NCBI GenBank assembly: GCA_017620015.1
Contig: JAFZRE010000022.1
Location: forward strand, 73,173-137,172
Length of the DNA stretch: 64,000 bases
Source: Bacteroidales bacterium
GTDB taxonomy: Bacteria > Bacteroidota > Bacteroidia > Bacteroidales > ML635J-15
Direction of reading: 5' to 3'
The translations under genes and the position numbers were made by a program. The notes under the pieces are model-generated. The model was not told where the DNA came from and did no database searches. It saw only the letters and a program-made list of their open reading frames with translations. The number at the start of each line of letters is the position of its first letter. The first letter of the stretch is position 1. Shown here one piece after another: positions 1 to 64,000 of this stretch.

Positions 1-770
1 TCGGTACGTGGATTTACGCACATAACAGGGATTTTCTTGCTAAGCTCGATATTCCTCGGATGCTTGATGCTTGTGAAAGCCTTCTTGTAGTTTTCGGACA
101 TATACAGCACCAAGTCGGGCGAAACACCGCGCATATAGTCGTAGATGTTGTCGTAGAAATCGTCCTCGGGAACACCTTCTACGTCAAATTCGATAGCATT
201 GTCGGCAAAAAGCGAAGTTGCAAATGCAAGGTTGCTGTTGATGTCGGCCTGACGGCTCTCGCTGTTGGTCTTAGGATATACCACATATACATGGCTCTCG
301 AAAATAAGGTTCAAGTACTTAGCCCAGATGAACTTAGCGCGCGACTTCTTGTCACCGTCAATCGGAATACAAATGCGGTCGTACTCGCCGAATGCCAACG
401 GGCTCTGTACCAGCACGAAAGGAACCTTTACGAACTTCTGTATCAGCTTTACCTGCTTCTCGATGGTCTTGATTCCGTGTACGCCCATAACAGCAAGATA
501 GGCATTCTGTTCAATACCATATTCATGGATTACATCGAATGGAGAACCTTTCTTCACAACGGTAGTAACCTTATCATAACCAGTATCTTTCTTAAACTTT
601 TCTGCCACTTTTTCAAGTTCTGCCTGCCACTCGTCTATCATCTTGTCGGAGTCGGCGACATAAAGGATATGAATAGGAAGCTTCTCGAACTTTGCTATTT
701 CGTAAGCGTGATTAAGAGCAAAATTTGCCTCGTTACTAAACTCGTAAGGCACTAAAACACATCTTTCCAT
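1..770 (-). CDS. universal stress protein (UspA) family protein, probably tandem USP domains; C-terminal end runs off the left edge
   Basis: Not in the ORF track because there is no stop codon in the window. My own reverse-strand translation from the ATG (cat at 768-770) reads MERCVLVPYEFSNEANFALNHAYEIAKFEKLPIHILYVADSDKMIDEWQAELEKVAEKFKKDTGYDKVTTVVKKGSPFDVIHEYGIEQNAYLAVMGVHG... I checked it codon by codon down to about 481 and found no stop in a quicker read of the rest. The ILYV..D and VMGxHG motifs are typical of the USP fold. The listed + ORF 60..755 is its antisense shadow. Confidence 0.75.
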   Translation of the reverse strand, partial: MERCVLVPYEFSNEANFALNHAYEIAKFEKLPIHILYVADSDKMIDEWQAELEKVAEKFKKDTGYDKVTTVVKKGSPFDVIHEYGIEQNAYLAVMGVHGIKTIEKQVKLIQKFVKVPFVLVQSPLAFGEYDRICIPIDGDKKSRAKFIWAKYLNLIFESHVYVVYPKTNSESRQADINSNLAFATSLFADNAIEFDVEGVPEDDFYDNIYDYMRGVSPDLVLYMSENYKKAFTSIKHPRNIELSKKIPVMCVNPRT

Positions 771-1013
771 AAAACTTTCTGTTTACAAAATAAATATATG
801 AATCGGGACAAAGATAATGTTTTTTCAAATTGCATACACCTATAAGTAATAAAAAATAATCCTGCCCAGAAAACCGAGCAGGATTACAGTTATAAATAAT
901 AAACAATTTCTTATTCATAACATTCTAGCTCTAATGATTTTCAAAGAAAAAAACACTTATCATCACACTAATATTTTTTGCGGTTATCTTGATAATCTAT
1001 ATTTTTGCAAAAT

Positions 1014-1310
1014 ATGGAAAGTATAGTTGAATGGTTGAGTTCCCATATGTTGCCTTGCACACACAAGCAACTTTTTGGCATTAGTTGTCCTATGTGCGGA
1101 TGTCAGCGTGGGATTATTCGTCTGCTGCAAGGCGATGTTTGGGGATGTATAGTTCAGTTCCCGCCTATTGTAGCGTGGTTTCTGACATTGATTGCCTGTA
1201 TAATACTTTATGCCACCAAACGTATGACAAAGCGAGTGGCGTGGATTATTGTTTGGGCAAATTTAGCGGCATTTTTGTTCAACTGGATCTATCAGAATGT
1301 TGCATTTTGA
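1014..1310 (+). CDS. DUF2752-like small membrane protein
   Basis: ORF 1005..1310. ATG at 1014 (MESIVEWL...) is preferred over the TTG at 1005. The motif CPMCGCQRG followed by two hydrophobic helices matches my recollection of DUF2752. The start is uncertain because a TAttTTTG box sits at 1000-1007. Confidence 0.6.
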   Translation: MESIVEWLSSHMLPCTHKQLFGISCPMCGCQRGIIRLLQGDVWGCIVQFPPIVAWFLTLIACIILYATKRMTKRVAWIIVWANLAAFLFNWIYQNVAF

Positions 1311-1400
1311 GTTGACTGTTGATGTAATCCACTGAAATTTATATTGTTAGATATGTTAAAAAAAATTAAAAATATATTTCATTAAATAGTCTTAATTATT

Positions 1401-1408
1401 TACATTTG
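1401..1408 (+). promoter_or_regulatory. Bacteroidota -7 box TAcaTTTG
   Basis: tacatttg lies 30 nt upstream of the ATG at 1439 and matches the TAnnTTTG consensus. Confidence 0.5.
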
Positions 1409-1438
1409 CAAAACTAAAAACTAAAAAAATATAATAAT

Positions 1439-1750
1439 ATGAATGATCAAGTTCAAAAACAGAATGCACCGTATGCAGTAGCTGCATTGGTATTGGGTAT
1501 TTGCTCCATCGTATTTGGATGCTTTTTTGTAGGTTTAATTTGCGGTATAGTAGGTCTTATACTTGCTAAGAAAGGTTATGAAGCTTACAATGCAGCTCCA
1601 GATCAGTACGCTGGTGAAGGTATGCTTAAGGCTGGTAAGATAACATCAATCATTGGTATTATCTTCGGTGCTTTGTACATTGTATACTACATTATCGTTG
1701 TTGCAATAATTGGTGCAGCATACGGTAGCTTGTTCGCAATGTTTGGCTAA
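1439..1750 (+). CDS. small integral membrane protein (DUF4190-like, two hydrophobic hairpins)
   Basis: 103-aa ORF. It has two long hydrophobic stretches (AVAALVLGICSIVFGCFFVGLICGIVGLILA and ITSIIGIIFGALYIVYYIIVVAIIGAAYG), with a promoter box upstream and a terminator downstream. Confidence 0.6.
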   Translation: MNDQVQKQNAPYAVAALVLGICSIVFGCFFVGLICGIVGLILAKKGYEAYNAAPDQYAGEGMLKAGKITSIIGIIFGALYIVYYIIVVAIIGAAYGSLFAMFG

Positions 1751-1772
1751 ACCACCTATTAAAAATAAAAAA

Positions 1773-1799
1773 AGCCCAGAAAATTCTGGGCTTTTTTTA
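1773..1799. terminator. rho-independent terminator, bidirectional shape
   Basis: agcccaga-aaat-tctgggct forms an 8-bp stem. It is followed by T7 and preceded by an A-run. Confidence 0.75.
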
Positions 1800-1828
1800 T
1801 TTGCAATTTTTTCAAAAAAATCTGACTT

Positions 1829-2005
1829 TTATTTTATCATCCCAGTCAATTCTACAAACTCCTCTGGCGAAAGCTGTTCGGGACGAAGATTCCAGAAACG
1901 ATGCGACATATCGGTTTCGGGCGAGAGCATCGATTTGAGTGAATTGCGCAAAGTCTTGCGTCGCTGGTTGAAAGCCGTCTTCACAACCATAAATAATTTC
2001 TTCTT
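1829..2005 (-). pseudogene. ghost copy of the 3' end of rsmA (last ~58 codons only)
   Basis: 1829-2005 aligns base for base with 2879-3055, including a ~100-nt identical core. It encodes ...KLFMVVKTAFNQRRKTLRNSLKSMLSPETDMSHRFWNLRPEQLSPEEFVELTGMIK, compared with the intact gene's C-terminus. The upstream part of listed ORF 1829..2074 is REP sequence, not rsmA. Confidence 0.85.
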
Positions 2006-2007
2006 CG

Positions 2008-2060
2008 TTCGTCGTAGGCTCCTGCCTACAACGCTGTACATAATGGCTTCTGCCATGTCT
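2008..2060. repeat. REP-like double hairpin, type A, copy 1
   Basis: Sequence ttcgtcgtaggctcctgcctacaacgctgtacataatggcttctgccatgtct. It forms hairpins cgtcgtagg/cctacaacg and atggc/gccat. It is about 85 percent identical to 2188-2240. Confidence 0.8.
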
Positions 2061-2112
2061 AAATCACATTCCATACAATTTCTATAAACAACATTTCTTA
2101 CATTATGATTTC

Positions 2113-2161
2113 AAGGCAGAGCCTTGGTTCGTATAGTCGTAGGCTAGAGCCAACGACTATC
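2113..2161. repeat. REP-like double hairpin, type B, copy 1
   Basis: Sequence aaggcagagccttggttcgtatagtcgtaggctagagccaacgactatc. It forms hairpins aaggc/gcctt and agtcgtaggc/gccaacgact. A near-identical copy sits at 2820-2867. Confidence 0.8.
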
Positions 2162-2187
2162 TATTATAGTTTTTTTCATTCAGCTGC

Positions 2188-2240
2188 TTCGTCGTAGGCT
2201 CATGCCTACGACGCTGTATCCCATGGCTCCTGCCATGTCA
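2188..2240. repeat. REP-like double hairpin, type A, copy 2, abutting the transposase stop codon
   Basis: Sequence ttcgtcgtaggctcatgcctacgacgctgtatcccatggctcctgccatgtca. It ends one base before the stop codon (tta) at 2241. Confidence 0.8.
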
Positions 2241-2783
2241 TTACAAATTAGACACTTCCAACGCACAATCCTTTCCAGCATACCATCTCGCACTTGAATA
2301 CTCATAGTCTTCTGCATTCGACACAAAACCAGCCTTCACCGGATTCTCGTGTATATAATTAACCTTTTCATCAATAAAGCGACTACTGTACAAAAGTTCT
2401 GGGTGATTATCTTGTTTCCAGAACTGATATTTTTCATTTCTCTTGTTCCGAGAAGCCGACATTGCAAACATTTTCAACATCCATTCCCTGCGACTTTCGG
2501 CACATTCAGAAATAGTTTCAAGAACCCTTTTGGCTGTATAACTTTTAAAATCCCGTATTACAGAACTTAAATTTCCATTTTGACACCTAACAATCAAATG
2601 AATATGATTTGTCATTATTACAAATGCAAAAATCTCCAAGCCTTTGTTTTTCTGGCAATACCTTAAATTTTCTACAACTATATCACGATAAATCCTTCTT
2701 GTGAACACATCTATCCAATCCACTACGGTTAGAGTTATAAAATACGTCTCGTCCTGTTTTCTTATTTGACAGCCATTTGCCAT
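2241..2783 (-). CDS. REP-associated tyrosine transposase (RAYT) / IS200-like Y1 HUH transposase
   Basis: 180-aa ORF with an HUH motif (TNHIHLIV) and a C-terminal Tyr region (VNYIHENPVKAGFV..YEYSSARWY). It is bracketed by the type A and type B hairpins. Confidence 0.85.
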   Translation of the reverse strand: MANGCQIRKQDETYFITLTVVDWIDVFTRRIYRDIVVENLRYCQKNKGLEIFAFVIMTNHIHLIVRCQNGNLSSVIRDFKSYTAKRVLETISECAESRREWMLKMFAMSASRNKRNEKYQFWKQDNHPELLYSSRFIDEKVNYIHENPVKAGFVSNAEDYEYSSARWYAGKDCALEVSNL

Positions 2784-2819
2784 TTTATAATAATCCTTGT
2801 TTGTAATTCTAAAATTAGC

Positions 2820-2867
2820 AAGGCAGAGCCTTGATTAGTCAAGTCGTAGGCTGGAGCCAACGACTAT
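2820..2867. repeat. REP-like double hairpin, type B, copy 2
   Basis: Sequence aaggcagagccttgattagtcaagtcgtaggctggagccaacgactatcc, lying between the transposase start and the rsmA stop. Confidence 0.8.
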
Positions 2868-2878
2868 CCTTATAGTTT

Positions 2879-3640
2879 TTATTTTAGCATCCTTGTCAAT
2901 TCCACAAATTCCTCGGGAGAAAGCTGTTCGGGACGAAGATTCCAGAAACGATGCGACATATCGGTTTCGGGCGAGAGCATCGATTTGAGTGAATTGCGCA
3001 AAATCTTGCGTCGCTGGTTGAAGGCCGTCTTTACCACCATAAAAAGCTTCTTCTCGTCGACACCTTCTATTGTCTGCCGATAGCGCACAAACCTCACAAC
3101 ACCCGACTTAACTTTTGGCGGCGGATTAAAAACATGCTCGTGAACAGTGAACAAATATTCGCACCTATAATATAATTGCATCAGCACGCTCAAAATACCA
3201 TAAACCTTGCAACCTTCCTTCGAAGCAATACGCTCGGCAACTTCCTTCTGTATCATGCAGACTATTTCAGATACCTTTCCCCTGCTTTCCAATGCCTTGA
3301 AAAAAATTTGGCTGGAAATGTTGTATGGGAAATTACCAATGATGCACATTTCGGAATCGCAAAATGCATTCAAATCCATCTTCAGGAAATCAGCTTCGAG
3401 CAAGTTGAACTTTGTCGTATCGAAATTTTTCTTCAGATATTCAACCGATTCAGTATCGATTTCTGCCAAAATGAGATTGGAAAAATTTCGCCTAATCAGC
3501 TCCCTTGTAAGAATTCCCGTTCCCGGTCCTATTTCAAGCACAGGAAAGTTCGATTCATTTTGTAAAGCATCGCCAATACGAGCTGCAATGCTTGCATCGG
3601 TAAGGAAATGCTGTCCTAGATATTTTTTTGGTCTAACCAT
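2879..3640 (-). CDS. rsmA: 16S rRNA (adenine1518-N6/adenine1519-N6)-dimethyltransferase
   Basis: ORF 2879..3757. The real start is most likely MVRPKKYLGQHFLTD (cat at 3638-3640). The SAM motif LEIGPGTGILT and the NFPYNISS motif are diagnostic of KsgA/RsmA. Confidence 0.93.
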   Translation of the reverse strand: MVRPKKYLGQHFLTDASIAARIGDALQNESNFPVLEIGPGTGILTRELIRRNFSNLILAEIDTESVEYLKKNFDTTKFNLLEADFLKMDLNAFCDSEMCIIGNFPYNISSQIFFKALESRGKVSEIVCMIQKEVAERIASKEGCKVYGILSVLMQLYYRCEYLFTVHEHVFNPPPKVKSGVVRFVRYRQTIEGVDEKKLFMVVKTAFNQRRKILRNSLKSMLSPETDMSHRFWNLRPEQLSPEEFVELTRMLK

Positions 3641-3689
3641 AATGCAAAAGTCGGAATAAAAAATGATATATTTGCAAAAATTTTCCAGT

Positions 3690-4682
3690 ATGAACAAAAA
3701 ACTGAAAACTGCCATAAAGATTATACTGTTTGTTGGCTTCGGCATAGCCATATTCATGCTGGTTTACAAGGACTTCGACTTTGGCAACTTCTTCGACACG
3801 ATGTCGGCAATAAAATGGGGCTGGCTGATTCCCGCAGCACTGATAAGCCTGCTCAGCCACATCAGTCGTGCCCGCCGCTGGCAGCTTCTACTCGAAACCA
3901 CTGGAGAAAAACCAAGGTTCATAAACACATTTTTCGCCGTACTGAACGCCTACTTTGCCAATCTCGCAATTCCACGCCTGGGCGAAGTGACACGCTGCGC
4001 ACTAATATCACGCTACGAAAAGCAGGATTTCTCCAAGGTGCTAGGCACGGTAGTCAGCGAAAGACTTCTCGACCTCATTCTCGTGGCAATACTGACCGTA
4101 GTCGCATTCGCCACACAAGCCAATGTTTTTGGCGACTTTGTCGCACAGCACCCAGAAATAAAGGACAATCTAGCCAAGATTTTCTCGCCGACAACAATAA
4201 TAATACTTGCCGTTATAGGAATTGCCGGGCTGTGCCTGCTTATTGTCATTGCAAAAGGAAAACTCGACAGGTTCAAGTTCTGCCAGAAAATATCGAAATT
4301 CATAAAAGACTTCTGGACTGGAATTCTCTGCCTGAAAAACGCAAATCACAAGGCTGGCGTTATTTTCCACTCCTTCCTAATCTGGACACTTTACTTCCTG
4401 ATGCTTTACTTCTGCTTCTTTGCCTTCGAAGAACTGAGTGGACTCAACGTACTTGCAGCGCTAATGCTCTTTGTTGCAGGAAGTTTCGGAATGATTGTTC
4501 CATCACCAAACGGAATGGGATCGTACCATTTCATGATAATACAGACACTCATAATCTACGGCATTCCGAGCGAAACCGGAGCATCGTTTGCTCTTGTGGC
4601 ACATGGACTCCAAACCGTACTTGTAATAGTATTCGGACTTTTCGCCACCATACTCATACCAGTTGTAAACAAAGACAAATAA
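3690..4682 (+). CDS. lysylphosphatidylglycerol-synthase-TM-type (UPF0104, flippase-like) membrane protein
   Basis: ORF 3663..4682, with likely start MNKKLKTAIK at 3690. It is polytopic, and SRARRWQLLL plus the PRLGEVTRC motif match my recollection of the LPG_synthase_TM family. Confidence 0.7.
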   Translation: MNKKLKTAIKIILFVGFGIAIFMLVYKDFDFGNFFDTMSAIKWGWLIPAALISLLSHISRARRWQLLLETTGEKPRFINTFFAVLNAYFANLAIPRLGEVTRCALISRYEKQDFSKVLGTVVSERLLDLILVAILTVVAFATQANVFGDFVAQHPEIKDNLAKIFSPTTIIILAVIGIAGLCLLIVIAKGKLDRFKFCQKISKFIKDFWTGILCLKNANHKAGVIFHSFLIWTLYFLMLYFCFFAFEELSGLNVLAALMLFVAGSFGMIVPSPNGMGSYHFMIIQTLIIYGIPSETGASFALVAHGLQTVLVIVFGLFATILIPVVNKDK

Positions 4683-5632
4683 TGGACGCAAAGACGGCAA
4701 GCCGATTAAAAATTGCAATCAAAGTGGCGATAGTCGTCCTCGCCTATGCATATGTAGGCTACAGGATTGCCACCGCCCCCGACATCGACCGACTGCCAAC
4801 TTACTTTTCAGAAATGGAACTTTCTAGAATCCTCGTCCTTGTATCCATCCTACTTTTAATGTCACTCAACTGGGCTATAGAAACTTTCAAGTGGCAACGT
4901 CTTGTCCGCAGCATAGAACCAGAAATCGGCTTCGGCAAATGCATAAAAGCAGTGATGTCGGGTGTAACCGTAGGCACAATTACCCCGAACCGCGCAGGCG
5001 AATTTGCAGGCCGCATACTTTTCGTACAGAAGGAAAACCGAGCCAAAGCATCGTACCTGACCATCTTCGGCGACACCGCACAATTCTGCGCAACGGTAAT
5101 CTTCGGCATCACCGGACTGCTGATTATTGGAAACCATATCAGCGGAGCAATCCCATACAACGCACTTATGATTATCAGTGCAATATGCGGAGTTGCCATC
5201 ATCGTCATTTTCATCAAGTTCGACAGCATCGTAAATGCCTTGGGCAAAACCAAATTCGTAAAGAAAAGGTTTGAGAAATACGTTCCGCAATGCGAGATCT
5301 GTACAAAAAGCAAACTTATAACATTAGTTCTTAGTCTTGTAAGATATGCTGTTTTCTGCCTGCAATTTTACCTGTCGCTCAGGTTTTTCGGAATTGACAT
5401 TCCCGCACAAAGCGCATTTACAGCAATCTTTGCTACCTACATCTGCACATATCTCATTCCGAGCATTGCAGCAGCCGAACTAGGAATCAGAGTATCGTTT
5501 GCAATACTTTTCATCGGAATTTTCACTACGCAGGAAACCGCAATAGCACTCGCCTCGCTCCTACTATACCTCGTAAATGTCGGAATACCAATAGCCATAG
5601 GTGGAATATTCCTGCTCAAAGAAAAAAAATAA
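4682..5632 (+). CDS. second UPF0104 / flippase-like membrane protein (tandem paralog)
   Basis: This is the in-frame downstream part of listed ORF 3815..5632. Its start MDAKTASRLKIAIK at 4682 overlaps the previous stop (TAATG). The motifs FKWQRLV and TPNRAGEFAGR are family-like. Codons before 4682 are an out-of-frame overlap with the previous gene. Confidence 0.7.
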   Translation: MDAKTASRLKIAIKVAIVVLAYAYVGYRIATAPDIDRLPTYFSEMELSRILVLVSILLLMSLNWAIETFKWQRLVRSIEPEIGFGKCIKAVMSGVTVGTITPNRAGEFAGRILFVQKENRAKASYLTIFGDTAQFCATVIFGITGLLIIGNHISGAIPYNALMIISAICGVAIIVIFIKFDSIVNALGKTKFVKKRFEKYVPQCEICTKSKLITLVLSLVRYAVFCLQFYLSLRFFGIDIPAQSAFTAIFATYICTYLIPSIAAAELGIRVSFAILFIGIFTTQETAIALASLLLYLVNVGIPIAIGGIFLLKEKK

Positions 5633-5662
5633 ATTTTTCCTTGCCAATTAAACAAAAAGCAG

Positions 5663-5670
5663 TACCTTTG
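5663..5670 (+). promoter_or_regulatory. -7 box TAccTTTG for tRNA-Arg
   Basis: tacctttg lies 15 nt upstream of the mature tRNA 5' end. Confidence 0.5.
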
Positions 5671-5684
5671 CAGTCGAAAATTTT

Positions 5685-5759
5685 GGCCCATTAGCTCAAT
5701 TGGATTAGAGCATCTGACTACGGATCAGAAGGTTGAGGATTCGAATTCTTCATGGGTCA
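5685..5759 (+). tRNA. tRNA-Arg (anticodon ACG)
   Basis: Hand-folded cloverleaf: acceptor GGCCCAT/ATGGGTC, D arm GCTC..GAGC, anticodon stem TCTGA/TCAGA with loop CT-ACG-GA, and T arm GAGGA-TTCGAAT-TCTTC. CCA is not fully encoded. Confidence 0.9.
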
Positions 5760-5763
5760 CCGA

Positions 5764-5794
5764 AAAACTGCGAGCAAAACTTGCAGTTTTTTTT
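5764..5794 (+). terminator. rho-independent terminator after tRNA-Arg
   Basis: Stem ctgcgag-caaaa-cttgcag followed by T8. Confidence 0.7.
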
Positions 5795-5848
5795 ATTTAT
5801 TGGCAATAAAATGACTTCAAGCAAGTTTTATTAGCAAAGCATAACACA

Positions 5849-7777
5849 ATGAAGCAAAAAGGATTAACGGACAATGGCAATTGGCTGTCAAAAGCCCTGA
5901 ACGACTATTGTTCCGAATGTCTTATCCTTTTTTGCGCTATGTTTCTTGTCAGAATTGTTGAAACCATCGCACTTTCCGCAACCGGCTATCACGCCGAACT
6001 TATCGGAAACAACCTCATAGGTTTTACCGTTGACCTTGCAAACATAGGATGGATTGTCGGCCTATTATTCTTCATCCACCTAATAATCAGCAAATTTTCA
6101 CAAAAAGCTGCCACCTATACCATTAGGACATTTTTTGCCGCCTACCTTTGCATATCCATAATTTTAATGTGCTATTTCGTAACAACACACATACCACTCG
6201 ACGGCATAATAACAGCATACTCACCTCGCGAACTTTTTATAACCTTAAAGACGAACAGCCCCTACAACATTCCGATAATCATCCTAATAATCATCATATC
6301 AATACTATACATAATAATACCAAGAAAGCTATTCCGAGTGCCAAAATGGGCACAAATCACCATATTTGTAGTGTTTATAGTGAGTGCATTCTTCCCTGGA
6401 CTAAAAAAAGGCAAGGTCGGTCCCGACAAAAAATACTACGTCATTGAAAATAAGACCAGATACCTTTACGAAAGCCTTAAAAACAAGGAATCTGTAATCC
6501 AGTTCACAGACAGCGAATTAAAGGAAAAATCGGAAAAATTTGTTTCGTACTTCCCAGAATACGAATTCGTTGACTACCACTACCCATTCCTGCACAAAGA
6601 AGAAACACCAGATGTCATATCGAACTACCTTGAAAAGCGCGAATGTGAACCTAACATAGTAATAATCATAGTCGAAGGCCTATGCAACTACATTAGCGGA
6701 CAAAACAGCACAATAGCCTCGGCTACGCCATTCCTTGACTCGCTGTCGGAACACTCGCTAGTATGGGAAAACTGCCTATCTACATCTGAACGTACATTCG
6801 GAGCACTGCCATCCATACTCGGAGCACTGCCATTCGGGGAAAACGGCTTCATGTCATATAGACGCAACGTGCCGACATTCAACACAATAGCAACCATTCT
6901 GCACGACAACGGCTACAAAAACACATTCTTCTACGGTGGCTGGTACGGATTCGACAACATGGACATTTTTGCAGAAAACAACTTTATGGAAATGTACTAC
7001 GACAAGCCCGAGTACGAATCCGCAGAACAGCGCAACGAATGGGGACTGCTTGACGAATATATGCTTCTGCACTCGCTCGAAGACATAAAAACACCGGATA
7101 CTACACCTCGTCTCGACATATACCTTACACTAACCACGCATGACCCATTCAAATATCCAAACCAAGACGAATACATCAAGAGATACAAGGCTTTACCCCA
7201 AAAAGGAAAAATAAAAAGCCCTATGGAATGCAATGCTTCGTTCCTTTATGCCGATGATTGCCTACGCAAATTTTTCAGTGAATATGAAAAATGCAATTCA
7301 TACGACAACACAATATTCATAATCACAGGCGACCACAAATTCATTACTACCGACAAGAAAAATCGAATAGACAACTATCACGTTCCATTGATAATATGGT
7401 CACCAATGCTTCGCGAAAGCCACAGATTCCCAGCAGTTGTTTCCCATAGGAGCATCACACCAAGCATACTTACCTACCTGAAGCACACATATGGCATAAA
7501 AACTCCAGAAAACGTGGCCTGGCTAAATTCAGGGCTTGACACTTGCAATAATTTCAGAGTCAACACATTCTCACCTCATTTCAGCGACAGCAGAAATTTA
7601 GCAGGACTAACATTCGGCAACAAGTTCATTACGGAAGACAAAACTTATACATTAGACCTTTTTGACGGCAAACTTACGCTGAAACCATTGAACGACAACC
7701 CAGGCAACGAATTCCTTGAACTATACCAAGCACTCGAAAATTACATTATGTCCAACGATGCGCTAATAAAGGAGTAA
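5849..7777 (+). CDS. LTA synthase / sulfatase-family membrane phosphotransferase
   Basis: 642 aa. The N-terminal ~190 aa are multi-TM, followed by an alkaline-phosphatase-superfamily domain (IIIVEGLCNY, STSERTFGALPSILG, LTLTTHDPF, IITGDH). Confidence 0.75.
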   Translation: MKQKGLTDNGNWLSKALNDYCSECLILFCAMFLVRIVETIALSATGYHAELIGNNLIGFTVDLANIGWIVGLLFFIHLIISKFSQKAATYTIRTFFAAYLCISIILMCYFVTTHIPLDGIITAYSPRELFITLKTNSPYNIPIIILIIIISILYIIIPRKLFRVPKWAQITIFVVFIVSAFFPGLKKGKVGPDKKYYVIENKTRYLYESLKNKESVIQFTDSELKEKSEKFVSYFPEYEFVDYHYPFLHKEETPDVISNYLEKRECEPNIVIIIVEGLCNYISGQNSTIASATPFLDSLSEHSLVWENCLSTSERTFGALPSILGALPFGENGFMSYRRNVPTFNTIATILHDNGYKNTFFYGGWYGFDNMDIFAENNFMEMYYDKPEYESAEQRNEWGLLDEYMLLHSLEDIKTPDTTPRLDIYLTLTTHDPFKYPNQDEYIKRYKALPQKGKIKSPMECNASFLYADDCLRKFFSEYEKCNSYDNTIFIITGDHKFITTDKKNRIDNYHVPLIIWSPMLRESHRFPAVVSHRSITPSILTYLKHTYGIKTPENVAWLNSGLDTCNNFRVNTFSPHFSDSRNLAGLTFGNKFITEDKTYTLDLFDGKLTLKPLNDNPGNEFLELYQALENYIMSNDALIKE

Positions 7778-7781
7778 AAAT

Positions 7782-8597
7782 CTAAATTTTACCTTCTGCG
7801 TACCCCATTTTCACATCCAATTCGTAGTTATACGACGAACGATGGCTATAGCGTCCTTTGACATATATCAACTTGTCCTCGTATTTCTCGAAATCCTCAT
7901 CAGGAACTAAATTTCCATCAATCGAAACGCAACCGTCACGACCATCGAGTACAGCACCAAGAGCCTCGTCCGTTTCCAAAATTTCAGAAAATAAGATTTC
8001 ATCATACGACGGCTTTACATAGTGACCGTCCATAGTAAGCACACCGACCTTGCCATCCTTGTGAAGTTCAAACATGCAGTCATCGTACCACGAATGCCCG
8101 TCATCCTCGTTGGTTATGTAGATTGGTCGGAAAACGACCTCATCCATTATGCACGGAACAAGCAACCTGCCTTTCTTGTCGGCAACACCTTTCTTCCCCG
8201 AATTTGAAACGACAAAAAACTTGTCCAAGCTCTCAATTTCATCATATTGAAAATCAAGAACAACTGTACCATTTCCATCTGGCAAGACAAGTCCCCACTT
8301 TCCTTCCGACATTGCAGGAACAGGAAACTTTCTGTCGTTGACCTTTCCACAGCAACAACCTAAACGCTCGTATTTTGCAGGAACAAGCACCTCATCCTTT
8401 ATGTTTACCAACTTCTCACGGCCATTTTCCACAACAACATAATCCATCCAATCGTAATTGTCGCAAATATCATAGAATGCAATTCGTGAAGCCTCTACAT
8501 CCTCGTCAGGCAATTTGTTGGCTACCGCCGCCTTGTATTCCAAATATAGTTTTTGCATCTTAGAAAGCTGTTCCTTATGAGCATGCTGTTTTTCCAT
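7782..8597 (-). CDS. WG (KWG) repeat-containing protein
   Basis: ORF 7782..8741, with likely start MEKQHAHKEQ (cat at 8595-8597). It carries repeats of the GKWGLV..G..V..F.YD type (GKWGLVLPDGNGTVVLDFQYDEIE, GKKGVADKKGRLLVPCIMDEV, GKVGVLTMDGHYVKPSYDEI). Confidence 0.7.
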   Translation of the reverse strand: MEKQHAHKEQLSKMQKLYLEYKAAVANKLPDEDVEASRIAFYDICDNYDWMDYVVVENGREKLVNIKDEVLVPAKYERLGCCCGKVNDRKFPVPAMSEGKWGLVLPDGNGTVVLDFQYDEIESLDKFFVVSNSGKKGVADKKGRLLVPCIMDEVVFRPIYITNEDDGHSWYDDCMFELHKDGKVGVLTMDGHYVKPSYDEILFSEILETDEALGAVLDGRDGCVSIDGNLVPDEDFEKYEDKLIYVKGRYSHRSSYNYELDVKMGYAEGKI

Positions 8598-8756
8598 CTT
8601 ATACAAATTATTTTGTCTGCGAAAGTAGGAAATAAACATTTCGCAACGACGACAAAGAAAAGTATTTATTAAAGGTGGAAGGTTAACAAAACTATATGCC
8701 CACGACACGTCTCCATTCCAAATAATTTGTTTACTTTGCACAAAAATTGAAAAACT

Positions 8757-9716
8757 ATGATTGTAGTAACTGGAGCAGCAGGATTCATTGGTAGCAACTT
8801 GGCAGCCACACTGATAGAACGCGGATACAACGACCTTGTTTTGTCGGACGACTTTTCACGCGAAGACAAGAAGGGCAACTTCGAGAACAAGAAAGTAAAG
8901 TTCGTCAACCGCGACGACTTTGCCGACTGGCTCGATACCAACCACAAGCAGGTTGAAACCATCTTCCACCTCGGTGCACGAACAGACACCACCGAATTCG
9001 ACTTGTCGCTGCTGTTGAAAATGAACACAGAATACACCAAGATGCTCTGGGAAAAATGCTGCAAATACGGCATTCCTTTCCTCTACTCATCGTCGGCGGC
9101 AACATACGGAATGGGTGAAAACGGCTTTTCCGACACCACCGACCCCAACATTTTAAAACCGCTCAACCCATACGGCATTTCGAAGAACGAGTTCGACAAG
9201 TGGATGCTCGCACAGGAACGCAAGCCGTTTTTCTGGGCGGGATTCAAGTTCTTCAATGTGTATGGACCAAACGAGTACCACAAGGGCAGAATGGCATCGG
9301 TAATTATGCACGCCTTCAACCAGATAAATGCAACTGGAATGCTCAAGTTGTTCCGCTCGCACCGTCCCGACTACGCCGACGGCGAGCAAAGCCGCGACTT
9401 CGTGTATGTGAAGGATGTCGTCGATGTGCTGATATACTTTATGGAAACTCGCAAGCACAGCGGTATCTACAACCTTGGCACTGGCAAAGCCCGTCCGTTC
9501 AACGACCTTGGCAAAGCGACTTTCGTAGCAATGGGACTTGAGCCAAACATAACCTACATCGATACACCTGCCGACATTCGCGACAAGTACCAGTACTTTA
9601 CCGAAGCCAACATAACCTCGCTGCGGAAAGCAGGCTACACTGCCGAATTCCACAGCCTTGAAGACGGTGTAAAAGACTATGTACAGAACTATTTAGCAAG
9701 ACACAAATATAGATAG
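8757..9716 (+). CDS. hldD: ADP-L-glycero-D-manno-heptose-6-epimerase-like NAD-dependent epimerase
   Basis: It is colinear with my memory of E. coli RfaD/HldD: MIVVTGAAGFIGSN, PFLYSSSAATYG, YGISK, FKFFNVYGPNEYHKGRMASV, RDFVYVKDV, NLGTG. Confidence 0.8.
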   Translation: MIVVTGAAGFIGSNLAATLIERGYNDLVLSDDFSREDKKGNFENKKVKFVNRDDFADWLDTNHKQVETIFHLGARTDTTEFDLSLLLKMNTEYTKMLWEKCCKYGIPFLYSSSAATYGMGENGFSDTTDPNILKPLNPYGISKNEFDKWMLAQERKPFFWAGFKFFNVYGPNEYHKGRMASVIMHAFNQINATGMLKLFRSHRPDYADGEQSRDFVYVKDVVDVLIYFMETRKHSGIYNLGTGKARPFNDLGKATFVAMGLEPNITYIDTPADIRDKYQYFTEANITSLRKAGYTAEFHSLEDGVKDYVQNYLARHKYR

Positions 9717-9724
9717 GATATTTT

Positions 9725-11443
9725 ATGGATGACCAATTATTATCAAAACCTGGAAATTACAAATCGCTCGTTGCATACCAGAAAGCAGAAGTGATATATG
9801 AAATTACCTACTATTTCTGTAGCAAATATTTGCAGAAAGGCGACCGAACCATAGACCAGATGATTCAGGCAGCGCGTTCTGGCAAACAAAACATTGCAGA
9901 AGGGAGTGCTGCGTCAAGCACATCAAGTAAAACAGAAATATTCTTGATAAATGTTGCTAAAGCCAGCCTAAAGGAACTGCTTGAAGACTACATTGATTAT
10001 CTTAACACTAGAAACCATAGCATTTGGACTAAAGGGTCTGCGGAATATGAATCAATGCGCAAAAAGGGTTCCGAGCACAACAGCGCCGAGTACTTTATGG
10101 CAATCGCGCAAAGCAATCCTCCTGAATTTATAGCCAATATGGCAATAATCCTGCTAAACCAAACCGATTATTTGCTATTCCGCCTATTGGATAGACTAAG
10201 CAAGGATTTTATAGAGAATGGCGGCTTTGCAGAAAGGATGAAAAGGATGAGAACCGAGGAAAAAAGGAAGGTGGATGGCAACACTAAGGACCTTAAAGCC
10301 ACTAATGACTTTAAGGCAATTAGTGTCACCCCAGCCACCACCAAACATTTCCGCGGAGAAGTCGAAGAAAGCAAGGCCGACAACAGCGCTCTTGCCGTAA
10401 CCGATGGCGTTGTCCAGCCGCCACAGGTAAACCCGAATATTGCACGATTCCGCAGGCACAAGACAACACTCACCGCCGACGAATACATTGCCGGCATACT
10501 GCGTTCCGACCCCAATATTCTCGGGCAAGCAATAACCATGATTGAAAGCGTACGACCTGAACACCAAGCCATTGCACAAAAAATCATCGAAGGTTGCCTA
10601 CCACATTCTGGCAAGTCGATACGAATTGGCATAACTGGTGTACCCGGTGCTGGCAAAAGCACTTTCATCGAAGCACTTGGCGTAAAAATCTGCGACCTAA
10701 ACCATAAACTTGCCGTACTTGCCGTGGACCCGAGCAGCGAACGAAGCGGAGGTTCAATCCTTGGAGACAAGACCCGTATGGAAAATCTTACCTCCCACCC
10801 CAACGCCTTTGTTCGTCCTTCGCCATCAGCAGGTTCGCTAGGCGGAGTAGCACGCAAAACCCGCGAAACCATAATTCTCTGCGAAGCCGCAGGATTCGAC
10901 ACCATATTCGTCGAGACGGTTGGTGTCGGACAGTCGGAAACCGCTGTCCACAGTATGGTTGACTTCTTCTTGCTACTGCTCGTCACCGGCGCAGGCGACG
11001 ACCTGCAGGGCATTAAGCGCGGCATAATGGAAATGGCCGACGCAATAGCAATTACCAAAGCCGACGGTGAAAACATCACACGGGCACAACTTGCCAGTAC
11101 ACAGTATCAGAATGCACTGCATTTGTTCCCAATGCCAAAGTCACGCTGGACACCGATAGCAACAACCTGCTCGGCACTTTCGGGTGCGGGAATTATGGAC
11201 ATCTGGGAGATGATTACCAAATATGTAGCCCACACAAATGCAAACGGCTACTTCGACTACAACCGCAACGAACAGGCAAAATACTGGCTCTACGAAACTA
11301 TAAACGAAGCAATTAAGAACAGTTTCTACCAAAACGAAAAGATAATAGAGAGCCTTCCCGATTACGAAAGGAAAGTTCTCGACAACAAAATAAGCAGTTT
11401 CGTCGCCGCACATGAACTATTAGCAAAATACTTCGAAAAATGA
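9725..11443 (+). CDS. meaB: fusion ORF: four-helix-bundle (23S rRNA IVS / S23-like, with suffix domain) N-terminus + methylmalonyl-CoA-mutase-associated GTPase MeaB/ArgK
   Basis: Residues 1-185 resemble stand-alone four-helix-bundle proteins (YQKAEVIYEITYYF, AARSGKQNIAEGSA, ..NGGFAERMKRMR). Residues ~245-572 are MeaB (GITGVPGAGKSTFIEALG, VLAVDPSS, GGSILGDKTRM, ETVGVGQSE, ITKADG). There is no stop codon between the two parts. Confidence 0.8.
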   Translation: MDDQLLSKPGNYKSLVAYQKAEVIYEITYYFCSKYLQKGDRTIDQMIQAARSGKQNIAEGSAASSTSSKTEIFLINVAKASLKELLEDYIDYLNTRNHSIWTKGSAEYESMRKKGSEHNSAEYFMAIAQSNPPEFIANMAIILLNQTDYLLFRLLDRLSKDFIENGGFAERMKRMRTEEKRKVDGNTKDLKATNDFKAISVTPATTKHFRGEVEESKADNSALAVTDGVVQPPQVNPNIARFRRHKTTLTADEYIAGILRSDPNILGQAITMIESVRPEHQAIAQKIIEGCLPHSGKSIRIGITGVPGAGKSTFIEALGVKICDLNHKLAVLAVDPSSERSGGSILGDKTRMENLTSHPNAFVRPSPSAGSLGGVARKTRETIILCEAAGFDTIFVETVGVGQSETAVHSMVDFFLLLLVTGAGDDLQGIKRGIMEMADAIAITKADGENITRAQLASTQYQNALHLFPMPKSRWTPIATTCSALSGAGIMDIWEMITKYVAHTNANGYFDYNRNEQAKYWLYETINEAIKNSFYQNEKIIESLPDYERKVLDNKISSFVAAHELLAKYFEK

Positions 11444-11949
11444 TTGGACAGGAAATAGTTTACAAGGCATTAGCCGACTTGAACATAAAATTTGAATATT
11501 ACGAATCGCCACGCGACTTCTCGTCGGAAGACGACGGTACATTCTGGAAACGCATTGGTGCCTGCCGATGCAAGAACCTCTTTATGCGCAACCACAAGGG
11601 CAACCAGCACTACTTGCTCATTTCCGACTACTACCGCGACATCAACATCCACGCTATCGAGCACAAACTGAAGCAGGGAAAACTTTCGTTCGCCTCGCAG
11701 GAACGCATCGACAAATGGATTAAAGGAACGATTGGTGCAATTTCTGTCTTTTCGTTACTCAACGACACAGAAAATCACACCATTGCATTCATCGACAAGA
11801 CTTTGCTTACAAAAGGGCACCTAACCTTCCTGCCAAATCAACTTAACGCATTGATTTCCATAAGCACCGAAGATTTTGTAAGAATACTCGACTACACTGG
11901 CAACAAGTACGAATTTGTGGATTTGGAAATTGCGGAAGACATAGAATAA
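11440..11949 (+). CDS. prolyl-tRNA synthetase-associated (YbaK/ProX-type) aminoacyl-tRNA editing domain protein
   Basis: 169 aa with a 4-nt ATGA overlap with meaB. The CKNLFMRN..G..HYLL and GAISVFSLLND motifs are typical of the ProX/YbaK family. Confidence 0.7.
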   Translation: MIGQEIVYKALADLNIKFEYYESPRDFSSEDDGTFWKRIGACRCKNLFMRNHKGNQHYLLISDYYRDINIHAIEHKLKQGKLSFASQERIDKWIKGTIGAISVFSLLNDTENHTIAFIDKTLLTKGHLTFLPNQLNALISISTEDFVRILDYTGNKYEFVDLEIAEDIE

Positions 11950-12019
11950 GACTAACAATCTTCCATATATTTCATAGGTAGCACCCATTCTTTGGAATAT
12001 TTTTAATATTTTTGCAGCG

Positions 12020-13879
12020 ATGCGAAAATTAGTGGTTTTCATAGTAATATTGCTGCTCGGAATTACAGCATTCTCACAGCACGAAGGTATTCGTCGCTAT
12101 TTTTCGTCGTACAAACTCGACAACGACACCACAGCCGACTTCAGTTTCTACAACGACACCACTATCGATAACTTCTACAAGTTCATGCCACAGCAAAAAG
12201 TTTCCGACAATACGCTTGGACTTCTGAACCCAGGAAACCCATATCTTCCTGCATTGTTTTCGGACAAGGAAGCATCACACGACTTCATATTTCTCAACAA
12301 CTACCAGGCATTCATAAAATCGCACAAGGATGTCGTTTACTTCGATGCTCAAACACCATTCTCACGCTTCGACTTCTACGGTGGAAACAAAGGTCTTGAA
12401 ATTGTAAAGTTCATATTAAGCCAGAATTTTACACCCTACTTCAACCTTACATTTAACTACGACATAGCCAATTCCGACGGATTCTACCTCAACAACGCAT
12501 CAAAAGTGAACGCACTGAGTTTCGCAGGAGCATTTACAAAAAAGAAATACCAGAACCATTTCAACTTTATATTCAACAAGATAAACTGCAACGAAAACGG
12601 CGGAATAGCCGACGTGAACAGATTTATGAGCGGGGACATCAGGGCTGTTGACAACAACGTTATGCTCACAAAGGCGACAAGCACAATTTCACAACTCGGC
12701 GGGCAGTACAACCACGAATACCGCTTCGGGCAATATATCGTCGATACCATAATTCGCGACGAAAAAAACGATACTGTCATCAACAAAACTTTGCGCAGCA
12801 AGTTCTCAATAGTCCACGATGTGACTTTTGACCGCTATGTCCGCAAATACCAAGACTCAAAATCATCGTTCTACACGAACATCTACAACGACTCGACAAA
12901 AACAAACGACTCGATAACATACTACCAGTTCAACAACAAGCTGTTGCTATGCCTAAACATACAAAACGACTCAACTGGCAACTCACTGAAACTGTACGCA
13001 GGACTGAAAAACAGAACTTATTCATTCTTAATTGACACCACACACAAAATCACCTACAGTTCAACATACGTCACAGGAGACCTAATCTTCAAGCACAACA
13101 GAACCTTCCTTCAGGCAAATGTCGATTACTGCCTGTTCGGTGGAGATGCATACGACATAAGCATGTCGGTCAAACTGCGGCAGATGTTCGGAGAAAATCT
13201 TGGTATCAATGCAAGAGCCGGGTATTCACGAACCTATTGTTCCTTATTTGAAACCTACTACACATCTAACAATTTCAAATGGGACAACGACTTTGCCAAA
13301 CCTGGAATAGCCAATGCCCATATCGACTTGTTCCACAACAAATACGACCTTTCCATAGGCGCAAATTTTAATCTTCTGCACGACTACATAATTTTCGACC
13401 AGCAAGCTTTGCCGACTCAGATTCACCCGGCCAACATAGTTGCCGATGTATATGCAAACAAGACTTTCAACTTCTGGAAGTTCCACTGGTACACAAAGGT
13501 AGCCTACCAATACATTTCAGACAAGCAATATGTAAGGCTTCCTGAACTTATGGGCTACACAAGCCTTTACTTCATGACCGACATGTTCAACAAGGCACTC
13601 ACTCTGCAAATCGGCCTAGATGCCAAGATGAACTCGAACTTCTACGGCTATGCCTATATGCCTGCAACAGCAGTTTTCTACTTGCAGGACGACCAGAAAT
13701 TTGGATTCTACCCCAACCTCGGCTTTTTTGTCGGTGCAAAAATCAAAAGGTTCCGCGTATTTGCAAAACTGTCGAACTACAATTCGCTATTCATGAAACC
13801 GACATTCTTCTCGCTATACAGACTGCCCGACAATCCTTTTGCGTTCAACTTCGGAATTTCGTGGGAATTCTACAACTAG
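12020..13879 (+). CDS. outer-membrane beta-barrel protein (Bacteroidota putative-porin family)
   Basis: Signal peptide MRKLVVFIVILLLGITAFSQ. The 619-aa sequence is rich in alternating aromatic/polar beta-strand patterns, and the C-terminus is aromatic (ISWEFYN). Confidence 0.6.
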   Translation: MRKLVVFIVILLLGITAFSQHEGIRRYFSSYKLDNDTTADFSFYNDTTIDNFYKFMPQQKVSDNTLGLLNPGNPYLPALFSDKEASHDFIFLNNYQAFIKSHKDVVYFDAQTPFSRFDFYGGNKGLEIVKFILSQNFTPYFNLTFNYDIANSDGFYLNNASKVNALSFAGAFTKKKYQNHFNFIFNKINCNENGGIADVNRFMSGDIRAVDNNVMLTKATSTISQLGGQYNHEYRFGQYIVDTIIRDEKNDTVINKTLRSKFSIVHDVTFDRYVRKYQDSKSSFYTNIYNDSTKTNDSITYYQFNNKLLLCLNIQNDSTGNSLKLYAGLKNRTYSFLIDTTHKITYSSTYVTGDLIFKHNRTFLQANVDYCLFGGDAYDISMSVKLRQMFGENLGINARAGYSRTYCSLFETYYTSNNFKWDNDFAKPGIANAHIDLFHNKYDLSIGANFNLLHDYIIFDQQALPTQIHPANIVADVYANKTFNFWKFHWYTKVAYQYISDKQYVRLPELMGYTSLYFMTDMFNKALTLQIGLDAKMNSNFYGYAYMPATAVFYLQDDQKFGFYPNLGFFVGAKIKRFRVFAKLSNYNSLFMKPTFFSLYRLPDNPFAFNFGISWEFYN

Positions 13880-13883
13880 CATA

Positions 13884-15224
13884 ATGGATATCAATGCAAA
13901 AATATCAAGGATAACCGTGCTGTCGGCATTGTCGATGTGGATTGTCGTTGGCATCATAAAACTAAGCATCGACATAACAAAAGAAGTCCCGCCCAAACCA
14001 TTCGACCGCGACTATAGTGGAATCGTCGCTTCAGAAACACTAAATGTCGCGCTAGCCGAGAACGCCACAGAATACTGCATTTTCAATGCAACGCCACGTG
14101 GATTCCAGCTCGAAACTCTTGAAGATTTCTGCAAGGAACACAATCTCGAACTAAATATAATCCCTATTGGAAACGAAATTATTGCAGAAAGAGTTCTCGC
14201 CGCAAGCAAATGCGACCTAATTGCAAAGCACACCTTTATGACCGACAGCACAATGTCGCAGCCACTCCTTCGTTCAAGCCTTGTAATACTTTCTCGCACA
14301 AAGCAAATCCCCGACACAGTTTATGCAACTGGAACACATAGGTTTCACACTACTTACAACGAGAAAACAATAATTTGTAGCGACATCATCTCGCAAGAAA
14401 AGATTGCACGCAAGGTTGCATCTGGAGAAATAAATGCCACCATCTGCGACTCGGCACTTGCGCTCACCTACCAGAAAGCATATCCACAACTCAAAATAGA
14501 CACGTCAATATGCCTGTCACAAGACATTGTATGGCAAGTAAATCCCGAAGCTAAAGTCCTGCTCGACAGTATAAACGCATGGCTCTCACGCGAAACTGAA
14601 ACCAAGAAGTACAAGTTACGCCACAAAATATACTACTCATACATAAATATAAATGTATCAAGTCAATACTATTCGGGAAACGGCAATAAAATCAGTGCTT
14701 ACGACGACCTTATCAGGAAGCATTCTAAAAAATTACAATGGGACTGGCGCTACATAGCCTCACTGATATACGAAGAATCACACTTTTACCCAAACATAAG
14801 CAATCCATCTGGTGCCTACGGGCTTATGCAGCTTATGCCAGCAGCCTACCAGAAGTTTGCCAACGACAGCGCCGACATTTCCAACCCCGAAGTACAACTT
14901 ATGGCTGGCATAAAGCACGTTGACTACCTAAAAAAACATACACCTGAATCCATTACCGATACCGCCGTGATAATCAGGTATGTGCTTATGGGCTACAATG
15001 CCGGACACGGACACTCGGAAGATGCCTTTCACCTTGCCAAAAAGTATTCGGACAACCCTAACTCATGGCACAATCTTGCTGAATATATGACTTTTCTCAA
15101 CGACAGAACCTACTATACCGACCCCGTAGTAAAATGTGGGAAATACAAGGGAAGCCGCACAGTAGCCTTCACCAACAGCGTGGTTGACAGATACAAGCAT
15201 TATAGAAATCTAATTAGGGAATAA
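13884..15224 (+). CDS. MltF-like membrane-bound lytic murein transglycosylase (solute-binding-like domain + SLT domain)
   Basis: In-frame part of ORF 13839..15224, with ATG at 13884 (MDINAKISRI, TM anchor). The SLT catalytic motif ESHFYPNISNPSGAYGLMQLMP plus GYNAG is present. Confidence 0.8.
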   Translation: MDINAKISRITVLSALSMWIVVGIIKLSIDITKEVPPKPFDRDYSGIVASETLNVALAENATEYCIFNATPRGFQLETLEDFCKEHNLELNIIPIGNEIIAERVLAASKCDLIAKHTFMTDSTMSQPLLRSSLVILSRTKQIPDTVYATGTHRFHTTYNEKTIICSDIISQEKIARKVASGEINATICDSALALTYQKAYPQLKIDTSICLSQDIVWQVNPEAKVLLDSINAWLSRETETKKYKLRHKIYYSYININVSSQYYSGNGNKISAYDDLIRKHSKKLQWDWRYIASLIYEESHFYPNISNPSGAYGLMQLMPAAYQKFANDSADISNPEVQLMAGIKHVDYLKKHTPESITDTAVIIRYVLMGYNAGHGHSEDAFHLAKKYSDNPNSWHNLAEYMTFLNDRTYYTDPVVKCGKYKGSRTVAFTNSVVDRYKHYRNLIRE

Positions 15225-15311
15225 CTTCCGAACATCAAACCATCTTTAGAAACAAAAAAACAGAGAACGCCATTAAAGACATCCCCTGTTTTGATATTCG
15301 TAAAACACGTG

Positions 15312-15872
15312 TTATTGCAGTTTTACGGTCAGACCGAAATCGCCGAACGACACAGCGCAATCGACATAAATTTTCTTACCGTTGTAGTCGTAGCCGTATT
15401 TTGCCTTGGCGTAGTCGCCGTTTGCCTTAATAAACTTAACGTATTCGTCGTAGTCCTTGAATACATCATCGCCACGAGTCTGGTTCATGTGGAAGCCATA
15501 CATTTTTCCGCCGTCAGCAACCTTGGCAAAAGCATTGTAGTATTCCCGCTGAACACCTTCCTTGTCAATGTCAGCGGTAACTGGCGACGCCATGAAAAAC
15601 TCGGTTTCGCTTTCCCTGCGAGCCACGATTTTCGTCATCTTGTCGCTTGTGATTGGTTCGATACCACAGAATTCTTTCATTTGTGCAGAAAACTCCTCGA
15701 ATGAGAGTTCGCTATTTGCCTCGGGAGCAACAGCCTCCTCTACTGCTTCAACAGTCGTTGCAGCGGATTCTTCTGCATTTGTCTCGGTCTGAGAATTAGT
15801 CTTGTTTTCGCCGCCACAAGACATAAGAGTCATTGTTGCAAGGGCAATCATAATTGAATAAAACTTCTTCAT
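15312..15872 (-). CDS. lipoprotein, unknown function
   Basis: Lipobox MKKFYSIMIALATMTLMSCGG. It is a tandem partner of 15934..16479. Confidence 0.6.
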   Translation of the reverse strand: MKKFYSIMIALATMTLMSCGGENKTNSQTETNAEESAATTVEAVEEAVAPEANSELSFEEFSAQMKEFCGIEPITSDKMTKIVARRESETEFFMASPVTADIDKEGVQREYYNAFAKVADGGKMYGFHMNQTRGDDVFKDYDEYVKFIKANGDYAKAKYGYDYNGKKIYVDCAVSFGDFGLTVKLQ

Positions 15873-15933
15873 TGTTGTAAGATTTAAATTTATACAGATG
15901 TTAATTTAATATACAAAAAACTATTTCGTAAAA

Positions 15934-16479
15934 TTACTTTCTGTGCCCTGTCAATTGAATCCATACGGAAGAGCCTGCTGTTACATTGACAGAAATCTCG
16001 TTGTTATTATACTTGTAGTACCATTTGCCCAGATCGTATGACGCAGAATTCAGAGCGCTGTAATCTTCGATTGTCTCGCTTGATATGTAACCTAAATCAT
16101 CGGTTTTGTAGTTCGCCGTGCCGACTTTTTTGGTCACATCAAACAGTTTAGCCTTGTAGGCGTTTTGGAAGTCTGCGGTGTCATCATCTTTGGTGGAATA
16201 AGTGAGTGTCAGTTTAAAGCCTGACGTATAATCACTTCCGCTGACACTGATAATTTTGAAACCATCTTCTTCAATGTCTTTCGCGTCAATTCCGAAATGC
16301 TCTTTCAAGAGTGCGGCATAATTGCTTTCTGTCACGTCATCAAGACCGACTTTGTCCGAACCGACATTTTCAATAGTTTGAGAATTGGCTTCCAATTTTG
16401 AACCATCTCCGCTTGAACCGCAGGAAGCCACCATCATTGTCACAAAAGCGACCATAAAAATTGAAAAAACTTTCTTCAT
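15934..16479 (-). CDS. lipoprotein, unknown function
   Basis: Lipobox MKKVFSIFMVAFVTMMVASCGS. About 60 nt upstream are nearly identical to the region upstream of 15872. Confidence 0.6.
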   Translation of the reverse strand: MKKVFSIFMVAFVTMMVASCGSSGDGSKLEANSQTIENVGSDKVGLDDVTESNYAALLKEHFGIDAKDIEEDGFKIISVSGSDYTSGFKLTLTYSTKDDDTADFQNAYKAKLFDVTKKVGTANYKTDDLGYISSETIEDYSALNSASYDLGKWYYKYNNNEISVNVTAGSSVWIQLTGHRK

Positions 16480-16589
16480 TGTTGTAAAATTTAATTTATA
16501 CTGATGTTAATTTATGTACAATAAAACTATTTCGTAAAAATACTAAAAATAATAGAACTGACAAGAAATATTTTTAGGAATAAAAAATA

Positions 16590-16825
16590 ACGTTGTCTGG
16601 ATTTATAACCTTTAGCTCTCAATGTTGTCTGGATTTGTAACCTTTAGCTCGTTGCCAATGGCAACAACCTTCAGCTCGCTGCTTATGGCAGCAATCCAGA
16701 CAATGTGAATATAAGGATTTTTAATCCGCATTACTGATATTCAAGTCTTTCGGATTACTGCCTGGCAGTGAGCTAAAGGTTGCCGCAATAGGGCGAGCTA
16801 AAGGTTTCAAATCCGAAAGGACATA
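16590..16825. repeat. mosaic palindromic intergenic repeat (BIME-like), copy A
   Basis: The 12-mer aacctttagctc occurs at 16607 and 16639, and its reverse complement gagctaaaggtt at 16770 and 16795. ttgtctggatt occurs at 16593 and 16624, with aatccagacaa at 16693. Small hairpins are gttgccaatggcaac, gctgcttatggcagc and actgcctggcagt. Confidence 0.8.
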
Positions 16826-16861
16826 AACAACAAAAATTTTCATTATTTACATCTCTACAAC

Positions 16862-16894
16862 AAAAAACGACAGCCGACCATCACCGACTGCCGT
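16862..16894 (-). terminator. rho-independent terminator of the 1090-aa gene
   Basis: The minus strand reads ACGGCAGTCG-GTGATGGT-CGGCTGTCGT followed by TTTTTT, giving a 10-bp stem with two G-U pairs. Confidence 0.65.
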
Positions 16895-16926
16895 AATTCT
16901 AAAATTACAAATCGAACTTCGTAAAT

Positions 16927-19900
16927 TTACGGTGCATAAACAGGACGAACAGACAGTCCTGAACAGCGACGACTGCGGTTTACGCTACAACCACCCGAAT
17001 AGAAATAAATATTCCAAGCACTATTTGGGGGAACAGTGTAGAGCGAACTCGAATAATATTCACCATAAGAGCCGGCTCCGATTAAACTGATATTGTTATA
17101 GTAACCAGCAGCGGGCAGGAAGATAGAGTTGCCATTCTGTCCTGTAAACAAGCGTCCGTTTACACCATTCCGTGTTGTCCAAGACATCGTACAATTAGTT
17201 CTCAATTCTACCATTTCTGTATATGTAGGCATTCTCCAGCCTGCCCCCCAGTTGGCAGTGGCGGCATCATCACATGCTTCGAGAAGTGTAAGAGTATCGG
17301 AAAAACTATTATTGCCGTATCTTGAGTCGTTGCAGTACTTGGTAAGTTTTGGATCATCATCAGAAATTCCATTGGCATACATATATGCATCCCATGAATA
17401 TTCATCTTTTGGAGAAGTCTCCCCCCATGCAAAATAATCGCCGTAATCTTCTGGATTTGTTGCACCAACATTGCAAGTTGCCCACTTGGTACCACTTGGC
17501 AAAGCCAAGTCAACCCATTCATATCCGTTTAGCATACCTGTAGGCTCTCCGACATTTTCTGTTGTAAACGACATCTCTTCACCATACGCAGTGTCTACAA
17601 TATTTGTTGCGTAAGTTCTATAATAATATGTAGTAACTGGATTTAACCTAATTGTTCTTGTAAAGGCTCCCGTACTATTACCACATTGCACAATTTCCGT
17701 AAGATTATCCGCACTGGTTCCATACATAAATCCGCGTGCAGTTACAAATGCACCGCCATTAGAGATTACATTACCGGAAAAGGTTGCGCCATAGGCTGTT
17801 ATATTTGATACAGCGTTTGTGATTACAGTCGGCACAGAAATGGTAGTGCTATCATTATCATTACCGATATGACAAACAGGACGAACAGCCAATCCCCAAC
17901 TACGGCTTATAACTACCAAGGAACTATTTTCATAGTCTCCTACAAGTCCCCATGCTCCAGTAGGATTATTCGTACTGAGTGAACTTGACCAATAATATGC
18001 GACATTAGGATTTACCATATCATTTTCGTTATATGGATACACGCATGGCAAAAAAATAGAATTACCATTGGGTCCGACATACATATTGCCAGGCATTCCG
18101 TTCTGAGTAGTCCATATTACCGTACAATTAGTATTTAATTCGTCGAATTCTGTGTTTGTCGGCATACGCCAAACAGAGCCCCAGTTTGCTGTAGCGGCAT
18201 CGTCGCTTGCTTCCAAAGTGTTAAGAGCATCGGTAAAACCATTATTACCATAACTTGAATTACTGCAGTATTTCGTTAATGTATTACTACTTCTATTGCA
18301 GTAGCGATAGGTTGTCCAGTTATAAACCTGATTCTTAGTAGATAATTCGCCCCATGCATAGTGGTTGCCAGCCTCTAGGGGCAGGGTTGCTCCCAAATTG
18401 CAGGTTGCCCAAAGAGTACCAGAAGGAAGGCCAAGGTCAACATATCCATGTTCATTCATATAACCAGAAGGTAATGATGCAGGAGGGGTTGCGTCCGTTT
18501 CAAATGACCATACTTGACCATACCCAGTTCCCACACTATTTGTTGCGTATGCCTTGAAATAATAGGTAGAACCAGAAGAAAGTCCCGTTAGTTCGGCTGT
18601 ATAACTACCAGTCCCCGAACCACTTTGTATGCTATTATATAGACTATCTCGATGTGTACCATATAAAAATCCTCGCTCTGTTACCATGTCATTCCCGCCA
18701 TACGTAACATTAGCACTAATTGTTGCTGTATTATTTGTAACATTACTCAAATAACCTGTTGTTACTCTAGGAATTACCGGCTCACAGTCTGCAGAAATTG
18801 TTGCTTCCCAACCTGCTCTTGTTACACTTCCGTAGGAATGCCATACAATTGTCATTGCGCCACTATATGCAGTAACTGTTGATGGAATATTAGAACCAGT
18901 CGCATAATATATCAATCTTTGACCAGTAGCCTCATTATTATCATATACATCCATGTAATCTGAATTCCCAGTCTCAAAACTGGAGAAAGACAACGTTATA
19001 CGCCCCTCAGATGTAAATGTTGCATTCATATTTTCACCATTCGAATACCCACCATTAGATCCTCCAGAATCATAAAAGTCGAAAGCCTGCCCACATCCAA
19101 CATTTAAAACAAGACCATCAACCATAATGACAGCGCTATCAGTCGTAAAGGACAATATTTCGCCGTAAGCAGTTCCCTCAATATTGGTAGCATAGGCCTT
19201 ATAATAATAAGTAGCGCCTACTTCTAACGAGTTAATAACCGCAGAAAAAGATGTTGACATAGAACTAGAAACAACCTCATATTCAAGGCTATCTGGTGAA
19301 TGTCCATAATAAAATCCACTTGCAGTTATCTCCGCTCCACCATCATTTGTTATTAAAGCGTTAATCTTTGCAGATGTGAGAGAAATCTCTGTTGCTGCCA
19401 ATGTTTCAACACTCGGCCTTAAATAATATGTAAACTGCAATATAACTTCCTGACTTATGTATAATGCCTGAGTTATAGTTCTACTTTCAACAACATTGCC
19501 GTCAATAGTTGCATAACCTACGTATTGAATAACGTCTCCTAAAACAAATTCATGATCAGAGTACAATTTTGCAGGTAGCCCTACATATCCACTATAATTT
19601 ATACCATCATTGCCACCGCTTCCAACATTTACCATCCTTACAGAATAGGTATGTTCGCCGGCAATCGCCTTCAAGATATATGTCTGCGTTTTTGCTGCTG
19701 TAATTTCAAACTTATGCGAACCTGCATTCAGAGCGACATTCAATTCCGCGCATTGCTTTCCTGCGACATCAAAAAGTTGCAACATAACATTTTCGTCATG
19801 CGGAATTGCAAGTTCAACCGAAGTATGACAATCAAACGGATTAGGCACATTCTGTTCAAAGCCAACAGCAGACATTTCCGCATCAGATACATTTACTGTA

Positions 19901-20103
19901 GCATTTACCACAATCATAGTGTCGGGATAAACAACAGTTTCTGTCCAGCCACGTGTCGTGTTAGTAAACTTGACGCTATCCATCCGCAGATATCGAGAAT
20001 CGTTTAGCCGTCCTATAAAACGGACAGAGAAATTATCCGCCATCTGCCCCATCACTACAAAGGAAAGCATTACAAACAAGGCTACTGACAATATTCTTTT
20101 CAT
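16927..20103 (-). CDS. large secreted multidomain protein: signal peptide + N-terminal T9SS-CTD-like sandwich + Fn3-like modules + CUB-like module + two FISUMP-like (C-type-lectin-like) head domains
   Basis: ORF 16927..20199, with likely start MKRILSVALFVMLSFVVMGQ (cat at 20101-20103). FEQNVPNPFDCHTSVELAIP..VMLQLFDVAGKQ..LNAGSHKFEI..YILKA..SVRMVNVG resembles the T9SS CTD consensus. There are three Y.AYATN..GT.YGE..SFTT modules. The two heads carry VDLGLPSGT.WATCN.GA..YFAWGE..DDAATANWG..WRMPT..E..EL..C...NGNSIFLP..G...YWSSS...VRPV. Confidence 0.8.
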   Translation of the reverse strand: MKRILSVALFVMLSFVVMGQMADNFSVRFIGRLNDSRYLRMDSVKFTNTTRGWTETVVYPDTMIVVNATVNVSDAEMSAVGFEQNVPNPFDCHTSVELAIPHDENVMLQLFDVAGKQCAELNVALNAGSHKFEITAAKTQTYILKAIAGEHTYSVRMVNVGSGGNDGINYSGYVGLPAKLYSDHEFVLGDVIQYVGYATIDGNVVESRTITQALYISQEVILQFTYYLRPSVETLAATEISLTSAKINALITNDGGAEITASGFYYGHSPDSLEYEVVSSSMSTSFSAVINSLEVGATYYYKAYATNIEGTAYGEILSFTTDSAVIMVDGLVLNVGCGQAFDFYDSGGSNGGYSNGENMNATFTSEGRITLSFSSFETGNSDYMDVYDNNEATGQRLIYYATGSNIPSTVTAYSGAMTIVWHSYGSVTRAGWEATISADCEPVIPRVTTGYLSNVTNNTATISANVTYGGNDMVTERGFLYGTHRDSLYNSIQSGSGTGSYTAELTGLSSGSTYYFKAYATNSVGTGYGQVWSFETDATPPASLPSGYMNEHGYVDLGLPSGTLWATCNLGATLPLEAGNHYAWGELSTKNQVYNWTTYRYCNRSSNTLTKYCSNSSYGNNGFTDALNTLEASDDAATANWGSVWRMPTNTEFDELNTNCTVIWTTQNGMPGNMYVGPNGNSIFLPCVYPYNENDMVNPNVAYYWSSSLSTNNPTGAWGLVGDYENSSLVVISRSWGLAVRPVCHIGNDNDSTTISVPTVITNAVSNITAYGATFSGNVISNGGAFVTARGFMYGTSADNLTEIVQCGNSTGAFTRTIRLNPVTTYYYRTYATNIVDTAYGEEMSFTTENVGEPTGMLNGYEWVDLALPSGTKWATCNVGATNPEDYGDYFAWGETSPKDEYSWDAYMYANGISDDDPKLTKYCNDSRYGNNSFSDTLTLLEACDDAATANWGAGWRMPTYTEMVELRTNCTMSWTTRNGVNGRLFTGQNGNSIFLPAAGYYNNISLIGAGSYGEYYSSSLYTVPPNSAWNIYFYSGGCSVNRSRRCSGLSVRPVYAP

Positions 20104-20129
20104 GCACAAATCGTTTTTATTGTTAGACA

Positions 20130-20137
20130 CAAAAGTA
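20130..20137 (-). promoter_or_regulatory. -7 box TACTTTTG for the 1090-aa gene
   Basis: The plus strand reads caaaagta, 27 nt upstream of the ATG at 20103. Confidence 0.5.
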
Positions 20138-20202
20138 CAATATCTTGTGACAAATATAATATTTCTAAATATAAAATTACATGTAACTAGCACGAGCAAT
20201 CA

Positions 20203-21809
20203 TTATCGACATACTGGGCGTACAGGTCGTCCCCAACAGCGGATTTGTACAGTAATACCACTCGGTGTCCAGTATTCCATATCAAGAACATAATCATCAA
20301 ATATGATAGCAGTATGAGGACTGTTGCCTCCACCATTATTGCATGAGTTGAGCGTACTCGTCCAATAAGTACATTTATCATTTCCTGGCATTGTAGCTTC
20401 GACAGCGAAACCAGCAGAGGGCAGGAAAATGGAATAGCCGTTAGGTCCAGTAAACTGCAATCCTGGCACTCCGTTCAGGGTAGTATAAGCATGAGTACAA
20501 TATTCCACCAATTCCACAAATTCTTCTTTTGTCGGTGTACGCCAACCACTACCCCAATTGAAAGTAGCGGCATCATCAATAGGTTGCAAAACTGTCAAGG
20601 TGTCAACAAATCCTCCATACCCGAAATTTGTATCGCAGCAATATTTAATTCCGAACCTGCACATAAGTCATAATGTTGCCAGTTATATCTTTCTTTTGGG
20701 TACACCTCTGCCCACGCATAATAATTGCCAGATTCTTCAGGAGCAGTTGCGCCGACATTGAAGGTTGCCCACTTTGTAGCTGATGGCAGCCCAAGGTCAA
20801 CCCAGTCGTATCCGTTTAGAGTTCCTGTTGGATCGCCTACAGTTGCAGTCGTAAACGACATAACACTGCCGTAATATGTACCATCGCTATTGGTAGCGTA
20901 TGCCTTATAATAATAGGTGGTGTTAATATCCAGCGAATCTATGGTCGCAGAAAAATTCATTTCCGTAGAACTTGATTCCACTTGATTGTCAAGGGCATCC
21001 GGAGTAAGACCATAATAAAAGCCACGGTCTGTTATCTCCAAGTTTCCATCATAACTGATTAATCCATTTAGCTTTGCAGATACTCGGGTAACCTCGGTTG
21101 CCGCCAATGTTTCGACCTGAAGTATAGAATAATAGGTGAAGTGCAATATGACTTCCTGATTTATGTACAATACCTGATTTATCGTCCTGCTTTCTACAAA
21201 ATTGCCATCAATGGTTGCATAGCCTACATACTGAATGTTATCTCCCAGAACAAATTCATTTTCAGAGTACAATTTTGCAGTTATACCAGCATATCCGCTA
21301 TACTGTATGCCATCGCTACCTCCTCTACCAACATTCAGCATACGCACAGAATATGTCTTGGCTCCAGCAACTGCCTTCAAAATGTACATCTGCGGTTTCG
21401 ATGCCGATATTTCAAAGCTATGCGAACCTGCCAACAAGTTGACATTCAATTCAGAACATAGTTTTCCAAGTTCATCATAAAGTTGCAGGCAGACCTTTTC
21501 ATCCTGCGGAATGGAAAGTTCAACCATAGTATGGCAGTCGAAAGGATTCGGCACATTCTGTTCAAAACCTGCCGCCGAGATTTCCTTTTCCGGAACATTT
21601 ACCATTAAGTTGAGTACAATTACCGTATCAGGATAAATCACTGTTTCCGACCACCCACGAACCGTATTCGTCACCGTAACGCTATCAAGCCGCTGATACA
21701 TAGACCCGTTTAGCTGTCCCCTAAAACGAACAGTCAGACTTTCAATCGATTGTCCCATCATTACAAAAGACAGCAAAACAAACACTGCTACTGATAATAA
21801 TCTTTTCAT
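20203..21809 (-). pseudogene. frameshifted paralog of the 1090-aa protein (N-terminal module + one Fn3-like module + one FISUMP-like head)
   Basis: ORF 20595..21827 carries MKRLLSVAVFVLLSFVMMGQ... through ..GYDWVDLGLPSATKWATFNVGA..YYAWAEVYPKERYNWQHYDLC. ORF 20203..20664 continues the head in another frame (..GIKYCCDTNFGYGGFVDTLTVLQPIDDAATFNWGSGWRTPTKEEFVEL...GRPVRPVCR). The frame switch lies within about 20640-20665. Confidence 0.8.
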
Positions 21810-21904
21810 ATACATACAATATTTCATCTATACATTTTACATAACGCGAAAAAGTTCAAATGGTTGCCTAAAATTAACAAAAAAATAATGCCACATTACA
21901 TTTT

Positions 21905-22045
21905 TTTTCATTGTTGTCATTGTTGTCTGGCTTTATGCGCATTATAAATGCTGACACTCAAACCTTTCGGATTGCTGCCTCTGGCAGCGAGCTAAAGGTT
22001 GCCCATAGGGCGAGCTAAAGGTTGCAAATCCGAAAGAACCAAGAA
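21905..22045. repeat. mosaic palindromic intergenic repeat, copy B
   Basis: cctttcggattgctgcctctggcagcgagctaaaggttgcccatagggcgagctaaaggttgcaaatccgaaag matches the right half of copy A (16747-16820) almost unit for unit. Confidence 0.8.
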
Positions 22046-22089
22046 ACGGAAGTTAATCTAAAATCGTAAATCGTACCTCGCAAATCCCT

Positions 22090-22158
22090 TTAATCCACCT
22101 TATTCTCATCGTACCCCAACCTACCTACGAGCATCAAATTTTCGTATGAATAGTTCAC
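22090..22158 (-). pseudogene. ghost copy of the last 22 codons + stop of the KASIII-SDR gene
   Basis: 22090-22158 and 22308-22376 differ at 5 of 69 positions. Both translate to VNYSYENLMLVGRLGYDENKVD-stop. Confidence 0.85.
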
Positions 22159-22160
22159 TC

Positions 22161-22300
22161 AATGTTGTCTGGATTTGCAATCCAGACGAAGCGAATATAA
22201 GGATTTATAATCCGCCTAAGATTGTTCTGCCCCGCATTACAAATGCTAATATTCAAGCCTTTCGGATTACAAATCTGAAAAACTTACGAGAAAAAAAACG
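22161..22300. repeat. mosaic palindromic intergenic repeat, copy C (short form)
   Basis: aatgttgtctggatttgcaatccagacg..gaatataaggatttataatccgc..attcaagcctttcggatta has the same unit order as copy A but lacks the internal aacctttagctc units. Confidence 0.8.
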
Positions 22301-22307
22301 AAAATTT

Positions 22308-24122
22308 TTAGTCCACCTTGTTCTCGTCGTACCCCAACCTGCCTACGAGCATCAAATTTTCGTAGGAATAGTTCACGCCAAGCTGACGCGGAATGTAGAG
22401 CGCATTGACAATCGTTTTGGCAGCAACATCCAAATTCACAAGATTTTCCTGACGCGACTTCACCATAAACTTGAACACCGACTTTTCGGGCAACTGCGAA
22501 ACAAGACCATCGTCCATAAAGCCCAAATGCAGATAAACAGTCCTTATGCCATACTTCGAAAATTCACCGCTTGCCGATGCCAGATAGCCATGGAACGCAC
22601 GCTTCGACGATGCCCACGCATTGTAGTTCTCGTCAAAATTCAAGTCCTCCGCCCCATTTCCTACGGCAAGAATACCTCGTGAAATTTTCTCCACTATGTC
22701 ATTTATAATTTCAATGGGCGCGTACAGATTCACATCCATGCAGTTTTCGGAAGTGCTTTCGGCAAGGTTGACAAGATAGTCGAACTTGACATCCAACGAG
22801 TTAACCTCATCGATAAAACCACGCACCGAAGCCTTGTCGACCAAATTGCACTTCAGAATTTGCGCATTCAGTATATTATTCAAACTTTCTGTATTAGAAT
22901 TGCCTTGCAACCAAAGATTTGCGCCACGCGAAGCCAGCTCCTTGCTTACCGATGTTCCCAATTTGCCCGAAGCACCAAGTACAAGCACATTCTTGCCAGC
23001 AAGTTCGTTATTATGAAGCAAATAATTAGATTTTTCGGCATTAATCTTTCGGTGCAAATATGCAAATCCTCCATAATTTCCGCCAACACCGGCAGTTGCG
23101 CTCAAGATTTTTGCTCCATCGTGGAGTTTTCCTTCCTCGGCGAGCATTGCAAGTCCAAGCGGAACTGTCGAGCCAGAGACATTTCCGTAAAGGTTCTGTG
23201 CCTTCAGGAAAACCTTGTCCATCGGGAAGTTAAGTTCGGCAGCCGCTTGTTTTACAATGACATTGCCAGTCTGATGCGGAACAAAAATATCGACATCACC
23301 AATTCCCCATCCTGCTTCCGACAGACATTCGCGTGAAGCCTTCGGTATGTTCACACAAGCCCTATCCTTGATTACAGAGTCGTCCATGTAGAGATTCCAG
23401 TCATCGTCAACGCCCACATAATCAAGCATTTTCAAATCCTGATAGTTGCAAATGGACAGGATTCCGAATTTCTCGTCTGCTTGCACCCGTTCGACAATCA
23501 CGGCAGCAGCAGCGTCGCCAAAAGTTACAAAGGGGACAAATTTCGTGCGCTTGTTCAGGAACGATGACATTGTCTCGGTATGAGCCACAACTGCATACTT
23601 GGCTTCCTTGTGCAGACGGAAATACTCGATGCACTTCTGCAAGTTCTGATTGAAACCAGCGCAGCCCGACATTAGCGAAAATGCTGGCGTATAGTTCTTT
23701 GCATCGACAAAGAACGACTTTACCGAACCTGCGATTCCCGGTGCCTGCTGATGTGGCGAAACCGTACTTACAAACCACGCGTCAATATCGCCAGCCTGCA
23801 CTTTGGCATCGAGCATAGCGTTTTTCACAGCCTTTACAGCCAGTTCCAACGACGATTCGACCTGCATACGGTTCACGCGCGGCGGGAACGGACGCACATA
23901 ATGACGCTCGTAGAAGCCCATAATGTTACCTGCAAAATAGTCGAAAGGCGTATCATTGGGGTGAGTTTCGCGATATTTCTCGAATTTTGCACTACCGCTA
24001 ATCTTATCCTCGGCAAATCCCTCGAAGTAGCCTTTCTTCAGTGCATCGTAAATGTCGTTGTTGGTAATTGTGAACTTGCCAGCAGAATATCCGAATCCGG
24101 AAAATATGTAGTTCTCAAACAT
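22308..24122 (-). CDS. KASIII (FabH-like 3-oxoacyl synthase III)-SDR fusion protein, SDR catalytic Ser/Tyr replaced
   Basis: 604 aa. The thiolase-fold triad is present: SGC(154)AGF, VPH(283)QTGN, GN(314)VSGST. The C-terminal Rossmann domain has VLVLGASGKLG, but AVGNG and W(503)ASSK replace the SDR Ser and YxxxK Tyr. Confidence 0.8.
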   Translation of the reverse strand: MFENYIFSGFGYSAGKFTITNNDIYDALKKGYFEGFAEDKISGSAKFEKYRETHPNDTPFDYFAGNIMGFYERHYVRPFPPRVNRMQVESSLELAVKAVKNAMLDAKVQAGDIDAWFVSTVSPHQQAPGIAGSVKSFFVDAKNYTPAFSLMSGCAGFNQNLQKCIEYFRLHKEAKYAVVAHTETMSSFLNKRTKFVPFVTFGDAAAAVIVERVQADEKFGILSICNYQDLKMLDYVGVDDDWNLYMDDSVIKDRACVNIPKASRECLSEAGWGIGDVDIFVPHQTGNVIVKQAAAELNFPMDKVFLKAQNLYGNVSGSTVPLGLAMLAEEGKLHDGAKILSATAGVGGNYGGFAYLHRKINAEKSNYLLHNNELAGKNVLVLGASGKLGTSVSKELASRGANLWLQGNSNTESLNNILNAQILKCNLVDKASVRGFIDEVNSLDVKFDYLVNLAESTSENCMDVNLYAPIEIINDIVEKISRGILAVGNGAEDLNFDENYNAWASSKRAFHGYLASASGEFSKYGIRTVYLHLGFMDDGLVSQLPEKSVFKFMVKSRQENLVNLDVAAKTIVNALYIPRQLGVNYSYENLMLVGRLGYDENKVD

Positions 24123-24129
24123 CTTTCAA

Positions 24130-25989
24130 TCAGTAGTTTAGGTAAACATCCTTTATCACCATAAGTTTCTCCTCGAACGAAATACGCACATCGGGCACCT
24201 TGATTCTACACACAGACAGCACCATCCTTTCGGCAATCTCATCGACCTTTGTCAGAACTTTCTGGTTTACAGCCATCATCGAAGCCTGAATCTGCGATTC
24301 GTCGAGTTTCGAAACCATACCGGCACCGATAAGTCCCGGCAGATAATATATGCACTTGACGTCATTTTCGTAAACCTTTCCAGCATACGAACGGGCAAAT
24401 CCACGCAAAGCACGCTTCGACACAACATACGGAGCAGAACCAGCAAACTGAGCATCCTCGCCTACCGAACCTGTTATTAGCACTGCACGACGCACATAAT
24501 CGGACATGCTTTCGCACAAATACCTGATAGACTCGTAGTTTATACGTGCAACATCCTCAAATTCGGATATACCAACCTTTGTGGCACGAGCAAGTCCACC
24601 AGTAACAGCATGTGTATTAATCAAATAATCAACTTCGCCATACTTTTCGGCAATGCGCGACACCAATGCATCAACCTGCGACTTGTCGGACAAATCGACC
24701 TTTTCAATCGAAACAGGCACATTGCATTCGGCAGAGATTTTTTCTTTCAAGCCGTTGATTACCGCAACATTGGAATTGTATAACAATATAAGTTCTGCAC
24801 CTTTGCGAGCTGCCGAAAGTGCAATTTCGCGACCAATGCCACCAGAAGCACCAGTAAGCATCAACGTTCTGCCTTCCAATTCGCGCGACGGTGAAAATTT
24901 GAACTCGCGCGGCGGCATAATGTATGCGAAACCGCCAAATTCACCGCCAAGTCCAGCCACTGCCGTCAAAACCTTGTCGTTTGGCTTCAGCCTACCTTCC
25001 GACATAAGCACATCGAAACAAGCAGGAATAGAAGCGCCGGAAAGGTTTCCGCAATTTATCTGCACATCCTGATAAACCATAGCCTTATCAATGCCAAGGT
25101 TCTGAGCCACAGAATGTACAATTGCATTTCCTGTCTGGTGCGGGATAAATATTGCAAGGTCGTTGATAGTCCAGCCGCACTGCTCAAGCAGTTTTTGTGC
25201 AGTAAATGTAATATTCGGCACTGCACGGCTTTTCACCATACGCGGTTCCATAAAAAGGTTGCCCGAATGGTCGGCACCAAGGAAATCGAGCATTGCAATG
25301 TCCTCGTTGTTGCGAACGGCAACTATGCCGCATTTTTCTTCGGTCTCTACCCTGCTAATCACAACAGCCGCAGCCGAATCACCAAAAGTCGTAAACGGCA
25401 CGAAGTCACGTTCCTCGAGCAAAAGTTCCGACATTACCTCGGAATGAGCAACAACTATATGTTTTGCATCGGAATGTGCATTAAAATATGCCAACGCAGC
25501 CTCAATGTTTGAATTAAAGCCGACGCAAGCCGATGTGAGCGAGAACGACGGCGACTGTTTTTCCTCGGAGCAAAAGTAGGACTTCACGAACTCGGCAATT
25601 CCAGGAGCCTTCTGTGGAGCAGTTGCCGTCCCGACAAACCAAGCATCAATGTCGTTGCCTGAAAGTCCGCTTTTTGCAAGAGCCTTCTCAACTGCGCCTA
25701 CGCATAAAGTGATAGTATCATCGGCATTCTTGTACTGCGAAGCAGCGGGAGGAAACGGCACAACATGGTAGCGCGTCTTGAAGCCCATCTTTGCCTCGGC
25801 CATATAGTCAAAGGCGGTTGTGTTAGGATTTTTTGCCTTGTATGCAGCAAAATTCTCCGACTTTGCAGCCCGCGACTCGTTGAAACCGTCAAGATAGCCA
25901 AGACGAATATACTTCAGTATATCGCCATTTGTAACTTCGTACTTGCCAAGCACAAAGCCAGTTCCGGAAAATATGAAACTTTCAGCCAT
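24130..25989 (-). CDS. KASIII (FabH-like)-SDR fusion protein, both domains with intact catalytic motifs
   Basis: 619 aa with TSACVGF, IPHQTGN and GNLSGAS in the N-terminal domain. The C-terminal domain has MLTGASGGIGREIA, ITGS and YVVSKRA (YxxxK). The gene lies 7 nt upstream of its paralog, and its start overlaps the cyclophilin stop. Confidence 0.8.
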   Translation of the reverse strand: MAESFIFSGTGFVLGKYEVTNGDILKYIRLGYLDGFNESRAAKSENFAAYKAKNPNTTAFDYMAEAKMGFKTRYHVVPFPPAASQYKNADDTITLCVGAVEKALAKSGLSGNDIDAWFVGTATAPQKAPGIAEFVKSYFCSEEKQSPSFSLTSACVGFNSNIEAALAYFNAHSDAKHIVVAHSEVMSELLLEERDFVPFTTFGDSAAAVVISRVETEEKCGIVAVRNNEDIAMLDFLGADHSGNLFMEPRMVKSRAVPNITFTAQKLLEQCGWTINDLAIFIPHQTGNAIVHSVAQNLGIDKAMVYQDVQINCGNLSGASIPACFDVLMSEGRLKPNDKVLTAVAGLGGEFGGFAYIMPPREFKFSPSRELEGRTLMLTGASGGIGREIALSAARKGAELILLYNSNVAVINGLKEKISAECNVPVSIEKVDLSDKSQVDALVSRIAEKYGEVDYLINTHAVTGGLARATKVGISEFEDVARINYESIRYLCESMSDYVRRAVLITGSVGEDAQFAGSAPYVVSKRALRGFARSYAGKVYENDVKCIYYLPGLIGAGMVSKLDESQIQASMMAVNQKVLTKVDEIAERMVLSVCRIKVPDVRISFEEKLMVIKDVYLNY

Positions 25990-26702
25990 TATTTCTTGGC
26001 TTTCTTTTTATTGTTATCAGCGGCGGGAGTCTCTGCCTCTTTAGGTTCGTCCTTGACAACCGTCATCTTTATAATCTTCACATCCTCAACAGGACGGTCA
26101 CCTGGAGCAGTTTCAACTGCCGCAATCTTATCTACAACGCCAAGACCTTCAACGACTTCACCAAATACTGTATATTGGTTGTCGAGATGTGGAGTACCAC
26201 CGATTGTTGCGTATGTGTCGCGTTCCTTTGTTGTGAAAGTTTTACCCATCCTTTTCTCGAACTGATCAAGTTGCATATCGGTATATGTCTGACCCTGAAC
26301 AATGTAGAACTGCGAGCCAGAACTTCTGCGTTCGGGATTTACATTGTCGCCAGTACGGGCGGCAGCAAGAGCGCCTTTCTTATGGAAATGTTTAGGATAA
26401 ACGATTTCGGCAGGAATAGTGTAGCCCGGGTCGCCATTGCCAAGACGAGCATTCGGAGCAGCATTCTTCGACATCGGGTCACCACCTTGAATCATAAAGT
26501 TCTTTATCACACGGTGGAACAACAAACCCTCGTAGAAACCACTTTCAACGAGTTTCACAAAGTTGTCGCGATGCAGCGGAGTATCATCGTAAAGCACGAC
26601 GGTAATATTTCCCTTTGTAGTCTCAATCAACACCTTGGTTGACTGCGAAAAAGCCATTGCCGACATCAGCATCAAGGCAATCAGAAATGATATTTTTCTC
26701 AT
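25989..26702 (-). CDS. cyclophilin-type peptidyl-prolyl cis-trans isomerase, secreted
   Basis: Signal peptide MRKISFLIALMLMSAMAFSQ. Motifs FHRVIKNFMIQGGDP, SQFYIV and VFGEVVEG are present. Confidence 0.9.
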   Translation of the reverse strand: MRKISFLIALMLMSAMAFSQSTKVLIETTKGNITVVLYDDTPLHRDNFVKLVESGFYEGLLFHRVIKNFMIQGGDPMSKNAAPNARLGNGDPGYTIPAEIVYPKHFHKKGALAAARTGDNVNPERRSSGSQFYIVQGQTYTDMQLDQFEKRMGKTFTTKERDTYATIGGTPHLDNQYTVFGEVVEGLGVVDKIAAVETAPGDRPVEDVKIIKMTVVKDEPKEAETPAADNNKKKAKK

Positions 26703-26733
26703 AAGTCAATAATTTTCGTTACTAATAATCTTG

Positions 26734-26741
26734 CAAAAATA
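26734..26741 (-). promoter_or_regulatory. -7 box TATTTTTG for the cyclophilin / KASIII-SDR operon
   Basis: The plus strand reads caaaaata, 32 nt upstream of the ATG at 26702. Confidence 0.5.
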
Positions 26742-26874
26742 ATAAATTTGACCGACAGCACAAAAATAGCACTGCAAATGGCGAGCCAAAACATAAAATC
26801 AACTTATTGCACCATTTTACAGAGTTTAACAACTTTGATGATTAATAAACATTTGTTTAATTCAATATAATCAT

Positions 26875-26882
26875 TAATTTTG
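26875..26882 (+). promoter_or_regulatory. -7 box TAATTTTG
   Basis: It lies 24 nt upstream of the ATG at 26906. Confidence 0.5.
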
Positions 26883-26905
26883 CCCCAACTTAATAGTTTA
26901 ATAAT

Positions 26906-28075
26906 ATGAAAACTCAGAGATATACTTTAATAGTCATCGCTATTATGGTTGCAATGATGGCGATTAGCAGTTGCAAAAATAAGGAAACCTATATGGTGAC
27001 TTTCGAAGCGAACGGAGGAACTGGCACAATGACACCACAAACATTTACCGATGGAGAATCTCAGGTTCTGACAAAAAATTCTTATACCCGCGAAAACTAT
27101 TCATTTACCAACTGGAGCGTTATGAAGAATGGAAGCGGCACAACCTACAACGACGGTGAAACCATAACTGTCACATTCAATATGACCTTGTACGCGCAAT
27201 GGAAATACACAAATACAACGCTAGGCCCAGAGCCGATTGACTCTGTAATAATAACTTTCGATGCAAACGGCGGAACTGGAGAAATGCCACCGATGTCTTT
27301 TGTTCCAAGAGAAACACATATACTTACGACAAATGCTTTCACAAAGGAAAACTATTGGTTTACTGGCTGGAACACTGCAACAGATGGAAGTGGTACGGTA
27401 TATGCTGATTCACAAGAAATTACAACGGAAGAAGATGTTACTTTGTATGCACAGTGGAGCTTAGGCATAACAGGGAATGCAAACGGACATAATTACGTTG
27501 ACCTTGGACTTCCGAGCGGCAAGAAATGGGCGACCTGCAATGTCGGTGCTGATTCTCCGATTGCATACGGCGACTATTTTGCATGGGGAGAAATTACGCC
27601 TAAGGAAACTTACGACTGGAGTAATTATCTATGGTGCAATGGCGAAGAATCTACTATAACAAAGTATTCGGATAATCCAAACGAAGGCTACAACGGCTTT
27701 ACTGACAATCTTAGGACTTTGCTGCCGGAAGACGATGCCGCCACCACCAACTGGGACGCAAACTGGAGAACACCGACTTATAACGAAATGTCCGAACTGA
27801 GAACCAAAAGCACAGTAACTTGGACTCCCCAGAATGGTGTAAATGGATGTCTGTTTATTGGTCCTAATGGGAACTCAATTTTCTTTCCGGCTGCTGGTAA
27901 TCGCTACAATGACATATCAGGTGGCGCCGAAACTTACGGCAGCTACTGGTGCAGTAATATTACTACTGGTTTTCCTACTGGTGCAAAGTTGCTATTCTTC
28001 GATTCGAATTGTTGCGTACTTGACAATGGCAACCGTTTCTGCGGACAACCTGTCAGAGCAATATTGGTGGAATAG
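26906..28075 (+). CDS. lipoprotein: two Listeria-Bacteroides (InlB B-type) repeats + one FISUMP-like head domain
   Basis: Lipobox AISSC. VTFEANGGTGTMTPQTF..YSFTNWSV..GSGTTY..LYAQW occurs twice. The head is YVDLGLPSGKKWATCNVGA..YFAWGE..DDAATTNW..WRTPTYNEMSEL..NGNSIFFPAAG..YWCS..GQPVRAILV. Confidence 0.8.
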   Translation: MKTQRYTLIVIAIMVAMMAISSCKNKETYMVTFEANGGTGTMTPQTFTDGESQVLTKNSYTRENYSFTNWSVMKNGSGTTYNDGETITVTFNMTLYAQWKYTNTTLGPEPIDSVIITFDANGGTGEMPPMSFVPRETHILTTNAFTKENYWFTGWNTATDGSGTVYADSQEITTEEDVTLYAQWSLGITGNANGHNYVDLGLPSGKKWATCNVGADSPIAYGDYFAWGEITPKETYDWSNYLWCNGEESTITKYSDNPNEGYNGFTDNLRTLLPEDDAATTNWDANWRTPTYNEMSELRTKSTVTWTPQNGVNGCLFIGPNGNSIFFPAAGNRYNDISGGAETYGSYWCSNITTGFPTGAKLLFFDSNCCVLDNGNRFCGQPVRAILVE

Positions 28076-28179
28076 GTGGCGAGGCCGTTTCTGAGTTGAA
28101 TTTGTTTGATAAACTCACGGCAAACAACAATAATCGAACGTTTTTTCTAAAAAACATTTGCTAATTTAAACAAAATACT

Positions 28180-28187
28180 TATTTTTG
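28180..28187 (+). promoter_or_regulatory. -7 box TATTTTTG
   Basis: It lies 27 nt upstream of the ATG at 28215. Confidence 0.5.
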
Positions 28188-28214
28188 TCCGTGTAAATTT
28201 AATAGGTGTATAAT

Positions 28215-29177
28215 ATGAAAAGGATATTATTCTTTGCAATCATCTCCATAGTGGGAATGTTGGCGATTAGTGGGTGCGACAAGCAGAAAACATACGATAT
28301 CGTTTTTGATACAAATGGTGGTACTGGCGAAATGCAATCACAGACACTTACCGAAGGAGAATCTCAGCCCCTTGACGACAATTCATTTGTCAATGAGGGA
28401 CATTCATTTGGCGGATGGAATACATTGCCTGATGGTAGTGGTGTATCTTATAGTGATGGTCAGGACATAACTCTGACTTCCGATATTACGCTATATGCGC
28501 AATGGACAAGCAATGATACGGAATCCGCACCAGATTCACAACAAACAACTGGCAGTTTGAATGGATATGAATGGGTTGACCTTGGACTGCCCAGTGGTAC
28601 ACGTTGGGCTTCTCGCAACATAGGAGCCAAAGACCCAGAAAGCTATGGTGACTATTATGCCTGGGGAGAAGTCACCACCAAAGAAATATACTACTGGCAC
28701 ACCTATCAACACAGCCGTGGAGATGCATATTGTTCCATCACCAAATACTGCCCACTTGGTATTAATGGCTTTGGATACACCTATGGTTACGCAGGCTATA
28801 CTGACAATCGGACTATTCTCGAACCCTGCGATGATGCCGCTACTGTCAACTGGGGTGAAGGATGGCGTATGCCTACCAAAGAAGAAATGGAGGAATTGTT
28901 AAATAATTGCACTAATGTTTGGACTTCCATAAATGGTGTGAACGGAAGAAAATTTATAGGGCCTAATGGCAACTCCATCTTCCTGCCTGCCGCCGGGAAC
29001 TATTACGATGTTCTGCTTTTAGAGGATGATGCCGATGGTTACTACTGGTCAAGTTCTGTTTACTCTGACAATGCAAACTATTCGTGGATAATCAAATTTG
29101 ATTCTAGCAATTGCTTGGTGAACCATCAACATTACCGCTACAGAGGACATCCAGTGCGTCCGGTCTTGGCACAATAA
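28215..29177 (+). CDS. lipoprotein: one Listeria-Bacteroides repeat + one FISUMP-like head domain
   Basis: ORF 28206..29177 (GTG). ATG at 28215 (MKRILFFAIISIVGMLAISGC) is preferred. It has IVFDTNGGTGEMQSQTL..HSFGGWNT..GSGVSY..LYAQW, followed by the head WVDLGLPSGTRWASRNIGA..YYAWGE..DDAATVNWGEGWRMPTKEEMEEL..NGNSIFLPAAG..YWSSS..GHPVRPVL. Confidence 0.8.
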   Translation: MKRILFFAIISIVGMLAISGCDKQKTYDIVFDTNGGTGEMQSQTLTEGESQPLDDNSFVNEGHSFGGWNTLPDGSGVSYSDGQDITLTSDITLYAQWTSNDTESAPDSQQTTGSLNGYEWVDLGLPSGTRWASRNIGAKDPESYGDYYAWGEVTTKEIYYWHTYQHSRGDAYCSITKYCPLGINGFGYTYGYAGYTDNRTILEPCDDAATVNWGEGWRMPTKEEMEELLNNCTNVWTSINGVNGRKFIGPNGNSIFLPAAGNYYDVLLLEDDADGYYWSSSVYSDNANYSWIIKFDSSNCLVNHQHYRYRGHPVRPVLAQ

Positions 29178-29193
29178 TTAATTTATGGCTTTT

Positions 29194-29223
29194 AGCAGGC
29201 GGCTACGGTCGGCTGCTTTTTTT
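29194..29223. terminator. terminator between convergent genes
   Basis: Imperfect hairpin agcaggcggc-tacg-gtcggctgct followed by T7. Confidence 0.55.
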
Positions 29224-29231
29224 GTAATTAT

Positions 29232-29648
29232 TTATTTATCGTTATCCTTATTAAGCAAATTGTCAACTTCTTCTATGAAGCGTTGTGCTTTTGGATAAAG
29301 TTCATCTATATCTTCGCGAGTTGAATATACAAATTCTTCATAGTCTCCTCGTTGCCTGCAATCGTACAAGTTTGAGAAAGCCCTTCCGCTCTCTTTTGTA
29401 ATAAGTCCTTTTGAAACAAAATGCAGTCCAAGCAAAGTTTTGACTCCTGCGTGGGTGCTTGTCGAAATATGGTATTGGGGCAATAATGCAACCGCTGCAT
29501 AATAGCAAGCATAATAAAGACGATTTGTCGCTGTATTGTAGAACCCTTTTTCGTAGAGGAAAGGAATTTCCGCCAAAGTTTCGTGTGCACGTTCCTGCCT
29601 GTATTTCGACAGAGCATCGTAGTTTTCGTTCGTCAATTCGTTTTTCAT
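29232..29648 (-). CDS. HEPN domain protein (toxin of an MNT-HEPN pair)
   Basis: 138 aa and all-helical. NRLYYACYYAAVALL..H.STHAGV..F is typical of the small HEPN family. It has a 4-nt overlap with the upstream nucleotidyltransferase gene. Confidence 0.75.
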   Translation of the reverse strand: MKNELTNENYDALSKYRQERAHETLAEIPFLYEKGFYNTATNRLYYACYYAAVALLPQYHISTSTHAGVKTLLGLHFVSKGLITKESGRAFSNLYDCRQRGDYEEFVYSTREDIDELYPKAQRFIEEVDNLLNKDNDK

Positions 29649-29959
29649 AGCGTTATTCCTTCGTTTCTAACATTGTATTGGAAAGGAGTAATAAAAGGTC
29701 GGTTTTCCCATTCCTTGCGAAGCATAACTATAATGCTGATAATGACACCAGTGTCAAGTTCTATGTCGTAAAATGGAGCAATGATACTGTCTTTTTCGCT
29801 GTATGTGAGTTTGTCTGCATCAACAAGCATCAAAAGGTCAATGTCGGAATCGGGTCTTGCATCGCCACGCGCTTCGGAACCGTAAAGTATTGTCTGCACT
29901 TTCGGTTTAATCTTGCTTGCTTCGCTTCTAATTCTTTCAACAATGCCTTGTCGTCTCAT
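29645..29959 (-). CDS. minimal nucleotidyltransferase (MNT antitoxin partner of HEPN)
   Basis: In-frame part of ORF 29645..30166, with start MRRQGIVERI (cat at 29957-29959). The NTase motif is LYGSEARGDARPDSDIDLLML. Confidence 0.75.
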   Translation of the reverse strand: MRRQGIVERIRSEASKIKPKVQTILYGSEARGDARPDSDIDLLMLVDADKLTYSEKDSIIAPFYDIELDTGVIISIIVMLRKEWENRPFITPFQYNVRNEGITL

Positions 29960-30085
29960 TTTAGCCAAAATCTTATACTGCAAATATATAAGTTTTTTTT
30001 TGAGATGCAATAATAATTCGAAATAAATCATTTTCCATTGTCCAATTAAATCGTAAATCGGCATTCGTAAATCGTAAATAAATTG

Positions 30086-30093
30086 TATTTTTG
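30086..30093 (+). promoter_or_regulatory. -7 box TATTTTTG for ileS, preceded by an AAATCGT periodic tract (30048-30085)
   Basis: The sequence reads aaatcgtaaatcggcattcgtaaatcgtaaataaattgTATTTTTGcacc, with the ATG 21 nt downstream. Confidence 0.55.
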
Positions 30094-30113
30094 CACCACT
30101 TAAAAATTGTACA

Positions 30114-33100
30114 ATGACAAAGAAGTTTTCCGAGTATAAGCAACTCGATTTGTTTGAGATTAACAACGAAATGAAGGACCTCTGGGCAAAGGAGGATACC
30201 TTTCACAAAAGTATAGAAACCCGCGAAGGCTGCAAGCCTTTCATCTTCTTCGAAGGTCCGCCATCGGCAAACGGAATGCCTGGTATCCATCATGTTATGG
30301 CTCGTACAATCAAGGACGTTGTTTGCCGCTACAAGACTTTGACTGGTCACAAGGTTGACCGCAAGGCAGGTTGGGATACCCACGGTCTGCCAGTGGAACT
30401 CGGTGTGGAAAAGACTCTCGGCATCACCAAGGAGGACATCGGCAAGAAGATTTCAGTTAGCGACTACAACGACACCTGCCGTCGCGAAGTTATGAAATAC
30501 ACAAGCCACTGGACCGACCTTACCGAACGCGTCGGTTACTGGGTTGACCTCGAAAATCCGTACATCACATACGATAACCGCTACATCGAGACTTTGTGGT
30601 GGCTGTTGAAGCAACTCTATAACAAGAACTTGCTTTACAAGGGCTACACCATTCAGCCGTATTCGCCGGCTGCAGGTACCGGACTTAGCACCCACGAACT
30701 CAATCAGCCGGGTTGCTACCGCGATGTAAAGGACACGACCGTAACCGCTCAGTTTGCAATCATCGACCCGAAGCCCGAAATGACTGGCTGGGGAAAACCT
30801 TATTTCATTGCTTGGACAACCACGCCGTGGACTTTGCCTTCGAACACAGCACTCTGCGTTGGTCGCAAGATTGAATACGTTGCTGTTCGCACATATAATA
30901 TGTACACTGGCGAGCCTGTTACAGTCGTAATGGCAAAGGAAAGGGTTAACGCATACTTGAATCCGCAAGGCGCAGAACTTCCGCTCGAGGAATACAAGCA
31001 CGGCGACAAGGTAATACCTTATAGAATAGTTGCCGAATATACAGGCGAAGACCTTCTCGATATGCGCTACGAGCAGATTTTCCCGTGGGTTAAGCCTGCC
31101 GATGGTGCTTTCCGCGTAATTCCTGGCGACTATGTTACCACCGAGGACGGTACCGGTATCGTACATATTGCTCCGACTTTCGGTGCCGACGATAACAAGG
31201 TTGCAAAGGCTGCTGGAATTCCGCCGCTGGTAATGATTATCAACAGCAAGGGCGATTTCCGTCCGATGGTTGACCGTACAGGAAAGTTCTTCCTTATGAG
31301 CGACCTCGACCCCGAATTCGTAAAGAACAACATAAATGTTGACTTGTATTCGAAGTACGAAGGCTGTTTCGTAAAGAACGCCTACGACCCGAAGTACAAT
31401 GTCGATGGAAAATACGACGCCGAAGCCGCTGCCAAGGACGAGGACTTGAACATACGCCTTTGCATCGAGATGAAGCAGGACGGCAAGGCTTTCAAGATCG
31501 AAAAGCACACTCACAACTATCCGCACTGCTGGCGTACCGATAAGCCCGTGTTGTACTATCCGCTTGATTCATGGTTTATTAAGTCAACAGCAATGCGCGA
31601 CCGTATGATTGAACTTAACAAAACAATCAACTGGAAACCGCAGAGCACTGGCGAAGGCCGTTTCGGAAAATGGTTGGAAAACCTTGTTGACTGGAACCTC
31701 AGCCGTTCGCGCTACTGGGGAACTCCGCTGCCAATTTGGAGTACCGAGGACGCAAGCGAACGCAAGTGCATAGGTTCTGTCGAGGAACTTTACGCCGAAA
31801 TGGACAAGTCAATCGCCAAGGGATATATGAAGGAATATCCGTGGAAGAACTTCGAGGTTGGCAAATACACCAAGGAAAACTACGAAAACCTTGACTTGCA
31901 TCGTCCGTATGTTGATGAGATTGTGCTTGTTGCATCGGATGGCCGTAAGATGTTCCGAGAACCTGACCTTATCGATGTTTGGTTCGATTCGGGTGCAATG
32001 CCTTATGCACAGTGGCATTATCCGTTCGAGAACAAGGACAGGTTCGACAAGTTGTTCCCGGCTGATTTCATCGCCGAGGGCGTTGACCAGACTCGCGGTT
32101 GGTTCTTCACACTGCACGCAATTGCAACAATGATTTTCGACAGCGTAGCATACAAGAACATCATTTCCAACGGTTTGGTACTCGATAAGAACGGCAACAA
32201 GATGTCGAAGAGACTCGGCAATGCTGTAAATCCGTTCGAAACTATCGACAAATACGGTGCCGACCCCGTTCGCTGGTATATGATTACCAACGCACAGGCT
32301 TGGGACAACCTCAAGTTCGACATTGCCGGAGTTGACGAGGTGAAGCGCAAATTCTTCGGAACTTTGTACAACACCTACAATTTCTTTGCAATGTACGCCA
32401 ACACCGACAATTTCACTTACGCAGAACCAGATGTTCCGTTCGAGAAGCGTCCCGAACTCGACCGATGGATTCTCAGCTTGTTGAACACTTTGGTAAAGGA
32501 AGTCGGCGAGGCTTACGAAACTTACGAAAATACAAAGGCAGGCCGTCTGATTCAGACTTTCGTGATGGACCACCTGAGCAACTGGTATGTTCGTCTCGGT
32601 AGAAAGCGCTACTGGGGCGGCGAGTATGACGAGGACAAGATTTCGGCATACCAGACGCTCTATACCTGCTTGATAACCATTGCAAAGATTGCTTCGCCGA
32701 TTGCACCGTTCTACATGGACAAGATGTATCGCGACCTCAATGCCGTTACAGGTAAGGAAAACTACGAATCGGTTCATCTTGCTTATTTCCCGAAGGTTAA
32801 CGAACAAATAATCGACAAGAGCCTTGAGGAAAGGATGGAAATGGCACAGACTATTTCATCTATGATTCTCGGTTTGCGCCGCAAGGTCAGCATCAAGGTT
32901 CGCCAGCCGTTGCAGAAGATTATGGTTCCGTCGGTTTCGGACGACTTTGCAGAGCAAATGGCTAAGGTTGAGCAGATTATCAAGACCGAAACCAACATCA
33001 AGGAAATCCAGATTCTCGACGATTCGTCCGATTTCTTGGTAAAGAAGATTAAGGCGAACTTCAAGGTTCTTGGTCCACGTTACGGCAAGATTATGAAGCA

Positions 33101-33560
33101 AGTTGCAAATGCTATCGCACAGATGTCGCAGAAGGACATTGCTTCGCTCGAACGTAACGATAGCTTCACTTTGAATGTTGAAGGACAAGAAGTTGCAATA
33201 ACAACTGCCGATGTTGAAATCAACTCCGAGGACATTCCAGGATGGCTCGTTGCAAACGAAGGCAAATACACTGTTGCCCTTGACATCAATGTAACGCCCG
33301 AACTCGTTGAGGAAGGTATTGCCCGCGAATTTGTCAACCGTATCCAGAACATCCGCAAGGACAGCAACTTCGACATTACCGACCGCATCCGCGTGAAAAT
33401 CAGTTCGACAGCCGAACTCGACACCGCAGTCAACCATTACCGCGAGTACATCTGCGGACAGACTTTGGCAAACTCAATCGAGATTGTTGCCAATGTTGAA
33501 AATGGTACTGAAATCGATGTCAACGATGTGAATGTAAACATTTCGGTTATAAGGGAATAA
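30114..33560 (+). CDS. ileS: isoleucine--tRNA ligase (long, type-2-like form)
   Basis: 1148 aa. HIGH region PPSANGMPGIHHV, KMSKRLGN and the editing-domain pattern WTTTPWTLPSN are present. Confidence 0.97.
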   Translation: MTKKFSEYKQLDLFEINNEMKDLWAKEDTFHKSIETREGCKPFIFFEGPPSANGMPGIHHVMARTIKDVVCRYKTLTGHKVDRKAGWDTHGLPVELGVEKTLGITKEDIGKKISVSDYNDTCRREVMKYTSHWTDLTERVGYWVDLENPYITYDNRYIETLWWLLKQLYNKNLLYKGYTIQPYSPAAGTGLSTHELNQPGCYRDVKDTTVTAQFAIIDPKPEMTGWGKPYFIAWTTTPWTLPSNTALCVGRKIEYVAVRTYNMYTGEPVTVVMAKERVNAYLNPQGAELPLEEYKHGDKVIPYRIVAEYTGEDLLDMRYEQIFPWVKPADGAFRVIPGDYVTTEDGTGIVHIAPTFGADDNKVAKAAGIPPLVMIINSKGDFRPMVDRTGKFFLMSDLDPEFVKNNINVDLYSKYEGCFVKNAYDPKYNVDGKYDAEAAAKDEDLNIRLCIEMKQDGKAFKIEKHTHNYPHCWRTDKPVLYYPLDSWFIKSTAMRDRMIELNKTINWKPQSTGEGRFGKWLENLVDWNLSRSRYWGTPLPIWSTEDASERKCIGSVEELYAEMDKSIAKGYMKEYPWKNFEVGKYTKENYENLDLHRPYVDEIVLVASDGRKMFREPDLIDVWFDSGAMPYAQWHYPFENKDRFDKLFPADFIAEGVDQTRGWFFTLHAIATMIFDSVAYKNIISNGLVLDKNGNKMSKRLGNAVNPFETIDKYGADPVRWYMITNAQAWDNLKFDIAGVDEVKRKFFGTLYNTYNFFAMYANTDNFTYAEPDVPFEKRPELDRWILSLLNTLVKEVGEAYETYENTKAGRLIQTFVMDHLSNWYVRLGRKRYWGGEYDEDKISAYQTLYTCLITIAKIASPIAPFYMDKMYRDLNAVTGKENYESVHLAYFPKVNEQIIDKSLEERMEMAQTISSMILGLRRKVSIKVRQPLQKIMVPSVSDDFAEQMAKVEQIIKTETNIKEIQILDDSSDFLVKKIKANFKVLGPRYGKIMKQVANAIAQMSQKDIASLERNDSFTLNVEGQEVAITTADVEINSEDIPGWLVANEGKYTVALDINVTPELVEEGIAREFVNRIQNIRKDSNFDITDRIRVKISSTAELDTAVNHYREYICGQTLANSIEIVANVENGTEIDVNDVNVNISVIRE

Positions 33561-33580
33561 GGTAAAATTACATTTCATAG

Positions 33581-33614
33581 AATGCCGATGGAGAAATTTC
33601 GTCGGCATTTTTTA
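33581..33614 (+). terminator. ileS terminator
   Basis: Hairpin aatgccga...tcggcatt followed by a T-run. Confidence 0.7.
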
Positions 33615-33852
33615 TTATTGGTGTCCAATAAATCCTCTATATTGTCATTCCGAAAAGCAGAACGAACAGCAAAAGGAACGTTGCTTGTGAGTTCGCTTAT
33701 CCGGAACGTTGCTTGCAACCTCACGAAGTAATCTGCTCTATAATAATCCGTTAACAGATTACGGATAGCAGTCTTCACAACGCTCCACTATCGTATCGCG
33801 TGTTACGACTAGCTTCCGAAATGACGAACGCTTTTTATTGGACACCAATAAT
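33614..33852. mobile_element. MITE-like non-coding element, ~239 bp, with 19-nt perfect terminal inverted repeats
   Basis: The left end attattggtgtccaataaa (33614-33632) is the exact reverse complement of the right end tttattggacaccaataat (33834-33852). Subterminal gtcattccgaaaagc / gcttccgaaatgac are imperfect inverted repeats. T-runs flank both ends. There is no credible ORF inside. Confidence 0.65.
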
Positions 33853-33930
33853 TTTTATTAATCCAGAACAGCAAATTGAGGTATGCTGGACCTAGCCGAA
33901 GTAAGCGCAGTAGAAAGTATCGAAGGGCAC

Positions 33931-33964
33931 AAAAAAAGGGCAACAAATTAATTCATTGCCCTTT
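33931..33964 (-). terminator. rplI terminator
   Basis: The minus strand reads AAAGGGCAA-TGAATTAATTTG-TTGCCCTTT followed by T7. Confidence 0.75.
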
Positions 33965-33983
33965 CATAATCTTATGAAAAAAT

Positions 33984-34436
33984 TTATTCTGCTTCGGTTA
34001 TAACGTTGAAAGTGAAGTTAGCCTTGATGTTCTTGTAAAGGCGAACTGCTGCATTGTACTTACCAACTTCCTTAATCGACTTGTCCTTCATGAGGATGTT
34101 CTTGCGGTCGATTTCGAATCCCTTAGCTGCGAGTGCTTCAGCGAGCATAATGGTGTTGATTGAACCGAATATCTTACCAGTTGACGAAGTCTTGGTAGCG
34201 ATAGTAAGTTCGAGTCCTTCCATCTTAGCTGCGAGTGCTTCAGCTTCTTCGCGGAGCTTAGCTTCCTTGTGTGCTCTCTGCTTCATGTTTTCGGCATGAA
34301 TTTTCTTTGCAGTTTCGGTAGCAAGGATAGCGTAACCTTGAGGAATGAGATAATTTCTTCCGTATCCGGGCTTTACATTAACGATGTCGTCTCTGTGTCC
34401 TAAGTTTTCTACGTCTTGTTTAAGTATGATTTCCAT
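33984..34436 (-). CDS. rplI: 50S ribosomal protein L9
   Basis: MEIILKQDVENLGHRDDIVNVKPGYGRNYLIPQGYA is the canonical L9 N-terminus. Confidence 0.97.
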   Translation of the reverse strand: MEIILKQDVENLGHRDDIVNVKPGYGRNYLIPQGYAILATETAKKIHAENMKQRAHKEAKLREEAEALAAKMEGLELTIATKTSSTGKIFGSINTIMLAEALAAKGFEIDRKNILMKDKSIKEVGKYNAAVRLYKNIKANFTFNVITEAE

Positions 34437-34453
34437 TTCTATTCCTCCTTTAA

Positions 34454-34723
34454 TTATTTCATCATATCGGTTACGTATGGCAACAATGCAAGGTGTCTAG
34501 CTCTCTTGACAGCCTGAGCGACTTTGCGGTGGTACTTCAACGAAGTTCCGGTCAAGCGGCGAGGCAAAATCTTACCCTGTTCGTTCAAGAATTTCTTGAG
34601 GAACTGAGGATCCTTGTAGTCAACATATTTAATGCGGCTTCTGAGGAAGCGGCAATATTTTTTCTTCTTTACTTCAACTGCCAATGGAGTCAAGTATCTG
34701 ATTTCTGAATTGTTCTGTGCCAT
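34454..34723 (-). CDS. rpsR: 30S ribosomal protein S18
   Basis: [32 protein letters not shown]...[20 protein letters not shown]. Confidence 0.97.
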
Positions 34724-34725
34724 AA

Positions 34726-35073
34726 TTATTCCTCCACCTTTTTAGTTTCCTGTTCTCTTCTCTTCTTTTCGCTGTAAGCTACTGCGTGCTTGTCCATCTT
34801 GAAGGTAAGGAAGCGCATAATCTTTTCATCACGTCTGTACTCGGTTTCGAGCTTGTTGATGAAAGCACCTTCTGCCTTGAATTCAAACAAGTGGTAGAAG
34901 CCTGTAGTTTTCTTCTGGATTGGGTAAGCCATTTTTCTTAATCCCCAGTCCTCTTCGTGTACCAACTCACCATTGTCGGTGATGTACTTCTTGAACTTTT
35001 CAACCGTTTCCTTCATCTGTGGCTCAGACAAAACGGGAGTTGCAATGAAAACGGTTTCGTACTGATTAATCAT
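34726..35073 (-). CDS. rpsF: 30S ribosomal protein S6
   Basis: [19 protein letters not shown]...[12 protein letters not shown], in the conserved rpsF-rpsR-rplI order. Confidence 0.95.
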
Positions 35074-35128
35074 AATCTTTAAAAATCAATTTGTTAATAA
35101 ATAAAATACTTTAAAATTTTTGTGGGAG

Positions 35129-35136
35129 CAAAAGTA
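35129..35136 (-). promoter_or_regulatory. -7 box TACTTTTG for rpsF-rpsR-rplI
   Basis: The plus strand reads caaaagta, 56 nt upstream of the rpsF ATG. Confidence 0.5.
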
Positions 35137-35417
35137 CAACATATTTTTGAATTGACGAAATATTCTTTCGCTTTTTTTACAGGCTTACGCACCCCACACT
35201 AACAGACTAATAATCAATACAATAAAACAAAATAACAAATATATCAGCCCCGACAACCTAACAATTGGCGACAGCCAAGATTTAAACTAGGTGCACAATG
35301 CCAATATATATATAAGGTATCTTAGCAAACGAATGCCAGTCCCATATCTAAAAAATTGTTAACGGCAATTGCCCATTCATAATTATTGCTTACCTTTACG
35401 GCAAATTTTCATCTGGA

Positions 35418-36017
35418 ATGAAAAGATGCATATTTGCAATATTACTCACAGTGCTGACATTGTCGGTTTTCGCACAGAACGACAAACTATATCTCTACAA
35501 ACCAGACTCGTCAGCAATGGTAAAAAACAAACACGAAAAAGATTCACGCTTCGTAAGCCGAATAAGCACAGGAGTATCTGTTGGCGGTTTTGGCGGACAC
35601 GCATTCGGAACCGGCTTTGTTGCTCCAGAATTTGGCTACAAGGTAACCGACAAGTTTACCGTTTCTGGCGGATTTGCAGTCTCCTACTCCATGTTTTCGG
35701 CTTCGGCAAATTCAGAAAGCAAAAGTCCGTACGGATTTCCACGATACACATTATTTGCCAAAGGCTCGTACTCAATTACACCAAAGATTAACGTTTATGG
35801 TGCGGCTGCCGTCAGTTTCTGCGACTACTACAACGGCGACAAAGCCTCGTTTTCGGGATACTTCGGCGCCGACTACAAGATTACCGACAAATCGACCATC
35901 AGCATTGCGGTAAGCGTACGGAAAGGCAATCATCCACTTATGCCCGAATACGGACTTTACCCAATGGCACCAACAACATTTTCACCGATGTTCCAAAATG
36001 AACTCTTCGCTAGATAA
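35418..36017 (+). CDS. small secreted / outer-membrane beta-barrel-like protein, unknown function
   Basis: Signal peptide MKRCIFAILLTVLTLSVFAQ. The sequence is Gly/aromatic-rich with alternating strand patterns. Confidence 0.5.
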   Translation: MKRCIFAILLTVLTLSVFAQNDKLYLYKPDSSAMVKNKHEKDSRFVSRISTGVSVGGFGGHAFGTGFVAPEFGYKVTDKFTVSGGFAVSYSMFSASANSESKSPYGFPRYTLFAKGSYSITPKINVYGAAAVSFCDYYNGDKASFSGYFGADYKITDKSTISIAVSVRKGNHPLMPEYGLYPMAPTTFSPMFQNELFAR

Positions 36018-37893
36018 CAAACGTAACGGCAAGGAGATTCAACACACTAATATCCTCGACTATTTTCCAACCTCAGTCAAGGAACTGAAGGCTTTTGGCT
36101 GGGACTATATCGATGTTATACTCGTCAGCGGTGATGCTTTTGTTGACCATCCGTCGTTCGGTCCTGCAGTGATTGCAAGGGTTTTGCAGAACGCAGGCTA
36201 CCGCGTAGCAGTAATTCCACAGCCCAACTGGCAGGACGATCTACGCGACTTCCGCAAGTTTGGTGCACCACGCTTGTTCTTTGGCGTTTCGGCAGGCAAT
36301 ATCGACAGCATGCTTAACCACTACACCGCCAACAAACGTCTCCGTAGCGACGATGCCTACACGCCAGGTGGACAAAGCGGACATCGTCCCGACTACGCAA
36401 CAAAGGTTTACTGCAAGATACTCAAGGATATATATCCCGACACGCCAATCGTTATCGGTGGAATTGAAGCCTCGATGCGCCGTTTTGCCCACTACGACTA
36501 CTGGCAGGACAAAATATTGTCGTCGATGCTCGAAATGTCGGGTGCCGACATACTTTGCTATGGGATGTCGGAAAAGTCGATTGTGGAAGTCGCCGACCAC
36601 ATAAACCGCGACGGACATCACTACAACTGCTTCAATATAAGGCAGATCGCCTACCTCAGCGACGGAAACGACAAGAAGAAAGACGACATTGAGCTTCACT
36701 CCTACGCCGAAATCCTTGCCGACAAGCGCAACTACGCCGAAAATTTCGTCATCGTCGAGCGCGAAGCCAACTCGTTCACCAACAGGCGCATAACCCAGCA
36801 ACTTGAACATTCGAAACTGATTGTAAACCCGACATACGAACCACTTTCCGAAAGCGAAATGGACAGCATTTATGCACTGCCGTTTACTCGACTTCCGCAT
36901 CCGCGCTACAACGGCAAGCCCGACATCCCCGCCTACGAAATGATAAAGAACTCGGTGACAATACATCGTGGCTGCTTCGGTGGCTGTTCGTTCTGCACCA
37001 TAGCAGCACATCAAGGCAAGCAAATTTCGAGTCGCTCCGAAAAATCAATAATCGCAGAACTGGAACGCATTTCCAAGATGCCGAACTTCAAGGGGCACAT
37101 ATCCGACATCGGCGCACCGTCGGCAAACATGTACCGCATGCATGGCAACGACGAAGAACTCTGCCGCAAATGCAAGCGTCCGTCGTGCATAGCACCTAAG
37201 ATTTGCCCCAACCTAAACACTTCGCACGAAGAACTTTGCAAACTGTACAGGAAAGCATTGGAAGTCAAAGGCATAAAGAAAATAAGCATAGGCAGTGGAA
37301 TACGCTACGACATAGCCCTGCACAAGACCGGCAATGCCGAAACCGACCGCATAAACGAAGAATACATTGAACTTGTAATATCTAAGTTCGTGTCGGGACG
37401 ACTGAAAGTCGCTCCCGAGCACACCTCGTCCAAAGTGCTGGAACTTATGCGCAAAACACCTTTCGACAAGTTTGGGGAACTGAAAGCCTTATTTGACCGC
37501 ACAAACAAGAAATACGGGCTAAAACAACAGCTTATCCCATATTTTATCTCGGCGCATCCAGGTTGCAAGGAAGAAGATATGGCCGAACTTATGGCGCAAA
37601 TCAGCGACCTCGGCATCTGTCCCGAACAAGTGCAGACCTTCACCCCTACCCCGATGACCCTCTCTACTGTGATGTACTACACCGAACTGAATCCATACAC
37701 AATGGAAAAGGTTTATGTACCGAAGTCGCGCGAAGAACGTGAAAATCAGAATATGTACTTCTTCTGGTACACCCCGGATGCACGCAAGAAGATTGAAAAA
37801 CGGTTGCACCAGCTTGGTCGCGACGACATATTAAAGAAAATGAAAGTGTCCAATTCCAGAACAAACAACAACAGTTACCGTAAAAATGGCTAA
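35998..37893 (+). CDS. ygiQ: YgiQ-family radical SAM protein (UPF0313)
   Basis: The N-terminus GWDYIDVILVSGDAFVDHPSFG matches E. coli YgiQ. The radical-SAM cluster motif is RGCFGGCSFCTI. Confidence 0.88.
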   Translation: MNSSLDNKRNGKEIQHTNILDYFPTSVKELKAFGWDYIDVILVSGDAFVDHPSFGPAVIARVLQNAGYRVAVIPQPNWQDDLRDFRKFGAPRLFFGVSAGNIDSMLNHYTANKRLRSDDAYTPGGQSGHRPDYATKVYCKILKDIYPDTPIVIGGIEASMRRFAHYDYWQDKILSSMLEMSGADILCYGMSEKSIVEVADHINRDGHHYNCFNIRQIAYLSDGNDKKKDDIELHSYAEILADKRNYAENFVIVEREANSFTNRRITQQLEHSKLIVNPTYEPLSESEMDSIYALPFTRLPHPRYNGKPDIPAYEMIKNSVTIHRGCFGGCSFCTIAAHQGKQISSRSEKSIIAELERISKMPNFKGHISDIGAPSANMYRMHGNDEELCRKCKRPSCIAPKICPNLNTSHEELCKLYRKALEVKGIKKISIGSGIRYDIALHKTGNAETDRINEEYIELVISKFVSGRLKVAPEHTSSKVLELMRKTPFDKFGELKALFDRTNKKYGLKQQLIPYFISAHPGCKEEDMAELMAQISDLGICPEQVQTFTPTPMTLSTVMYYTELNPYTMEKVYVPKSREERENQNMYFFWYTPDARKKIEKRLHQLGRDDILKKMKVSNSRTNNNSYRKNG

Positions 37894-38977
37894 GCTACTT
37901 TTCATACACTACAAGAAATCGAGAAATATCCTCGAAGGCGGCGAACAATGCACGAACCGCAACCGTTCGGCTTTGGCAAAGATTGTTGGAGAAAACAACC
38001 TAACATCCTACCACATACACGAAGACAATGAAAAGAAAAGCCTGTTTACGATGCTAGGCAGCGGCATACTTTCAATCTTCAACTACTACTACGGACTTTC
38101 GCCACGACGGGTAAAGAAAATCGTAGCGATGGCACAGGGATACGACTATGTCTTTATTGACCGCAGCGTGTTCGGCATTATTGCCAAGGCGCTAAAAAAG
38201 AACGGGTACAAAGGCAAGATTATAACCTTTTTCCACAACGTGGAAGTTCCGTACTTCAGGGCAAAGCTGAGCCACAACTGGCTTGCAAGGCTTTTACTGC
38301 TTGGCTGCATCGACAAAAACGACAAGTACTCGTGCGAATACTCCGACAAGCTTATTGTACTGAACGAACGCGACCGAAACGAAATAAAAACAAGGTACGG
38401 ACGAATTGCAGAGTCGGTAATCCCAATTTCACTTGCCGACAAATGCCAAAACAAGCCACAAAGCCAAGAAATGACATCGGATAAGCCGCTTTGCATGTTC
38501 CTTGGCTCCTATTTCCCACCCAACAACGAAGGCATAATCTGGTTTGCAAAGAATGTGCTTCCGCATGTAAGCATAAGGATGAAGATTGTCGGCAAAGGAA
38601 TGTCGCAGTTAAGAAACGACGAGCCGGAACTGATGAAAGACATTGAAATAGCAAGCGATGTCCCAAATCTGGAACCGTTTTTTGAAGAAGCCGACATTAT
38701 GGTTCTGCCCATTTTTTCGGGAAGCGGCATGAAGGTAAAGACCTGCGAATCGCTCATGCACGGCAAGAACATCATCGGCACAAGCGAAGCATTTGAAGGT
38801 TACGATATCGAGACCGAAAAGGTTGGCGGCAAATGCAACACGGCAGAAGAATTTATCGCTCTGCTAAACGATTTTGCAAAGAATCCACGGCCTAAATTCA
38901 ACGAATATTCGCGAAATGCCTTCCTCAAGAACTATTCTGAAGATGCTGTAATTGAAAAGTTTAGGGAAATATTTTAA
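37886..38977 (+). CDS. glycosyltransferase, GT-B fold (GT4-like)
   Basis: 363 aa. The C-terminal domain has MKIVGKG...ADIMVLPIFSGSGMKVKTCESLMHGKNIIGT (EX7E-like). It has an 8-nt overlap with the ygiQ end. Confidence 0.7.
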   Translation: MAKLLFIHYKKSRNILEGGEQCTNRNRSALAKIVGENNLTSYHIHEDNEKKSLFTMLGSGILSIFNYYYGLSPRRVKKIVAMAQGYDYVFIDRSVFGIIAKALKKNGYKGKIITFFHNVEVPYFRAKLSHNWLARLLLLGCIDKNDKYSCEYSDKLIVLNERDRNEIKTRYGRIAESVIPISLADKCQNKPQSQEMTSDKPLCMFLGSYFPPNNEGIIWFAKNVLPHVSIRMKIVGKGMSQLRNDEPELMKDIEIASDVPNLEPFFEEADIMVLPIFSGSGMKVKTCESLMHGKNIIGTSEAFEGYDIETEKVGGKCNTAEEFIALLNDFAKNPRPKFNEYSRNAFLKNYSEDAVIEKFREIF

Positions 38978-39103
38978 AATTATGGCTGACTCTTTTAATA
39001 CAATAATCAATAGCTCTCTGAGCGTTAGTCGAAGAGGCGTAATTAATGACCCCTTCACTTCGACAAGCTCAGTGGGCGGTATTATTCAGAACATTATAGT
39101 CCT

Positions 39104-40021
39104 ATGATTTCGATAATCGTCTGCACATACAACCGAGCCAAGTACCTATACGATGCCCTTGCAAGCATCGCCAGCAACGACTTTCCTCGCAACGAATACG
39201 AAATCATACTCGTAAACAACAACAGCATCGACGACACCGAAGAAAAATGCCAGCAGTTTGCTGCGAATTTCCCCGATGTCAATTTTAGATACTGTACAGA
39301 AAGCAAGCAAGGGCTTTCGTTTGCCCGCAACAAGGGCATAGCCGAAAGCAATGGCGACATTCTTGTCTTTCTTGACGATGATGTTGTCGTAAAGTCCAAT
39401 TACCTTAGAAATCTAAAGTCGAACCTCAACAACACGCCAGACCTGATGGCTTTCGGCGGAAAGATAACACCACGATTCGAAGCAGGGCATCCGCCCAAGT
39501 GGCTTAACAGATGGATGTATTCGCTGATTTCGGCAACCAACTGCCCCGACAAGACGCAAAAATACAGCAAACGCAAGTACCCAATTGGTGCAAACATGGG
39601 ATTCAGAAGGCAATGCCTCGAAAAAAGCGGTTATTTCAACACCGAGCTTGGTCGTACCGGAAACATTCTTCTTGGTGGCGAAGAGAAAGACATTTTCATC
39701 AAAATAAAAGGCTTGGGAATGGGAATCTACTATTTCCCCGATGTTGAAATAGAACACATTATCCCCGAATCGAGAACAACGGAAGAATACATAGAGCGAG
39801 TTGGCCTAGGTGTTGGCATCAGCGAGCGGATACGCTGCACATCCGCAGGTAAGCGAAGCCTGCACAAGCGTCATTTTCAAGAATTTGTAAAATGGTGCGG
39901 CACAATAGTGCTTGCTACTTACTACACACTTACATTCAGATTGCAAGTGGCAAAAGTGATGTGGAAGTTTAGGAAGAATGTGACAAAGGGACTGTCCTAC
40001 AAATCAAGTCTTCTGTACTGA
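39104..40021 (+). CDS. glycosyltransferase family 2
   Basis: ISIIVCTYNRAKYL, ILVNNNSIDDT, and FLDDD as the DXD motif. Confidence 0.85.
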   Translation: MISIIVCTYNRAKYLYDALASIASNDFPRNEYEIILVNNNSIDDTEEKCQQFAANFPDVNFRYCTESKQGLSFARNKGIAESNGDILVFLDDDVVVKSNYLRNLKSNLNNTPDLMAFGGKITPRFEAGHPPKWLNRWMYSLISATNCPDKTQKYSKRKYPIGANMGFRRQCLEKSGYFNTELGRTGNILLGGEEKDIFIKIKGLGMGIYYFPDVEIEHIIPESRTTEEYIERVGLGVGISERIRCTSAGKRSLHKRHFQEFVKWCGTIVLATYYTLTFRLQVAKVMWKFRKNVTKGLSYKSSLLY

Positions 40022-40692
40022 CGCTCAGGAGACGCAATGATACAAGTTTTCCGAGTTTTTTCTGTCCAATTCTTCACTGGTGTCATAAAATCATCTCCAT
40101 AAATATCGCGTAGCCACGATTCTGCCTTAGCTGCCATGTAGAATTTATGTCCAAGGAATTCAACTTCATCAAATTCAGTTCTCTCTACAGGAAAAATAAA
40201 TGTTGGAAATCCATCGGTTTCGTTTGCCGTACGCCAATCCTTGAATTCGTGCTTTCGCGGTGGACTGCAAGCTATTCTTTGTTCGTCAAAGTCATAATAG
40301 TAATAAATATCAATAGGAACGCCATCGTATTTGAACTGGTCAATTGTAATGCGTCCATTTGATTTGATATACGACTGCTTTAAAAAAGTAAAGCCATTTT
40401 CCTTGAATATATCAATGATGTTATCAGGGCGTTCGGAAGCGAGCATACCAAGGTCAATGTCGAAATCGTACGGAATAAATCCTTTTTCACGATATGCGCC
40501 AAGCAAAAGTCCAAAGCAGAAAAACACCTTGATATTGCGCTCGCGCATCATTGCATCTACCTTTGCAAGGACATCAATACCTCTTTCCTTTATTGCCTTG
40601 GCTTCCTTCTTTTCGATATATTTGTTCGCTTTCTTTACGATAAACTTGTATATGCCCAAGGCAGAAGCAATCTTCACTAAAAATTTTCTCAT
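39997..40692 (-). CDS. LicD-family phosphotransferase (CDP-X:glycan phospho-head-group transferase family)
   Basis: FFCFGLLLGAYREKGFIPYDFDIDLGM matches the LicD LLGAVRH.GFIPWDDDID signature. It converges on and overlaps the GT2 gene by 25 nt. Confidence 0.75.
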   Translation of the reverse strand: MRKFLVKIASALGIYKFIVKKANKYIEKKEAKAIKERGIDVLAKVDAMMRERNIKVFFCFGLLLGAYREKGFIPYDFDIDLGMLASERPDNIIDIFKENGFTFLKQSYIKSNGRITIDQFKYDGVPIDIYYYYDFDEQRIACSPPRKHEFKDWRTANETDGFPTFIFPVERTEFDEVEFLGHKFYMAAKAESWLRDIYGDDFMTPVKNWTEKTRKTCIIASPERQYRRLDL

Positions 40693-40702
40693 AGCATCAG
40701 TT

Positions 40703-41341
40703 TTATTTTTCTGCCACTATTGCGTAGAAATGAGTATTCGTCCACCTGTTGCACTCTGGCGGATAAATATCTGCAACTTCAATATTGCAATATCCTATTT
40801 TCTTCAAATTAGCTACTTCCTTGTCGATATACCTGTACTGTGCAAAATAGTTGGTTTTCTGTTCTTCAGAATAACCTTCAACAGTAACATCCTCTGTTAC
40901 ACCGAACTGGTTCTTTATTATTATTTTACCACCTTTCTTAAGATTACCGAAATACTTGGTGTAAATCTTCACCGATTCTTCCTCGTTGAAATAATGCATG
41001 GTTCCGAATATGGTAATCAAATCGAAAAGGCTATTGCTTGGTGTGTAGTCATCAAATGTATGATTTACAATTTCAACATTGGAAGATTTTACAATGAATT
41101 TTGTAAACGACTCAAAAGGCTCAACCGCAACAATTCGCTTAACCTTGTCGTAAATTTTATTAACTACCAATCCTGTTCCGCTACCCAAGTCAAGTATCTC
41201 GGTATTAGCGTTGCTGTATTTCAAAATAAAATCAGCATCCATCTGCGAAAAGTCGCTTGCATTTGCAAGTTTTACCGACTTCTGGTCGTTTGTATTTTGA
41301 GACATGCGCTCAAAAAAATCCAATGCTTCCTTATTTTCCAT
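40703..41341 (-). CDS. class I SAM-dependent methyltransferase
   Basis: Motif I is ILDLGSGTGLV, followed by IVAVEP and LKKGGKIII. Confidence 0.8.
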   Translation of the reverse strand: MENKEALDFFERMSQNTNDQKSVKLANASDFSQMDADFILKYSNANTEILDLGSGTGLVVNKIYDKVKRIVAVEPFESFTKFIVKSSNVEIVNHTFDDYTPSNSLFDLITIFGTMHYFNEEESVKIYTKYFGNLKKGGKIIIKNQFGVTEDVTVEGYSEEQKTNYFAQYRYIDKEVANLKKIGYCNIEVADIYPPECNRWTNTHFYAIVAEK

Positions 41342-42050
41342 AGTAATCTTTTGTCAAATCGTATATCTTGTCGGCAAGAACCTCAAGAGAATCAATAACA
41401 TTTGTATCGTCAGAATGATAATCCACCCTTATGTCGGTACAACCCATAACAACTGTATCGCAACCTTTTTCAAGCAAATGAACGCGGACTTCCTCAAATA
41501 TCCTAGCAGGTCTTTCTGGCGAATCCAAAGCATCAAACCTGTGAATATTCTTTACATTGCAGATTCCTTTTGTAACGTTCTTCTGCACCATAGGTTCGGG
41601 ATAGACAAGCTCCACTTCGGGGCAAATCTCTGCGAAGTAGCGCTCGTAAACCTTTCCGCCAAGACATCCATCAGAAGCAACAAGTCCTACCTTTTTCGCT
41701 CCTAACTGCTTGCATTTCAAAGCAACTTCTGCGATAAGGTTTATGAATTTCACGCCTACCTTACTTTCGATTTCCGGCAAGGCATAATGAGCTGTATTGC
41801 AGCACATACATATGGTATCGGCTCCAGCATTTTTCAGTTTGATTCCTACATTCACATAGTCGTCGATATAACTTGGACCCTTACCTTCGAGATACATACT
41901 TCTAGATGGAGCCTGAGTGGCCTGATAGATAATCATTTCGGGATGATGGCAGTCGCGAAACGCACCATTTCTGGTATATTTCTCCTCTATCAATTCGCAA
42001 AGCTTGTTTGTCGCCGCTACTCCTGCCGCTCCTATTACACCAACAACCAT
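41331..42050 (-). CDS. Asp/Glu/hydantoin racemase-family protein
   Basis: VVGVIGAAGVAAT at the N-terminus, MCCNTAHYAL (first Cys motif) and VVMGCTD (second Cys motif) fit the two-Cys racemase fold. Confidence 0.75.
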   Translation of the reverse strand: MVVGVIGAAGVAATNKLCELIEEKYTRNGAFRDCHHPEMIIYQATQAPSRSMYLEGKGPSYIDDYVNVGIKLKNAGADTICMCCNTAHYALPEIESKVGVKFINLIAEVALKCKQLGAKKVGLVASDGCLGGKVYERYFAEICPEVELVYPEPMVQKNVTKGICNVKNIHRFDALDSPERPARIFEEVRVHLLEKGCDTVVMGCTDIRVDYHSDDTNVIDSLEVLADKIYDLTKDYYGK

Positions 42051-42052
42051 AA

Positions 42053-42685
42053 CTACCAGTTCTTTGTTATTTCCATTACCCTCTTATAATCATCGTAAGT
42101 ATCTATGTCGTAAGCTCTTACTTTTATGCCTTTCATAGGCAAATATGGTTCAAGCTGGTTAAACACATTACCCGACGAATATTGTACCTTGCGCTTCATT
42201 ATGCAGGCCGGTCCAGTCCATTCGTAGTCGCCAGTCTCGCGCGAAAAGGCAAGCACATCGCCGTTCTCGTCGGTCTGCACAAACACAGCCTCGTCGGAAC
42301 TCTTGTCGGCATAGCAGATAAATTCGCCATCTGTGGCTAATATTTTCTTCACATCGTCGGGGTGAACAAGCAGGTCGCCGTCCCATTCAAGCACATATTC
42401 CTTTGCATCGACAGCACCCAGATAGAAACTTGCACCAGTCTTTGTCTCAAAATAACGGTGATTGTAAACAAACACCACATCTTTCCTGTGCTTCAGCACC
42501 TCCTCTATTATGTCGTTTGCCTGATAGCCGATGACAATACGAACATCCTCGACATCCTTAAACAGTTCCAACTGCCATGCAATCAACGACTTGCCATTTA
42601 TCTTAATCAAGGCCTTTGTCTGCCCCAATCCGAGACGCGAACCTATTCCCGCACAACTTATAACAACTGATTTAACTGACGACAT
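42053..42685 (-). CDS. nucleotidyltransferase (LicC/MobA-like NTP-transferase fold)
   Basis: VVISCAGIGSRLGLGQTKALIKINGKSLIAWQLE matches the G-x-G-t-R-l signature of sugar/alcohol-phosphate cytidylyl/nucleotidyl transferases. Confidence 0.75.
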   Translation of the reverse strand: MSSVKSVVISCAGIGSRLGLGQTKALIKINGKSLIAWQLELFKDVEDVRIVIGYQANDIIEEVLKHRKDVVFVYNHRYFETKTGASFYLGAVDAKEYVLEWDGDLLVHPDDVKKILATDGEFICYADKSSDEAVFVQTDENGDVLAFSRETGDYEWTGPACIMKRKVQYSSGNVFNQLEPYLPMKGIKVRAYDIDTYDDYKRVMEITKNW

Positions 42686-43263
42686 AAGGCTTTCTCATTA
42701 AAAATCAAATAATTAGTTATAGGCAAAATACTCTTCGACGGTGAGTGTGTCATCCCTACGGCTATAGCCACATCGGCCACACGCATAGCTTCCATGTCGT
42801 TGTTGCCGTCGCCGATGTAAACAACTTTGTATCCTTCTTCCTGATACTTCTCCACCACGACTTCCTTGCGCAGAATTTTAGTCAGCTTTACAACTTTGTT
42901 GTTCTCGACAATAGCATCAGAGCAATAAGCCTCGCAACCAAGTCTAGCAAGCAACTTTTCCGACCAGCAAAGCAAGTTTCCCGTTGCAACAACGCACTGT
43001 TCCTTGTGCTCACGGATAAAGCCAACAAGTTCCGGATACATATTTACATTTTCCAACAAATTAGCAACCTCATCGACGGGCAGTTTACCAAGTATGAAAA
43101 CGCGACGTATAAAGCTTTCCACAAACGGAATGTCGCCCTGTATGGTCTCACGCGTAAGCTGTTCGATTTCCTCCTGCACATTGAAATGCTTTGCCATCAA
43201 GGGCAAAGTTTCCTCGGAAGTTATCGTCCCGTCTAAATCGAATATGAATTTTATTTTCGACAT
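42658..43263 (-). CDS. HAD-IB (phosphoserine-phosphatase-like) hydrolase
   Basis: In-frame part of ORF 42658..43293, with start MSKIKFIFDLDGTIT (DxDGT motif I). Motif IV is YIGDGNNDMEAM. Confidence 0.8.
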   Translation of the reverse strand: MSKIKFIFDLDGTITSEETLPLMAKHFNVQEEIEQLTRETIQGDIPFVESFIRRVFILGKLPVDEVANLLENVNMYPELVGFIREHKEQCVVATGNLLCWSEKLLARLGCEAYCSDAIVENNKVVKLTKILRKEVVVEKYQEEGYKVVYIGDGNNDMEAMRVADVAIAVGMTHSPSKSILPITNYLIFNEKALCRQLNQLL

Positions 43264-43314
43264 ATACCTTTTAGGCTTGTAAACAAACTGCAAAGTTAAT
43301 AACTTTACCGAACA

Positions 43315-44349
43315 TCAAAAATATTCTCTCACCGCAAATTCAAACTGCGAAATATATATTTCCTTGAATGCGTACAAATTATTCTGTTCATAGAATATTA
43401 ATATCGCCTTCTTATAATCAATTGTGTCAACAGTACGGAACGATATTGGGCAATAGCCATTTGCCATCAGCAATGCATTTGCGACAAGACGAGCAGTTCT
43501 CTTATTTCCATCCATAAATGGCTGTATATAACTTAAAAGAAGCAAGGCCAACAACGACTTTTCAAACACATTGTTCCTATTATTTATAAGAGTACACATA
43601 TCACGCAATGCCTCTCGAATCTGGAACTCGTTGTCGAGCGGGCGATAATTTGTACCAGTGATGCCAACACGACGATGACGAATTCCTTTGTCAACAGACA
43701 AATCCTGAGTAAGAATCGTATGAATGTCCTCTATACGACCTATAGTCAGTTCTTCAAGATAATCGGGATTATCAAGGATAAAACGCAATGCATACTTATG
43801 GTTCAATAGCATAACGGCCTCCTCTTTGGATTTTCCATCGGCAGTCTTGCTTCCTCGCAAAAGCCTCTCGGTCTCCAATAAAGAATACGTGTTACCCTCA
43901 ATTTGCGAAGATTTCCAACTGAAATCAATTCCCAGCCGTTCAAACTCCTTCCGCTGTTCTCCTTCTGTCATTTCTGACAAATGCTTACAAAATAGCGACT
44001 GCGCATCATTCAACCTTGCAAGTTCATCATCCGAAAACAATAAAACTTTCGGCAACTGCTCATTAATCAAGTCAAAGTTGAAAACCTTTTGTACTACGCG
44101 TTCATCAATATCTTTGGCAAAATATGTATCTAGATTCAAAGGCATCAGCAAGTGGGCCGAAGCGGATAACGAATAACGCGTTGCCCGGCCTTTTCCAGTG
44201 ACAACAATATATCCGGAATCAACCGCCGAAGCAATTTTCCTCTTCAATGTAGCATCACTACCTTCAAATGAAACCCCAGCAAATATCTCATCTCGCGAAC
44301 TTTCAGGATGATAATGCAGGAACTGAAATATTTCTCTATCCGAATCCAT
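43315..44349 (-). CDS. Fic/DOC-family protein with N-terminal winged-helix domain; Fic motif has Gln in place of the catalytic His
   Basis: The core reads YIQPFMDGNKRTAR, whereas the canonical motif is HxFx(D/E)GN(G/K)RxxR. An upstream SSQIEGN matches the (S/T)xxxE(G/N) inhibitory motif. Confidence 0.8.
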   Translation of the reverse strand: MDSDREIFQFLHYHPESSRDEIFAGVSFEGSDATLKRKIASAVDSGYIVVTGKGRATRYSLSASAHLLMPLNLDTYFAKDIDERVVQKVFNFDLINEQLPKVLLFSDDELARLNDAQSLFCKHLSEMTEGEQRKEFERLGIDFSWKSSQIEGNTYSLLETERLLRGSKTADGKSKEEAVMLLNHKYALRFILDNPDYLEELTIGRIEDIHTILTQDLSVDKGIRHRRVGITGTNYRPLDNEFQIREALRDMCTLINNRNNVFEKSLLALLLLSYIQPFMDGNKRTARLVANALLMANGYCPISFRTVDTIDYKKAILIFYEQNNLYAFKEIYISQFEFAVREYF

Positions 44350-44357
44350 AAGTAGTC

Positions 44358-44371
44358 AAAAAAAAAAAAAA
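44358..44371. repeat. homopolymer A14 (T14 on the coding strand) between the Fic -7 box and start codon
   Basis: I counted 14 consecutive A at 44358-44371. The Fic ATG is at 44349 and the box TATTTTTG at 44378-44385. Confidence 0.9.
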
Positions 44372-44377
44372 TCGGCT

Positions 44378-44385
44378 CAAAAATA
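44378..44385 (-). promoter_or_regulatory. -7 box TATTTTTG for the Fic gene
   Basis: The plus strand reads caaaaata. Confidence 0.45.
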
Positions 44386-44485
44386 CTAAAATTTTCAATA
44401 TTATCGGCTCACTCATGAACCGAAAAAGAAGAAAAAGACATCCGATTTGAGCCGAAAAGATAAAATACAATCAATATCAGAAGAA

Positions 44486-46126
44486 TTAATTTCGCAAACA
44501 CCTTACACTAACACCAACACTCTTGTGATTGTGCGTTTTGCTCAACTCTTCCAAATCATATCTAAGTCTCCTATCCCACGCACTATTAGAATCACCATAT
44601 TCTGTATCAGAAGTCCACCACCAAGTACGATTCCCTTTTTCTTGAAAATGAGAAGTGGCAATTTTCATTCCTGCCGGTTTACCATTGAAACTGCTTGTAT
44701 TGTTCTTAGGTTGCAACCATCCTGGAGTGTTTTCTATCTCAGAATCAACCCAACCACAAGTTGAAGCCAACGACTTAGCTATTACATTATGCGTTTCCCT
44801 ATCGTTATCCGTATCAATATAATCGTCAAAATTATAACCATTATTCTCTAGATACACTTCCAATTGCGACCATTCGGCATCGCTAGGCAGATGCCAGCCA
44901 GCAGGACAAGCAGACTGCGCCGCCTCCCAGTTGTACAAAACACCAAACTCGCTGTAATTGGGATTATTCCTGGCTTCATTTACATCTGTACCATCATAAT
45001 CATAAACATAATATCTCGCATCGACGACAGAAGCATCTGCAAGATAATTTACATTCGGAAGATAGCGCAGATTCTCCGAAAACCACTCCTGCTCACCCAA
45101 CATAATGGAGCAATATGAATTTCCATCGCGCTCGTCATACACTCCAGAACCCAAATGCAACCACAACAAAACAATGCTGTCGCAGCCGTTTGCCGCAGTA
45201 AGAATCTGCTGATAGCTACCGCTCTCGGTAAAAGTTTCGCCATTGTACACAAACGGATCTGCACATGTATTTATTTCCACCTCACTATACACGGGAACAC
45301 CATTATTAGTAATAGTTAAATGCAGAAGCACAATGCTATCGCAGCCATGAACATCTTGAAACGTATGCTCATAATCGCCGCTTTCGGTATAAGTTTCACT
45401 ACCAAAAACATACGCAGCACATCTTTCCACATTTATTTCCGTATGCGAAGGAGCAGGACAATCTACAATATCAAATTCAAGGGATATATCCTCACTTCCA
45501 GCCTGCACTTTTGTCACCGGCGTACTTGTGTACGAAACACCATTATATGTAGCATAACCTGTGTATCTCATATCATCGTTAAGATTGAAGTCACCACTGA
45601 CAACAATCTTTTCGCTAGCCATTGTGCCTTTGCTCCAAATACGGTCAGCATTGCCCGAACCAATGTTCATCAGCTTTATGGTCGATGTTGTTCCGTTTGC
45701 CGTTACCGAAAGAAAATAGACATCTGGTTGCAACAAACTGACGCCAAACATATTGGCACCTTCCATTGCGTTACCATTGTATTCGGCAAACATACGCCCC
45801 GACACATCAAAAACTTTTATCGAAACAGCACCTGCCTTAGGTAAATTCACTACAAAATCTGTTTCGCCATCAAAAGGATTCGGCGCACATGAATGCATTT
45901 CGGCATCAGCAACAGGACCACTAATTCCATTAAGTATTGCAACCATTATGGTGTCGGGATATATGGCAGTCCTGTCCCACCCCTGCGAATAGTTATGAAT
46001 TGCAACGCTGTCGAGCCTCTGGTAACCGCCATTGGCATTTACTCCTGTAAACGAAACAACAACGTCCTGTGCAAACACTATCATGCTAAGGAGCAAAATT
46101 GATAATATCAGAGCTAGTTTTTTCAT
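44486..46126 (-). CDS. secreted FISUMP (Fibrobacter succinogenes major paralogous, TIGR02145-like) domain protein with the same N-terminal T9SS-CTD-like module
   Basis: ORF 44486..46150, with start MKKLALILSILLLSMIVFAQ (cat at 46124-46126). The N-terminal module has RLDSV..GW..T.IYPDT..APNPFDGETDFVVNLP..VSIKVFDVSGRM..YFLSV..TIKLMNIG. The C-terminus has MLGEQEWFSENL..GVLYNWEAAQSACPAGWHLPSDAEWSQLE...GVSVRCLRN. Confidence 0.85.
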   Translation of the reverse strand: MKKLALILSILLLSMIVFAQDVVVSFTGVNANGGYQRLDSVAIHNYSQGWDRTAIYPDTIMVAILNGISGPVADAEMHSCAPNPFDGETDFVVNLPKAGAVSIKVFDVSGRMFAEYNGNAMEGANMFGVSLLQPDVYFLSVTANGTTSTIKLMNIGSGNADRIWSKGTMASEKIVVSGDFNLNDDMRYTGYATYNGVSYTSTPVTKVQAGSEDISLEFDIVDCPAPSHTEINVERCAAYVFGSETYTESGDYEHTFQDVHGCDSIVLLHLTITNNGVPVYSEVEINTCADPFVYNGETFTESGSYQQILTAANGCDSIVLLWLHLGSGVYDERDGNSYCSIMLGEQEWFSENLRYLPNVNYLADASVVDARYYVYDYDGTDVNEARNNPNYSEFGVLYNWEAAQSACPAGWHLPSDAEWSQLEVYLENNGYNFDDYIDTDNDRETHNVIAKSLASTCGWVDSEIENTPGWLQPKNNTSSFNGKPAGMKIATSHFQEKGNRTWWWTSDTEYGDSNSAWDRRLRYDLEELSKTHNHKSVGVSVRCLRN

Positions 46127-46147
46127 AATCCAATATATTACCTGATG

Positions 46148-46155
46148 CAAATATA
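46148..46155 (-). promoter_or_regulatory. -7 box TATATTTG
   Basis: The plus strand reads caaatata, 22 nt upstream of the ATG at 46126. Confidence 0.5.
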
Positions 46156-46208
46156 CTTTCTTTTAGCCAATTACAAAAATTTTCTTACTTGTCAATATGA
46201 TTGCCGCA

Positions 46209-46330
46209 AAAAGGTTATCATAATAACCTATTTATAATATATTTCGGTTAATATTATAACCTATTTAATAAATATTACGGTTAACTAAATAATCTTTCTA
46301 TTAAATAATTTGGTTATTGAAATAACCTTT
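46209..46330. repeat. cluster of GGTTAT-N4-6-ATAACC palindromes upstream of the AAA ATPase gene
   Basis: aaaaggttatcataataacctattt is at 46209, cggttaatattataacctattt at 46245 and tggttattgaaataaccttt at 46311. Two further copies lie at 47575-47601 and 47612-47632. Confidence 0.75.
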
Positions 46331-46332
46331 AC

Positions 46333-46340
46333 TATCTTTG
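46333..46340 (+). promoter_or_regulatory. -7 box TATCTTTG
   Basis: It lies 23 nt upstream of the ATG at 46363. Confidence 0.5.
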
Positions 46341-46362
46341 CGGGCGACAAAAACGGAAAAAT

Positions 46363-47559
46363 ATGGAAACATTACTAAATAAGCACCGCATACTAATTTC
46401 GCAGGTAAACACCGACATTGTACGCGATATAATGTATAGCATCGACTGGGAAAAGCAACTGGTTGCCATCCGTGGTTCACGCGGTGTCGGCAAGACTACG
46501 CTTATCCGCCAATATATCAAAATGAAGTATGGAGAGCAAGCTGGCGAAGCACTTTACTGCACTCTCGACAGCATGTTTTTTGCCAACCACACTCTGCTTG
46601 AGCTAGCAGAATACTTCCACCTTATGGGCGGGAAGCACTTGTTTCTTGACGAAGTACACAAATATCCATCGTGGAGCCGCGAAATAAAGGAGATAATTGA
46701 CCTATATCCCGACATGCGGATTACCTTCACAGGTTCTTCTCTGATACAGATACTAAATGCAGACGCCGACCTGTCGCGACGTGTGCTAAGCTACTCAATG
46801 GAAGGATTGTCGTTCCGTGAATTCCTGCGTTTCTACAAAGGAATCAAGTTACCTATATTCAAATTGTCCGACATAATTTCCTCTCCATACAACATCTGCA
46901 AGAAAGTGAATGCTGTCTGCCGTCCCCAGAAAATGTTCGAAGAATACCTTCGCGTAGGTTACTACCCATTTTACGACGGCAATCAGGACGAATACTACAG
47001 CCGCATAGAGAATGTCGCGAACTTCATCATCGAACAGGAACTGACTCTATTCTGCGGTGTAGAGCCTTCATATACGCGCCGTATAAAAGCAATGCTTCTA
47101 TATCTTGCCGAAAATGTACCGTTTGAAGTAAATATAGTCAAGCTTGCAAACTACCTGGAACTGAACAAGCACACCGTGTTAAGCTACCTCGACAGCTTGC
47201 GCCGCGCCGAACTGCTCCACCTGCTCTATTCCGACAATAAGTCAGTAACAAAAATGCAAAAGCCAGACAAGATTTATCTACACAATCCGAACCTCTTTTA
47301 CGCTATCGGACAGCAAAACCAGATAGGTACATTGCGCGAATGTTTTGTCGTGAACCAACTGGCAGCTTCGCACTCTGTCGAGTATGGCAAGGCAAACGGA
47401 GATTTCCTTATAGATGGGAAAATTACATTTGAAGTCGGAGGACAAGGCAAAACTTTCGACCAGATTGCAAACCTACCAAACTCGTATATATTGGCAGACA
47501 TGATGGAATTTCCTATCGGCAAGAAACTGCCATTGTGGATTGTCGGAATGACATATTAA
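46363..47559 (+). CDS. AAA-family ATPase of the AAA_14 + DUF4143 type
   Basis: Walker A is IRGSRGVGKTTL and Walker B is LFLDEVH. The C-terminal half resembles DUF4143 (a restriction-endonuclease-like fold, from memory). Confidence 0.7.
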   Translation: METLLNKHRILISQVNTDIVRDIMYSIDWEKQLVAIRGSRGVGKTTLIRQYIKMKYGEQAGEALYCTLDSMFFANHTLLELAEYFHLMGGKHLFLDEVHKYPSWSREIKEIIDLYPDMRITFTGSSLIQILNADADLSRRVLSYSMEGLSFREFLRFYKGIKLPIFKLSDIISSPYNICKKVNAVCRPQKMFEEYLRVGYYPFYDGNQDEYYSRIENVANFIIEQELTLFCGVEPSYTRRIKAMLLYLAENVPFEVNIVKLANYLELNKHTVLSYLDSLRRAELLHLLYSDNKSVTKMQKPDKIYLHNPNLFYAIGQQNQIGTLRECFVVNQLAASHSVEYGKANGDFLIDGKITFEVGGQGKTFDQIANLPNSYILADMMEFPIGKKLPLWIVGMTY

Positions 47560-47574
47560 AATCATTCATAATGC

Positions 47575-47601
47575 AAAAAAGGTTATTACAATAACCTTTT
47601 T
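47575..47601. terminator. bidirectional hairpin between the AAA ATPase gene and ispD
   Basis: aaaaaaggttatt-acaa-taaccttttt has an A-run before and a T-run after. Confidence 0.65.
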
Positions 47602-47620
47602 ACATTATAATATGGTTATA

Positions 47621-48340
47621 CTAATAACCTTTGTCTGAAATAAGATTCTCCAGCAAGCTCAAATCCTTTGGATAAGTTACCTTTATATTCGAATCCTCGC
47701 CATCGGCAATGAAAATCTTCTCGTTTGGAAGATAGCGCGAAACTACACCGCAATCGTCGGTAGCGACAAAATTCGGGTCGGCAAGAGCAAATTTATATGC
47801 CTGCTCAATAGTTTCGTAACGGAATGCCTGAGGCGTCTGCTGGCAACGCAAAAGCTGACGCTGCAAAATCTCGCTAATCATACGTCCCGATTCGTCAACC
47901 TTCACAATTGTGTCGGTTGCCGGCACAGCGACTGCGATAGAATTATAAGTTTCAAGGGCCGAAACCACATCCGAAATTATCCTCTGCGAAACCATCGGGC
48001 GAACTGCATCATGGAAAATAAGGTTGCAATCAATGCCTTCGTATGCCCGAATTGCCGACATGCTTGAATCGGAACGCTCATTGCCTCCATTTAAAATATG
48101 CTTCAGTTTCGACCACGAGTTTGCTGCTGCAATTTCTTCCATCAGCGGAACAAAGTCCTTGTTAACGACAACAGCAATCTCGTCAATGCCAGCATTTTTC
48201 TCGAATGCGTCAATAGAATATTCAATTATCCGCCTTCCGCCAACTTGCAAAAACTGCTTTGGCAAATCGCCTCCAATCCTGCGACCGCTTCCACCAGCCA
48301 AAACTACCGCTACATTCTTTCTTTTCATCTTGCTACTCAA
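47621..48340 (-). CDS. ispD: 2-C-methyl-D-erythritol 4-phosphate cytidylyltransferase
   Basis: VAVVLAGGSGRRIGGDLPKQFLQVGGRRII, HDAVRP and VPATDT are present. Confidence 0.92.
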   Translation of the reverse strand: MSSKMKRKNVAVVLAGGSGRRIGGDLPKQFLQVGGRRIIEYSIDAFEKNAGIDEIAVVVNKDFVPLMEEIAAANSWSKLKHILNGGNERSDSSMSAIRAYEGIDCNLIFHDAVRPMVSQRIISDVVSALETYNSIAVAVPATDTIVKVDESGRMISEILQRQLLRCQQTPQAFRYETIEQAYKFALADPNFVATDDCGVVSRYLPNEKIFIADGEDSNIKVTYPKDLSLLENLISDKGY

Positions 48341-50288
48341 TGCTTACAACCTTAAACTCTGTACGGCGGTTCTGCGCACGTCCTTCCTCGGTGTCGTTGG
48401 TGGCAATAGGAACCGAAAAGTCGTATCCGCTGTACGACAGGCGTTCCTTCGCAATTCCCTGCGACACAAGATAATTGTAAACCGACTTCGCACGATTCTC
48501 CGACAAGGTCTTGTTGTAGGCCTTGGTGCCAACATTGTCGGTATGACCGCCGATTTCTATCTTCATCTTCGGATTTGCATTCATGTATTCCACAACCTTG
48601 CCAAGTTCGGTGTATGAATCGGGCAACAAGTCGTAGCTGTCGGTCTTGAAGAAAATGTTTTTCAGAACCACCGTCACGCCTTTTTCTATCGGCTGAAGCG
48701 GAATATTCATAATGTACGGTTCCTCGGGATGTTCAAGGTTGGTGAGCGAAAAGTTCTCGGAGTAGAACAGATAGCCCTCACGCGAAACGTTGAAGGCATA
48801 GTCCTTGTCGATTGGCAGACATACCATATATTCGCCGTCCTTGTCGCCAGAAAACATATCCACCATCTTCTCTCCACTCTCAATGTCAAGCATTTCGCAT
48901 TTTGCCTTGAGCCTTTCGTTGGTCTTCGAATCGTAGATATAACCCTTGACGTAGGTGACAGTCACCGGCTTAACCTCTGGTGGAAGTTCAAATCCGTAAA
49001 TGTCCAAGTCGCGCTTGGTGCTCGACGACGAAAACATTGCAAGGTCGCCCTTTGCGTTCACAATAAGACTCCTCTCCTCGCCCAAGGTATTTATCGGATA
49101 GCCAAGGTTTTTCGGCTTCGACCAAGTCTTGCCTTCGTCCTCGGTCTTTGCAACAAACAAGTCGTAGCTTCCAAGTCCAGGATGTCCCTTTGATGCGAAA
49201 TACAAGGTCTTGCAGTCGGGATGTATAAACGGAGAAATGTCCTCGTATGGCGTATTAACTTTTCCGCCAAGGTTTTCGGCAGGCTTCATGGCATTTCCCT
49301 TGCTGTCAATCTGCACGCGCCAGATGTCGGTCTTGCCGAAACCTCCCGACCGCGACGACGAGAAATACAAATACTTTCCGTCCGACGACAGCGAAGGATT
49401 GCTCTCCCAGAATTCTGTATTCACCGAACGCATATTCTGCGGCTGCGACCACTGCTTGCCTTCCCAGAACATTATGTACAAGTCGCAACTTCCCTTGCCG
49501 TCGGGACGGTTGCAAGCCGTTATCACACAAGTCTTTCCATCGGCGGAAATACATTGTGCACCTTCGTTGAGTTCGGTGTTGATTCTACCGGGAAGCGGTG
49601 CCCCCGAATCGTACTTGCCAGTCTGCGGGTTGCGGTAGGCATAGAACAAATCCTCGTGCATATTCGATTGGTTACGCGACGGATTGTTGGGATTGAGCGG
49701 AATCTGCCTTGTGAACACCAGCATTTCCTCGTCAGCAGACAACGATGGCCAGTATTCGTCCCATTCAGTATTTATCTTGCCCACGCTCTTCGGCTTGAAA
49801 TTCACAGGATTACGCACCGCACTATCCGAAAAAGTTATGTATTCGCGCAGACGCTCGGTATCGAACTTCTTGTAACGGGCAACATCGGCATTGGCATAGA
49901 AAAAATCAATGTAGTTTTTTGCCGAAGCATAGTCGCCGATACCATAATTATGCATTGCAAGCTTCAAGGTTATGCCGTAGTCGAAGTGCGGGTCAAGGTC
50001 AACTACCTTCTCGTAATAGGCAATCGACGACTTTATATCTCCAAGAAAATCATACACTTCCGCTTTCAGCATATATGCCTCGATAAACATCGAATCCTTG
50101 GCGATTGCATTGTCAACCTCCTGCAGGGCAAGTTTTACAGTCTGATTTGTTTTTCCATTCTCATAGTAAGCCACAGCCTTCTCGAAACACTTTATCGCCG
50201 CCTTCGACTTGGTATGATATTCCTCGTTCTGCGAAAAAACGAATCCGCAAACGAACAACAGAGCCAATATGCAAAATAATTTCTTCAT
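48333..50288 (-). CDS. OmpA-family periplasmic/outer-membrane protein with TPR, TolB-like beta-propeller, CarboxypepD_reg-like and OmpA C-terminal domains
   Basis: ORF 48333..50306, with start MKKLFCILALLFVCGFVFSQ. The C-terminal peptidoglycan-binding motif is IGGHTDNVGTKAYNKTLSENRAKSV...NRRTEFKV. It has an 8-nt overlap with ispD. Confidence 0.85.
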   Translation of the reverse strand: MKKLFCILALLFVCGFVFSQNEEYHTKSKAAIKCFEKAVAYYENGKTNQTVKLALQEVDNAIAKDSMFIEAYMLKAEVYDFLGDIKSSIAYYEKVVDLDPHFDYGITLKLAMHNYGIGDYASAKNYIDFFYANADVARYKKFDTERLREYITFSDSAVRNPVNFKPKSVGKINTEWDEYWPSLSADEEMLVFTRQIPLNPNNPSRNQSNMHEDLFYAYRNPQTGKYDSGAPLPGRINTELNEGAQCISADGKTCVITACNRPDGKGSCDLYIMFWEGKQWSQPQNMRSVNTEFWESNPSLSSDGKYLYFSSSRSGGFGKTDIWRVQIDSKGNAMKPAENLGGKVNTPYEDISPFIHPDCKTLYFASKGHPGLGSYDLFVAKTEDEGKTWSKPKNLGYPINTLGEERSLIVNAKGDLAMFSSSSTKRDLDIYGFELPPEVKPVTVTYVKGYIYDSKTNERLKAKCEMLDIESGEKMVDMFSGDKDGEYMVCLPIDKDYAFNVSREGYLFYSENFSLTNLEHPEEPYIMNIPLQPIEKGVTVVLKNIFFKTDSYDLLPDSYTELGKVVEYMNANPKMKIEIGGHTDNVGTKAYNKTLSENRAKSVYNYLVSQGIAKERLSYSGYDFSVPIATNDTEEGRAQNRRTEFKVVSIE

Positions 50289-50300
50289 ATTCATGACAAT

Positions 50301-50335
50301 AAACAAAAAGCAAGCCGAGAAAATTCCCGACTTGC
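50301..50335 (-). terminator. rho gene terminator overlapping the next promoter box
   Basis: The minus strand reads GCAAGTCGGG-AATTTT-CTCGGCTTGC followed by TTTTTGTTT. The -7 box TATATTTG (plus strand 50335-50342) shares its last G with the first stem base. Confidence 0.5.
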
Positions 50336-50360
50336 AAATATAATAATATTTTGTGAATCG

Positions 50361-52190
50361 CTATAGTCCCTTGTCCATTGTGAGCAGGAACTCTTCGTTC
50401 GATTGTGTCTGCGGCAGGCGGGTGCGGATGAATTCCATAGCCTCCACCGAATTCATGTCGGCAAGGAACTCGCGCATAACCCAAAGCCTGTTTACCAAAT
50501 CTGGATTTACAAGCAAATCCTCGCGACGTGTACTCGAAGCGGTAACATCCACAGCAGGGTAAATTCTGCGGTTCGAGAGCTTGCGGTCGAGCTGAAGTTC
50601 CATATTACCAGTACCCTTGAATTCCTCGAAAATCACATCGTCCATCTTGGAGCCGGTTTCGGTAAGTGCCGTTGCAAGAATAGTGAGCGAACCGCCGTTT
50701 TCGATGTTACGAGCAGCACCGAAGAAACGTTTCGGCTTATGCAGTGCGTTGGAATCGACACCACCCGACAAAACCCTACCCGAAGCAGGTGCAACTGTGT
50801 TGTAAGCACGGGCGAGACGAGTGATGGAGTCAAGCAGAATTACCACATCGTGACCGCATTCGACCATACGCTTAGCCTTTTCAAGCACAATGCTGGCAAC
50901 CTTTACGTGGTGGTCGGCGGGTTCGTCGAATGTAGAAGCAACAACCTCGGCGTTTACGTCGCGTGCCATATCGGTAACTTCCTCGGGACGTTCGTCAATA
51001 AGCAATATAATAAGGTAAACTTCGGGATGGTTGGCTGCGATTGCATTTGCGATTTCCTTGAGCAATACAGTCTTACCAGTCTTAGGCTGAGCAACTATCA
51101 AACCACGCTGTCCCTTGCCTATCGGGGTGAACAAATCGACAACTCGTGTGGAAAGGGTTGCGTGTCCCTTGCCTGTAATATTGAACTTTTCGGTCGGGAA
51201 CAAAGGCGTCAGGTGATCGAACGGAATCCTGTCGCGAACAAGCATCGGGTCAAGACCATTTATCTTGATAACCTTTGTCAGCGGGAAATACTTTTCGCCT
51301 TCCTTCGGCGGACGGACAGCACCTTCGATGGTGTCGCCAGTCTTCAAACCGAAAAGCTTTATCTGCGACTGCGAAACATACACATCATCGGGCGAATTCA
51401 GGTAGTAATAATCCGAAGAACGCAGGAATCCGTAGTTCTCGGGCATAATCTCCAACACGCCAGATACCGTAACGACATTGGAAAAATCGTAGTTAACAAG
51501 CGGAGCATTGTCGTCGATTGTCGAAGCCGTTTTTGGAGCAAAAGGCAATTCGCCAGACTTCTGCTGTTCGGGACGCATTTGCGGTCTCCTGAAATTCTGC
51601 TGCTGCCTGTTATTATCGTTATTTTCGAAACGTGTAGCATTATTGTTCTGCACTGGCTGCTGTGGAGCCGCAACTTGCTCTTTTTCAACATTTACAGCAG
51701 TTGGTTCTTCCGTCATCGGTCTTGCATTTACCACCGGTCGCTGATTTTCCTGATTGTTGAATACCAACTTTGCAGCAGCACCAGTCTCATCAAGATGAGT
51801 TGTCATTATTGGCGCCTGGATTCTTGCCCTGCGATGGCGTTTGCGTTGTGTAGGCCTGTCATTTTCAGCCGATTCTATTATTTCTGTTTCGTCTGAATCA
51901 TCATCGTCGTCATCATCTGTTTCCAAATTTGGTGCAGACACTACCGATTCAACTTTCCTTGGGCGACCACGACGATTATTTTCCTTCAGCGGAGCCATAA
52001 TGTCGGTAACGCCAACCAGCAAATCATCATCATCGTCGTCATCATCACCGAAATCCGGGTCTTCCGTATCCTGTATCCTTCTTATCAAATCTTGTTTTCT
52101 AAACGCTTCTACTCTTTTGATACCCAAGCCCTTTGCATATTCGCGTAACTCGGGCAGCAACATTTCGTTCAACTCTGAATAAGTTTTCAT
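50361..52190 (-). CDS. rho: transcription termination factor Rho with a ~200-aa disordered N-terminal insertion
   Basis: Walker A is [16 protein letters not shown] and the RNA-binding domain has [14 protein letters not shown]. The insertion carries poly-D runs and Q/N/R-rich sequence (residues ~35-235). Confidence 0.95.
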
Positions 52191-52356
52191 TCTATAAATT
52201 AGATGTTATAAAATTAATCGTAAAATTGTTTTTCCCCTCAGGGACATTATATCAATAAATAAGTGCCAATTTTCAAACCATACGAGCGGTTCTTTCAAAT
52301 ATTTCCATTGTGATTTTTAATCTTCAGAAATGAATTGACTACTTATCAATCGCTTG

Positions 52357-52364
52357 CAAAAATA
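52357..52364 (-). promoter_or_regulatory. -7 box TATTTTTG for rho, implying a ~160-nt leader
   Basis: The plus strand reads caaaaata, 167 nt upstream of the rho ATG at 52190. Confidence 0.4.
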
Positions 52365-52538
52365 TATCTTTTTACTAAAATCCAAAGCTTTTTTCGCTTA
52401 GTTTTTTTTCACAGGGACGCAAAGTTGCAAAACATTGTTTCCCAATAGTTTAAAATGCTTATTAACATGCATTCGCACTTGATTTTCCAAGGCGAAACCG
52501 CCCAAACATCAAGCGTAGCAAAGGAAAAGGCGACTTTT

Positions 52539-54971
52539 TTACCTTACTTTTGCGCCAAGTTCCTTCTCGTAGAACATTATGAGCTTCTGCATAATCTTGT
52601 CGATTTGCTTGTCGGTCATCGTCTTTTCGGTATCCTCGAGCTCGAAACTCAATGCATACGAAATCTTTCCTGGCTCAAGGTTCTTGCCTTCGTAAACATC
52701 GAACAGACCCACCTCGACAATATGCTTAGGCTCGGTGCGCTTTGCAACTTCCTCGAGCTGTGCGTAGGTTACCGACTTGTCGATAAGCAAAGCGAGGTCG
52801 CGGCGAACGCGCGGGAACTTCGATATCGGCTGATATGCAATCTTGTGAGTCTTGGCGAATTTCAGAAGTACATCCCAGTTGATTTCTGCATAAAATACAT
52901 CCTGTGCAATGTCCATCTTCTTGAGCAAATCCTTCGAAACAACTGCGATGCGAGCCACTTCCTTGTCCTTCAACTTGAACGACTGGAAAGTGCTGAACTT
53001 TTCGTCCGACGAAACCTCAAACTTCAAAGCCGACATATCGATACCGATTTTCTTCAGCACTGCTGCCACGCCCGACTTCAGCATGAAGTAGTCGGTTGGA
53101 TTGTCCTTCAGGTTCCAGCTCAACTGGTTGCGCTTACCAGTAATCCACATTCCAAGATACTGAGTTTCGCTGTATGCTGTAATGTCCGAAACCTGCTTTT
53201 CTGCATTATAATAATAGGTGCGGCCGAACTCGAAGAACTTCAAGTCGCCGTTCCTGTAGTTGAGGTTTGCCTTTATGCTGTTGAGACCTCCGAAAAGCAA
53301 TGACGGACGCATAACATTGAGTTCGCGGCTCAATGGATTGTAAATCTTCACTATGCGGTTTGCATATTCGCTGTTTTCGGCAATGTCGTCTGCTGAAATC
53401 ATCGAGAGGCACATAATTTCGGTGTAGCCGATTCCTGTAAGCACGTCCGAAACAAGATTCATCATCTTCTGCGGTTCTGGCTTTTCGGGATAGTTGATGC
53501 TGAACGAAATATGATTCGGAACTTCGATGTTGTTGTATCCGTAAACTCTCATAATGTCCTCAACCACGTCGGCTTCGCCAGTGACATCCACCCTGTAGGT
53601 TGGAATTTCGAGTTTCAAAGTGCGACCTTTGTCCTCCAAAATCTTCATGTCGAGCAAACCGATGATTTCGCGGATGCGGTCTTCGGGGATTTCCTTGCCG
53701 ATAAGGGCGTTGCCACGGTCGATGTTGTATTCAACGATTGCCGGCTCTATTTTGTTAGGATATACATCCACGATTTCGGATGCGATACGACCACAGCCCA
53801 TTTCAACGATTAAGCTTGCGGCACGGCGCAAAGCGTAAGGCACCATGTTGATATCAACACCGCGCTCGAAATGGAACGATGCATCGGTCTTAAGTCCGTG
53901 GAACTTGGAAGTTCTGCGGATTGAAACTGGGCTGAAATATGCTGCCTCGATGAAAACATTCTTGGTTTCGTTGGAGATTCCCGACTTTTCGCCACCGAAT
54001 ACACCGCCTATGCACATTGGCTCCTCGGCATTGCAAATCATAAGGTCGTTTGCCGACAACTTGCGTTCTACGCCATCGAGGGTAACGAACGGAGTGCCTT
54101 CTGCAACATTCTTCACGATAATCTGCTTGCCAGTAATCTTGTCGGCATCGAATGCGTGAAGCGGATTACCTGTTTCGTACAATACGAAATTGGTGATGTC
54201 CACGATGTTGTTTATAGGATTCAAGCCGACCGATTTCAAGCGGTTCTGGAGCCATTCGGGAGATTCCTGCACCTTGACATCGGTAAGGCAGATGCCCATA
54301 TAACGGCGGCAAGCATCGGTATTTTCGATTTTTACATCGATTTTTATCTCATTTTTCGGATTTTCTGTAATTTCTGCCTTTGGAATGTTGTATTTTATTC
54401 CCTTTACGGCTGCCACATCGCGGGCTGCGCCAATGTGCGAAGCACCGTCAATGCGGTTTGGTGTGATGTCGATTTCGATGGCGGTGTCGTTTTCCACCTT
54501 GAAATATTCGGCAGCAGGCGTACCCACCTTTGCATCGGCTGGCAAAACCATGATTCCGTCGTGAGAAGTGCCGATATTCATTTCGTCCTCGGCGCAAATC
54601 ATACCTTCGGAAGGCTCACCGCGAAGTTTCGACTTCTTGATTTCGAACACGCCGTCCTTTGCGTAAATCTTGGTGCCTATGGTAGCAACAACAACTTTTT
54701 GTCCAGCAGCCACATTTGGAGCACCGCACACGATATGCAAAGGTTCGTCACCGCCGACATTTACTGTAGTAACGTGCAGATGGTCGGAATTTGGATGAGC
54801 AACGCAGGTAAGCACTTCGCCTATTACGAAGCCCTGCAATCCGCCTGGCACCGACGAAACTTCTTCAGTTCCATCAACTTCCAGTCCAACGCTTGTTAAT
54901 ATTGCAGCCAGTTCTTCCGGCGATTCGTCAAACGACACATAGTTCTTAAGCCAATTGTATGAAATCTTCAT
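52539..54971 (-). CDS. pheT: phenylalanine--tRNA ligase beta subunit
   Basis: 810 aa. The start MKISYNWLKNYV is canonical, with tRNA-binding, B3/4, B5 and FDX-ACB domain patterns. Confidence 0.96.
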   Translation of the reverse strand: MKISYNWLKNYVSFDESPEELAAILTSVGLEVDGTEEVSSVPGGLQGFVIGEVLTCVAHPNSDHLHVTTVNVGGDEPLHIVCGAPNVAAGQKVVVATIGTKIYAKDGVFEIKKSKLRGEPSEGMICAEDEMNIGTSHDGIMVLPADAKVGTPAAEYFKVENDTAIEIDITPNRIDGASHIGAARDVAAVKGIKYNIPKAEITENPKNEIKIDVKIENTDACRRYMGICLTDVKVQESPEWLQNRLKSVGLNPINNIVDITNFVLYETGNPLHAFDADKITGKQIIVKNVAEGTPFVTLDGVERKLSANDLMICNAEEPMCIGGVFGGEKSGISNETKNVFIEAAYFSPVSIRRTSKFHGLKTDASFHFERGVDINMVPYALRRAASLIVEMGCGRIASEIVDVYPNKIEPAIVEYNIDRGNALIGKEIPEDRIREIIGLLDMKILEDKGRTLKLEIPTYRVDVTGEADVVEDIMRVYGYNNIEVPNHISFSINYPEKPEPQKMMNLVSDVLTGIGYTEIMCLSMISADDIAENSEYANRIVKIYNPLSRELNVMRPSLLFGGLNSIKANLNYRNGDLKFFEFGRTYYYNAEKQVSDITAYSETQYLGMWITGKRNQLSWNLKDNPTDYFMLKSGVAAVLKKIGIDMSALKFEVSSDEKFSTFQSFKLKDKEVARIAVVSKDLLKKMDIAQDVFYAEINWDVLLKFAKTHKIAYQPISKFPRVRRDLALLIDKSVTYAQLEEVAKRTEPKHIVEVGLFDVYEGKNLEPGKISYALSFELEDTEKTMTDKQIDKIMQKLIMFYEKELGAKVR

Positions 54972-54991
54972 CGTAAATCAATTTTGGGTTG

Positions 54992-54999
54992 CAAAGATA
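54992..54999 (-). promoter_or_regulatory. -7 box TATCTTTG for pheT, preceded by an AAATCGT periodic tract (55008-55036)
   Basis: The minus strand reads aaaatcgtaaatccaaaatcgtaaataatattgTATCTTTGcaacc, with the ATG 21 nt downstream. Confidence 0.55.
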
Positions 55000-55163
55000 C
55001 AATATTATTTACGATTTTGGATTTACGATTTTGGATTTTTTAATTGGGGGAAGAGCGGGGAACATATAAGAGATTCTTATATGTTGAATACTTGACGAAC
55101 TAACTTTTTTTGTACCTTTTAGTACAAAGGAATCCATTTTTTTGATTTAGAGAGCAAATTTGT

Positions 55164-55931
55164 TTACATTCCCATAAAAATATGATCTCGATGGTATGCT
55201 AAATAATCTCGATTTGGGGAATGTTCTATAGGCATAAGAATTCGCTGTCCGCTGACACTTCCGAAGTGTTTGTCAAAATAATCTTGAGTTTCATATTCAC
55301 GAAGTGCAGAAGACAATACTATTGTATAATCATCTGGTAAAATAGTTATAAAACCTTTGTCGAAAGCTTTGTCGTATAGTGATGACAAGCAAATGCCATT
55401 TTCTGGATTCAATTTCTGCTGTGGTGTACTTTCTGCCCATGGAATAATATGACCAGCAACAAGTAAATCTGGAATATTTATACCCGTAATTGCGCAACGA
55501 TTTTCATAATTTGCTAGAACCATTGTACGGAAAATAGACTGATTGACTCTTTGTTTTATTACAACTTCTTTTTCTTTTCCTTCAAGTTCCTTTTCTGTTA
55601 TGTTAAGAGTTTCCTCTATCGTTTTATTAAGGAAATTGGCTTTTATGCGTTGTGCTTCACAAAATAGTCTTTCTTTGTCGTTGGCGAATTCTTCCCATAT
55701 AGGTTTGCACACGGGAATCCCAGCAGGCATTCCTTTTCGTCCAGAATTAATAATATAAGGATCACACGCTGCGAAATTAACAAGACGTAAAGCTGCAGAA
55801 TTATTCGTTCTACCAATCAAACGAGCCAACTCCTTTACTTCTGGAGTACTGTGATTTAATCGTCCGAATGGCAACTGAAAATAAACACTTAGTGTCAATA
55901 TTAACTCGTCTCGTGTCCAAATGTTTTTCAT
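55164..55931 (-). CDS. HNH endonuclease of the COG3183 / HNH_2 type (McrA-like putative restriction nuclease)
   Basis: The N-terminus WTRDELILTLSVYFQLPFGRLNHSTPEVKELARLIGRTNNSAALRLVNFAACDP is the typical COG3183 head. The HNH core is NRCAITGI...LVAGHIIPW...NGICLSSLYDKAFDKGFI. Confidence 0.75.
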   Translation of the reverse strand: MKNIWTRDELILTLSVYFQLPFGRLNHSTPEVKELARLIGRTNNSAALRLVNFAACDPYIINSGRKGMPAGIPVCKPIWEEFANDKERLFCEAQRIKANFLNKTIEETLNITEKELEGKEKEVVIKQRVNQSIFRTMVLANYENRCAITGINIPDLLVAGHIIPWAESTPQQKLNPENGICLSSLYDKAFDKGFITILPDDYTIVLSSALREYETQDYFDKHFGSVSGQRILMPIEHSPNRDYLAYHRDHIFMGM

Positions 55932-55934
55932 GCA

Positions 55935-56627
55935 TCAATCATTTTTTCTCCTTCCAAAGACCTTATTCATAATATCCTCTTTCAACTTAGGATGCTCATT
56001 GCACAATTTAATATTATGGTCAGCGACAATCTGAATAAATTGCCATTCATCTTCACGAAGCGGATGATATATTTCGCGTGGGAAACACATCAAATCCTCA
56101 AACTCGTCAACTCTTTCACGGATATATTCGGTTTCCTCCGTTATAGTGCGCAACATTTTCATAAGATCTTCGACGGAACGCCCCGATGCATAATGTGCAA
56201 AGAATATAAACGATGCAGCTTTCTTTTTTATCTCAAACACTTTGGGTATATAATCATTCATAACAACTTGAAACGACTGACCGCCATTAGGAGAAAAACA
56301 TTTTTCAAGTTCCTTCTTGCACAATATTGCAGCAGCATACAACACATGCGTTTTATAACCAAGGTCATACTCAAGGTCATCTCTACGCTCGTTTGCTTCC
56401 TTTGGATTAAATTTTGACATATAATCCAAATACTTGTGATACATATCCTCACCGTCTCCAGATAACCCATGCATTGAATCCAACAGACGGTCAGCAACCC
56501 TGTCCAATTGGTCTATATTCTTAACGCCACTATCCATCATACTCTGCAAAAGTATTGTGCTCGTCTTGACATTTTCCTTTTCCACCCGAAGCAACTCTTC
56601 AATGTTTCTATATAAATCTTGGTCCAT
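55935..56627 (-). CDS. hypothetical helical protein, no family recognised; co-oriented 3 nt upstream of the HNH gene
   Basis: 230-aa ORF with clean coding appearance, no TM segment and no signal peptide. I recognise no motif. Confidence 0.5.
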   Translation of the reverse strand: MDQDLYRNIEELLRVEKENVKTSTILLQSMMDSGVKNIDQLDRVADRLLDSMHGLSGDGEDMYHKYLDYMSKFNPKEANERRDDLEYDLGYKTHVLYAAAILCKKELEKCFSPNGGQSFQVVMNDYIPKVFEIKKKAASFIFFAHYASGRSVEDLMKMLRTITEETEYIRERVDEFEDLMCFPREIYHPLREDEWQFIQIVADHNIKLCNEHPKLKEDIMNKVFGRRKND

Positions 56628-56825
56628 ATTTGGCTTATTTTACAAGTGCAAATATATACATTTTTAACGAATACAGACTACATTTAGGAAAAACTTTACC
56701 TTTCATTATTTTGTTTCCTTATTCTTTCTCAAAGTTGCTCATCGCGCCAACATCTGCTCCAATAACAATTCACTAATTACCCAACCGTTGGATTGCCTCA
56801 TTATCTCATTTTCGCAAAACAAAAA

Positions 56826-57095
56826 ACCACTTATTCCGTTTTTGAGGAGGTGAATTTTACCACTTATTCCATTTTTGAGGGGAGGGAAAACGGATGCTGA
56901 AACCCGAAGGGGTCATCCCGAATTTAGTTCGGGATCAGCATGACAATGTAGAGAACATAACGGCAATAGATGCTGAAATAAATTCAGCATGACAGTTGGG
57001 GACAGGATGACATGGGAGAAGAAAAGAGGCATTACGTTAAAAGATCCTGAAACGAGTTCAGGATGACTGTTGGGTACAGCATGACAATTCGGGAG
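56826..57095. repeat. intergenic repeat cluster: 33-nt-period direct repeat followed by four GATGCTGAA/TTCAGCATGACA-type hairpins
   Basis: accacttattccgtttttgaggagg is at 56826 and accacttattccatttttgaggggagg at 56859. Hairpins are gatgctgaaacccgaagg..ttcgggatcagcatgaca, gatgctgaaataaattcagcatgaca (56968-56993) and gatcctgaaacgagttcaggatgac (57043-57067). Confidence 0.75.
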
Positions 57096-57103
57096 CAGGC
57101 TTG

Positions 57104-57643
57104 CTATTCCTCCACGGTAATGTTCTCGGCAATCAAGTCCTTAAGGTTGTTGATGATGTTTACATCGTTGAGGTTCATGCCTTCGAATACTTCCTTCACA
57201 TCGGCGGTGCTAAGCTCGAAATAGTCGTCGTCGGTGGTGTACTTGATGATGAAGTTGATGTCCTGGTACTGGCAGATGAAGTTGCTGAAGCATCCTGCAA
57301 GGTCGCCCTTGGGCTGCAGATCGATGTGCGAACGCTGATAGTCGGCATAGATTTCGGTGCCCTTGCCAACCTCCGACTTCAGGTAGAACTTGCCGTTGCA
57401 CAGCTCGGAATGGAATTTCAGCAGGGCTATGCCCATACCAATCTTGCGTTCGGGACGCGACGAATAGAACGTTTCGTTGATGGCATCCATCATTTCCTTG
57501 GGCATTCCGCAGCCGTTGTCGATAATCTTGAGCGACAGCAAGTCCTGTTTTGCGCTGTCAACCATTTCAATCACAATCTCCGTAGCCTTTGCCCTGATAG
57601 AGTTGTGAACTATGTCAATTATATGTAAATCAAGAGTTTTCAT
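57104..57643 (-). CDS. histidine-kinase-like ATPase (GHKL) domain protein
   Basis: N box HIIDIVHNSIRA and G boxes IIDNGCGMP and GMGIALL are present. It is the last gene of the cluster. Confidence 0.7.
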   Translation of the reverse strand: MKTLDLHIIDIVHNSIRAKATEIVIEMVDSAKQDLLSLKIIDNGCGMPKEMMDAINETFYSSRPERKIGMGIALLKFHSELCNGKFYLKSEVGKGTEIYADYQRSHIDLQPKGDLAGCFSNFICQYQDINFIIKYTTDDDYFELSTADVKEVFEGMNLNDVNIINNLKDLIAENITVEE

Positions 57644-58368
57644 AATATTATCTGTTCTCCTGTGTGAAGTGCATTTTTAAGGTTGTCGAAACTGAAACTG
57701 TCCATCTCGAGTACACTCGAAATCTTGCCGATGTCGTCGATGTAGTGTGCATCGGAACTCTGTATGTAATTGTAGTCGCTAAACCAGGGAAATTTGTCGA
57801 AAAAGTTGTTCTTCATAGCATAGTAGCTAAGTTCAAGTGCTTGAAACTTAAGCTTATCGGGAACAAACACCAGTTGCGAACTTATGCTGAATGTGCTGCG
57901 GTCAACGTGTGCTGGGATGAAGATTCCGCCCATCTCATAGACTTTCTTCTGCAAATCGAGCATAGGCAAATCAAGGGCATTTATCAATAGATGTGGAACT
58001 TCGTCGAGCACATTTTCCTCCTCGTCAACCACAAACTGGTAGCCGAACTTGTCGGGGTCGTTCTCGAAGAAAATGACCTTAGAATCAAGGAATTTCTGGA
58101 ATTCGGCAAGCTTTTCGGCGTTGGGCATAAATCCCAGGCAATGGATTTCCTCCTTAGTTGTGACTTCGGCACCCATCATCACGGCTATGCCGTTCTGCTC
58201 CCCTATTTTGCGTGTGACTTCGGCATTGAGAGTGCTGTTGTGGTCGGTAAGACCGATAATGTCGAGCCCCTTCTCCTTGGCCTTTGCGATTATGGCAGAC
58301 GGACTCATCTCTATGTCGCCACAAGGTGACAACACAGAATGCATGTGTAGGTCTGCGCGGAATTTCAT
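57640..58368 (-). CDS. PHP (polymerase/histidinol phosphatase) domain protein
   Basis: MKFRADLHMHSVLSPCG and GLTDHNS are present. It has a 4-nt overlap with the downstream ATPase gene. Confidence 0.8.
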   Translation of the reverse strand: MKFRADLHMHSVLSPCGDIEMSPSAIIAKAKEKGLDIIGLTDHNSTLNAEVTRKIGEQNGIAVMMGAEVTTKEEIHCLGFMPNAEKLAEFQKFLDSKVIFFENDPDKFGYQFVVDEEENVLDEVPHLLINALDLPMLDLQKKVYEMGGIFIPAHVDRSTFSISSQLVFVPDKLKFQALELSYYAMKNNFFDKFPWFSDYNYIQSSDAHYIDDIGKISSVLEMDSFSFDNLKNALHTGEQIIL

Positions 58369-58383
58369 GACTGGAAAGCCTTG

Positions 58384-58713
58384 TTACTTAATGAGTTCGT
58401 ATAATTTGCCGCAAAGCATGAATGTTGGTTCCGAACTTGAGAGCACAGCCACATCGTTGTCCTTTGCAAATTCGAGCATATCGTCGTCGGGAACACCGTT
58501 GCGAACGATGATAATTGCAGGAACATCCTTCAGCGCGGCAATCGAAGCCACGTTCTTATGAGTCTGCATGGTTATCCATACCTGACCGCTTTTTGCGTTG
58601 CCCATTACGTCGCTGAGCAAATCGGATGAATATGCGCTCTTTACATCAGCGTCCATGTTTACCTCGTTGTAAACCTTGAGGTTCAGTTTTTCTATAATGT
58701 CTTTCAGTATCAT
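58384..58713 (-). CDS. DRTGG domain protein
   Basis: 109 aa. SSDLLSDVMGNAK...VWITMQTH.N..A.A......IIIV.G is the DRTGG pattern. It is a paralog of 60936..61277. Confidence 0.7.
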   Translation of the reverse strand: MILKDIIEKLNLKVYNEVNMDADVKSAYSSDLLSDVMGNAKSGQVWITMQTHKNVASIAALKDVPAIIIVRNGVPDDDMLEFAKDNDVAVLSSSEPTFMLCGKLYELIK

Positions 58714-58784
58714 ATCGTTTAATTATTTTTTATTCTTTAATTTTTATAATTTAGGAGACGTTGCTCGCAACGTCTCTACAATTG

Positions 58785-58866
58785 AATCGTTAAATCGTCA
58801 AATTTTCAAATCAATCAAATCTTCAAATCGTTAAATCATTGAACCTTGAACTTTAAACCTTGAACA
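58785..58866. repeat. 8-nt-period degenerate tandem repeat (AAATCnnn x7, then TTGAAC words)
   Basis: Sequence gaatcgtt aaatcgtc aaattttc aaatcaat caaatctt caaatcgtt aaatcatt gaaccttgaactttaaaccttgaaca. It is preceded by the perfect 10-bp hairpin gagacgttgc-tc-gcaacgtctc (58755-58776). Confidence 0.8.
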
Positions 58867-58867
58867 T

Positions 58868-60205
58868 TTATAACGTCTTCAGATCTTCTCCCCAGATATC
58901 GAACATCACCTTGTAGAACTCGTCCATCTTCTTGTGTGCGAAAATGCAGTTTTCTATTTTGCTTTCGTTGCGGATAACATCCTCTGCCAAAGCATTGCAA
59001 GTAGGTGCGCCACAAGCTGAGCAGTCGATTCCTGGCAACATTCCTTCGATGCGCTTCATGTTTTCGACCATGCGGAAGGCTATCTGCAGGTTGTCGTTGA
59101 GCTTGAGGATGGAACGAGGCTTTATTTCGTCAACCTTTACCATTTCGGCAATCTTTTCGGCGAATTCCTTGTTGTTGAAGGCAACTTTCTGGTCGGACTC
59201 TTCCTTTTTCGGCTTGCTGTCAATAATTTCGGCACGTGCTTTCAGTTTTTGCTTTGCCACAAATCTGTTTGTTGGGCAGAGAACACCGCCTACGCAACTT
59301 TGGTCGCAGGCTCGCATTTCAACCAAGCCGTTTGCACTAATATCTTCGTCTTCAACCTTTTCCAAAAATTCGATAGCATTTCGTATTCCATCGACGGCAA
59401 AACATGAGTTGTTGAAGTTGCGCGATTCTCCAGTGGTAAGACCCCAGAGGACATCCTTTCCCGTAAGGCTATGATTTATAGGTTCTGCAATCGACTTTGA
59501 ACCGCTGAGCATAAGTTTTACCTTATTATATAGGAAGTCCATATTGATGACGCCCGTAATGAAAGATTTCTTTCCTTCGGCAGGACTTTTCACAGCAGCA
59601 ATCTTTGCAGCACAAGGAGACACATAGAAAATTCCAATGTCCTCGCTTGGAATACCAGCTTCTACCAGCCGCTGGCGGATAACTATCGAGGCGATGTCCA
59701 AAGGTGCGCTAAGGTGTATGATGTTGTGCACCAGCGATGGGAACCGAACCTGTATAAGTCGCACTATAGCAGGGCAATACGGCGATATGAAAGTGTCAAT
59801 TTCATCGTGCTCGGCCATGTACTGCTTGTACAGTTCAATGAGGAACGATACGGCGTGCTCGACTTCGTAAGTGTGGGTGAAGCCGATTTTCTTGAGGCAG
59901 GCATAAATCTGCGAGGTCTTTACATCGTTTGGAAACTGTCCGATGAATGTCGCAGGAACCAGAGCGATGCGATACTTGTAGTCGTCGAGCAGCTCGAAGT
60001 CGTCCTGCTTGATGTAGATTGCGTGAATGGGGCAAGCCTTGAAGCATTCGCCGCAGTCGATACATTTGTTGTTGTATATCACGGCCTTGCCTTTCCTAAT
60101 CCTTATTGCTTCGGTAGGACACGACCTAAGGCAGTGCGTACATCCGGTGCACGTATTGCGGTCGACGCGAAGCGCGTGGTAGAAGTATGATCCGTTTTCA
60201 CTCAT
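58868..60205 (-). CDS. [FeFe]-hydrogenase-large-subunit-like protein with two N-terminal 4Fe-4S ferredoxin motifs and a C-terminal CxxCxxxxC Fe-S motif (sensory/regulatory type, not a canonical HydA)
   Basis: The ferredoxin motifs are CTGCTHCLRSCP and CIDCGECFKACP. The H-cluster-like motifs are diverged: SPYCPAIV, VSPCAAKIAAV, VEMRACDQSCVGG. The C-terminus has IDCSACGAPTCNALAEDV. Confidence 0.75.
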   Translation of the reverse strand: MSENGSYFYHALRVDRNTCTGCTHCLRSCPTEAIRIRKGKAVIYNNKCIDCGECFKACPIHAIYIKQDDFELLDDYKYRIALVPATFIGQFPNDVKTSQIYACLKKIGFTHTYEVEHAVSFLIELYKQYMAEHDEIDTFISPYCPAIVRLIQVRFPSLVHNIIHLSAPLDIASIVIRQRLVEAGIPSEDIGIFYVSPCAAKIAAVKSPAEGKKSFITGVINMDFLYNKVKLMLSGSKSIAEPINHSLTGKDVLWGLTTGESRNFNNSCFAVDGIRNAIEFLEKVEDEDISANGLVEMRACDQSCVGGVLCPTNRFVAKQKLKARAEIIDSKPKKEESDQKVAFNNKEFAEKIAEMVKVDEIKPRSILKLNDNLQIAFRMVENMKRIEGMLPGIDCSACGAPTCNALAEDVIRNESKIENCIFAHKKMDEFYKVMFDIWGEDLKTL

Positions 60206-60224
60206 AGGCCAAAGTTTTTTTCAA

Positions 60225-60429
60225 GTTTCTAAGTTTAACTTCGTTGAGGGCTTCGCCGTTCTATGGCTGCGCCGTTTCTAAGTTTCAAGTTTCTTGGGCT
60301 ACGCCCGTTTCAATGTTTAACTTCGTTGAGGGCTACTTGTGCTGAGCGCAGTCGAAGTACGCCGTTCACGTTTCTGTGGCTACGCCGTTTCTATGTTTCA
60401 CGTTTCTAAGTTTCAGGTTTCTGGGTTTC
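60225..60429. repeat. array of 13 GTTTC pentamers (GAAAC on the transcribed strand) with 7-8-nt phasing, embedded in an 82-nt degenerate duplication
   Basis: GTTTC starts at 60225, 60274, 60282, 60289, 60307, 60370, 60387, 60395, 60402, 60410, 60417 and 60425. The 20-mer gtttaacttcgttgagggct occurs at 60233 and 60315. Confidence 0.85.
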
Positions 60430-60516
60430 TTTGTTTTTTAGGACAACATAGTCGTCACAATTTGTGATGACATATTATTATTCATATCAGCGTAGCTAAT
60501 TGTCCATTGTTAATTG

Positions 60517-60933
60517 TTAATTCTTCAAGAAAACCGTCATTGTTATTGTTGTGCCGACGCCCAATTCCGTCTGTATGTCGAGCTTGTCGGTGTTCTTCTT
60601 CATGTTTGGAAGTCCCATGCCAGCTCCGAATCCCATTTCCCTAACTTTCTGAGAGGCTGTTGAGTAGCCTTCGGTCATTGCAAGTTCGATGTTGGGGATG
60701 CCCGGTCCCTGGTCGGCGACGACCATCACAATCTTGTCGCCATCGATGTCGATGTCGATTTTTCCACCGTAAGCGTGGGCAACTGCATTGATTTCGGCTT
60801 CGTAAAGAGCTACCACTATGCGCTTGATGCTCGCAGGGTCAACATTGAGCTGCTTCAAGGTCTTCTTTACGCTACCCGAGGCATTGCCGGCATTGGTGAA
60901 ATTGCCTTTTTCTATGTCAAAAGTGTAGTGCAT
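60517..60933 (-). CDS. anti-sigma-factor-type serine kinase-like GHKL ATPase (RsbW/SpoIIAB-like)
   Basis: 138 aa. ALYEAEINAVAHAY (N box), VVADQGPGIP and GFGAGMGLPNMKK (G boxes) are present. Confidence 0.75.
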   Translation of the reverse strand: MHYTFDIEKGNFTNAGNASGSVKKTLKQLNVDPASIKRIVVALYEAEINAVAHAYGGKIDIDIDGDKIVMVVADQGPGIPNIELAMTEGYSTASQKVREMGFGAGMGLPNMKKNTDKLDIQTELGVGTTITMTVFLKN

Positions 60934-60935
60934 AA

Positions 60936-61277
60936 TTAATACATTGGTTTAATGCCGTGAGTGTAAAGTATTCCGCTGGTCTTGAAAATACTGTACTCGG
61001 TCTCGATTATTGTAATGTCGTTGTCAACCGCATGTTCAACCATCTCTTCGTCTGCTTTCTTTCCGCGTGCGAGGATTATTGTGTTTATCATCGCCATTTC
61101 GGCTGTGCGGACGGTCTGTATGTTGCACAAGCCTGTGATTAGCAGCGAACATTCGCCTCCAAGGCGCAAAACATCACTCATTAGGTCTGACGAAAATGCG
61201 TTTGTCAGTTCTTCGTTGTTATCCTGGCAGCCAACTATTCTGCCGTTAAGCAATTCTGCTATTTCTTTTGCTTTCAT
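60936..61277 (-). CDS. DRTGG domain protein (first gene of the cluster)
   Basis: 113 aa with SSDLMSDVLRLGG..SLLITGL.N.Q..RTAEM......IILARG. The -7 box TACATTTG lies at 61297-61304. Confidence 0.7.
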   Translation of the reverse strand: MKAKEIAELLNGRIVGCQDNNEELTNAFSSDLMSDVLRLGGECSLLITGLCNIQTVRTAEMAMINTIILARGKKADEEMVEHAVDNDITIIETEYSIFKTSGILYTHGIKPMY

Positions 61278-61296
61278 TTCTTTTTATATTGTTTCG

Positions 61297-61304
61297 CAAA
61301 TGTA
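61297..61304 (-). promoter_or_regulatory. -7 box TACATTTG for the DRTGG/hydrogenase-like cluster
   Basis: The plus strand reads caaatgta, 20 nt upstream of the ATG at 61277. Confidence 0.5.
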
Positions 61305-61362
61305 ATTCTTTTTATTTAATGTTGGTTCGATTCAGATTTGTTTTTTGACTCAATGGTTAAAA

Positions 61363-62100
61363 CTATTGCTTCACAAAGGTATAAGTAATCTTCCCTCCTT
61401 CAGCCTTATTTCCCGAAATCTTTGAGAACGAAGACTTTAATGCTGCTGTACGCGCTGCATTCGTCAAACATTCCACATCGGCGGTAAGATTTGAAGAAAC
61501 GACCTCGGCCGCAGAAACCTTTCCACTCGACGCAACCGAAATGCGCACCACCACTACCCCACTTCCCTCGCAGGTAAACACCGGCACATGCAGATACGAT
61601 GCTTCGCGCTGCTTGTTGTCGAGTTCGGCATATACCAAGGCTGGTCCAGACTTCACCATATTTCGCGGCTTGTTGTCGGACTGGTACTGCCCCATGCGCG
61701 ACTGGTCGATATAATCCTCGTAGGTACGGTTCTGCGCATCGTTATAGTCGTCGCCATACTTTTCGCGCAGGAATTGCTCCTCGTACCTAGCCTTCATGTC
61801 GGCTTCCGACATCGACTGCCCAGACGACGGCTGATAGGTGCGTGTTCCCGAATAATTCGATCCTGCAATGCCCAGATTCTGCAAGTACTGGTCAATCTGC
61901 TCATCGGTCATCATTTCGTCTTCTGCCTCCGACGACTGCGATTTGTCGTCCATCTCAAAATCCTGTGGATCAATTATGATATAACTTTCGGGATCCTTCT
62001 GTATCACACCTATCTTGCAGGCGAGACACACGCATATCACTATCAGATGGAACAATATTGTTCCAAGTATGCCATTGATATTTCTGCGAAAGAAAGACAC
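61363..62100 (-). CDS. TonB/TolA-like membrane-anchored protein with TonB C-terminal-type domain
   Basis: ORF 61363..62154. I prefer the GTG at 62098-62100 (VSFFRRNINGILGTILFHLIV...). The argS terminator (62143-62179) and a TACTTTTG box (62117-62124) both lie inside the longer ORF. The C-terminus VVVRISVASSGKVSAAEV...GKITYTF is TonB_C-like. Confidence 0.6.
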   Translation of the reverse strand: MSFFRRNINGILGTILFHLIVICVCLACKIGVIQKDPESYIIIDPQDFEMDDKSQSSEAEDEMMTDEQIDQYLQNLGIAGSNYSGTRTYQPSSGQSMSEADMKARYEEQFLREKYGDDYNDAQNRTYEDYIDQSRMGQYQSDNKPRNMVKSGPALVYAELDNKQREASYLHVPVFTCEGSGVVVVRISVASSGKVSAAEVVSSNLTADVECLTNAARTAALKSSFSKISGNKAEGGKITYTFVKQ

Positions 62101-62142
62101 TGCAAAAAGTTTTGCACAAAAGTAAATAAAATTCGTCGCACA

Positions 62143-62179
62143 CAAAAAAAACAATCCCCAATGTTTTTAATATTGGGGA
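62143..62179 (-). terminator. argS terminator
   Basis: The minus strand reads TCCCCAAT-ATTAAAAAC-ATTGGGGA followed by TTGTTTTTTTT. Confidence 0.7.
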
Positions 62180-62208
62180 CTGTCCACTACTATATATTAT
62201 ATTATGCA

Positions 62209-63987
62209 CTACATTACTTCGGGCACGTCAATTCCGAGCAATTCCATGCCTTCCTTTATGGTCTTTGCAACCTGCTGTGACAAACGCAGACGGAGCAAAA
62301 TAACGTTAGGATCGTTCTCGTTCAAGATTGAATAGTCGTGGTAGAACTGGTTGAACTCCTTGCACAAATTGTAAACATAGTTGGCTACCTGTCCTGGGTC
62401 GAACTTCTTAGCCGACTCCTCGACTACCTTGCTGAACGAACACAAATTAGAAATGATGCTTACCTCCTTGTCGAGCAGATGAACATCCTCGGAAATGCGC
62501 TTGGTAAGATTAATGTTCTGCTCCTTTGCCTTGCGCAATATCGAGCAGATACGTGCGTGCGTGTACTGAATGAAAGGTCCAGTATTTCCGTTGAAATCTA
62601 TGGATTCCTTAGGATTGAAAACCATCTGCTTCTTCGGGTCAACCTTAAGAATGAAATACTTGAGCGCACCGATTGCAATCATTTCGATGATGCGGTTGCG
62701 TTCTGCTTCACTCAAGTCGCCAAGCTTACCGTTTTCCTCGGATATTGCACGTGCAGTTTCAATCATGTCGGCAACAAGGTCGTCGGCATCGACAACTGTA
62801 CCTTCACGCGACTTCATCTTACCCTCGGGCAATTCGACCATACCATACGAAAGATGGAAAATCTTGTCGTAATAGTCCTCGCCCAAACGCTGTACAACCT
62901 TCTTCAGCACTGCAAAATGGTAATCCTGCTCGTTTCCAACAACATAAATCATCTTATCGGGATGATATTCGTCGAAACGCTGAGCTGCAGTACCTATGTC
63001 CTGAGTCATATAAACTGTGGTGCCATCGCTACGGAGCAAAATCTTACGGTCGAGGCCTTCGTTTGTAAGGTCAATCCACACCGAAGTATCAGCATCGCGG
63101 ACAAAAACGCCACGGTCGAGGCCTTTCTGCACAATCGACTTACCGAGCAGATAAGTCTGTGATTCATAATATATTCTATCGAACGAAATACCAATCTTCT
63201 TGTAAGTTTCGTCGAAACCTGCATATACCCATTCGTTCATCATCTTCCACACACGACGAACTTCCTCATCGCCTGCCTCCCATTTCTGGAGCATTTCACG
63301 AGTTTCAGCCATAAGTGCGGATTTCTTTTCTGCTTCCTCATCGCTTAGGCCCTGAGCCTTCAACTGGGCAATTTCCTCCTTGTACTTGTTGCTAAACAAC
63401 ACATAGAAATCACCAACCAGTTTGTCGCCCTTCTTGCCTGCCGATTCGGGAGTAATGCCATTGCCCCACTTCAGCCATGCAATCATAGACTTGCAGATAT
63501 GTATTCCGCGGTCGTTCACAAGGTTAACCTTCATGACATTGTTCCCGGCAGCCTTTATGATGCGCGATACCGAATCACCAAGGAAATTGTTACGCAAATG
63601 TCCAAGATGCAACGGCTTGTTGGTATTGGGCGATGAAAATTCAACCATTATCAACGGCTTAGCCGAATCATCCTTCTTTTTTGAAGGTGAAGCAAGATTG
63701 TTGAGCCTCTTGACCCAATATTCGTGCGTCATTGTTATATTCAAGAATCCCTGAATCACATTGTAGGAATCGATATCCTCGCAACGCGACTTCAGCGAAA
63801 CGCCAATTTCTTTGGCGGTATCCATAGGACTCTTCTTGCTGTACTTCGTAAACGGGAAAACCACAACCGTGAAATCGCCTTCGATTCCAGGTTTTGTTCT
63901 TTCCAACGATATCGTTACCGACTTAGGGTCAACAACATACAAGTCGGACAATACCTCTCCGATATACTTAACTATATCTTTCTCCAT
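62209..63987 (-). CDS. argS: arginine--tRNA ligase
   Basis: 592 aa. The HIGH region is SPNTNKPLHLGHLRN and the KMSK-like motif is GKMKSREG, with the anticodon-binding DALR C-terminus. Confidence 0.96.
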   Translation of the reverse strand: MEKDIVKYIGEVLSDLYVVDPKSVTISLERTKPGIEGDFTVVVFPFTKYSKKSPMDTAKEIGVSLKSRCEDIDSYNVIQGFLNITMTHEYWVKRLNNLASPSKKKDDSAKPLIMVEFSSPNTNKPLHLGHLRNNFLGDSVSRIIKAAGNNVMKVNLVNDRGIHICKSMIAWLKWGNGITPESAGKKGDKLVGDFYVLFSNKYKEEIAQLKAQGLSDEEAEKKSALMAETREMLQKWEAGDEEVRRVWKMMNEWVYAGFDETYKKIGISFDRIYYESQTYLLGKSIVQKGLDRGVFVRDADTSVWIDLTNEGLDRKILLRSDGTTVYMTQDIGTAAQRFDEYHPDKMIYVVGNEQDYHFAVLKKVVQRLGEDYYDKIFHLSYGMVELPEGKMKSREGTVVDADDLVADMIETARAISEENGKLGDLSEAERNRIIEMIAIGALKYFILKVDPKKQMVFNPKESIDFNGNTGPFIQYTHARICSILRKAKEQNINLTKRISEDVHLLDKEVSIISNLCSFSKVVEESAKKFDPGQVANYVYNLCKEFNQFYHDYSILNENDPNVILLRLRLSQQVAKTIKEGMELLGIDVPEVM

Positions 63988-64000
63988 AACTCAAAATTCT

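Follow-up and report, generated by a model that had tools for sequence, protein, structure and literature searches.

Two tandem genes, A and B, of a rumen Bacteroidales genome were found to encode paralogous fusions of a FabH-type ketosynthase (KASIII) with an SDR, and the reductase site of B is predicted to be canonically dead. Both are members of a small, uncharacterised family, whose product is probably a lipid-like molecule. We give about an even chance to the reading that A and B together form a heteromeric module for condensation, reduction and usually dehydration, in which one reductase is catalytic and the other a scaffold.

The locus consists of three minus-strand ORFs within the window, the whole 64-kb stretch of DNA analysed here: a cyclophilin-type peptidyl-prolyl isomerase with an N-terminal signal peptide (25989-26702, 237 aa; Pfam Pro_isomerase, 5.6e-46), gene A (24130-25989, 619 aa) and gene B (22308-24122, 604 aa). 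Pfam domains ACP_syn_III, ACP_syn_III_C and adh_short were detected in both A and B (adh_short E-values of 1.5e-26 and 3e-9, respectively), and the two products were 36 % identical over their full length (BLASTP, E 2e-134). A and B are paralogs, as the sequence-only reading had proposed, and the fusion is genuine rather than an assembly artefact, since more than 230 full-length two-domain homologues were found in independent assemblies. The overlap of the cyclophilin stop with the start of A (TAATG, 25987-25991, minus strand), also present in most rumen-clade loci, and the 7 nt separating B from A were both as first described. Instead of the single promoter box reported upstream of cyclophilin, two Bacteroidetes-type TAnnTTTG boxes were found on the minus strand (26741-26734 and 26768-26761); these are consensus matches only, and the pair is a candidate promoter of the cyclophilin-A-B unit. 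Cyclophilin is probably co-transcribed with A and B.

The Cys-His-Asn triad announced for both ketosynthases was intact at the expected residues. The ketosynthase domain of A (24904-25989, approximately residues 1-362) displayed Cys155-His284-Asn315 within motifs SACVGF, IPHQTGN and GNLSGAS starting at residues 153, 282 and 314, while that of B (23037-24122) displayed Cys154-His283-Asn314 in invariant columns. The classical SDR domain of A (24130-24903, approximately residues 363-619) carried TGASGGIG from residue 379, ITGS from 505 with Ser508 and YVVSK from 521 with Tyr521 and Lys525, and its FabG-type Asn-Ser-Tyr-Lys tetrad was intact. The pseudo-SDR domain of B (22308-23036) carried LGASGKLG from residue 382, AVGN ending at Asn489, Trp503 (codon CCA on the plus strand, 22614-22616) and Lys507. 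When B was aligned by MAFFT to FabH and FabG of E. coli, with landmark columns that agreed among themselves, Asn489 fell on FabG Ser138 and Trp503 on Tyr151, Lys155 being kept; the A-versus-B BLASTP alignment gave the same register. The substitutions first aligned by eye thus do lie at SDR catalytic positions. Approximately 12 aa were also deleted from the B SDR after the NNAG region, and its C-terminal tail was specific to its clade.

Neither protein is a housekeeping FabH or FabG: profile scores were 112-129 bits against FabH cut-offs of 249-292, and 88 against a FabG cut-off of 298. No ACP, FabH or FabG homologue was detectable elsewhere in the 64-kb window. By sequence and by fold the ketosynthase domain was closest to genuine FabH, that of B matching FabHA of B. 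subtilis and FabH of S. aureus (8vd9 and 1zow), with which it shares the triad, at a TM of 0.92. It differed from FabH by a family-specific helical insert of approximately 35 aa near the N-terminus and by replacement of the ACP-docking residues Arg249 and Lys214 in both clades of the family (see below). The CoA-phosphate-binding Arg36 and Arg151 were replaced as well. The position that we take to be Phe87 of FabH carried Ala, in keeping with an enlarged primer pocket. A and B also depart from the FabH/FabG system in joining both activities in one chain of 600-620 aa, in forming tandem paralogs with one reductase predicted dead and in having a crotonase partner instead of FabZ.

These affinities bear on an unlikely alternative, in which joined FabH and FabG activities would serve ACP-dependent initiation of fatty acids, for instance by priming branched or 3-hydroxy fatty acids. 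Genuine FabH and FabG were the top sequence and fold matches, the presumed Phe87 change fits an enlarged primer pocket, neighbourhoods were housekeeping-like and devoid of a biosynthetic cluster, and a dedicated carrier gene was seen in no Bacteroidales locus, which makes a shared housekeeping ACP plausible. However, scores were far below the curated cut-offs, the ACP-docking residues were replaced, the family formed an island nearly restricted to some anaerobic Bacteroidales, and the linked dehydratase was a crotonase rather than a hot-dog enzyme of the FabZ/FabA type. FabM and RpfF are crotonase-family enzymes that act on ACP thioesters.

The KASIII-SDR family was composed of approximately 20 full-length clusters at 50 % identity, beyond which matches dropped to ordinary FabH; it is compact and isolated from FabH. 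Hosts were almost exclusively uncultured anaerobic Bacteroidales, and members bore generic names only, well-studied genera being absent among them. A search of the literature, and of the PDB by sequence and by fold, recovered no characterised KASIII-SDR fusion or CoA-dependent counterpart, in line with the initial statement that no such example was known. The ketosynthase triad was invariant (237 of 237 full-length members). The family divided into an A-clade (n=117), in which the SDR tetrad was intact in all but one member (Ser replaced by Thr), and a B-clade (n=120), in which only 16 members kept it; 54 B-clade members formed a Trp-type subclade, which includes B, and 50 a mostly Phe-type subclade.

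A neighbour-joining tree points to three or more independent losses of the SDR tyrosine, one of which affected the first gene of a pair. An Aminicenantes pair had a dead reductase in its first gene and an intact one in its second; in a Salinivirgaceae pair the second SDR was too degenerate for Pfam detection, and at locus L035 both reductases were intact. The reductase can thus be lost from either member, as would fit a complex that needs just one reductase site. The tandem A-B order was kept down to 55-57 % identity. Single, unpaired family members were found at four loci (L019, L026, L028 and L038), and a Phe-type B-like gene stood alone at L031, so that pairing is either not universal or involves unlinked partners.

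Purifying selection acts on all four domains. Among 10 rumen orthologues, dN/dS amounted to 0.049 and 0.066 for the ketosynthase and SDR of A and to 0.039 and 0.091 for those of B; the last value indicates that the dead domain is conserved and not decaying. In the B-clade the Gly-rich motif LGASGxLG and the Asp that binds adenine were kept by at least 90 % of members, and the C-terminal tail was conserved. B was modelled by AF2 as a single compact two-domain unit (pLDDT 94, pTM 0.93). Such conservation could also be expected if the B SDR were an NmrA-like redox or nucleotide sensor tuning the ketosynthase or reductase to the NAD(P)H/NAD(P)+ ratio, a reading we find very doubtful: the Gly-rich motif is kept as GxxGxxG and B displayed a weak NmrA Pfam match (E 0.002), but this match is sub-threshold and limited to the N-terminal portion of the Rossmann fold. 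The heteromer of an active and a pseudo-reductase, already put forward in the sequence-only reading, gained strong comparative support from the dead-site clades, their repeated origin and purifying selection, and we still infer it from sequence.

A crotonase (enoyl-CoA hydratase) was the conserved partner gene, occupying the position of cyclophilin in 10 divergent loci and joined to A equally tightly. The order crotonase, A-like, B-like was found at nine of them (L013, L014, L015, L017, L021, L030, L034, L036 and L037), and at L035 an aldehyde dehydrogenase was inserted. The two motifs holding the catalytic Glu residues, GGGxEL and LPE, were preserved; the enzyme most resembled short-chain enoyl-CoA hydratases and scored below their cut-offs. 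Its place in these loci suggests that the ancestral module condensed, reduced and dehydrated. The gene was absent from the window and from 8 kb on either side of the pair in rumen-clade loci, so at this locus the scheme may not extend to dehydration. The operon had been described as lacking ACP and dehydratase genes; no ACP homologue was detectable in the 64 kb, and the absence of a dehydratase holds for this window only, a crotonase accompanying the pair at the divergent loci.

Cyclophilin preceded A solely in a rumen sub-lineage, among loci of 76 % identity or more, and its signal peptide has no counterpart in A or B. A functional link to A and B is thus unlikely, and cyclophilin is best regarded as a lineage-specific, incidental operon neighbour rather than as part of the system. 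Of the arrangement first described, the A-B tandem proved conserved and the cyclophilin gene did not.

The divergent neighbourhoods are relevant to a two-step extension line, which we regard as rather unlikely: A and B would act successively on one chain and only one of two beta-keto groups would be reduced. For example, A and crotonase would condense, reduce and dehydrate, and B would then condense without reduction. The resulting 3-oxo-4-enoyl or 3-hydroxy-5-oxo thioester could lactonise or leave as a signal or pigment precursor, and the dead reductase of B would be a programmed omission, not a scaffold. The invariant ketosynthase triads under the strongest purifying selection agree with this, as do weak matches of several members to Pfam profiles of type III PKS and of plant KCS (Chal_sti_synt_C and FAE1_CUT1_RppA), and release or tailoring enzymes stood beside the pair in divergent loci (a LuxC-like acyl-CoA reductase with a pyrrole-forming cassette at L036, the aldehyde dehydrogenase at L035). 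Yet an unneeded B reductase should decay or vanish, and its dN/dS of 0.09 and preserved Gly motif speak otherwise; moreover, L035 has both reductases intact, and cyclase, thioesterase and carrier genes were not conserved in Bacteroidales loci.

The head-to-head scheme of OleA/OleD, suggested at the outset, received no specific support and is extremely unlikely. Two fatty acyl chains would condense with no decarboxylation, giving a 2-alkyl-3-ketoacyl product for reduction by the SDR. Both systems combine a thiolase-fold condensation with SDR reduction of the beta-keto product, and the Ala at the presumed Phe87 position predicts an enlarged acyl pocket. OleA was nevertheless missing from the best 60 PDB sequence matches and the best 50 fold matches, which include FabH, PqsD and BioZ. 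The A SDR is of the classical adh_short/KR kind and not of the type to which we take OleD to belong, neither an oleB-like nor an oleC-like gene occurred at any of the loci examined, and the conserved partner was the crotonase nearest to short-chain enoyl-CoA hydratases, albeit below their cut-offs.

In the heteromeric module that we favour, each ketosynthase would perform a FabH-type decarboxylative Claisen condensation: the active-site Cys would receive the acyl thioester primer, and His and Asn would drive the malonyl extender to lose its carboxyl group. The A SDR would convert the 3-oxoacyl thioester to its 3-hydroxy form with NAD(P)H. The B SDR would perform no canonical ketoreduction; it would be a folded, probably nucleotide-binding scaffold or a pocket-forming partner of the A reductase. 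A co-transcribed crotonase would, in most lineages, turn the 3-hydroxyacyl thioester into a 2-enoyl thioester, its gene being unlinked in the rumen lineage. Because both ketosynthases seem active, B as a whole cannot be just a scaffold. The need for two ketosynthases is left unexplained by the two-subunit model.

A similar pairing of active and dead SDRs is known from the human mitochondrial ketoacyl reductase HSD17B8/CBR4. PqsBC and the type II PKS KS-CLF are heterodimers of an active and an inactive condensing enzyme; they resemble A and B as tandem paralogous thiolase-fold genes with one partner lacking an active site, but here both ketosynthase sites are intact and the lost site is that of the fused reductase. 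Petunia benzaldehyde synthase, an SDR alpha2-beta2 tetramer acting on an acyl thioester, likewise combines a catalytic SDR with a dead paralogous one, the beta subunit, which is kept because it is essential for assembly and helps to form the benzoyl-CoA pocket (PMC13418739). In contrast to that enzyme, each SDR is fused here to an active-looking ketosynthase and the heteromer is a prediction. As for chemistry, A and B differ from CoA-dependent elongation systems in being soluble bacterial fusions, linked to no enoyl reductase and with CoA or the housekeeping ACP as possible carrier. Such systems include the plant KCS/KCR/HCD/ECR elongase and the engineered reverse beta-oxidation with NphT7, a reductase and a crotonase, and, like the module considered here, they combine ketosynthase, ketoreductase and dehydratase without a dedicated carrier protein.

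The three genes lay on the minus strand exactly where the sequence-only reading had placed them. The first, encoding a cyclophilin-type PPIase of 237 aa (25989-26702), matched Pfam Pro_isomerase (PF00160) over residues 24-215 with an E-value of 5.6e-46. It is followed by genes A (24130-25989, 619 aa) and B (22308-24122, 604 aa), whose products both displayed, in Pfam searches, ACP_syn_III and ACP_syn_III_C (~90-354) and then adh_short (~376-565), in agreement with the KASIII-SDR fusion layout claimed for them. The adh_short match of A reached 1.5e-26 and was accompanied by a KR match; that of B was weak (3e-9). Both proteins aligned end to end at 36 % identity (BLASTP). All motifs and residue numbers reported earlier were recovered, including the codon of Trp503 in B (CCA on the plus strand, 22614-22616), as were the TAATG in which the cyclophilin stop overlaps the start of A and the 7-nt gap between A and B. 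The TAnnTTTG box was also present; it was not single, as had been claimed, since two consensus matches were found upstream of the cyclophilin gene (26741-26734 and 26768-26761, minus strand). A sigma-70 promoter scan was uninformative here because Bacteroidetes promoters fall outside its models, and a terminator scan found no intrinsic terminator between or after the genes.

The window was 92-99 % identical to UBA1184, RUG and RGIG MAGs of a rumen Bacteroidales lineage. Word-indexed searches with A and B each returned ~200 matches, nearly all of them two-domain proteins of 600-630 aa from metagenomes, under generic names only ("SDR family NAD(P)-dependent oxidoreductase" or "3-oxoacyl-ACP synthase III"). 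Named sources were Bacteroidales, Salinivirgaceae and Marinilabiliales, and one divergent member was annotated as Aminicenantes. An exhaustive HMMER search of 1.84 billion cluster representatives gave 28 at E <=1e-30, ~20 of which were full-length. These full-length members scored 300-775 bits and the next best sequences, ordinary FabHs of ~320 aa, roughly 90; given so few representatives and this drop in score, the family is compact and isolated. SDR-SDR and FabD-FabH architectures from the same search were unrelated to it. No PDB entry matched both domains, either by sequence or in a Foldseek comparison that started from B as modelled by AF2, where the best query-normalised TM-score (0.49) covered the ketosynthase half only. 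Full-text searches of an open-access library for the KASIII-SDR fusion or a CoA-dependent counterpart yielded no description of the fusion. The combination appears undescribed; the component domain families themselves are very well known.

The sequence-only reading had foreseen that A and B might prove to be the housekeeping FabH and FabG of their clade. Among known folds, genuine FabH was indeed the nearest to the ketosynthase (8vd9 and 1zow, both at a TM-score of 0.92), and FabH, PqsD, BioZ and FabG gave the best PDB sequence and Foldseek matches, PqsD and BioZ being placed lower. Both proteins fell far short of the NCBIfam FabH models TIGR00747 (cut-off 249 bits; A 129.1, B 127.5) and NF006829 (cut-off 292.1; A 112, B 119.1), as well as of FabG TIGR01830 (cut-off 297.75; A 88.5, B 28.1). 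As the cut-offs of both families were missed, A and B are not members of curated FabH or FabG, and the housekeeping reading is disfavoured. Residues which we take to serve ACP docking in E. coli FabH were replaced in both clades of the family (Arg249 by Ala or Val, Lys214 by Ser or Asp). The same held for presumed CoA-binding positions, Arg151 being replaced by Phe and Arg36 being variable.

Likeness to the OleA/OleD head-to-head system had also been put forward. OleA did not occur among the best 60 PDB sequence matches or the best 50 Foldseek matches, and neither oleB (alpha/beta-hydrolase) nor oleC (AMP-ligase-like beta-lactone synthetase) was found in the window or in the examined Bacteroidales loci. 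Such a head-to-head system is very unlikely, the ketosynthase being closer to FabH than to OleA and oleB/oleC not being linked.

Catalytic positions were assigned in an alignment of 237 full-length homologues, to which E. coli FabH and FabG were added as landmarks only; both E. coli sequences are assumed to equal the references, the Cys112, His244 and Asn274 columns being self-consistent. In A and B the Cys-His-Asn triad fell on these three FabH columns, and it was invariant throughout the family (237/237), which bears out the intact ketosynthase sites claimed for both proteins. Both A and B are active-looking decarboxylative ketosynthases. PqsBC and KS-CLF differ in that one partner lacks the ketosynthase Cys or triad; since both ketosynthases are intact here, the pair is not of that type.

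The SDR domains differed. A kept a complete tetrad (Asn, Ser508, Tyr521, Lys525) and a Gly-rich Rossmann motif of the TGxxxGxG form (TGASGGIG). In B, Asn489 occupied the Ser138 column and Trp503 the Tyr151 column, Lys being kept in the Lys155 column; its Gly-rich motif, LGASGKLG, conformed to GxxGxxG, Lys standing in place of Gly16. The A-versus-B BLASTP register agreed with the family alignment in the SDR catalytic columns, so that the Asn and Trp aligned earlier by eye do stand at catalytic positions. Of the two reductases in the pair, one is a canonical ketoreductase and the other a conserved pseudo-reductase.

Clustering divided the family into two deep clades. The A-clade (117 members) displayed Asn-Ser-Tyr-Lys in 116 cases and Asn-Thr-Tyr-Lys in one. 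The B-clade comprised an intact subclade of 16 members (Asn-Ser-Tyr-Lys), a Trp-type subclade of 54 members that includes B of the window (mostly Asn-Thr-Trp-Asn or Asn-Asn-Trp-Lys) and a Phe-type subclade of 50 members (mostly Asn-Ala-Phe-Lys). The Trp and Phe subclades had in common a deletion of ~12 residues past the NNAG region, a Gly-rich LGASGxLG motif kept at >=90 % and a conserved C-terminal tail. In a neighbour-joining tree the Tyr was lost independently at least three times: in the Trp/Phe clade; in P0250 (Salinivirgaceae), where Pfam no longer detected the SDR; and in P0242/L036_g1 (Aminicenantes), which falls on the A side of that tree and comes first in its pair, the second gene being intact. 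Two more divergent members carried His at the Tyr position. Among ten rumen-clade orthologues, dN/dS was 0.049 and 0.066 for the ketosynthase and SDR domains of A, and 0.039 and 0.091 for those of B. The dead SDR domain of B is under strong purifying selection, and the AF2 model shows B as one compact two-domain body (pLDDT 94.1, pTM 0.93). The claim of one dead reductase was in this way strengthened, by Tyr loss across clades and by the dN/dS of the B SDR.

The tandem arrangement of A and B was kept down to 55-57 % identity; unpaired family members occurred at five of the compared loci (L019, L026, L028, L031 and L038). Among the compared loci, a cyclophilin gene upstream of A was confined to the rumen sub-lineage, at >=76 % identity (L001-L012, L018 and L033). 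The TAATG overlap is created by a Lys-rich stretch that prolongs the cyclophilin C-terminus, an extension that some relatives lack. By inspection, the cyclophilin N-terminus is signal-peptide-like (MRKISFLIALMLMSAMAFS), and A and B are without one. Phylogenetic distribution and predicted location both argue against the cyclophilin as a functional partner; its coupling, which the sequence-only reading had made part of the system, is incidental. In L001, L004, L005, L007, L008, L011, L018 and L020 a second tandem cyclophilin gene was observed upstream of A (about 6400-7990), ~70 % identical to that of the window, which has one.

At ten divergent loci (L013, L014, L015, L017, L021, L030, L034, L035, L036 and L037) the position of the cyclophilin was occupied by a crotonase of 246-260 aa, with Pfam ECH_1 E-values reaching 1e-48 to 2e-48. 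In most of them it was separated from the A-like gene by 0 to ~30 nt or overlapped it, the gap being wider in L035 (~100 nt) and L037 (~200 nt). The nearest NCBIfam models were short-chain enoyl-CoA hydratases, whose cut-offs were not attained, and the protein carries both GGGxEL and LPE, which we take to be the catalytic Glu motifs of crotonases. The ancestral partner of the fusion pair is a crotonase of the true hydratase type. None was present in the window (best tblastn E-value 2.9) or within 8 kb on either side of the pair in rumen-clade loci; the earlier statement that a dehydratase is lacking is accordingly true of the window, but this absence is lineage-specific. Around Bacteroidales pairs no conserved ACP, thioesterase, enoyl reductase or other lipid gene was found, and a search for ACP, FabH or FabG homologues elsewhere in the 64-kb window found none, so that no canonical fabH is present in it. 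The sequence-only interpretation is supported in part: the paired fusions and the dead reductase are upheld and strengthened, the coupling to the cyclophilin is incidental, and the lack of a dehydratase belongs to this lineage.

The most economical model is that A and B would form a heteromeric enzyme that condenses, reduces and then usually dehydrates its substrate. A single ketoreductase site would be enough, and the dead paralogous SDR would be retained as a scaffold or pocket-forming subunit. That either member of a pair can lose its reductase (the first gene in L036, B in the window) argues that the two would be equivalent except within the complex. A direct precedent, and the only useful match of the literature searches, which also covered active/inactive reductase pairs, is petunia benzaldehyde synthase, an SDR heterotetramer whose dead beta subunit is required for assembly and contributes to the acyl-CoA pocket (PMC13418739). 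In its manner of working, the A/B pair may be a minimal ketosynthase-ketoreductase(-dehydratase) module combined with an active/dead SDR heteromer. The main rival is a sequential line of two extensions with one programmed non-reduction.

In the family ketosynthase, Ala stands in place of Phe87, which points to a primer bulkier than acetyl. CoA thioesters are the usual substrates of crotonases, but ACP-acting members exist. A further-reaching proposal, which we regard as possible but rather doubtful, is that crotonase, fusion and pseudo-reductase fusion together are a mini-synthase of anaerobic Bacteroidales that works without a carrier protein and has so far gone unrecognised. The heteromer would then be obligate, with the dead reductase turned into a structural or pocket-forming subunit, and would make a small lipid, a signal or a membrane building block distinct from the products of type II FAS. 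A carrier-independent machine that condenses, reduces and dehydrates would mirror in nature the engineered malonyl-driven reverse beta-oxidation modules, and would also offer a clear example of how a pseudoenzyme evolves within a fusion protein. The interest lies in the combination of a KASIII-SDR fusion, tandem paralogs, repeated and selected loss of a reductase site and a tightly coupled crotonase, found mostly in uncultured anaerobic Bacteroidales (rumen, digesters, sediments), about whose lipid and signal chemistry little is known. Being composed of two or three soluble proteins that can be expressed and assayed, the module is directly testable.

Several divergent loci displayed further genes. 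On the Aminicenantes MAG contig (L036:4745-17875), the crotonase-fusion-fusion triad lies beside a LuxC-like acyl-CoA reductase, a second crotonase, a PigA/RedW-like prolyl-carrier-protein dehydrogenase (399 bits), an amino-acid adenylation enzyme, a carrier protein and a B12-binding radical SAM enzyme, with a proline racemase, an ornithine cyclodeaminase and a glycyl-radical enzyme upstream; taken together, these genes point to a product primed by pyrrole in that lineage. In L035 (9844-11121), a divergent 425-aa aldehyde dehydrogenase, which had no NCBIfam equivalog match and is not ProA, separates two fusions with intact SDR tetrads. A very divergent single fusion (L038:8001-15027) displayed His-x-Tyr-Arg in the tetrad columns, of which the Ser column was mis-indexed, and is followed by a stand-alone SDR of 248 aa and by two B12-binding radical SAM proteins, one with DUF4070, a type of neighbour shared with L036.

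Downstream of B in the window, a 79-nt segment (22089-22167) duplicates the 3' end of the gene, stop codon included (22307-22385, 89 % identical). It sits 218 nt past the real end of B and looks like the remnant of a local duplication or repeat insertion. Dispersed intergenic repeat units of ~40-110 nt (e.g. CGCATTAyAAATGCT...CCTTTCGGATT) were found at 21830-22310, also downstream of B, and at 16618-16822, downstream of a 1090-aa surface-protein gene. Several copies also occurred in related rumen MAG loci (L004, L005, L006, L008, L009, L012 and L016), among them copies that closely follow B in L006 and L008. The A-B spacer of L006, L008 and L011 was 176-304 nt longer than that of the window.

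Both sides of the operon (16927-21827 and 26906-29177) are occupied by paralogous predicted surface proteins or lipoproteins with Listeria-Bacteroides repeats (List_Bact_rpt), Lcl_C (DUF1566-like) C-terminal domains and a common GYxWVDLGLPSGxxWAxxNxGA motif. At 20203-21827 the gene seems to be broken into two overlapping ORFs, which may point to a frameshift or a pseudogene. Next to them, on the minus strand (29232-30166), a HEPN gene (29232-29648) and a nucleotidyltransferase gene (~29645-29956) form a typical toxin-antitoxin-like module directly upstream of IleRS.

Follow-up and report, generated by a model that had tools for sequence, protein, structure and literature searches.

The locus examined here raises the question of which head group is made and transferred by a LicD-type operon that also encodes an amino-acid-type racemase. 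It lies in a 64,000-nucleotide stretch of Bacteroidales bacterium DNA (contig JAFZRE010000022.1, positions 73,173 to 137,172), referred to as the window. The five operon genes (the cassette) and two facing glycosyltransferase genes make up the island listed in Table 1.

Table 1. Genes of the island, in window coordinates.
Feature	Position	Strand	Details
HAD-IB enzyme, PSP-like (FtaA-like)	42658..43263	-	ORF 42658-43293, TTG start
LicC-like nucleotidyltransferase (FtaB-like)	42053..42685	-	
Two-cysteine racemase/epimerase, aspartate-racemase type, cofactor-independent	41331..42050	-	
Minimal class I SAM methyltransferase	40703..41341	-	
Short LicD-family phosphotransferase	39997..40692	-	
GT2 glycosyltransferase	39104..40021	+	PF00535, E=1e-28
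GT4-type glycosyltransferase	37886..38977	+	PF13692, E=4e-12

The ORF list confirmed all five co-oriented genes and both facing glycosyltransferase genes of the initial annotation. The start of the HAD gene was assigned to the ATG at 43263, in agreement with that annotation; it opens the conserved N-terminus MSKIKFIFDLDG. The HAD and nucleotidyltransferase genes overlap by 28 nt, the racemase gene follows after 2 nt and overlaps the methyltransferase gene by 11 nt, and a gap of 10 nt precedes the LicD gene. The LicD and GT2 genes are convergent, and the 25-nt overlap of their ends was confirmed from the ORF coordinates. The block had been described as more AT-rich than its flanks. This holds against ygiQ (GC 0.47-0.51, cassette 0.38-0.45) but not against the FISUMP side, where GC is the same as in the cassette (0.39-0.43). 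Rumen metatranscriptome contigs over 39840-41160 and 41135-43415 cover the operon, with the caveat that contigs from RNA libraries can contain DNA. No flippase or polymerase adjoins the island in the window, and no flagellin gene was found near it in the Bacteroidales MAG. Neither LicA nor LicB was found within ~8 kb of the cassette, which supports the earlier proposal of a CDP-activated head group made by the cassette itself instead of scavenged choline.

All five previous family assignments (HAD-IB, LicC-like nucleotidyltransferase, aspartate-type racemase, class I methyltransferase, LicD) were upheld when each enzyme was classified. The HAD enzyme matched PF00702/PF12710 in profile searches and scored 73.7 bits against the HAD-IB model TIGR01488 (cut-off 45). 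Its score against the SerB model TIGR00338 was 78 bits, far under the equivalog cut-off of 144, and its top PDB match was the PSP of M. jannaschii (1f5s/1j97, E=9e-13). Across 72 family members, residues D9, D11, T13, E18 (PSP E20), F47 (F49), R54 (R56) and D156 were invariant or kept in 71, with E18 present in 71 and R54 in all 72. The PSP counterparts of E18 and R54 hold the alpha-amino group and alpha-carboxylate of phosphoserine. Because these substrate-binding residues are conserved, the HAD enzyme looks built for an amino-acid phosphate. The nucleotidyltransferase matched PF12804 (E=1.8e-10) and, among PDB entries, was closest to the S. pneumoniae CTP:phosphocholine cytidylyltransferase LicC (1jyk, E=2.5e-9); it is 60-90% identical across phyla. 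HAD-nucleotidyltransferase fusion proteins of ~412 aa were found in at least 8 genome loci and many metagenome loci.

The racemase matched PF01177 and scored 124 bits against TIGR00035 (cut-off 93) and 127 bits, under the cut-off of 190, against the cysteate racemase model CuyB. Among curated families, amino-acid, aspartate and cysteate racemases thus come nearest, and a phosphate-bearing side chain would fit with these. C82, C194 and R48 of the Pyrococcus aspartate racemase (1jfl, E=2e-29) align with C84, C204 and R50 of the window enzyme. The column of K164 in 1jfl is N168 in the window, and an invariant K167 lies one residue off. C84, C204, R50 and K167 were invariant among 31 homologues. 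In aspartate racemase the arginine matching R50 binds the acidic side chain. The window racemase looks active, since both catalytic cysteines are retained, and appears made for a side chain with negative charge. It shares the two-cysteine fold, the catalytic cysteines and the acidic-side-chain arginine with the Pyrococcus horikoshii enzyme (1jfl/2dx7) and CuyB, but identity is only ~30%. Unlike these, it belongs to a clade dedicated to glycan-decoration cassettes, and the proposed phospho- or CDP-amino acid is not among the known substrates of their family.

The methyltransferase is a generic class I SAM enzyme (PF13649 and related families) with a score right at the cut-off for the alpha-N-methyltransferase family PF05891 (27.4 bits, cut-off 27). 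Foldseek searches with its AF2 model (pLDDT 89.7) gave best TM-scores of 0.72-0.76 to DhpI, NRMT1/2/NTM1 and Plasmodium phosphoethanolamine N-methyltransferase; the O-methyltransferase DhpI scored equal to the N-methyltransferases, so that N- and O-methylation are not separated. LicD matched PF04991 through an N-terminal motif only (residues 50-86; 35 bits, cut-off 22.6, E=1.8e-8) and NF045866 Mf1 at E=9e-14. It retains G61, G65, R68, D76-x-D78-x-D80 and D128, which are invariant in a 25-member alignment, all 25 members of which matched PF04991.

Cassettes of this kind were found in more than 100 loci that span at least 10 phyla, chiefly in gut and rumen organisms. The gene-neighbourhood survey that had been suggested covered 57 racemase-anchored genome loci and 80 nucleotidyltransferase-anchored metagenome loci and found the same neighbourhood in both sets. 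Three functions form the core: cytidylyltransferase, racemase and CDP-alcohol phosphotransferase; the methyltransferase is optional (22 of 57 racemase loci). The cytidylyltransferase, present within 4.5 kb in 50/57 racemase loci, takes the form of HAD plus LicC-like enzyme (sometimes fused) or of a TagD-like enzyme, which replaces HAD and nucleotidyltransferase in ~10 loci. The phosphotransferase is either LicD or a divergent TagF-like protein (PF04464), one of which lies within 4.5 kb in 41/57 loci (LicD 16, TagF-like 25). LicD, treated in the initial annotation as the defining part, is therefore exchangeable. Gene structure, family membership, conservation of the catalytic and substrate-binding residues, synteny across phyla, interchangeability of parts and presence in RNA libraries are established for the cassette. 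In the close relatives L005, L006, L071 and L073, GT2 is 90-94% identical to that of the window. GT4 is only 68-71% identical in relatives whose cassettes are 93-100% identical, and by this comparison is a variable partner of the island.

Among characterised systems the nearest is C. difficile ftaABCD (cd0241-cd0244), which carries out the post-glycosylation modification of the Type A flagellin glycan (Faulds-Pain 2014, PMC4441256; Claushuis 2023, PMC10714395; Hensbergen 2026, bioRxiv 10.64898/2026.02.12.704994). In that pathway CDP-threonine, the joint product of a PSP-like HAD and a LicC-like enzyme, undergoes N-methylation before a TagF-like enzyme carries out the transfer. Both CDP-Thr and CDP-N-Me-Thr have been observed in vivo, and reconstitution of the FtaC and FtaD activities has been achieved. 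The window shares the adjacent HAD and nucleotidyltransferase genes (overlapping, where the authors predicted an FtaA-FtaB heterodimer), the gene order HAD, nucleotidyltransferase, minimal class I SAM methyltransferase and CDP-alcohol phosphotransferase, and the product logic of an (N-methyl) amino acid linked to a sugar by a phosphodiester; the TagF-like transferase of related loci is of the FtaD kind. The likeness to FtaA-D is one of shared families and gene order only. The window differs in the racemase between nucleotidyltransferase and methyltransferase, in LicD in place of the TagF-like transferase, and in its host, a Bacteroidales MAG in which the island has no flagellin gene nearby. 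P. aeruginosa PAO1 PA1088-PA1091 follows the same HAD, nucleotidyltransferase and methyltransferase logic and places an amino-acid phosphodiester on a sugar (deoxyhexose-P-N,N-dimethylthreonine of the b-type flagellin glycan; PMC11833859). The two systems add phospho-N-methyl- or N,N-dimethyl-threonine via CDP-threonine. The P. aeruginosa cluster differs by its flagellar context, by having no racemase and by PA1091, a transferase fused to a glycosyltransferase; the published cluster table gives no cd0243-type match for PAO1. The lic1 locus (LicA, LicB, LicC, LicD; Haemophilus, Streptococcus pneumoniae) has the LicC- and LicD-family enzymes and a CDP-activated head group in common with the window, which lacks the choline permease and kinase, adds the PSP-like HAD, racemase and methyltransferase, and must have a chiral head group. 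Campylobacter coli LOS class XII (bioRxiv 10.1101/050328), known by its genes alone, carries a TagF-like-HAD-nucleotidyltransferase-methyltransferase cassette (HAD 61%, nucleotidyltransferase 59%, methyltransferase 63% identical to the window) with TagF-like transferase instead of LicD and no racemase. Among the accessible papers, none was found that placed a racemase or LicD in an Fta-type cluster, in line with the earlier remark that the racemase fits no described LicD pathway. Four of the five enzymes do fit described logic (ftaABCD, PA1088-1091), which the initial annotation had not taken into account.

On balance, and with moderate confidence, the island (GT4, GT2, LicD, methyltransferase, racemase, nucleotidyltransferase, HAD) is read as a CDP-amino-acid-type head-group pathway that would give a phospho-D-amino acid by logic akin to ftaABCD. 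The PSP-like HAD would form an O-phospho-L-amino acid, most likely phosphothreonine by analogy, with phosphate transferred from phosphoserine as ThrH does, or alternatively phosphoserine itself. The TagD-like replacement presupposes a phospho-metabolite that is generally available, phosphoserine for example, and threonine is therefore not secure. From family and Fta precedent, the nucleotidyltransferase would use CTP to give a CDP-L-amino acid. The racemase would then invert C-alpha to give the CDP-D-amino acid (D-allo-threonine from L-threonine), an order taken from comparative genomics. By analogy with FtaC, the methyltransferase may N-methylate this intermediate, and LicD would move the phospho-(N-methyl)-D-amino acid to a glycan hydroxyl with release of CMP.

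The order of action was approached through pairs of loci with and without the racemase, which by these comparisons is a modular insert. In C. lari, the LOS locus contains the four genes of the C. coli locus (identities of 78/85/83/76% for TagF-like, HAD, nucleotidyltransferase and methyltransferase) with a racemase inserted between nucleotidyltransferase and methyltransferase, and nucleotidyltransferase-anchored metagenome loci have it in 21 cases and lack it in 20. The rumen sister island L073 has no racemase; its HAD (95.5%), nucleotidyltransferase (97.6%) and GT2 (91.5%) are near-identical to those of the window, and its methyltransferase (54.8%) and LicD (63.8%) are divergent. This suggests that the racemase acts downstream of cytidylylation. 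An earlier action, with the free amino acid as substrate (a serine/threonine/homoserine racemase in the manner of E. coli YgeA) or else the O-phospho-amino acid, and with HAD and nucleotidyltransferase handling the D-isomer, is unlikely but is the strongest alternative. Free amino acids are the only known substrates of the racemase family, and the R50 pocket with K167 beside the K164 column would suit a CDP ester no better than O-phosphoserine or O-phosphothreonine. In nearest-neighbour statistics, which are confounded by relatedness, racemase presence was not tracked by LicD lineage (15/31), again as earlier action would allow. It was tracked by the methyltransferase lineage (nearest neighbour of the same status in 34/41, permutation p ~0.0015) and only weakly by the HAD and nucleotidyltransferase lineages, which speaks for action after cytidylylation. 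Against earlier action stand the 96-98% identity of HAD and nucleotidyltransferase in islands with and without racemase while methyltransferase and LicD are replaced, the position of the racemase gene, always downstream of the cytidylyltransferase gene and ahead of that for the methyltransferase or transferase, and its persistence in TagD-like loci without HAD.

The initial annotation had allowed either a D-amino-acid- or a hydroxy-acid-derived phosphodiester, and the evidence favours the former. A phosphoglycerate or other alpha-hydroxy acid phosphate, with the racemase interconverting D-/L-2-phosphoglycerate or CDP-glycerate and the methyltransferase making a methyl ether or ester, is improbable. 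We know of no aspartate-type racemase that acts on hydroxy acids, the window enzyme passes an amino-acid racemase model, and the HAD enzyme keeps the alpha-amino-binding E18, although the acidic C-alpha proton of 2-PG would permit two-base chemistry and the methyltransferase fold matches DhpI equally well. CDP-glycerate is a real metabolite, made in Caulobacter by the nucleotidyltransferase CpgD, which accepts 3-PG, D-2-PG and L-2-PG, and a central metabolite would suffice for the TagD-like variants; yet a glycolytic intermediate needs no HAD step, and the CpgD paper does not mention a racemase. The suggestion that the methyltransferase is a phosphoethanolamine N-methyltransferase, here feeding LicC and LicD in a de novo phosphocholine or phospho-N-methylethanolamine route, can be set aside as very improbable. 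It would agree with LicC as the best solved relative of the nucleotidyltransferase, with the presence of LicD and with phosphoethanolamine N-methyltransferases among the structural neighbours (TM-scores 0.64-0.74), but island and related loci have no decarboxylase, kinase or permease, most loci have no methyltransferase, the HAD enzyme keeps the phosphoserine amino and carboxylate residues, and achiral ethanolamine and choline leave a linked racemase without a role. Least probable of all is a neighbourhood of separate pathways (for example a racemase for cell-wall D-Asp/D-Glu and a housekeeping SerB), since the plausible housekeeping annotation of each gene alone is outweighed by tight linkage in at least 10 phyla, overlapping frames, fusions, co-transfer of the island and the low SerB score.

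For the favoured CDP-amino-acid pathway, the acceptor glycan would be built by the facing GT2 and GT4, with GT2 probably contributing to it. The Campylobacter cassette is located in the LOS locus, and the target is therefore expected to be a glycan or glycolipid and not flagellin. Because an Fta-like cassette of a rumen Bacteroidales is here joined by an amino-acid racemase and a LicD transferase, the operon probably places a D-amino-acid phosphate on a surface glycan.

All seven open reading frames of the island, that is the five-gene cassette plus two glycosyltransferase genes, were recovered in an ORF listing at the positions assigned by the initial annotation, including their junctions and the convergent glycosyltransferase pair. 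The cassette encodes an enzyme of the phosphoserine phosphatase (PSP)-like HAD type, a LicC-like nucleotidyltransferase (NTP), a racemase, a SAM-dependent methyltransferase (MT) and LicD. The HAD and NTP genes overlap by 28 nt, the NTP and racemase genes are 2 nt apart, the racemase and MT genes overlap by 11 nt, and 10 nt separate MT from LicD, which overlaps the convergent GT2 gene by 25 nt. The HAD frame is also open from a TTG at 43293. The cassette had been described as more AT-rich than both flanks; this held against ygiQ (GC 0.38-0.45 versus 0.47-0.51) but not against the FISUMP side (0.39-0.43). Rumen metatranscriptome contigs of 90-95% identity span 39840-41160 and 41135-43415 unbroken, which is consistent with an expressed operon, though such RNA-library contigs may stem from DNA carry-over.

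On the flanks lie genes for a radical SAM protein of the YgiQ type, for Fic and Fib_succ_major/T9SS proteins and for an AAA_14 ATPase. The Fic-domain gene, immediately upstream of the cassette, is a presence/absence variant. It is missing from relatives L006, L071 and L078, where homology jumps from window position 43312 to 44362, and a sheep-rumen RNA-library contig skips it by joining 43283 to 44400. The T9SS sorting-domain match of the FISUMP (Fib_succ_major) protein is internal to the protein. This protein matches two neighbouring places in relatives L005 (4332-5929 and 5913-~7600) and L006, and appears to belong to a tandem paralogue array there. A further window gene encodes an IspD-like cytidylyltransferase, probably the housekeeping IspD (174.4 bits against an IspD equivalog-domain cut-off of 181.3, and 151 versus 166 bits for the D-ribitol-5-phosphate cytidylyltransferase subfamily). 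L005, the closest relative, has an 826-aa polytopic membrane protein, YfhO-like by eye, next after GT4. As ygiQ occupies that side in the window, the island sits in differing genomic contexts.

Positions of the island genes, neighbouring genes and related loci
Feature	Locus	Position	Strand	Remark
HAD	window	42658-43263	-	ATG start; family N-terminus MSKIKFIFDLDG begins there
NTP	window	42053-42685	-	
Racemase	window	41331-42050	-	
MT	window	40703-41341	-	
LicD	window	39997-40692	-	
GT2	window	39104-40021	+	
GT4	window	37886-38977	+	
Fic-domain gene	window	43315-44349	-	
FISUMP protein	window	44486-46150	-	
IspD-like cytidylyltransferase	window	47621-48340	-	
Polytopic membrane protein	L005	14081-16561	-	
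Campylobacter LOS cassette copies	L064/L065 (C. coli), L066/L067 (C. lari)	~6800-10650		
TagD-like enzyme replacing HAD+NTP	L016, L020, L021, L022, L025, L049, L050, L053, L054, L062			
Flagellin-adjacent cluster, unrelated	L068	~540-12350		

No dedicated NCBIfam or Pfam model was found for any of the five cassette proteins, and each was compared with broader families and solved structures. By its profile scores the HAD protein is classed as a HAD-IB member (TIGR01488, 73.7 bits, cut-off 45) and not as a SerB equivalog; it is most SerB-like, yet reaches only 78 bits against the TIGR00338 equivalog cut-off of 144. Its closest solved structure is M. jannaschii PSP (1f5s/1j97, E=9e-13), and in the alignment with this enzyme it retains GDGxND and the DxDxT nucleophile motif. 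PSP residues E20, F49 and R56, which hold the amino group, side chain and carboxylate of the substrate, correspond to E18, F47 and R54, all retained. Catalytic and substrate positions are invariant or conserved in 71 of 72 cassette HADs. NTP is a MobA-like nucleotidyltransferase with pneumococcal LicC (1jyk, E=2.5e-9) as its closest solved structure. The two are fused as a ~412-aa protein in L028, L029, L034, L036, L043, L045, L059 and L063, and in many of the loci L093-L135.

The racemase passes the amino-acid racemase model TIGR00035 (124 bits, cut-off 93.1) and falls under the equivalog cut-off for the cysteate racemase CuyB (NF052483, 127.5 versus 190 bits). Its alignment with Pyrococcus aspartate racemase (1jfl, E=2e-29) is full-length. 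The catalytic cysteines of 1jfl, C82 and C194, have their counterparts in C84 and C204, both invariant among homologues. R50, matching the acidic-side-chain-binding arginine of aspartate racemase, is retained; N168 occupies the column of 1jfl lysine K164, with an invariant K167 one residue off. Neither maleate isomerase nor hydantoin racemase was found among the PDB matches at E<=1e-3. More than 1000 relatives were found at E<=1e-10, the best 120 being 56-96% identical.

MT was modelled with AF2 as a minimal class I fold (pLDDT 89.7). Its best TM-scores (0.72-0.76) were to DhpI, to the alpha-N-terminal methyltransferases NRMT1/2/NTM1 and to Plasmodium phosphoethanolamine N-methyltransferase (PMT), a mixture of alpha-N-methyltransferases, PMTs and one O-methyltransferase, so that structure does not separate N- from O-methylation. 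It meets Pfam PF05891 right at threshold. N-methylation of a small phospho-amine fits the model as a candidate activity. LicD is short and divergent, matching PF04991 at 35 bits (cut-off 22.6) over residues 50-86 only. PF04991 is matched by all 25 aligned relatives, and LicD retains every invariant position of this 25-member alignment: G61, G65, R68, D76-x-D78-x-D80 and D128.

The D-x-D-x-D motif is present. With its LicD-family transferase the island shares one component with the lic1 system, from which it differs in lacking a choline kinase (LicA) and a choline permease (LicB). Neither was found among the island genes or flanks, nor as a recurrent neighbour in 57 related loci, which upholds and widens their reported absence. 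The nearest characterised counterpart is instead ftaABCD (cd0241-cd0244) of C. difficile. It codes for a HAD resembling PSP, a nucleotidyltransferase resembling LicC, a small SAM-dependent methyltransferase and a TagF-like protein, and the Type A flagellin glycan of C. difficile is GlcNAc-P-N-methyl-L-threonine (Faulds-Pain 2014, PMC4441256; Claushuis 2023, PMC10714395). The UniProt entries are Q18CY2 for CD0242 and Q18CY0 for FtaD. The Fta HAD was proposed as a ThrH-like phosphoserine:threonine phosphotransferase and the nucleotidyltransferase as the source of CDP-L-threonine; FtaC was shown to be a CDP-threonine N-methyltransferase and FtaD the phosphotransferase, and an FtaA-FtaB heterodimer was predicted with AlphaFold (Hensbergen 2026, bioRxiv 10.64898/2026.02.12.704994). 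The same preprint first showed CDP-amino acids as cellular metabolites, in this one flagellar pathway. P. aeruginosa PA1088-1091 makes an N,N-dimethylthreonine analogue (PMC11833859).

The window cassette agrees with ftaABCD in its enzyme families and in their order, a match at the level of family and architecture. Its HAD shares with CD0241, according to the authors of the latter, the best PDB match 1f5s/1j97, and its LicC-like NTP overlaps the HAD gene; both likenesses are at family level. This overlap and the fusions fit the predicted FtaA-FtaB heterodimer. There are differences as well. A racemase is inserted after the nucleotidyltransferase, LicD holds the transferase position (a TagF-like PF04464 protein does so in 25 of the 57 related loci), and no flagellin gene was found in the island or within ~8 kb, the Campylobacter copies lying in a lipooligosaccharide (LOS) locus. 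The preprint text (bioRxiv 10.64898/2026.02.12.704994) makes no mention of racemase, epimerase, LicD or any word beginning with Bacteroid. In its accessible part, the authors' DIAMOND table has cd0241, cd0242 and cd0243 matches in one Desulfovibrionaceae MAG; Desulfovibrionaceae carry the window-type cassette too (L023, L047). Neither Bacteroidota nor Campylobacterota is among the matches listed in the accessible part of the published mOTUs cluster table. A homologue search with the Anaeromicropila TagF-like protein returned no named C. difficile entry. The feature proved genuine and coherent, and four of the five cassette enzymes belong to a kind of pathway already known. The literature searched describes neither the racemase nor the use of LicD, nor the non-flagellar setting or the spread over gut phyla; it gives no racemase in clusters of this kind, in line with the initial annotation.

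Three other loci were set aside. A C. jejuni "phosphoserine phosphatase" found in the literature is Cj1435 of the serinol pathway, unrelated to the cassette. L068, a flagellin-adjacent cluster in a gut Firmicute, encodes a TagF-like protein, IspD/TarI-like enzymes, an alcohol dehydrogenase, an FGGY kinase and a LicD fusion, and looks like a ribitol-phosphate-type (CDP-ribitol) flagellin glycan modification. L069, a Lachnospiraceae MT-HAD-TagF locus, is an unrelated TagF context.

A racemase-profile scan with one genome per species yielded 59 loci, of which 57 non-redundant loci were analysed by ORF and BLAST clustering. The window is part of a ruminal Bacteroidales MAG, with L005 98% and L006 94% identical. 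Cassette carriers seen in the analysis include Bacteroidales (including Prevotellaceae, Muribaculaceae and Rikenellaceae), Campylobacter, Helicobacter, Desulfovibrionaceae, Mucispirillum, Akkermansia and other Verrucomicrobia, Kiritimatiellae, Alphaproteobacteria, Holosporales, Melainabacteria-type Cyanobacteria (Vampirovibrio, Gastranaerophilales), Lachnospiraceae, Planctomycetes, Cloacimonadota and one Shapirobacteria (CPR) genome. Named sources were mostly gut or rumen samples. A cytidylyltransferase lies within 4.5 kb of the racemase in 50 of the 57 loci. Forty of these 50 have the HAD and LicC-like pair, fused in at least eight, and the other ten have a TagD-like PF01467 enzyme of 140-150 aa directly upstream of the racemase, without HAD. 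At 54 bits the TagD-like proteins stay far under the equivalog cut-off for TagD (165), and their substrate probably differs from glycerol-3-phosphate. Glycerol phosphate, considered as a racemase substrate on account of these variants, was rejected on this score and because the C2-H of glycerol is too weakly acidic for a two-cysteine racemase. A phosphotransferase is present in 41 of the 57 loci. In 16 it is LicD, and in 25 it is a protein of 420-490 aa, a divergent TagF-like CDP-alcohol phosphotransferase (PF04464, 28-44 bits, cut-off 22.1). The window-type MT occurs in only 22; nine loci have a second MT, and four encode a small radical SAM enzyme. In L002, L026, L061, L014 and L121 (Helicobacter, Anaeromicropila and others), a radical SAM protein of 260-300 aa, with a MoaA/viperin-like N-terminus, and a second MT lie between NTP and racemase, which suggests extra head-group modification. 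From these counts the conserved core is cytidylyltransferase, racemase and CDP-alcohol phosphotransferase. LicD and the TagF-like protein can stand in for each other as the transferase, and MT is a tailoring option.

The racemase itself is present or absent among otherwise similar islands. In an NTP-anchored metagenome scan, 41 loci had enough flank, 21 with the racemase and 20 without. The C. coli LOS locus, published as class XII in a 2016 preprint (bioRxiv 10.1101/050328), has the order TagF-like-HAD-NTP-MT, its NTP and MT genes lying just 15 nt apart; C. lari (assembly GCA_025771925.1) has TagF-like-HAD-NTP-racemase-MT at the same LOS position. TagF-like, HAD, NTP and MT proteins are 78, 85, 83 and 76% identical between the two. 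Most informative of the metagenome loci is L073, a rumen contig without the racemase that carries a sister island to the window's (HAD 95.5%, NTP 97.6% and GT2 91.5% identical; GT4 71%, a value also found for racemase-plus relatives), but its MT and LicD are only 54.8% and 63.8% identical. DNA homology ends at 42049, the NTP stop, and restarts at 40771. Racemase-plus L071 is 100% identical to the window in HAD and NTP, 93% in the racemase, 99% in MT and 96% in LicD. Together these patterns indicate that racemase, MT and LicD behave as a module that can be exchanged while the HAD-NTP pair upstream stays as it is. The nearest relative had the same racemase status for 34 of 41 MTs (permutation p ~0.0015), compared with 41 of 58 NTPs, 38 of 55 HADs and 15 of 31 LicDs. 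These counts, confounded by relatedness, are only suggestive of a link between MT lineage and racemase.

We infer a pathway of five steps. The HAD protein would make an O-phospho-L-amino acid, NTP would convert it to the CDP-L-amino acid, the racemase would epimerise C-alpha, MT would N-methylate the CDP-amino acid, and LicD would move the phospho-amino acid onto a glycan built by GT2 and GT4. Threonine is the favoured head-group amino acid, by analogy with Fta and because a HAD phosphotransferase would be needed, phosphothreonine being no general metabolite; inversion at C-alpha of L-threonine would then give D-allo-threonine. The TagD-like, HAD-less variants suggest that some cassettes at least use a common phospho-metabolite such as phosphoserine. 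The racemase was placed after cytidylylation on the basis of the comparison with L073, the unvarying order of the genes and the loci that lack HAD, though it is quite possible that it acts earlier, on the amino acid in its free or O-phospho form. Phosphoglycerate chemistry of the Caulobacter CpgD kind is disfavoured, since HAD conserves the amino-binding glutamate and the racemase bears the amino-acid racemase signature. Also disfavoured is a de novo phosphocholine pathway, including the phosphoethanolamine N-methyltransferase role at first suggested for MT, since the decarboxylase is missing, MT is optional and the racemase needs a chiral substrate. Independent housekeeping roles in separate pathways are excluded by linkage across phyla, gene fusions and island behaviour. 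Returning to epimerisation of the CDP-amino acid, we suggest, as a possible rather than a probable reading, that the racemase could be the first cofactor-independent CDP-L- to CDP-D-amino-acid epimerase, a plug-in of gut and rumen bacteria in at least ten phyla that switches surface phospho-amino acids between L and D with matched MT or transferase alleles.

The cassette suggests that CDP-amino-acid chemistry is far wider than C. difficile flagella and is apparently used on non-flagellar glycans such as LOS, including a version with D-stereochemistry. Two new activities are predicted: epimerisation of a phospho- or CDP-amino acid, and transfer of a phospho-amino acid by a LicD enzyme. Islands that differ in having or lacking the racemase, but whose upstream enzymes are near-identical, provide natural controls, and C. 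lari and C. coli are a culturable pair of this kind. Zwitterionic or D-amino-acid surface groups could alter host immune recognition and phage adsorption. If the CDP-epimerase switch is true, it would be a new, hitherto unrecognised axis of surface-antigen variation, and would cover C. lari LOS versus C. coli class XII LOS.

What the first reader, a model, noticed from the sequence alone, without database searches (positions are those of the whole stretch)
57104..61277. Orphan DRTGG / GHKL-ATPase / [FeFe]-hydrogenase-like / PHP cluster with no hydrogenase structural genes nearby
**Seen in the sequence**
- Six co-oriented genes run DRTGG (113 aa), RsbW-like ATPase (138 aa), hydrogenase-like Fe-S protein (445 aa), DRTGG (109 aa), PHP (242 aa) and GHKL ATPase (179 aa).
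- The Fe-S protein has two ferredoxin motifs and diverged H-cluster motifs: SPYCPAIV instead of TSCCPxW, SPCAAKI for MPCxxK, and EMRACDQSCVGG for ExMACxxGCxxG. It also has a C-terminal CSACGAPTC motif.
- Downstream of the cluster lie only repeats and the HNH islet. Upstream lie a TonB-like gene and argS. There is no NuoE/NuoF/HydA-type gene in the window.

**Established knowledge (from memory of Thermotoga, Thermoanaerobacter and Clostridium loci)**
- This same set of small genes normally sits immediately next to the trimeric or tetrameric electron-bifurcating HydABC hydrogenase operon.
- It is assumed to be regulatory, but its mechanism has not been worked out.

**Inference**
- A stand-alone copy suggests an H2- or redox-sensing partner-switching module (kinase-like ATPases, a PHP phosphatase, DRTGG ligand-binding domains).
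- It would control targets elsewhere, or something other than a hydrogenase.
Basis: partly seen in the sequence, partly recalled or inferred. Interest (0 to 1): 0.6.

Follow-up and report, generated by a model that had tools for sequence, protein, structure and literature searches.

The report
Hydrogen-sensor gene module split from its hydrogenase
This is the six-gene regulatory module built around a putative hydrogen-sensing (group D) [FeFe]-hydrogenase that usually sits beside the HydABC hydrogenase genes; in this rumen Bacteroidales genus it has drifted away from them, which is fairly common in the order and does not make it a hydrogenase-independent system.

Summary
**Observation:** confirmed.

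**Identity:** the 445-aa protein is a group D (M2e) putative sensory [FeFe]-hydrogenase. It has every cluster ligand, the Cx2Cx4Cx16C tail and Met353→Ser. It forms a 100/99-supported clade with the characterised TamHydS.

**Conservation:** the same six genes, in the same order, sit beside hydABC in other Bacteroidales and in Thermoanaerobacter, Caldanaerobacter and Thermoanaerobacterium.

**"Orphan" is overstated:**
- This genome carries hydD-like/hydB/hydA/hydC on another contig, plus hydE, hydF and hydG.
- Of 123 genomes of the order with the sensor, 121 have a group A HydA, against 150 of 278 without it.
- 79 are linked. At least 12, including three species of this genus, are clearly unlinked.

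**Most likely function:** an H2-sensing switch acting in trans on HydABC. The signalling chemistry is unknown. The DRTGG proteins are not STAS-like, ATPase2 looks MutL-like, and no DNA-binding partner travels with the module.

**Verdict:** a new member of a known but mechanistically unsolved module. Moderate interest.

The parts
61297..61304 (-). Candidate Bacteroidota-type -7 promoter box (TACATTTG), 27 nt upstream of the DRTGG1 start codon
   Evidence: Pattern scan. A TAnnTTTG box at the same distance is present in 5 of 7 orthologous loci examined. It lies inside the ~70 bp of upstream DNA that stays with the module in the other species of the genus. This is a consensus match only; transcription was not tested.
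60936..61277 (-). DRTGG1: 113-aa single-domain DRTGG protein
   Evidence: Pfam DRTGG E=4.8e-5. AF2 model pLDDT 93. Foldseek: AF1212 DRTGG TM 0.81, CBS-pyrophosphatase DRTGG TM 0.77, no STAS hit. Invariant SDLMSDVL and TGLxNxQ motifs. Stop codon 2 nt from the ATPase1 start.
60517..60933 (-). ATPase1: 138-aa SpoIIAB/RsbW-like GHKL ATPase. It is found immediately upstream of the sensor in every locus examined and is the best-conserved accessory gene.
   Evidence: HATPase_c_2 E=4e-14; TIGR01925 spIIAB 65 bits, below its cut-off. N-box yEAExN..H, G1 DxGPGI and G2 GfGAGMGLPN are conserved in 16 orthologues. 50-64% identical across the order and to Firmicutes. 100% identical in two other species of the genus despite ~88-92% nucleotide identity.
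60206..60516 (-). 311-bp spacer made of GAAAC-rich dispersed repeats
   Evidence: 94 blastn hits elsewhere in the genome. The spacer is only 131-144 bp in the two other species. It holds no TAnnTTTG box.
58868..60205 (-). HydS: 445-aa group D (M2e) putative sensory [FeFe]-hydrogenase
   Evidence: Domains. 34% identity and E~1e-52 to TamHydS. Motif alignment. All 16 cluster cysteines and Lys358 conserved in 119-120 of 120 homologues; position 299 Tyr/Phe, 353 Thr/Ser, 497 Arg. Clade with TamHydS supported 100/99.
58714..58867 (-). 154-bp spacer with 8-nt-period repeats and a conserved 9-bp hairpin (58755-58776)
   Evidence: The hairpin is the only element in the centroid fold; the whole-spacer z-score is -0.64, which is not significant. 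The hairpin sequence is conserved in all three species compared. No U-tract follows it. The repeat part has 36 genomic hits.
58384..58713 (-). DRTGG2: 109-aa DRTGG/HPr-kinase-N-like protein, first gene of the second sub-module
   Evidence: Hpr_kinase_N E=2e-6, DRTGG E=1e-3. 30% identical to DRTGG1. Conserved Y..DLLSxVM and WiTxQtHxN motifs.
57640..58368 (-). PHP-family metal-dependent phosphoesterase, 242 aa
   Evidence: PHP E=1e-9. Metal-ligand motifs HxH, DHN, E..H, AH and SDaH are conserved in 16 orthologues across two phyla.
57104..57643 (-). ATPase2: 179-aa GHKL ATPase with a ~75-aa C-terminal domain; overlaps the PHP gene by 4 nt
   Evidence: HATPase_c E=5e-13, HATPase_c_3 E=2e-7. N, G1 and G2 boxes conserved. 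AF2 pLDDT 88. Full-length Foldseek matches are MutL/PMS2/MLH1 N-terminal fragments and Topo VI-B (TMq ~0.5); histidine-kinase CA domains match only the first ~100 residues.

Best explanation
**Identity (shown)**
- The cluster is the conserved accessory module of the electron-bifurcating HydABC [FeFe]-hydrogenase.
- It is built around a group D (M2e) putative H2-sensing hydrogenase, HydS.
- It consists of two sub-modules: [DRTGG1-ATPase1-HydS] and [DRTGG2-PHP-ATPase2].

**Location (shown)**
- In this genus, genome shuffling has separated the module from hydD-like/hydB/hydA/hydC.
- That operon lies on another contig and carries its own promoter-like boxes.
- HydA and HydS are the only H-domain proteins in the genome.

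**Mechanism (inferred)**
1. HydS is matured by HydE, HydF and HydG and binds H2 at an H-cluster with a blocked classical proton path. It changes conformation rather than turning over quickly.
2. The change is read by ATPase1, the SpoIIAB-like ATPase that is always encoded next to HydS. ATPase1 then binds or phosphorylates a partner; DRTGG1 is the best candidate.
3. DRTGG2, the PHP phosphoesterase and the MutL-like ATPase2 form a reset or second limb. This limb is dispensable in some lineages.
4. No DNA-binding protein ever travels with the module, and in Firmicutes its genes are interleaved with hydC and hydD. The output is therefore most likely exerted protein-to-protein, in trans, on the HydABC complex or on a remote regulator of it.
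For: **Identity**
- Domains and motifs.
- Ligand conservation in 120 homologues.
- 34% identity to TamHydS.
- Clade with TamHydS supported 100/99, sister to the histidine-kinase-fused sensory hydrogenases.
- Bacteroidales members are already in the published group D list.

**Module conservation**
- Same six genes in the same order beside hydBAC in Bacteroidales.
- In Thermoanaerobacterales the order is DRTGG1-ATPase1-HydS-DRTGG2-PHP-HydC-ATPase2-HydD-HydB-HydA.
- Sub-module structure.

**Functional tie to HydABC despite unlinking**
- 121/123 against 150/278 co-occurrence, p = 4e-23.
- 69 genomes show a fixed 5.2-6.7 kb spacing.
- The own genome has hydD-like/BAC on C22 and hydE, hydF and hydG.

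**Purifying selection in the unlinked state**
- Proteins are 93-100% identical in three species, at 84-92% nucleotide identity.

**Catalytic motifs**
- Those of both ATPases and of PHP are intact.

**Promoters and neighbours**
- Separate promoter-like boxes for the module and for hydD-like/BAC.
- No other gene family recurs beside the module in ten unlinked or loosely linked loci.

**Literature on TamHydS**
- High H2 affinity, low turnover and an H2-induced secondary-structure change (PMC8163306, PMC13104023).
Against:
- The sensory role of group D enzymes is itself only proposed. The latest work shows that the C-terminal cluster is not reduced by H2, so the signalling route is open.
- DRTGG1 has a plain DRTGG fold and no STAS likeness.
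- ATPase2 resembles MutL-type clamps rather than protein kinases, at a TM of only ~0.5.
- No phospho-acceptor site is identified.
- 150 genomes have HydA without this module, so it is not essential for HydABC.
- The promoter calls are consensus matches only.
Confidence: 0.6

Rival explanations
1. The module senses cellular redox state (the ferredoxin or NADH pool) through the Fe-S clusters of HydS rather than sensing H2. It tunes fermentation more broadly, with HydABC only one of its targets.
For: - HydS carries three accessory [4Fe-4S] clusters.
- In this genome hydBAC is flanked by aldehyde and alcohol dehydrogenase genes.
- The module is unlinked in a sizeable minority of genomes.
- The C-terminal cluster of TamHydS does not respond to H2.
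Against: - All four H-cluster cysteines and Lys358 are conserved in 119-120 of 120 homologues. That would be unnecessary for a plain Fe-S redox sensor.
- TamHydS binds the [2Fe] subsite and reacts with H2.
- The module occurs almost only in genomes with a group A HydA. The own genome also has the HydE, HydF and HydG maturases.
Confidence: 0.13
2. The six genes are not signalling proteins. They are assembly, activation or repair factors, or loosely bound extra subunits, of the HydABC(D) complex.
For: - The genes are interleaved with hydC and hydD in Thermoanaerobacterales.
- No DNA-binding output travels with the module.
- ATPase2 looks like a MutL-type ATP-driven clamp.
- The module co-occurs strictly with HydA.
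Against: - 150 of 271 HydA-bearing genomes in the sample lack the module.
- The purified T. tengcongensis enzyme is reported as a HydABCD tetramer without these proteins (Soboh 2004, as cited in PMC6163223, and from my own knowledge).
- TamHydS has sensor-like kinetics.
- The sister clade is fused to a bona fide histidine-kinase transmitter.
Confidence: 0.12
3. The stand-alone copy has been re-purposed to control something other than a hydrogenase.
For: - The module lies on a different contig from hydBAC in at least three species of the genus.
- It has promoter-like boxes of its own.
Against: - The proteins are orthologous and under purifying selection, with no change in the sensor's ligand set.
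- Co-occurrence with HydA is 98% across the order.
- HydA is the only other H-domain protein in the genome.
- The new neighbours differ in each species, so no new functional linkage has formed.
Confidence: 0.07

Closest known systems
TamHydS (Thermoanaerobacter mathranii group D / M2e putative sensory [FeFe]-hydrogenase) and its operon
   Same: - Same domain architecture: 2x[4Fe-4S], a short H-domain and Cx2Cx4Cx16C, with no PAS domain.
- Met353→Ser/Thr, and Cys299 absent.
- The alternative proton-path residues E252, D265 and E289, and the interdomain residues R30, R32, E392 and D393, are conserved.
- All six accessory genes are orthologous at 31-53% identity and in the same order.
   Different: - Here the module is on a different contig from hydBAC. 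In Thermoanaerobacterales hydC is interleaved and hydD-hydB-hydA follow directly.
- The Bacteroidales proteins have Tyr/Phe at position 299 (Ala in TamHydS) and Arg at 497 (Leu in TamHydS).
- No AraC-type regulator is nearby.
Group C sensory [FeFe]-hydrogenases (T. maritima HydS with a PAS domain; the histidine-kinase-fused form found here in other Bacteroidales)
   Same: - Sister clade in the tree (99/98).
- Same N-terminal ferredoxin domain and same C-terminal four-Cys cluster.
- Encoded next to a HydB-HydA pair.
   Different: - Group C proteins carry their transmitter (PAS, or HisKA plus HATPase_c) in the same polypeptide.
- The window protein stops after the C-terminal cluster, and the GHKL ATPases are separate small proteins with no HisKA domain.
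SpoIIAB-SpoIIAA / RsbW-RsbV partner-switching modules
   Same: - ATPase1 is a small SpoIIAB-like HATPase_c_2 protein with intact ATP-binding boxes.
- It is encoded next to a small alpha/beta protein, and a phosphoesterase is in the same cluster.
   Different: - The small partner is a DRTGG protein, not a STAS protein.
- The phosphoesterase is PHP, not PP2C.
- No sigma factor is linked.
- The genome's one canonical STAS/HATPase_c_2 pair is elsewhere, on C40.
Regulatory [NiFe]-hydrogenase HoxBC-HoxJ-HoxA of Cupriavidus (from the literature and my own knowledge)
   Same: The logic is the same: a slow, high-affinity hydrogenase acts as an H2 sensor that controls a catalytic hydrogenase through a kinase-type partner.
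   Different: - The metal site and protein family are unrelated.
- That system ends in a response regulator. No His-Asp components are present here.

Membership tests
Group D (M2e) [FeFe]-hydrogenase | [quoted passage not shown] | tested here: met
   Fer4 family hits at residues 13-66. All 8 cysteines are conserved in 115-120 of 120 homologues and in TamHydS.
Group D (M2e) [FeFe]-hydrogenase | H-domain with the four H-cluster cysteines (C300, C355, C499, C503) and Lys358 | tested here: met
   Fe_hyd_lg_C 75 bits. Aligned against the genome's own HydA and TamHydS. Conserved in 119-120 of 120 homologues.
Group D (M2e) [FeFe]-hydrogenase | C-terminal Cx2Cx4Cx16C cluster motif with no PAS domain after it | tested here: met
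   PF04060 at residues 390-422. C395, C398, C403 and C420 show exact spacing and are 120/120 conserved. The protein ends 25 residues later.
Group D (M2e) [FeFe]-hydrogenase | Proton-relay Cys299 absent and Met353 replaced by Ser/Thr (PMC8163306) | tested here: met
   Tyr143 at position 299 (Tyr 93, Phe 27 among homologues). Ser196 at position 353 (Thr 114, Ser 5).
Group D (M2e) [FeFe]-hydrogenase | Phylogenetic grouping with a recognised group D enzyme, apart from groups A and C | tested here: met
   Clade of the window protein, 15 Bacteroidales orthologues and TamHydS supported 100/99. The reference set is small: one characterised group D sequence, rebuilt from an OCR-damaged supplement and validated at 99% against T. 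thermocopriae.
Group D (M2e) [FeFe]-hydrogenase | Incorporates the [2Fe] subcluster and reacts with H2 | not testable with these tools
   Needs semi-synthetic maturation and FTIR/EPR. The HydE, HydF and HydG genes are present in the genome.
Group D (M2e) [FeFe]-hydrogenase | Typical, not defining, context: encoded in or next to a group A3 hydABC operon | tested here: not met
   hydBAC is on contig C22 and the module is on C20, more than 70 kb from either contig end. The same holds in 12 to about 42 of 123 genomes of the order.
SpoIIAB/RsbW-type partner-switching system | HATPase_c_2 serine kinase / anti-sigma protein | tested here: met
   ATPase1: PF13581 53 bits, over its cut-off. TIGR01925 65 bits, below its 135-bit cut-off. 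ATP-binding boxes are intact.
SpoIIAB/RsbW-type partner-switching system | STAS-domain antagonist with a phosphorylatable Ser | tested here: not met
   No STAS gene in the cluster. The DRTGG1 model matches DRTGG structures only. The genome's small STAS gene lies next to another HATPase_c_2 gene on C40.
SpoIIAB/RsbW-type partner-switching system | PP2C (SpoIIE/RsbU) phosphatase and a target sigma factor | tested here: not met
   The phosphoesterase is of the PHP family. No sigma factor or other recurring neighbour appears in ten loci.
Two-component system (histidine kinase and response regulator) | HisKA phospho-acceptor domain and a receiver-domain partner | tested here: not met
   Neither ATPase has HisKA and the cluster has no receiver domain. 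The sister-clade sensor does have HisKA plus HATPase_c.

The most novel reading that the evidence does not exclude
The module is a previously undescribed kind of H2-gated protein switch.
- The group D hydrogenase forms a complex with the SpoIIAB-like ATPase1.
- DRTGG proteins take the place of STAS antagonists.
- A PHP phosphoesterase and a MutL-like dimerising ATPase replace the PP2C limb.
- The output is post-translational control of the electron-bifurcating HydABC complex, not transcription.

The naturally unlinked Bacteroidales copies, with their Tyr/Phe299 and Arg497 pocket, would then be a clean system in which to dissect it.
Probability: 0.25. Interest if true: 0.7.

Novelty: new member of a known kind. 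Interest (0 to 1): 0.4.

Why it matters
**The open question**
- How putative sensory [FeFe]-hydrogenases pass on their signal is unknown.
- The only characterised group D enzyme has been studied in isolation. Its authors state that its partners in the native host are unknown.

**What this window adds**
- It adds no new kind of system. Following it up does give a sharper parts list:
  - a six-gene module conserved across two phyla;
  - a minimal core of ATPase1 plus HydS;
  - a separable DRTGG2-PHP-ATPase2 limb;
  - no DNA-binding partner.
- The module keeps working when it is far from hydABC. That argues for trans-acting, probably protein-level, control.

**Wider relevance**
- HydABC is the only hydrogenase in this rumen bacterium.
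- H2 feedback on fermentation in Bacteroidales bears on rumen and gut hydrogen and methane budgets.

Tried and rejected
- **Sigma-70 promoter and terminator scan.** It was no better than shuffles (12 against 9.2 ± 2.9). I used the Bacteroidota TAnnTTTG box instead.
- **The module as a mobile cassette.** Synteny with two species of the genus ends exactly at the module's edges. The flanks, however, map to a patchwork of 1-3 kb blocks all over the window's genome. This is general gene-order shuffling, not specific mobility. No transposase or integrase recurs beside the module.
- **DRTGG as a STAS-like fold.** Rejected by Foldseek: only DRTGG, CBS-pyrophosphatase and HPr-kinase N-terminal matches.
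- **ATPase2 as a plain kinase domain.** The full-length matches are MutL/PMS2/Topo VI-B.
- **Genomes with the sensor but no HydA.** There were two candidates.
  - G225 is very fragmented (1180 contigs).
  - G187 has the module followed by hydD-like, hydB and hydC with hydA missing, plus a second sensor-type hydrogenase at a contig edge.
  - Neither is good evidence for a hydrogenase-free host.
- **Tying close homologues to published group D accessions.** The listing of cluster members returned only unnamed MAG proteins.
- **A second sub-module left behind with hydBAC in G115 and G026.** Not found.
- **Literature searches** for DRTGG plus hydrogenase plus PHP found no functional study.


Full report
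**1. The observation**

Their domains are as described:
- DRTGG, 113 aa.
- A SpoIIAB-like HATPase_c_2 protein, 138 aa.
- A 445-aa protein with two ferredoxin-type [4Fe-4S] motifs, an iron-hydrogenase H-domain (PF02906, 75 bits) and a C-terminal PF04060 Fe-S motif.
- A second DRTGG/HPr-kinase-N-like protein, 109 aa.
- A PHP phosphoesterase, 242 aa.
- A second GHKL ATPase, 179 aa.

The window has no HydA, NuoE or NuoF gene. The window is C20:73173-137172 of a 43-contig, 99.5%-complete genome. The cluster lies about 130 kb and 73 kb from the ends of that 208-kb contig. Missing neighbours therefore cannot be blamed on the assembly.

**2. "Orphan" means unlinked, not hydrogenase-less**

A whole-genome search finds exactly two H-domain genes: the 445-aa protein and a prototypical HydA on contig C22 (314 bits).

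The C22 locus is a complete trimeric-type operon:
- a 129-aa ORF;
- HydB, 605 aa, of NuoF type;
- HydA, 588 aa, with the small-subunit domain;
- HydC, 157 aa, of NuoE type.

The 129-aa ORF is the counterpart of the HydD subunit of the Firmicutes tetrameric enzymes. It is 37-41% identical to the ORF before hydB in Thermoanaerobacterales, and that ORF shows weak thioredoxin-like [2Fe-2S] similarity. The copy here has a single Cys.

HydF (466 bits), HydE and HydG are present on three further contigs.

**3. What the 445-aa protein is**

Its architecture and motifs match the M2e / group D class defined in the literature (PMC8163306):
- two N-terminal clusters and an H-domain;
- a C-terminal Cx2Cx4Cx16C motif with no PAS domain;
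- Cys299 not conserved, and Met353 replaced by a hydroxyl residue.

*Comparison with TamHydS*
- I rebuilt the characterised TamHydS protein from the OCR-damaged coding sequence in the supplement of PMC13104023.
- The result is 435 aa with C20, D378-C379 and D403-C404, as the paper states.
- It matches Thermoanaerobacter thermocopriae DNA at 99%.
- The window protein is 34% identical to it end to end (E about 1e-52). The genome's own HydA reaches 26% over part of its length.

*Conservation over 120 homologues*
- The four H-cluster cysteines, Lys358, the eight N-terminal cysteines and the four C-terminal cysteines are conserved in 115-120 of the 120 sequences.
- TamHydS's alternative proton-path residues E252, D265 and E289 are essentially invariant.
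- Position 353 is Thr or Ser.

*Tree and published list*
- A maximum-likelihood tree puts the window protein, 15 Bacteroidales orthologues and TamHydS in one clade (100/99).
- That clade is sister to a clade of ~660-aa proteins (99/98) and far from group A.
- The sister proteins are hydrogenase-FeS-HisKA-HATPase_c fusions, that is, sensor histidine kinases.
- The published list of 70 group D enzymes already contains Parabacteroides, Odoribacter, Proteiniphilum, Alkaliflexus, Anaerophaga and Marinilabilia. Bacteroidales membership of group D is therefore not new.

*What differs from TamHydS*
- Two fixed pocket differences appear in the Bacteroidales clade.
- An aromatic residue (Tyr 93, Phe 27) replaces Ala at position 299.
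- Arg (118 of 120) replaces Leu at position 497.

**4. The six genes are one conserved module, normally beside hydABC**

- In Bacteroidales contigs whose sensor is 62% and 47% identical, the order is DRTGG1-ATPase1-HydS-DRTGG2-PHP-ATPase2-small ORF-HydB-HydA-HydC.
- In a 55% relative, hydBAC precedes the six genes and hydF, hydG and hydE follow.
- In Thermoanaerobacter, Caldanaerobacter subterraneus and Thermoanaerobacterium saccharolyticum the order is DRTGG1-ATPase1-HydS-DRTGG2-PHP-HydC-ATPase2-HydD-HydB-HydA. Every accessory protein there is 31-53% identical to the window's.
- The same operon was described without functional comment in Halanaerobium hydrogeniformans (PMC4237134).

The module splits into two units:
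- In G244 the unit DRTGG2-PHP-ATPase2 precedes DRTGG1-ATPase1-HydS.
- In G026 only DRTGG1-ATPase1-HydS is present near the sensor.
- In the complete genome G115 only ATPase1-HydS is present.
- The second unit is not beside hydBAC in either G026 or G115.

ATPase1-HydS is thus the minimal core.

**5. How unusual is the unlinked state?**

In 401 genomes sampled evenly from the order, 123 carry a clear orthologue of the sensor (>330 bits). I located group A HydA in those genomes and across the whole sample.

| | HydA present | HydA absent |
|---|---|---|
| Sensor present (123) | 121 | 2 |
| Sensor absent (278) | 150 | 128 |

The odds ratio is 52 and Fisher p is 4e-23.

Distances between sensor and HydA:
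- 79 genomes have a HydA within 12 kb. In 69 of them the orthologous HydA lies at a near-constant 5.2-6.7 kb.
- 9 have both genes on one contig but 30 kb to 2.8 Mb apart.
- 33 have them on different contigs.

Some of the 33 may be assembly breaks. For G000, G090 and G219 both loci are deep inside long contigs. An 83% relative has hydBAC 4 kb upstream of the module with four unrelated genes between them. A 66% relative has no hydABC within 10 kb.

The unlinked layout therefore occurs in at least 12, and perhaps up to about 42, of 123 genomes. It is shared by the four sampled species of the window's genus.

The two "no HydA" genomes are not convincing exceptions. One has 1180 contigs. The other (G187) has the module followed by hydD-like, hydB and hydC, with hydA missing between them.

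**6. Why it is unlinked here**

- Nucleotide similarity to two other species of the genus covers only window ~57118-61346 (84-92%) and stops at the module's edges.
- Their flanks map to a patchwork of 1-3 kb blocks on several contigs of the window's genome.
- Gene order in this genus is therefore shuffled in general. The 4.2-kb module is one of the blocks that survives intact.
- Its proteins are 93-100% identical across the three species, which indicates purifying selection.
- A Bacteroidota-type -7 box (TACATTTG) lies 27 nt upstream of DRTGG1, inside the conserved block. It recurs at that distance in 5 of 7 loci. None occurs in the two internal spacers.
- hydD-like/hydBAC has its own boxes in this genus and in a linked genome with a 510-bp spacer.
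- Two independent transcription units would explain why separation is tolerated. This is pattern evidence only, because read data were not available.

**7. The accessory proteins**

- *ATPase1.* It has the SpoIIAB-type N-box (yEAExN..H), G1 (DxGPGI) and G2 (GfGAGMGLPN) boxes. It is the best-conserved accessory protein.
- *ATPase2.* It keeps N, G1 and G2 boxes. Its AlphaFold model (pLDDT 88) matches MutL/PMS2/MLH1 N-terminal fragments and Topo VI-B over its whole length (TMq about 0.5). Histidine-kinase catalytic domains cover only the first ~100 residues. It may be an ATP-driven dimerising switch rather than a kinase.
- *PHP.* It keeps all the usual metal ligands.
- *DRTGG1.* The model (pLDDT 93) is a plain DRTGG fold: AF1212 TM 0.81, CBS-pyrophosphatase regulatory DRTGG TM 0.77, HPr kinase N-terminal domain TM 0.66. 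No STAS hit appears.
- *Shared motif.* Both DRTGG proteins have an invariant DL(M/L)S motif.
- *STAS elsewhere.* The genome's one small STAS protein lies about 2 kb from another HATPase_c_2 gene on C40. The other STAS hit is in a 552-aa frame.
- *Neighbours.* No further gene family recurs next to the module in ten unlinked or loosely linked loci.

**8. Reading**

- *Identity* is secure. This is the group D sensory-hydrogenase module of HydABC.
- *Target.* It very probably serves the HydABC enzyme in trans. The grounds are 98% co-occurrence, HydA being the only other H-domain protein in the genome, and preservation under selection.
- *Signalling steps* are inferred. The proposed path is H2 at the H-cluster, a conformational change, ATPase1, DRTGG partner(s), and a PHP/ATPase2 limb that resets or modulates.
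- *Partner switching* is a useful analogy. The system fails the membership test for that family and for two-component systems.

**9. Verdict**

- The feature is a new member of a known, mechanistically unsolved module, in a layout that is a common minority state in its order.
- Its value is as a natural example that the module works at a distance, and as a source of testable partners for group D hydrogenases.

Noticed in passing
window 60206-60516, 58714-58867 and 56628-57103: The two internal spacers and the DNA downstream of the module are built from short dispersed repeats. They include GAAAC-rich units with GGCGNAGCC mini-hairpins, and they give 94, 36 and 52 blastn hits elsewhere in the genome. 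The ATPase1-HydS spacer is ~170 bp longer here than in two other species of the genus.
   Followed up: partly
window 58755-58776: A 9-bp GC-rich hairpin between HydS and DRTGG2 is conserved in all three species compared and is the only element in the centroid fold. No U-tract follows it. It may mark the boundary between the two sub-modules.
   Followed up: partly
L025-L028 (G089:C57, G151:C13, G116:C7, G106:C1): Many Bacteroidales carry a second, divergent hydB-hydA pair (38-49% identical to this genome's). It is followed directly by a ~660-aa hydrogenase-FeS-HisKA-HATPase_c fusion, a sensory hydrogenase fused to a histidine kinase. Each sensor type seems paired with its own hydrogenase.
   Followed up: partly
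L005 13225-13614 (G000:C22): The 129-aa ORF upstream of hydB is a HydD-like protein conserved from Firmicutes to Bacteroidales. The Bacteroidales copy keeps only one cysteine, so it probably no longer binds a [2Fe-2S] cluster.
   Followed up: partly
L005 14094-16899 (G000:C22): In this genome hydD-like/hydBAC lies immediately downstream of aldehyde dehydrogenase and iron-type alcohol dehydrogenase genes on the same strand. This may be a fermentation/redox-balancing neighbourhood.
   Followed up: no
L029 (G187:C160): One genome has the full module followed by hydD-like, hydB and hydC, with hydA missing between hydB and hydC. A 619-aa sensor-type hydrogenase without a kinase domain lies nearby, at the contig edge.
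   Followed up: partly
G000:C40:5245-8205: This is a separate canonical partner-switching locus: a HATPase_c_2 gene, a second weak GHKL hit in a 394-aa frame, and a 106-aa STAS gene. It is unrelated to the hydrogenase module.
   Followed up: no
window 61363-62154: The TTG start listed for the TonB-like ORF is probably too far upstream. A TAnnTTTG box (62124) lies inside the listed ORF, so the true start is likely a downstream codon.
   Followed up: no
L018, L019 against the G000 genome: Gene order within this genus is broken into 1-3 kb syntenic blocks scattered over different contigs. hydE, hydF, hydG, hydBAC and the sensor module all sit on different contigs.
   Followed up: partly
public records of homologues (P0085, P0163, P0175): Orthologues of the sensor are named 'RnfB' or 'RsxB electron transport complex subunit' or '4Fe-4S binding protein' in several source annotations. 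The DRTGG proteins are named 'predicted transcriptional regulator' or 'HPr serine kinase'. These are misleading labels for this module.
   Followed up: no
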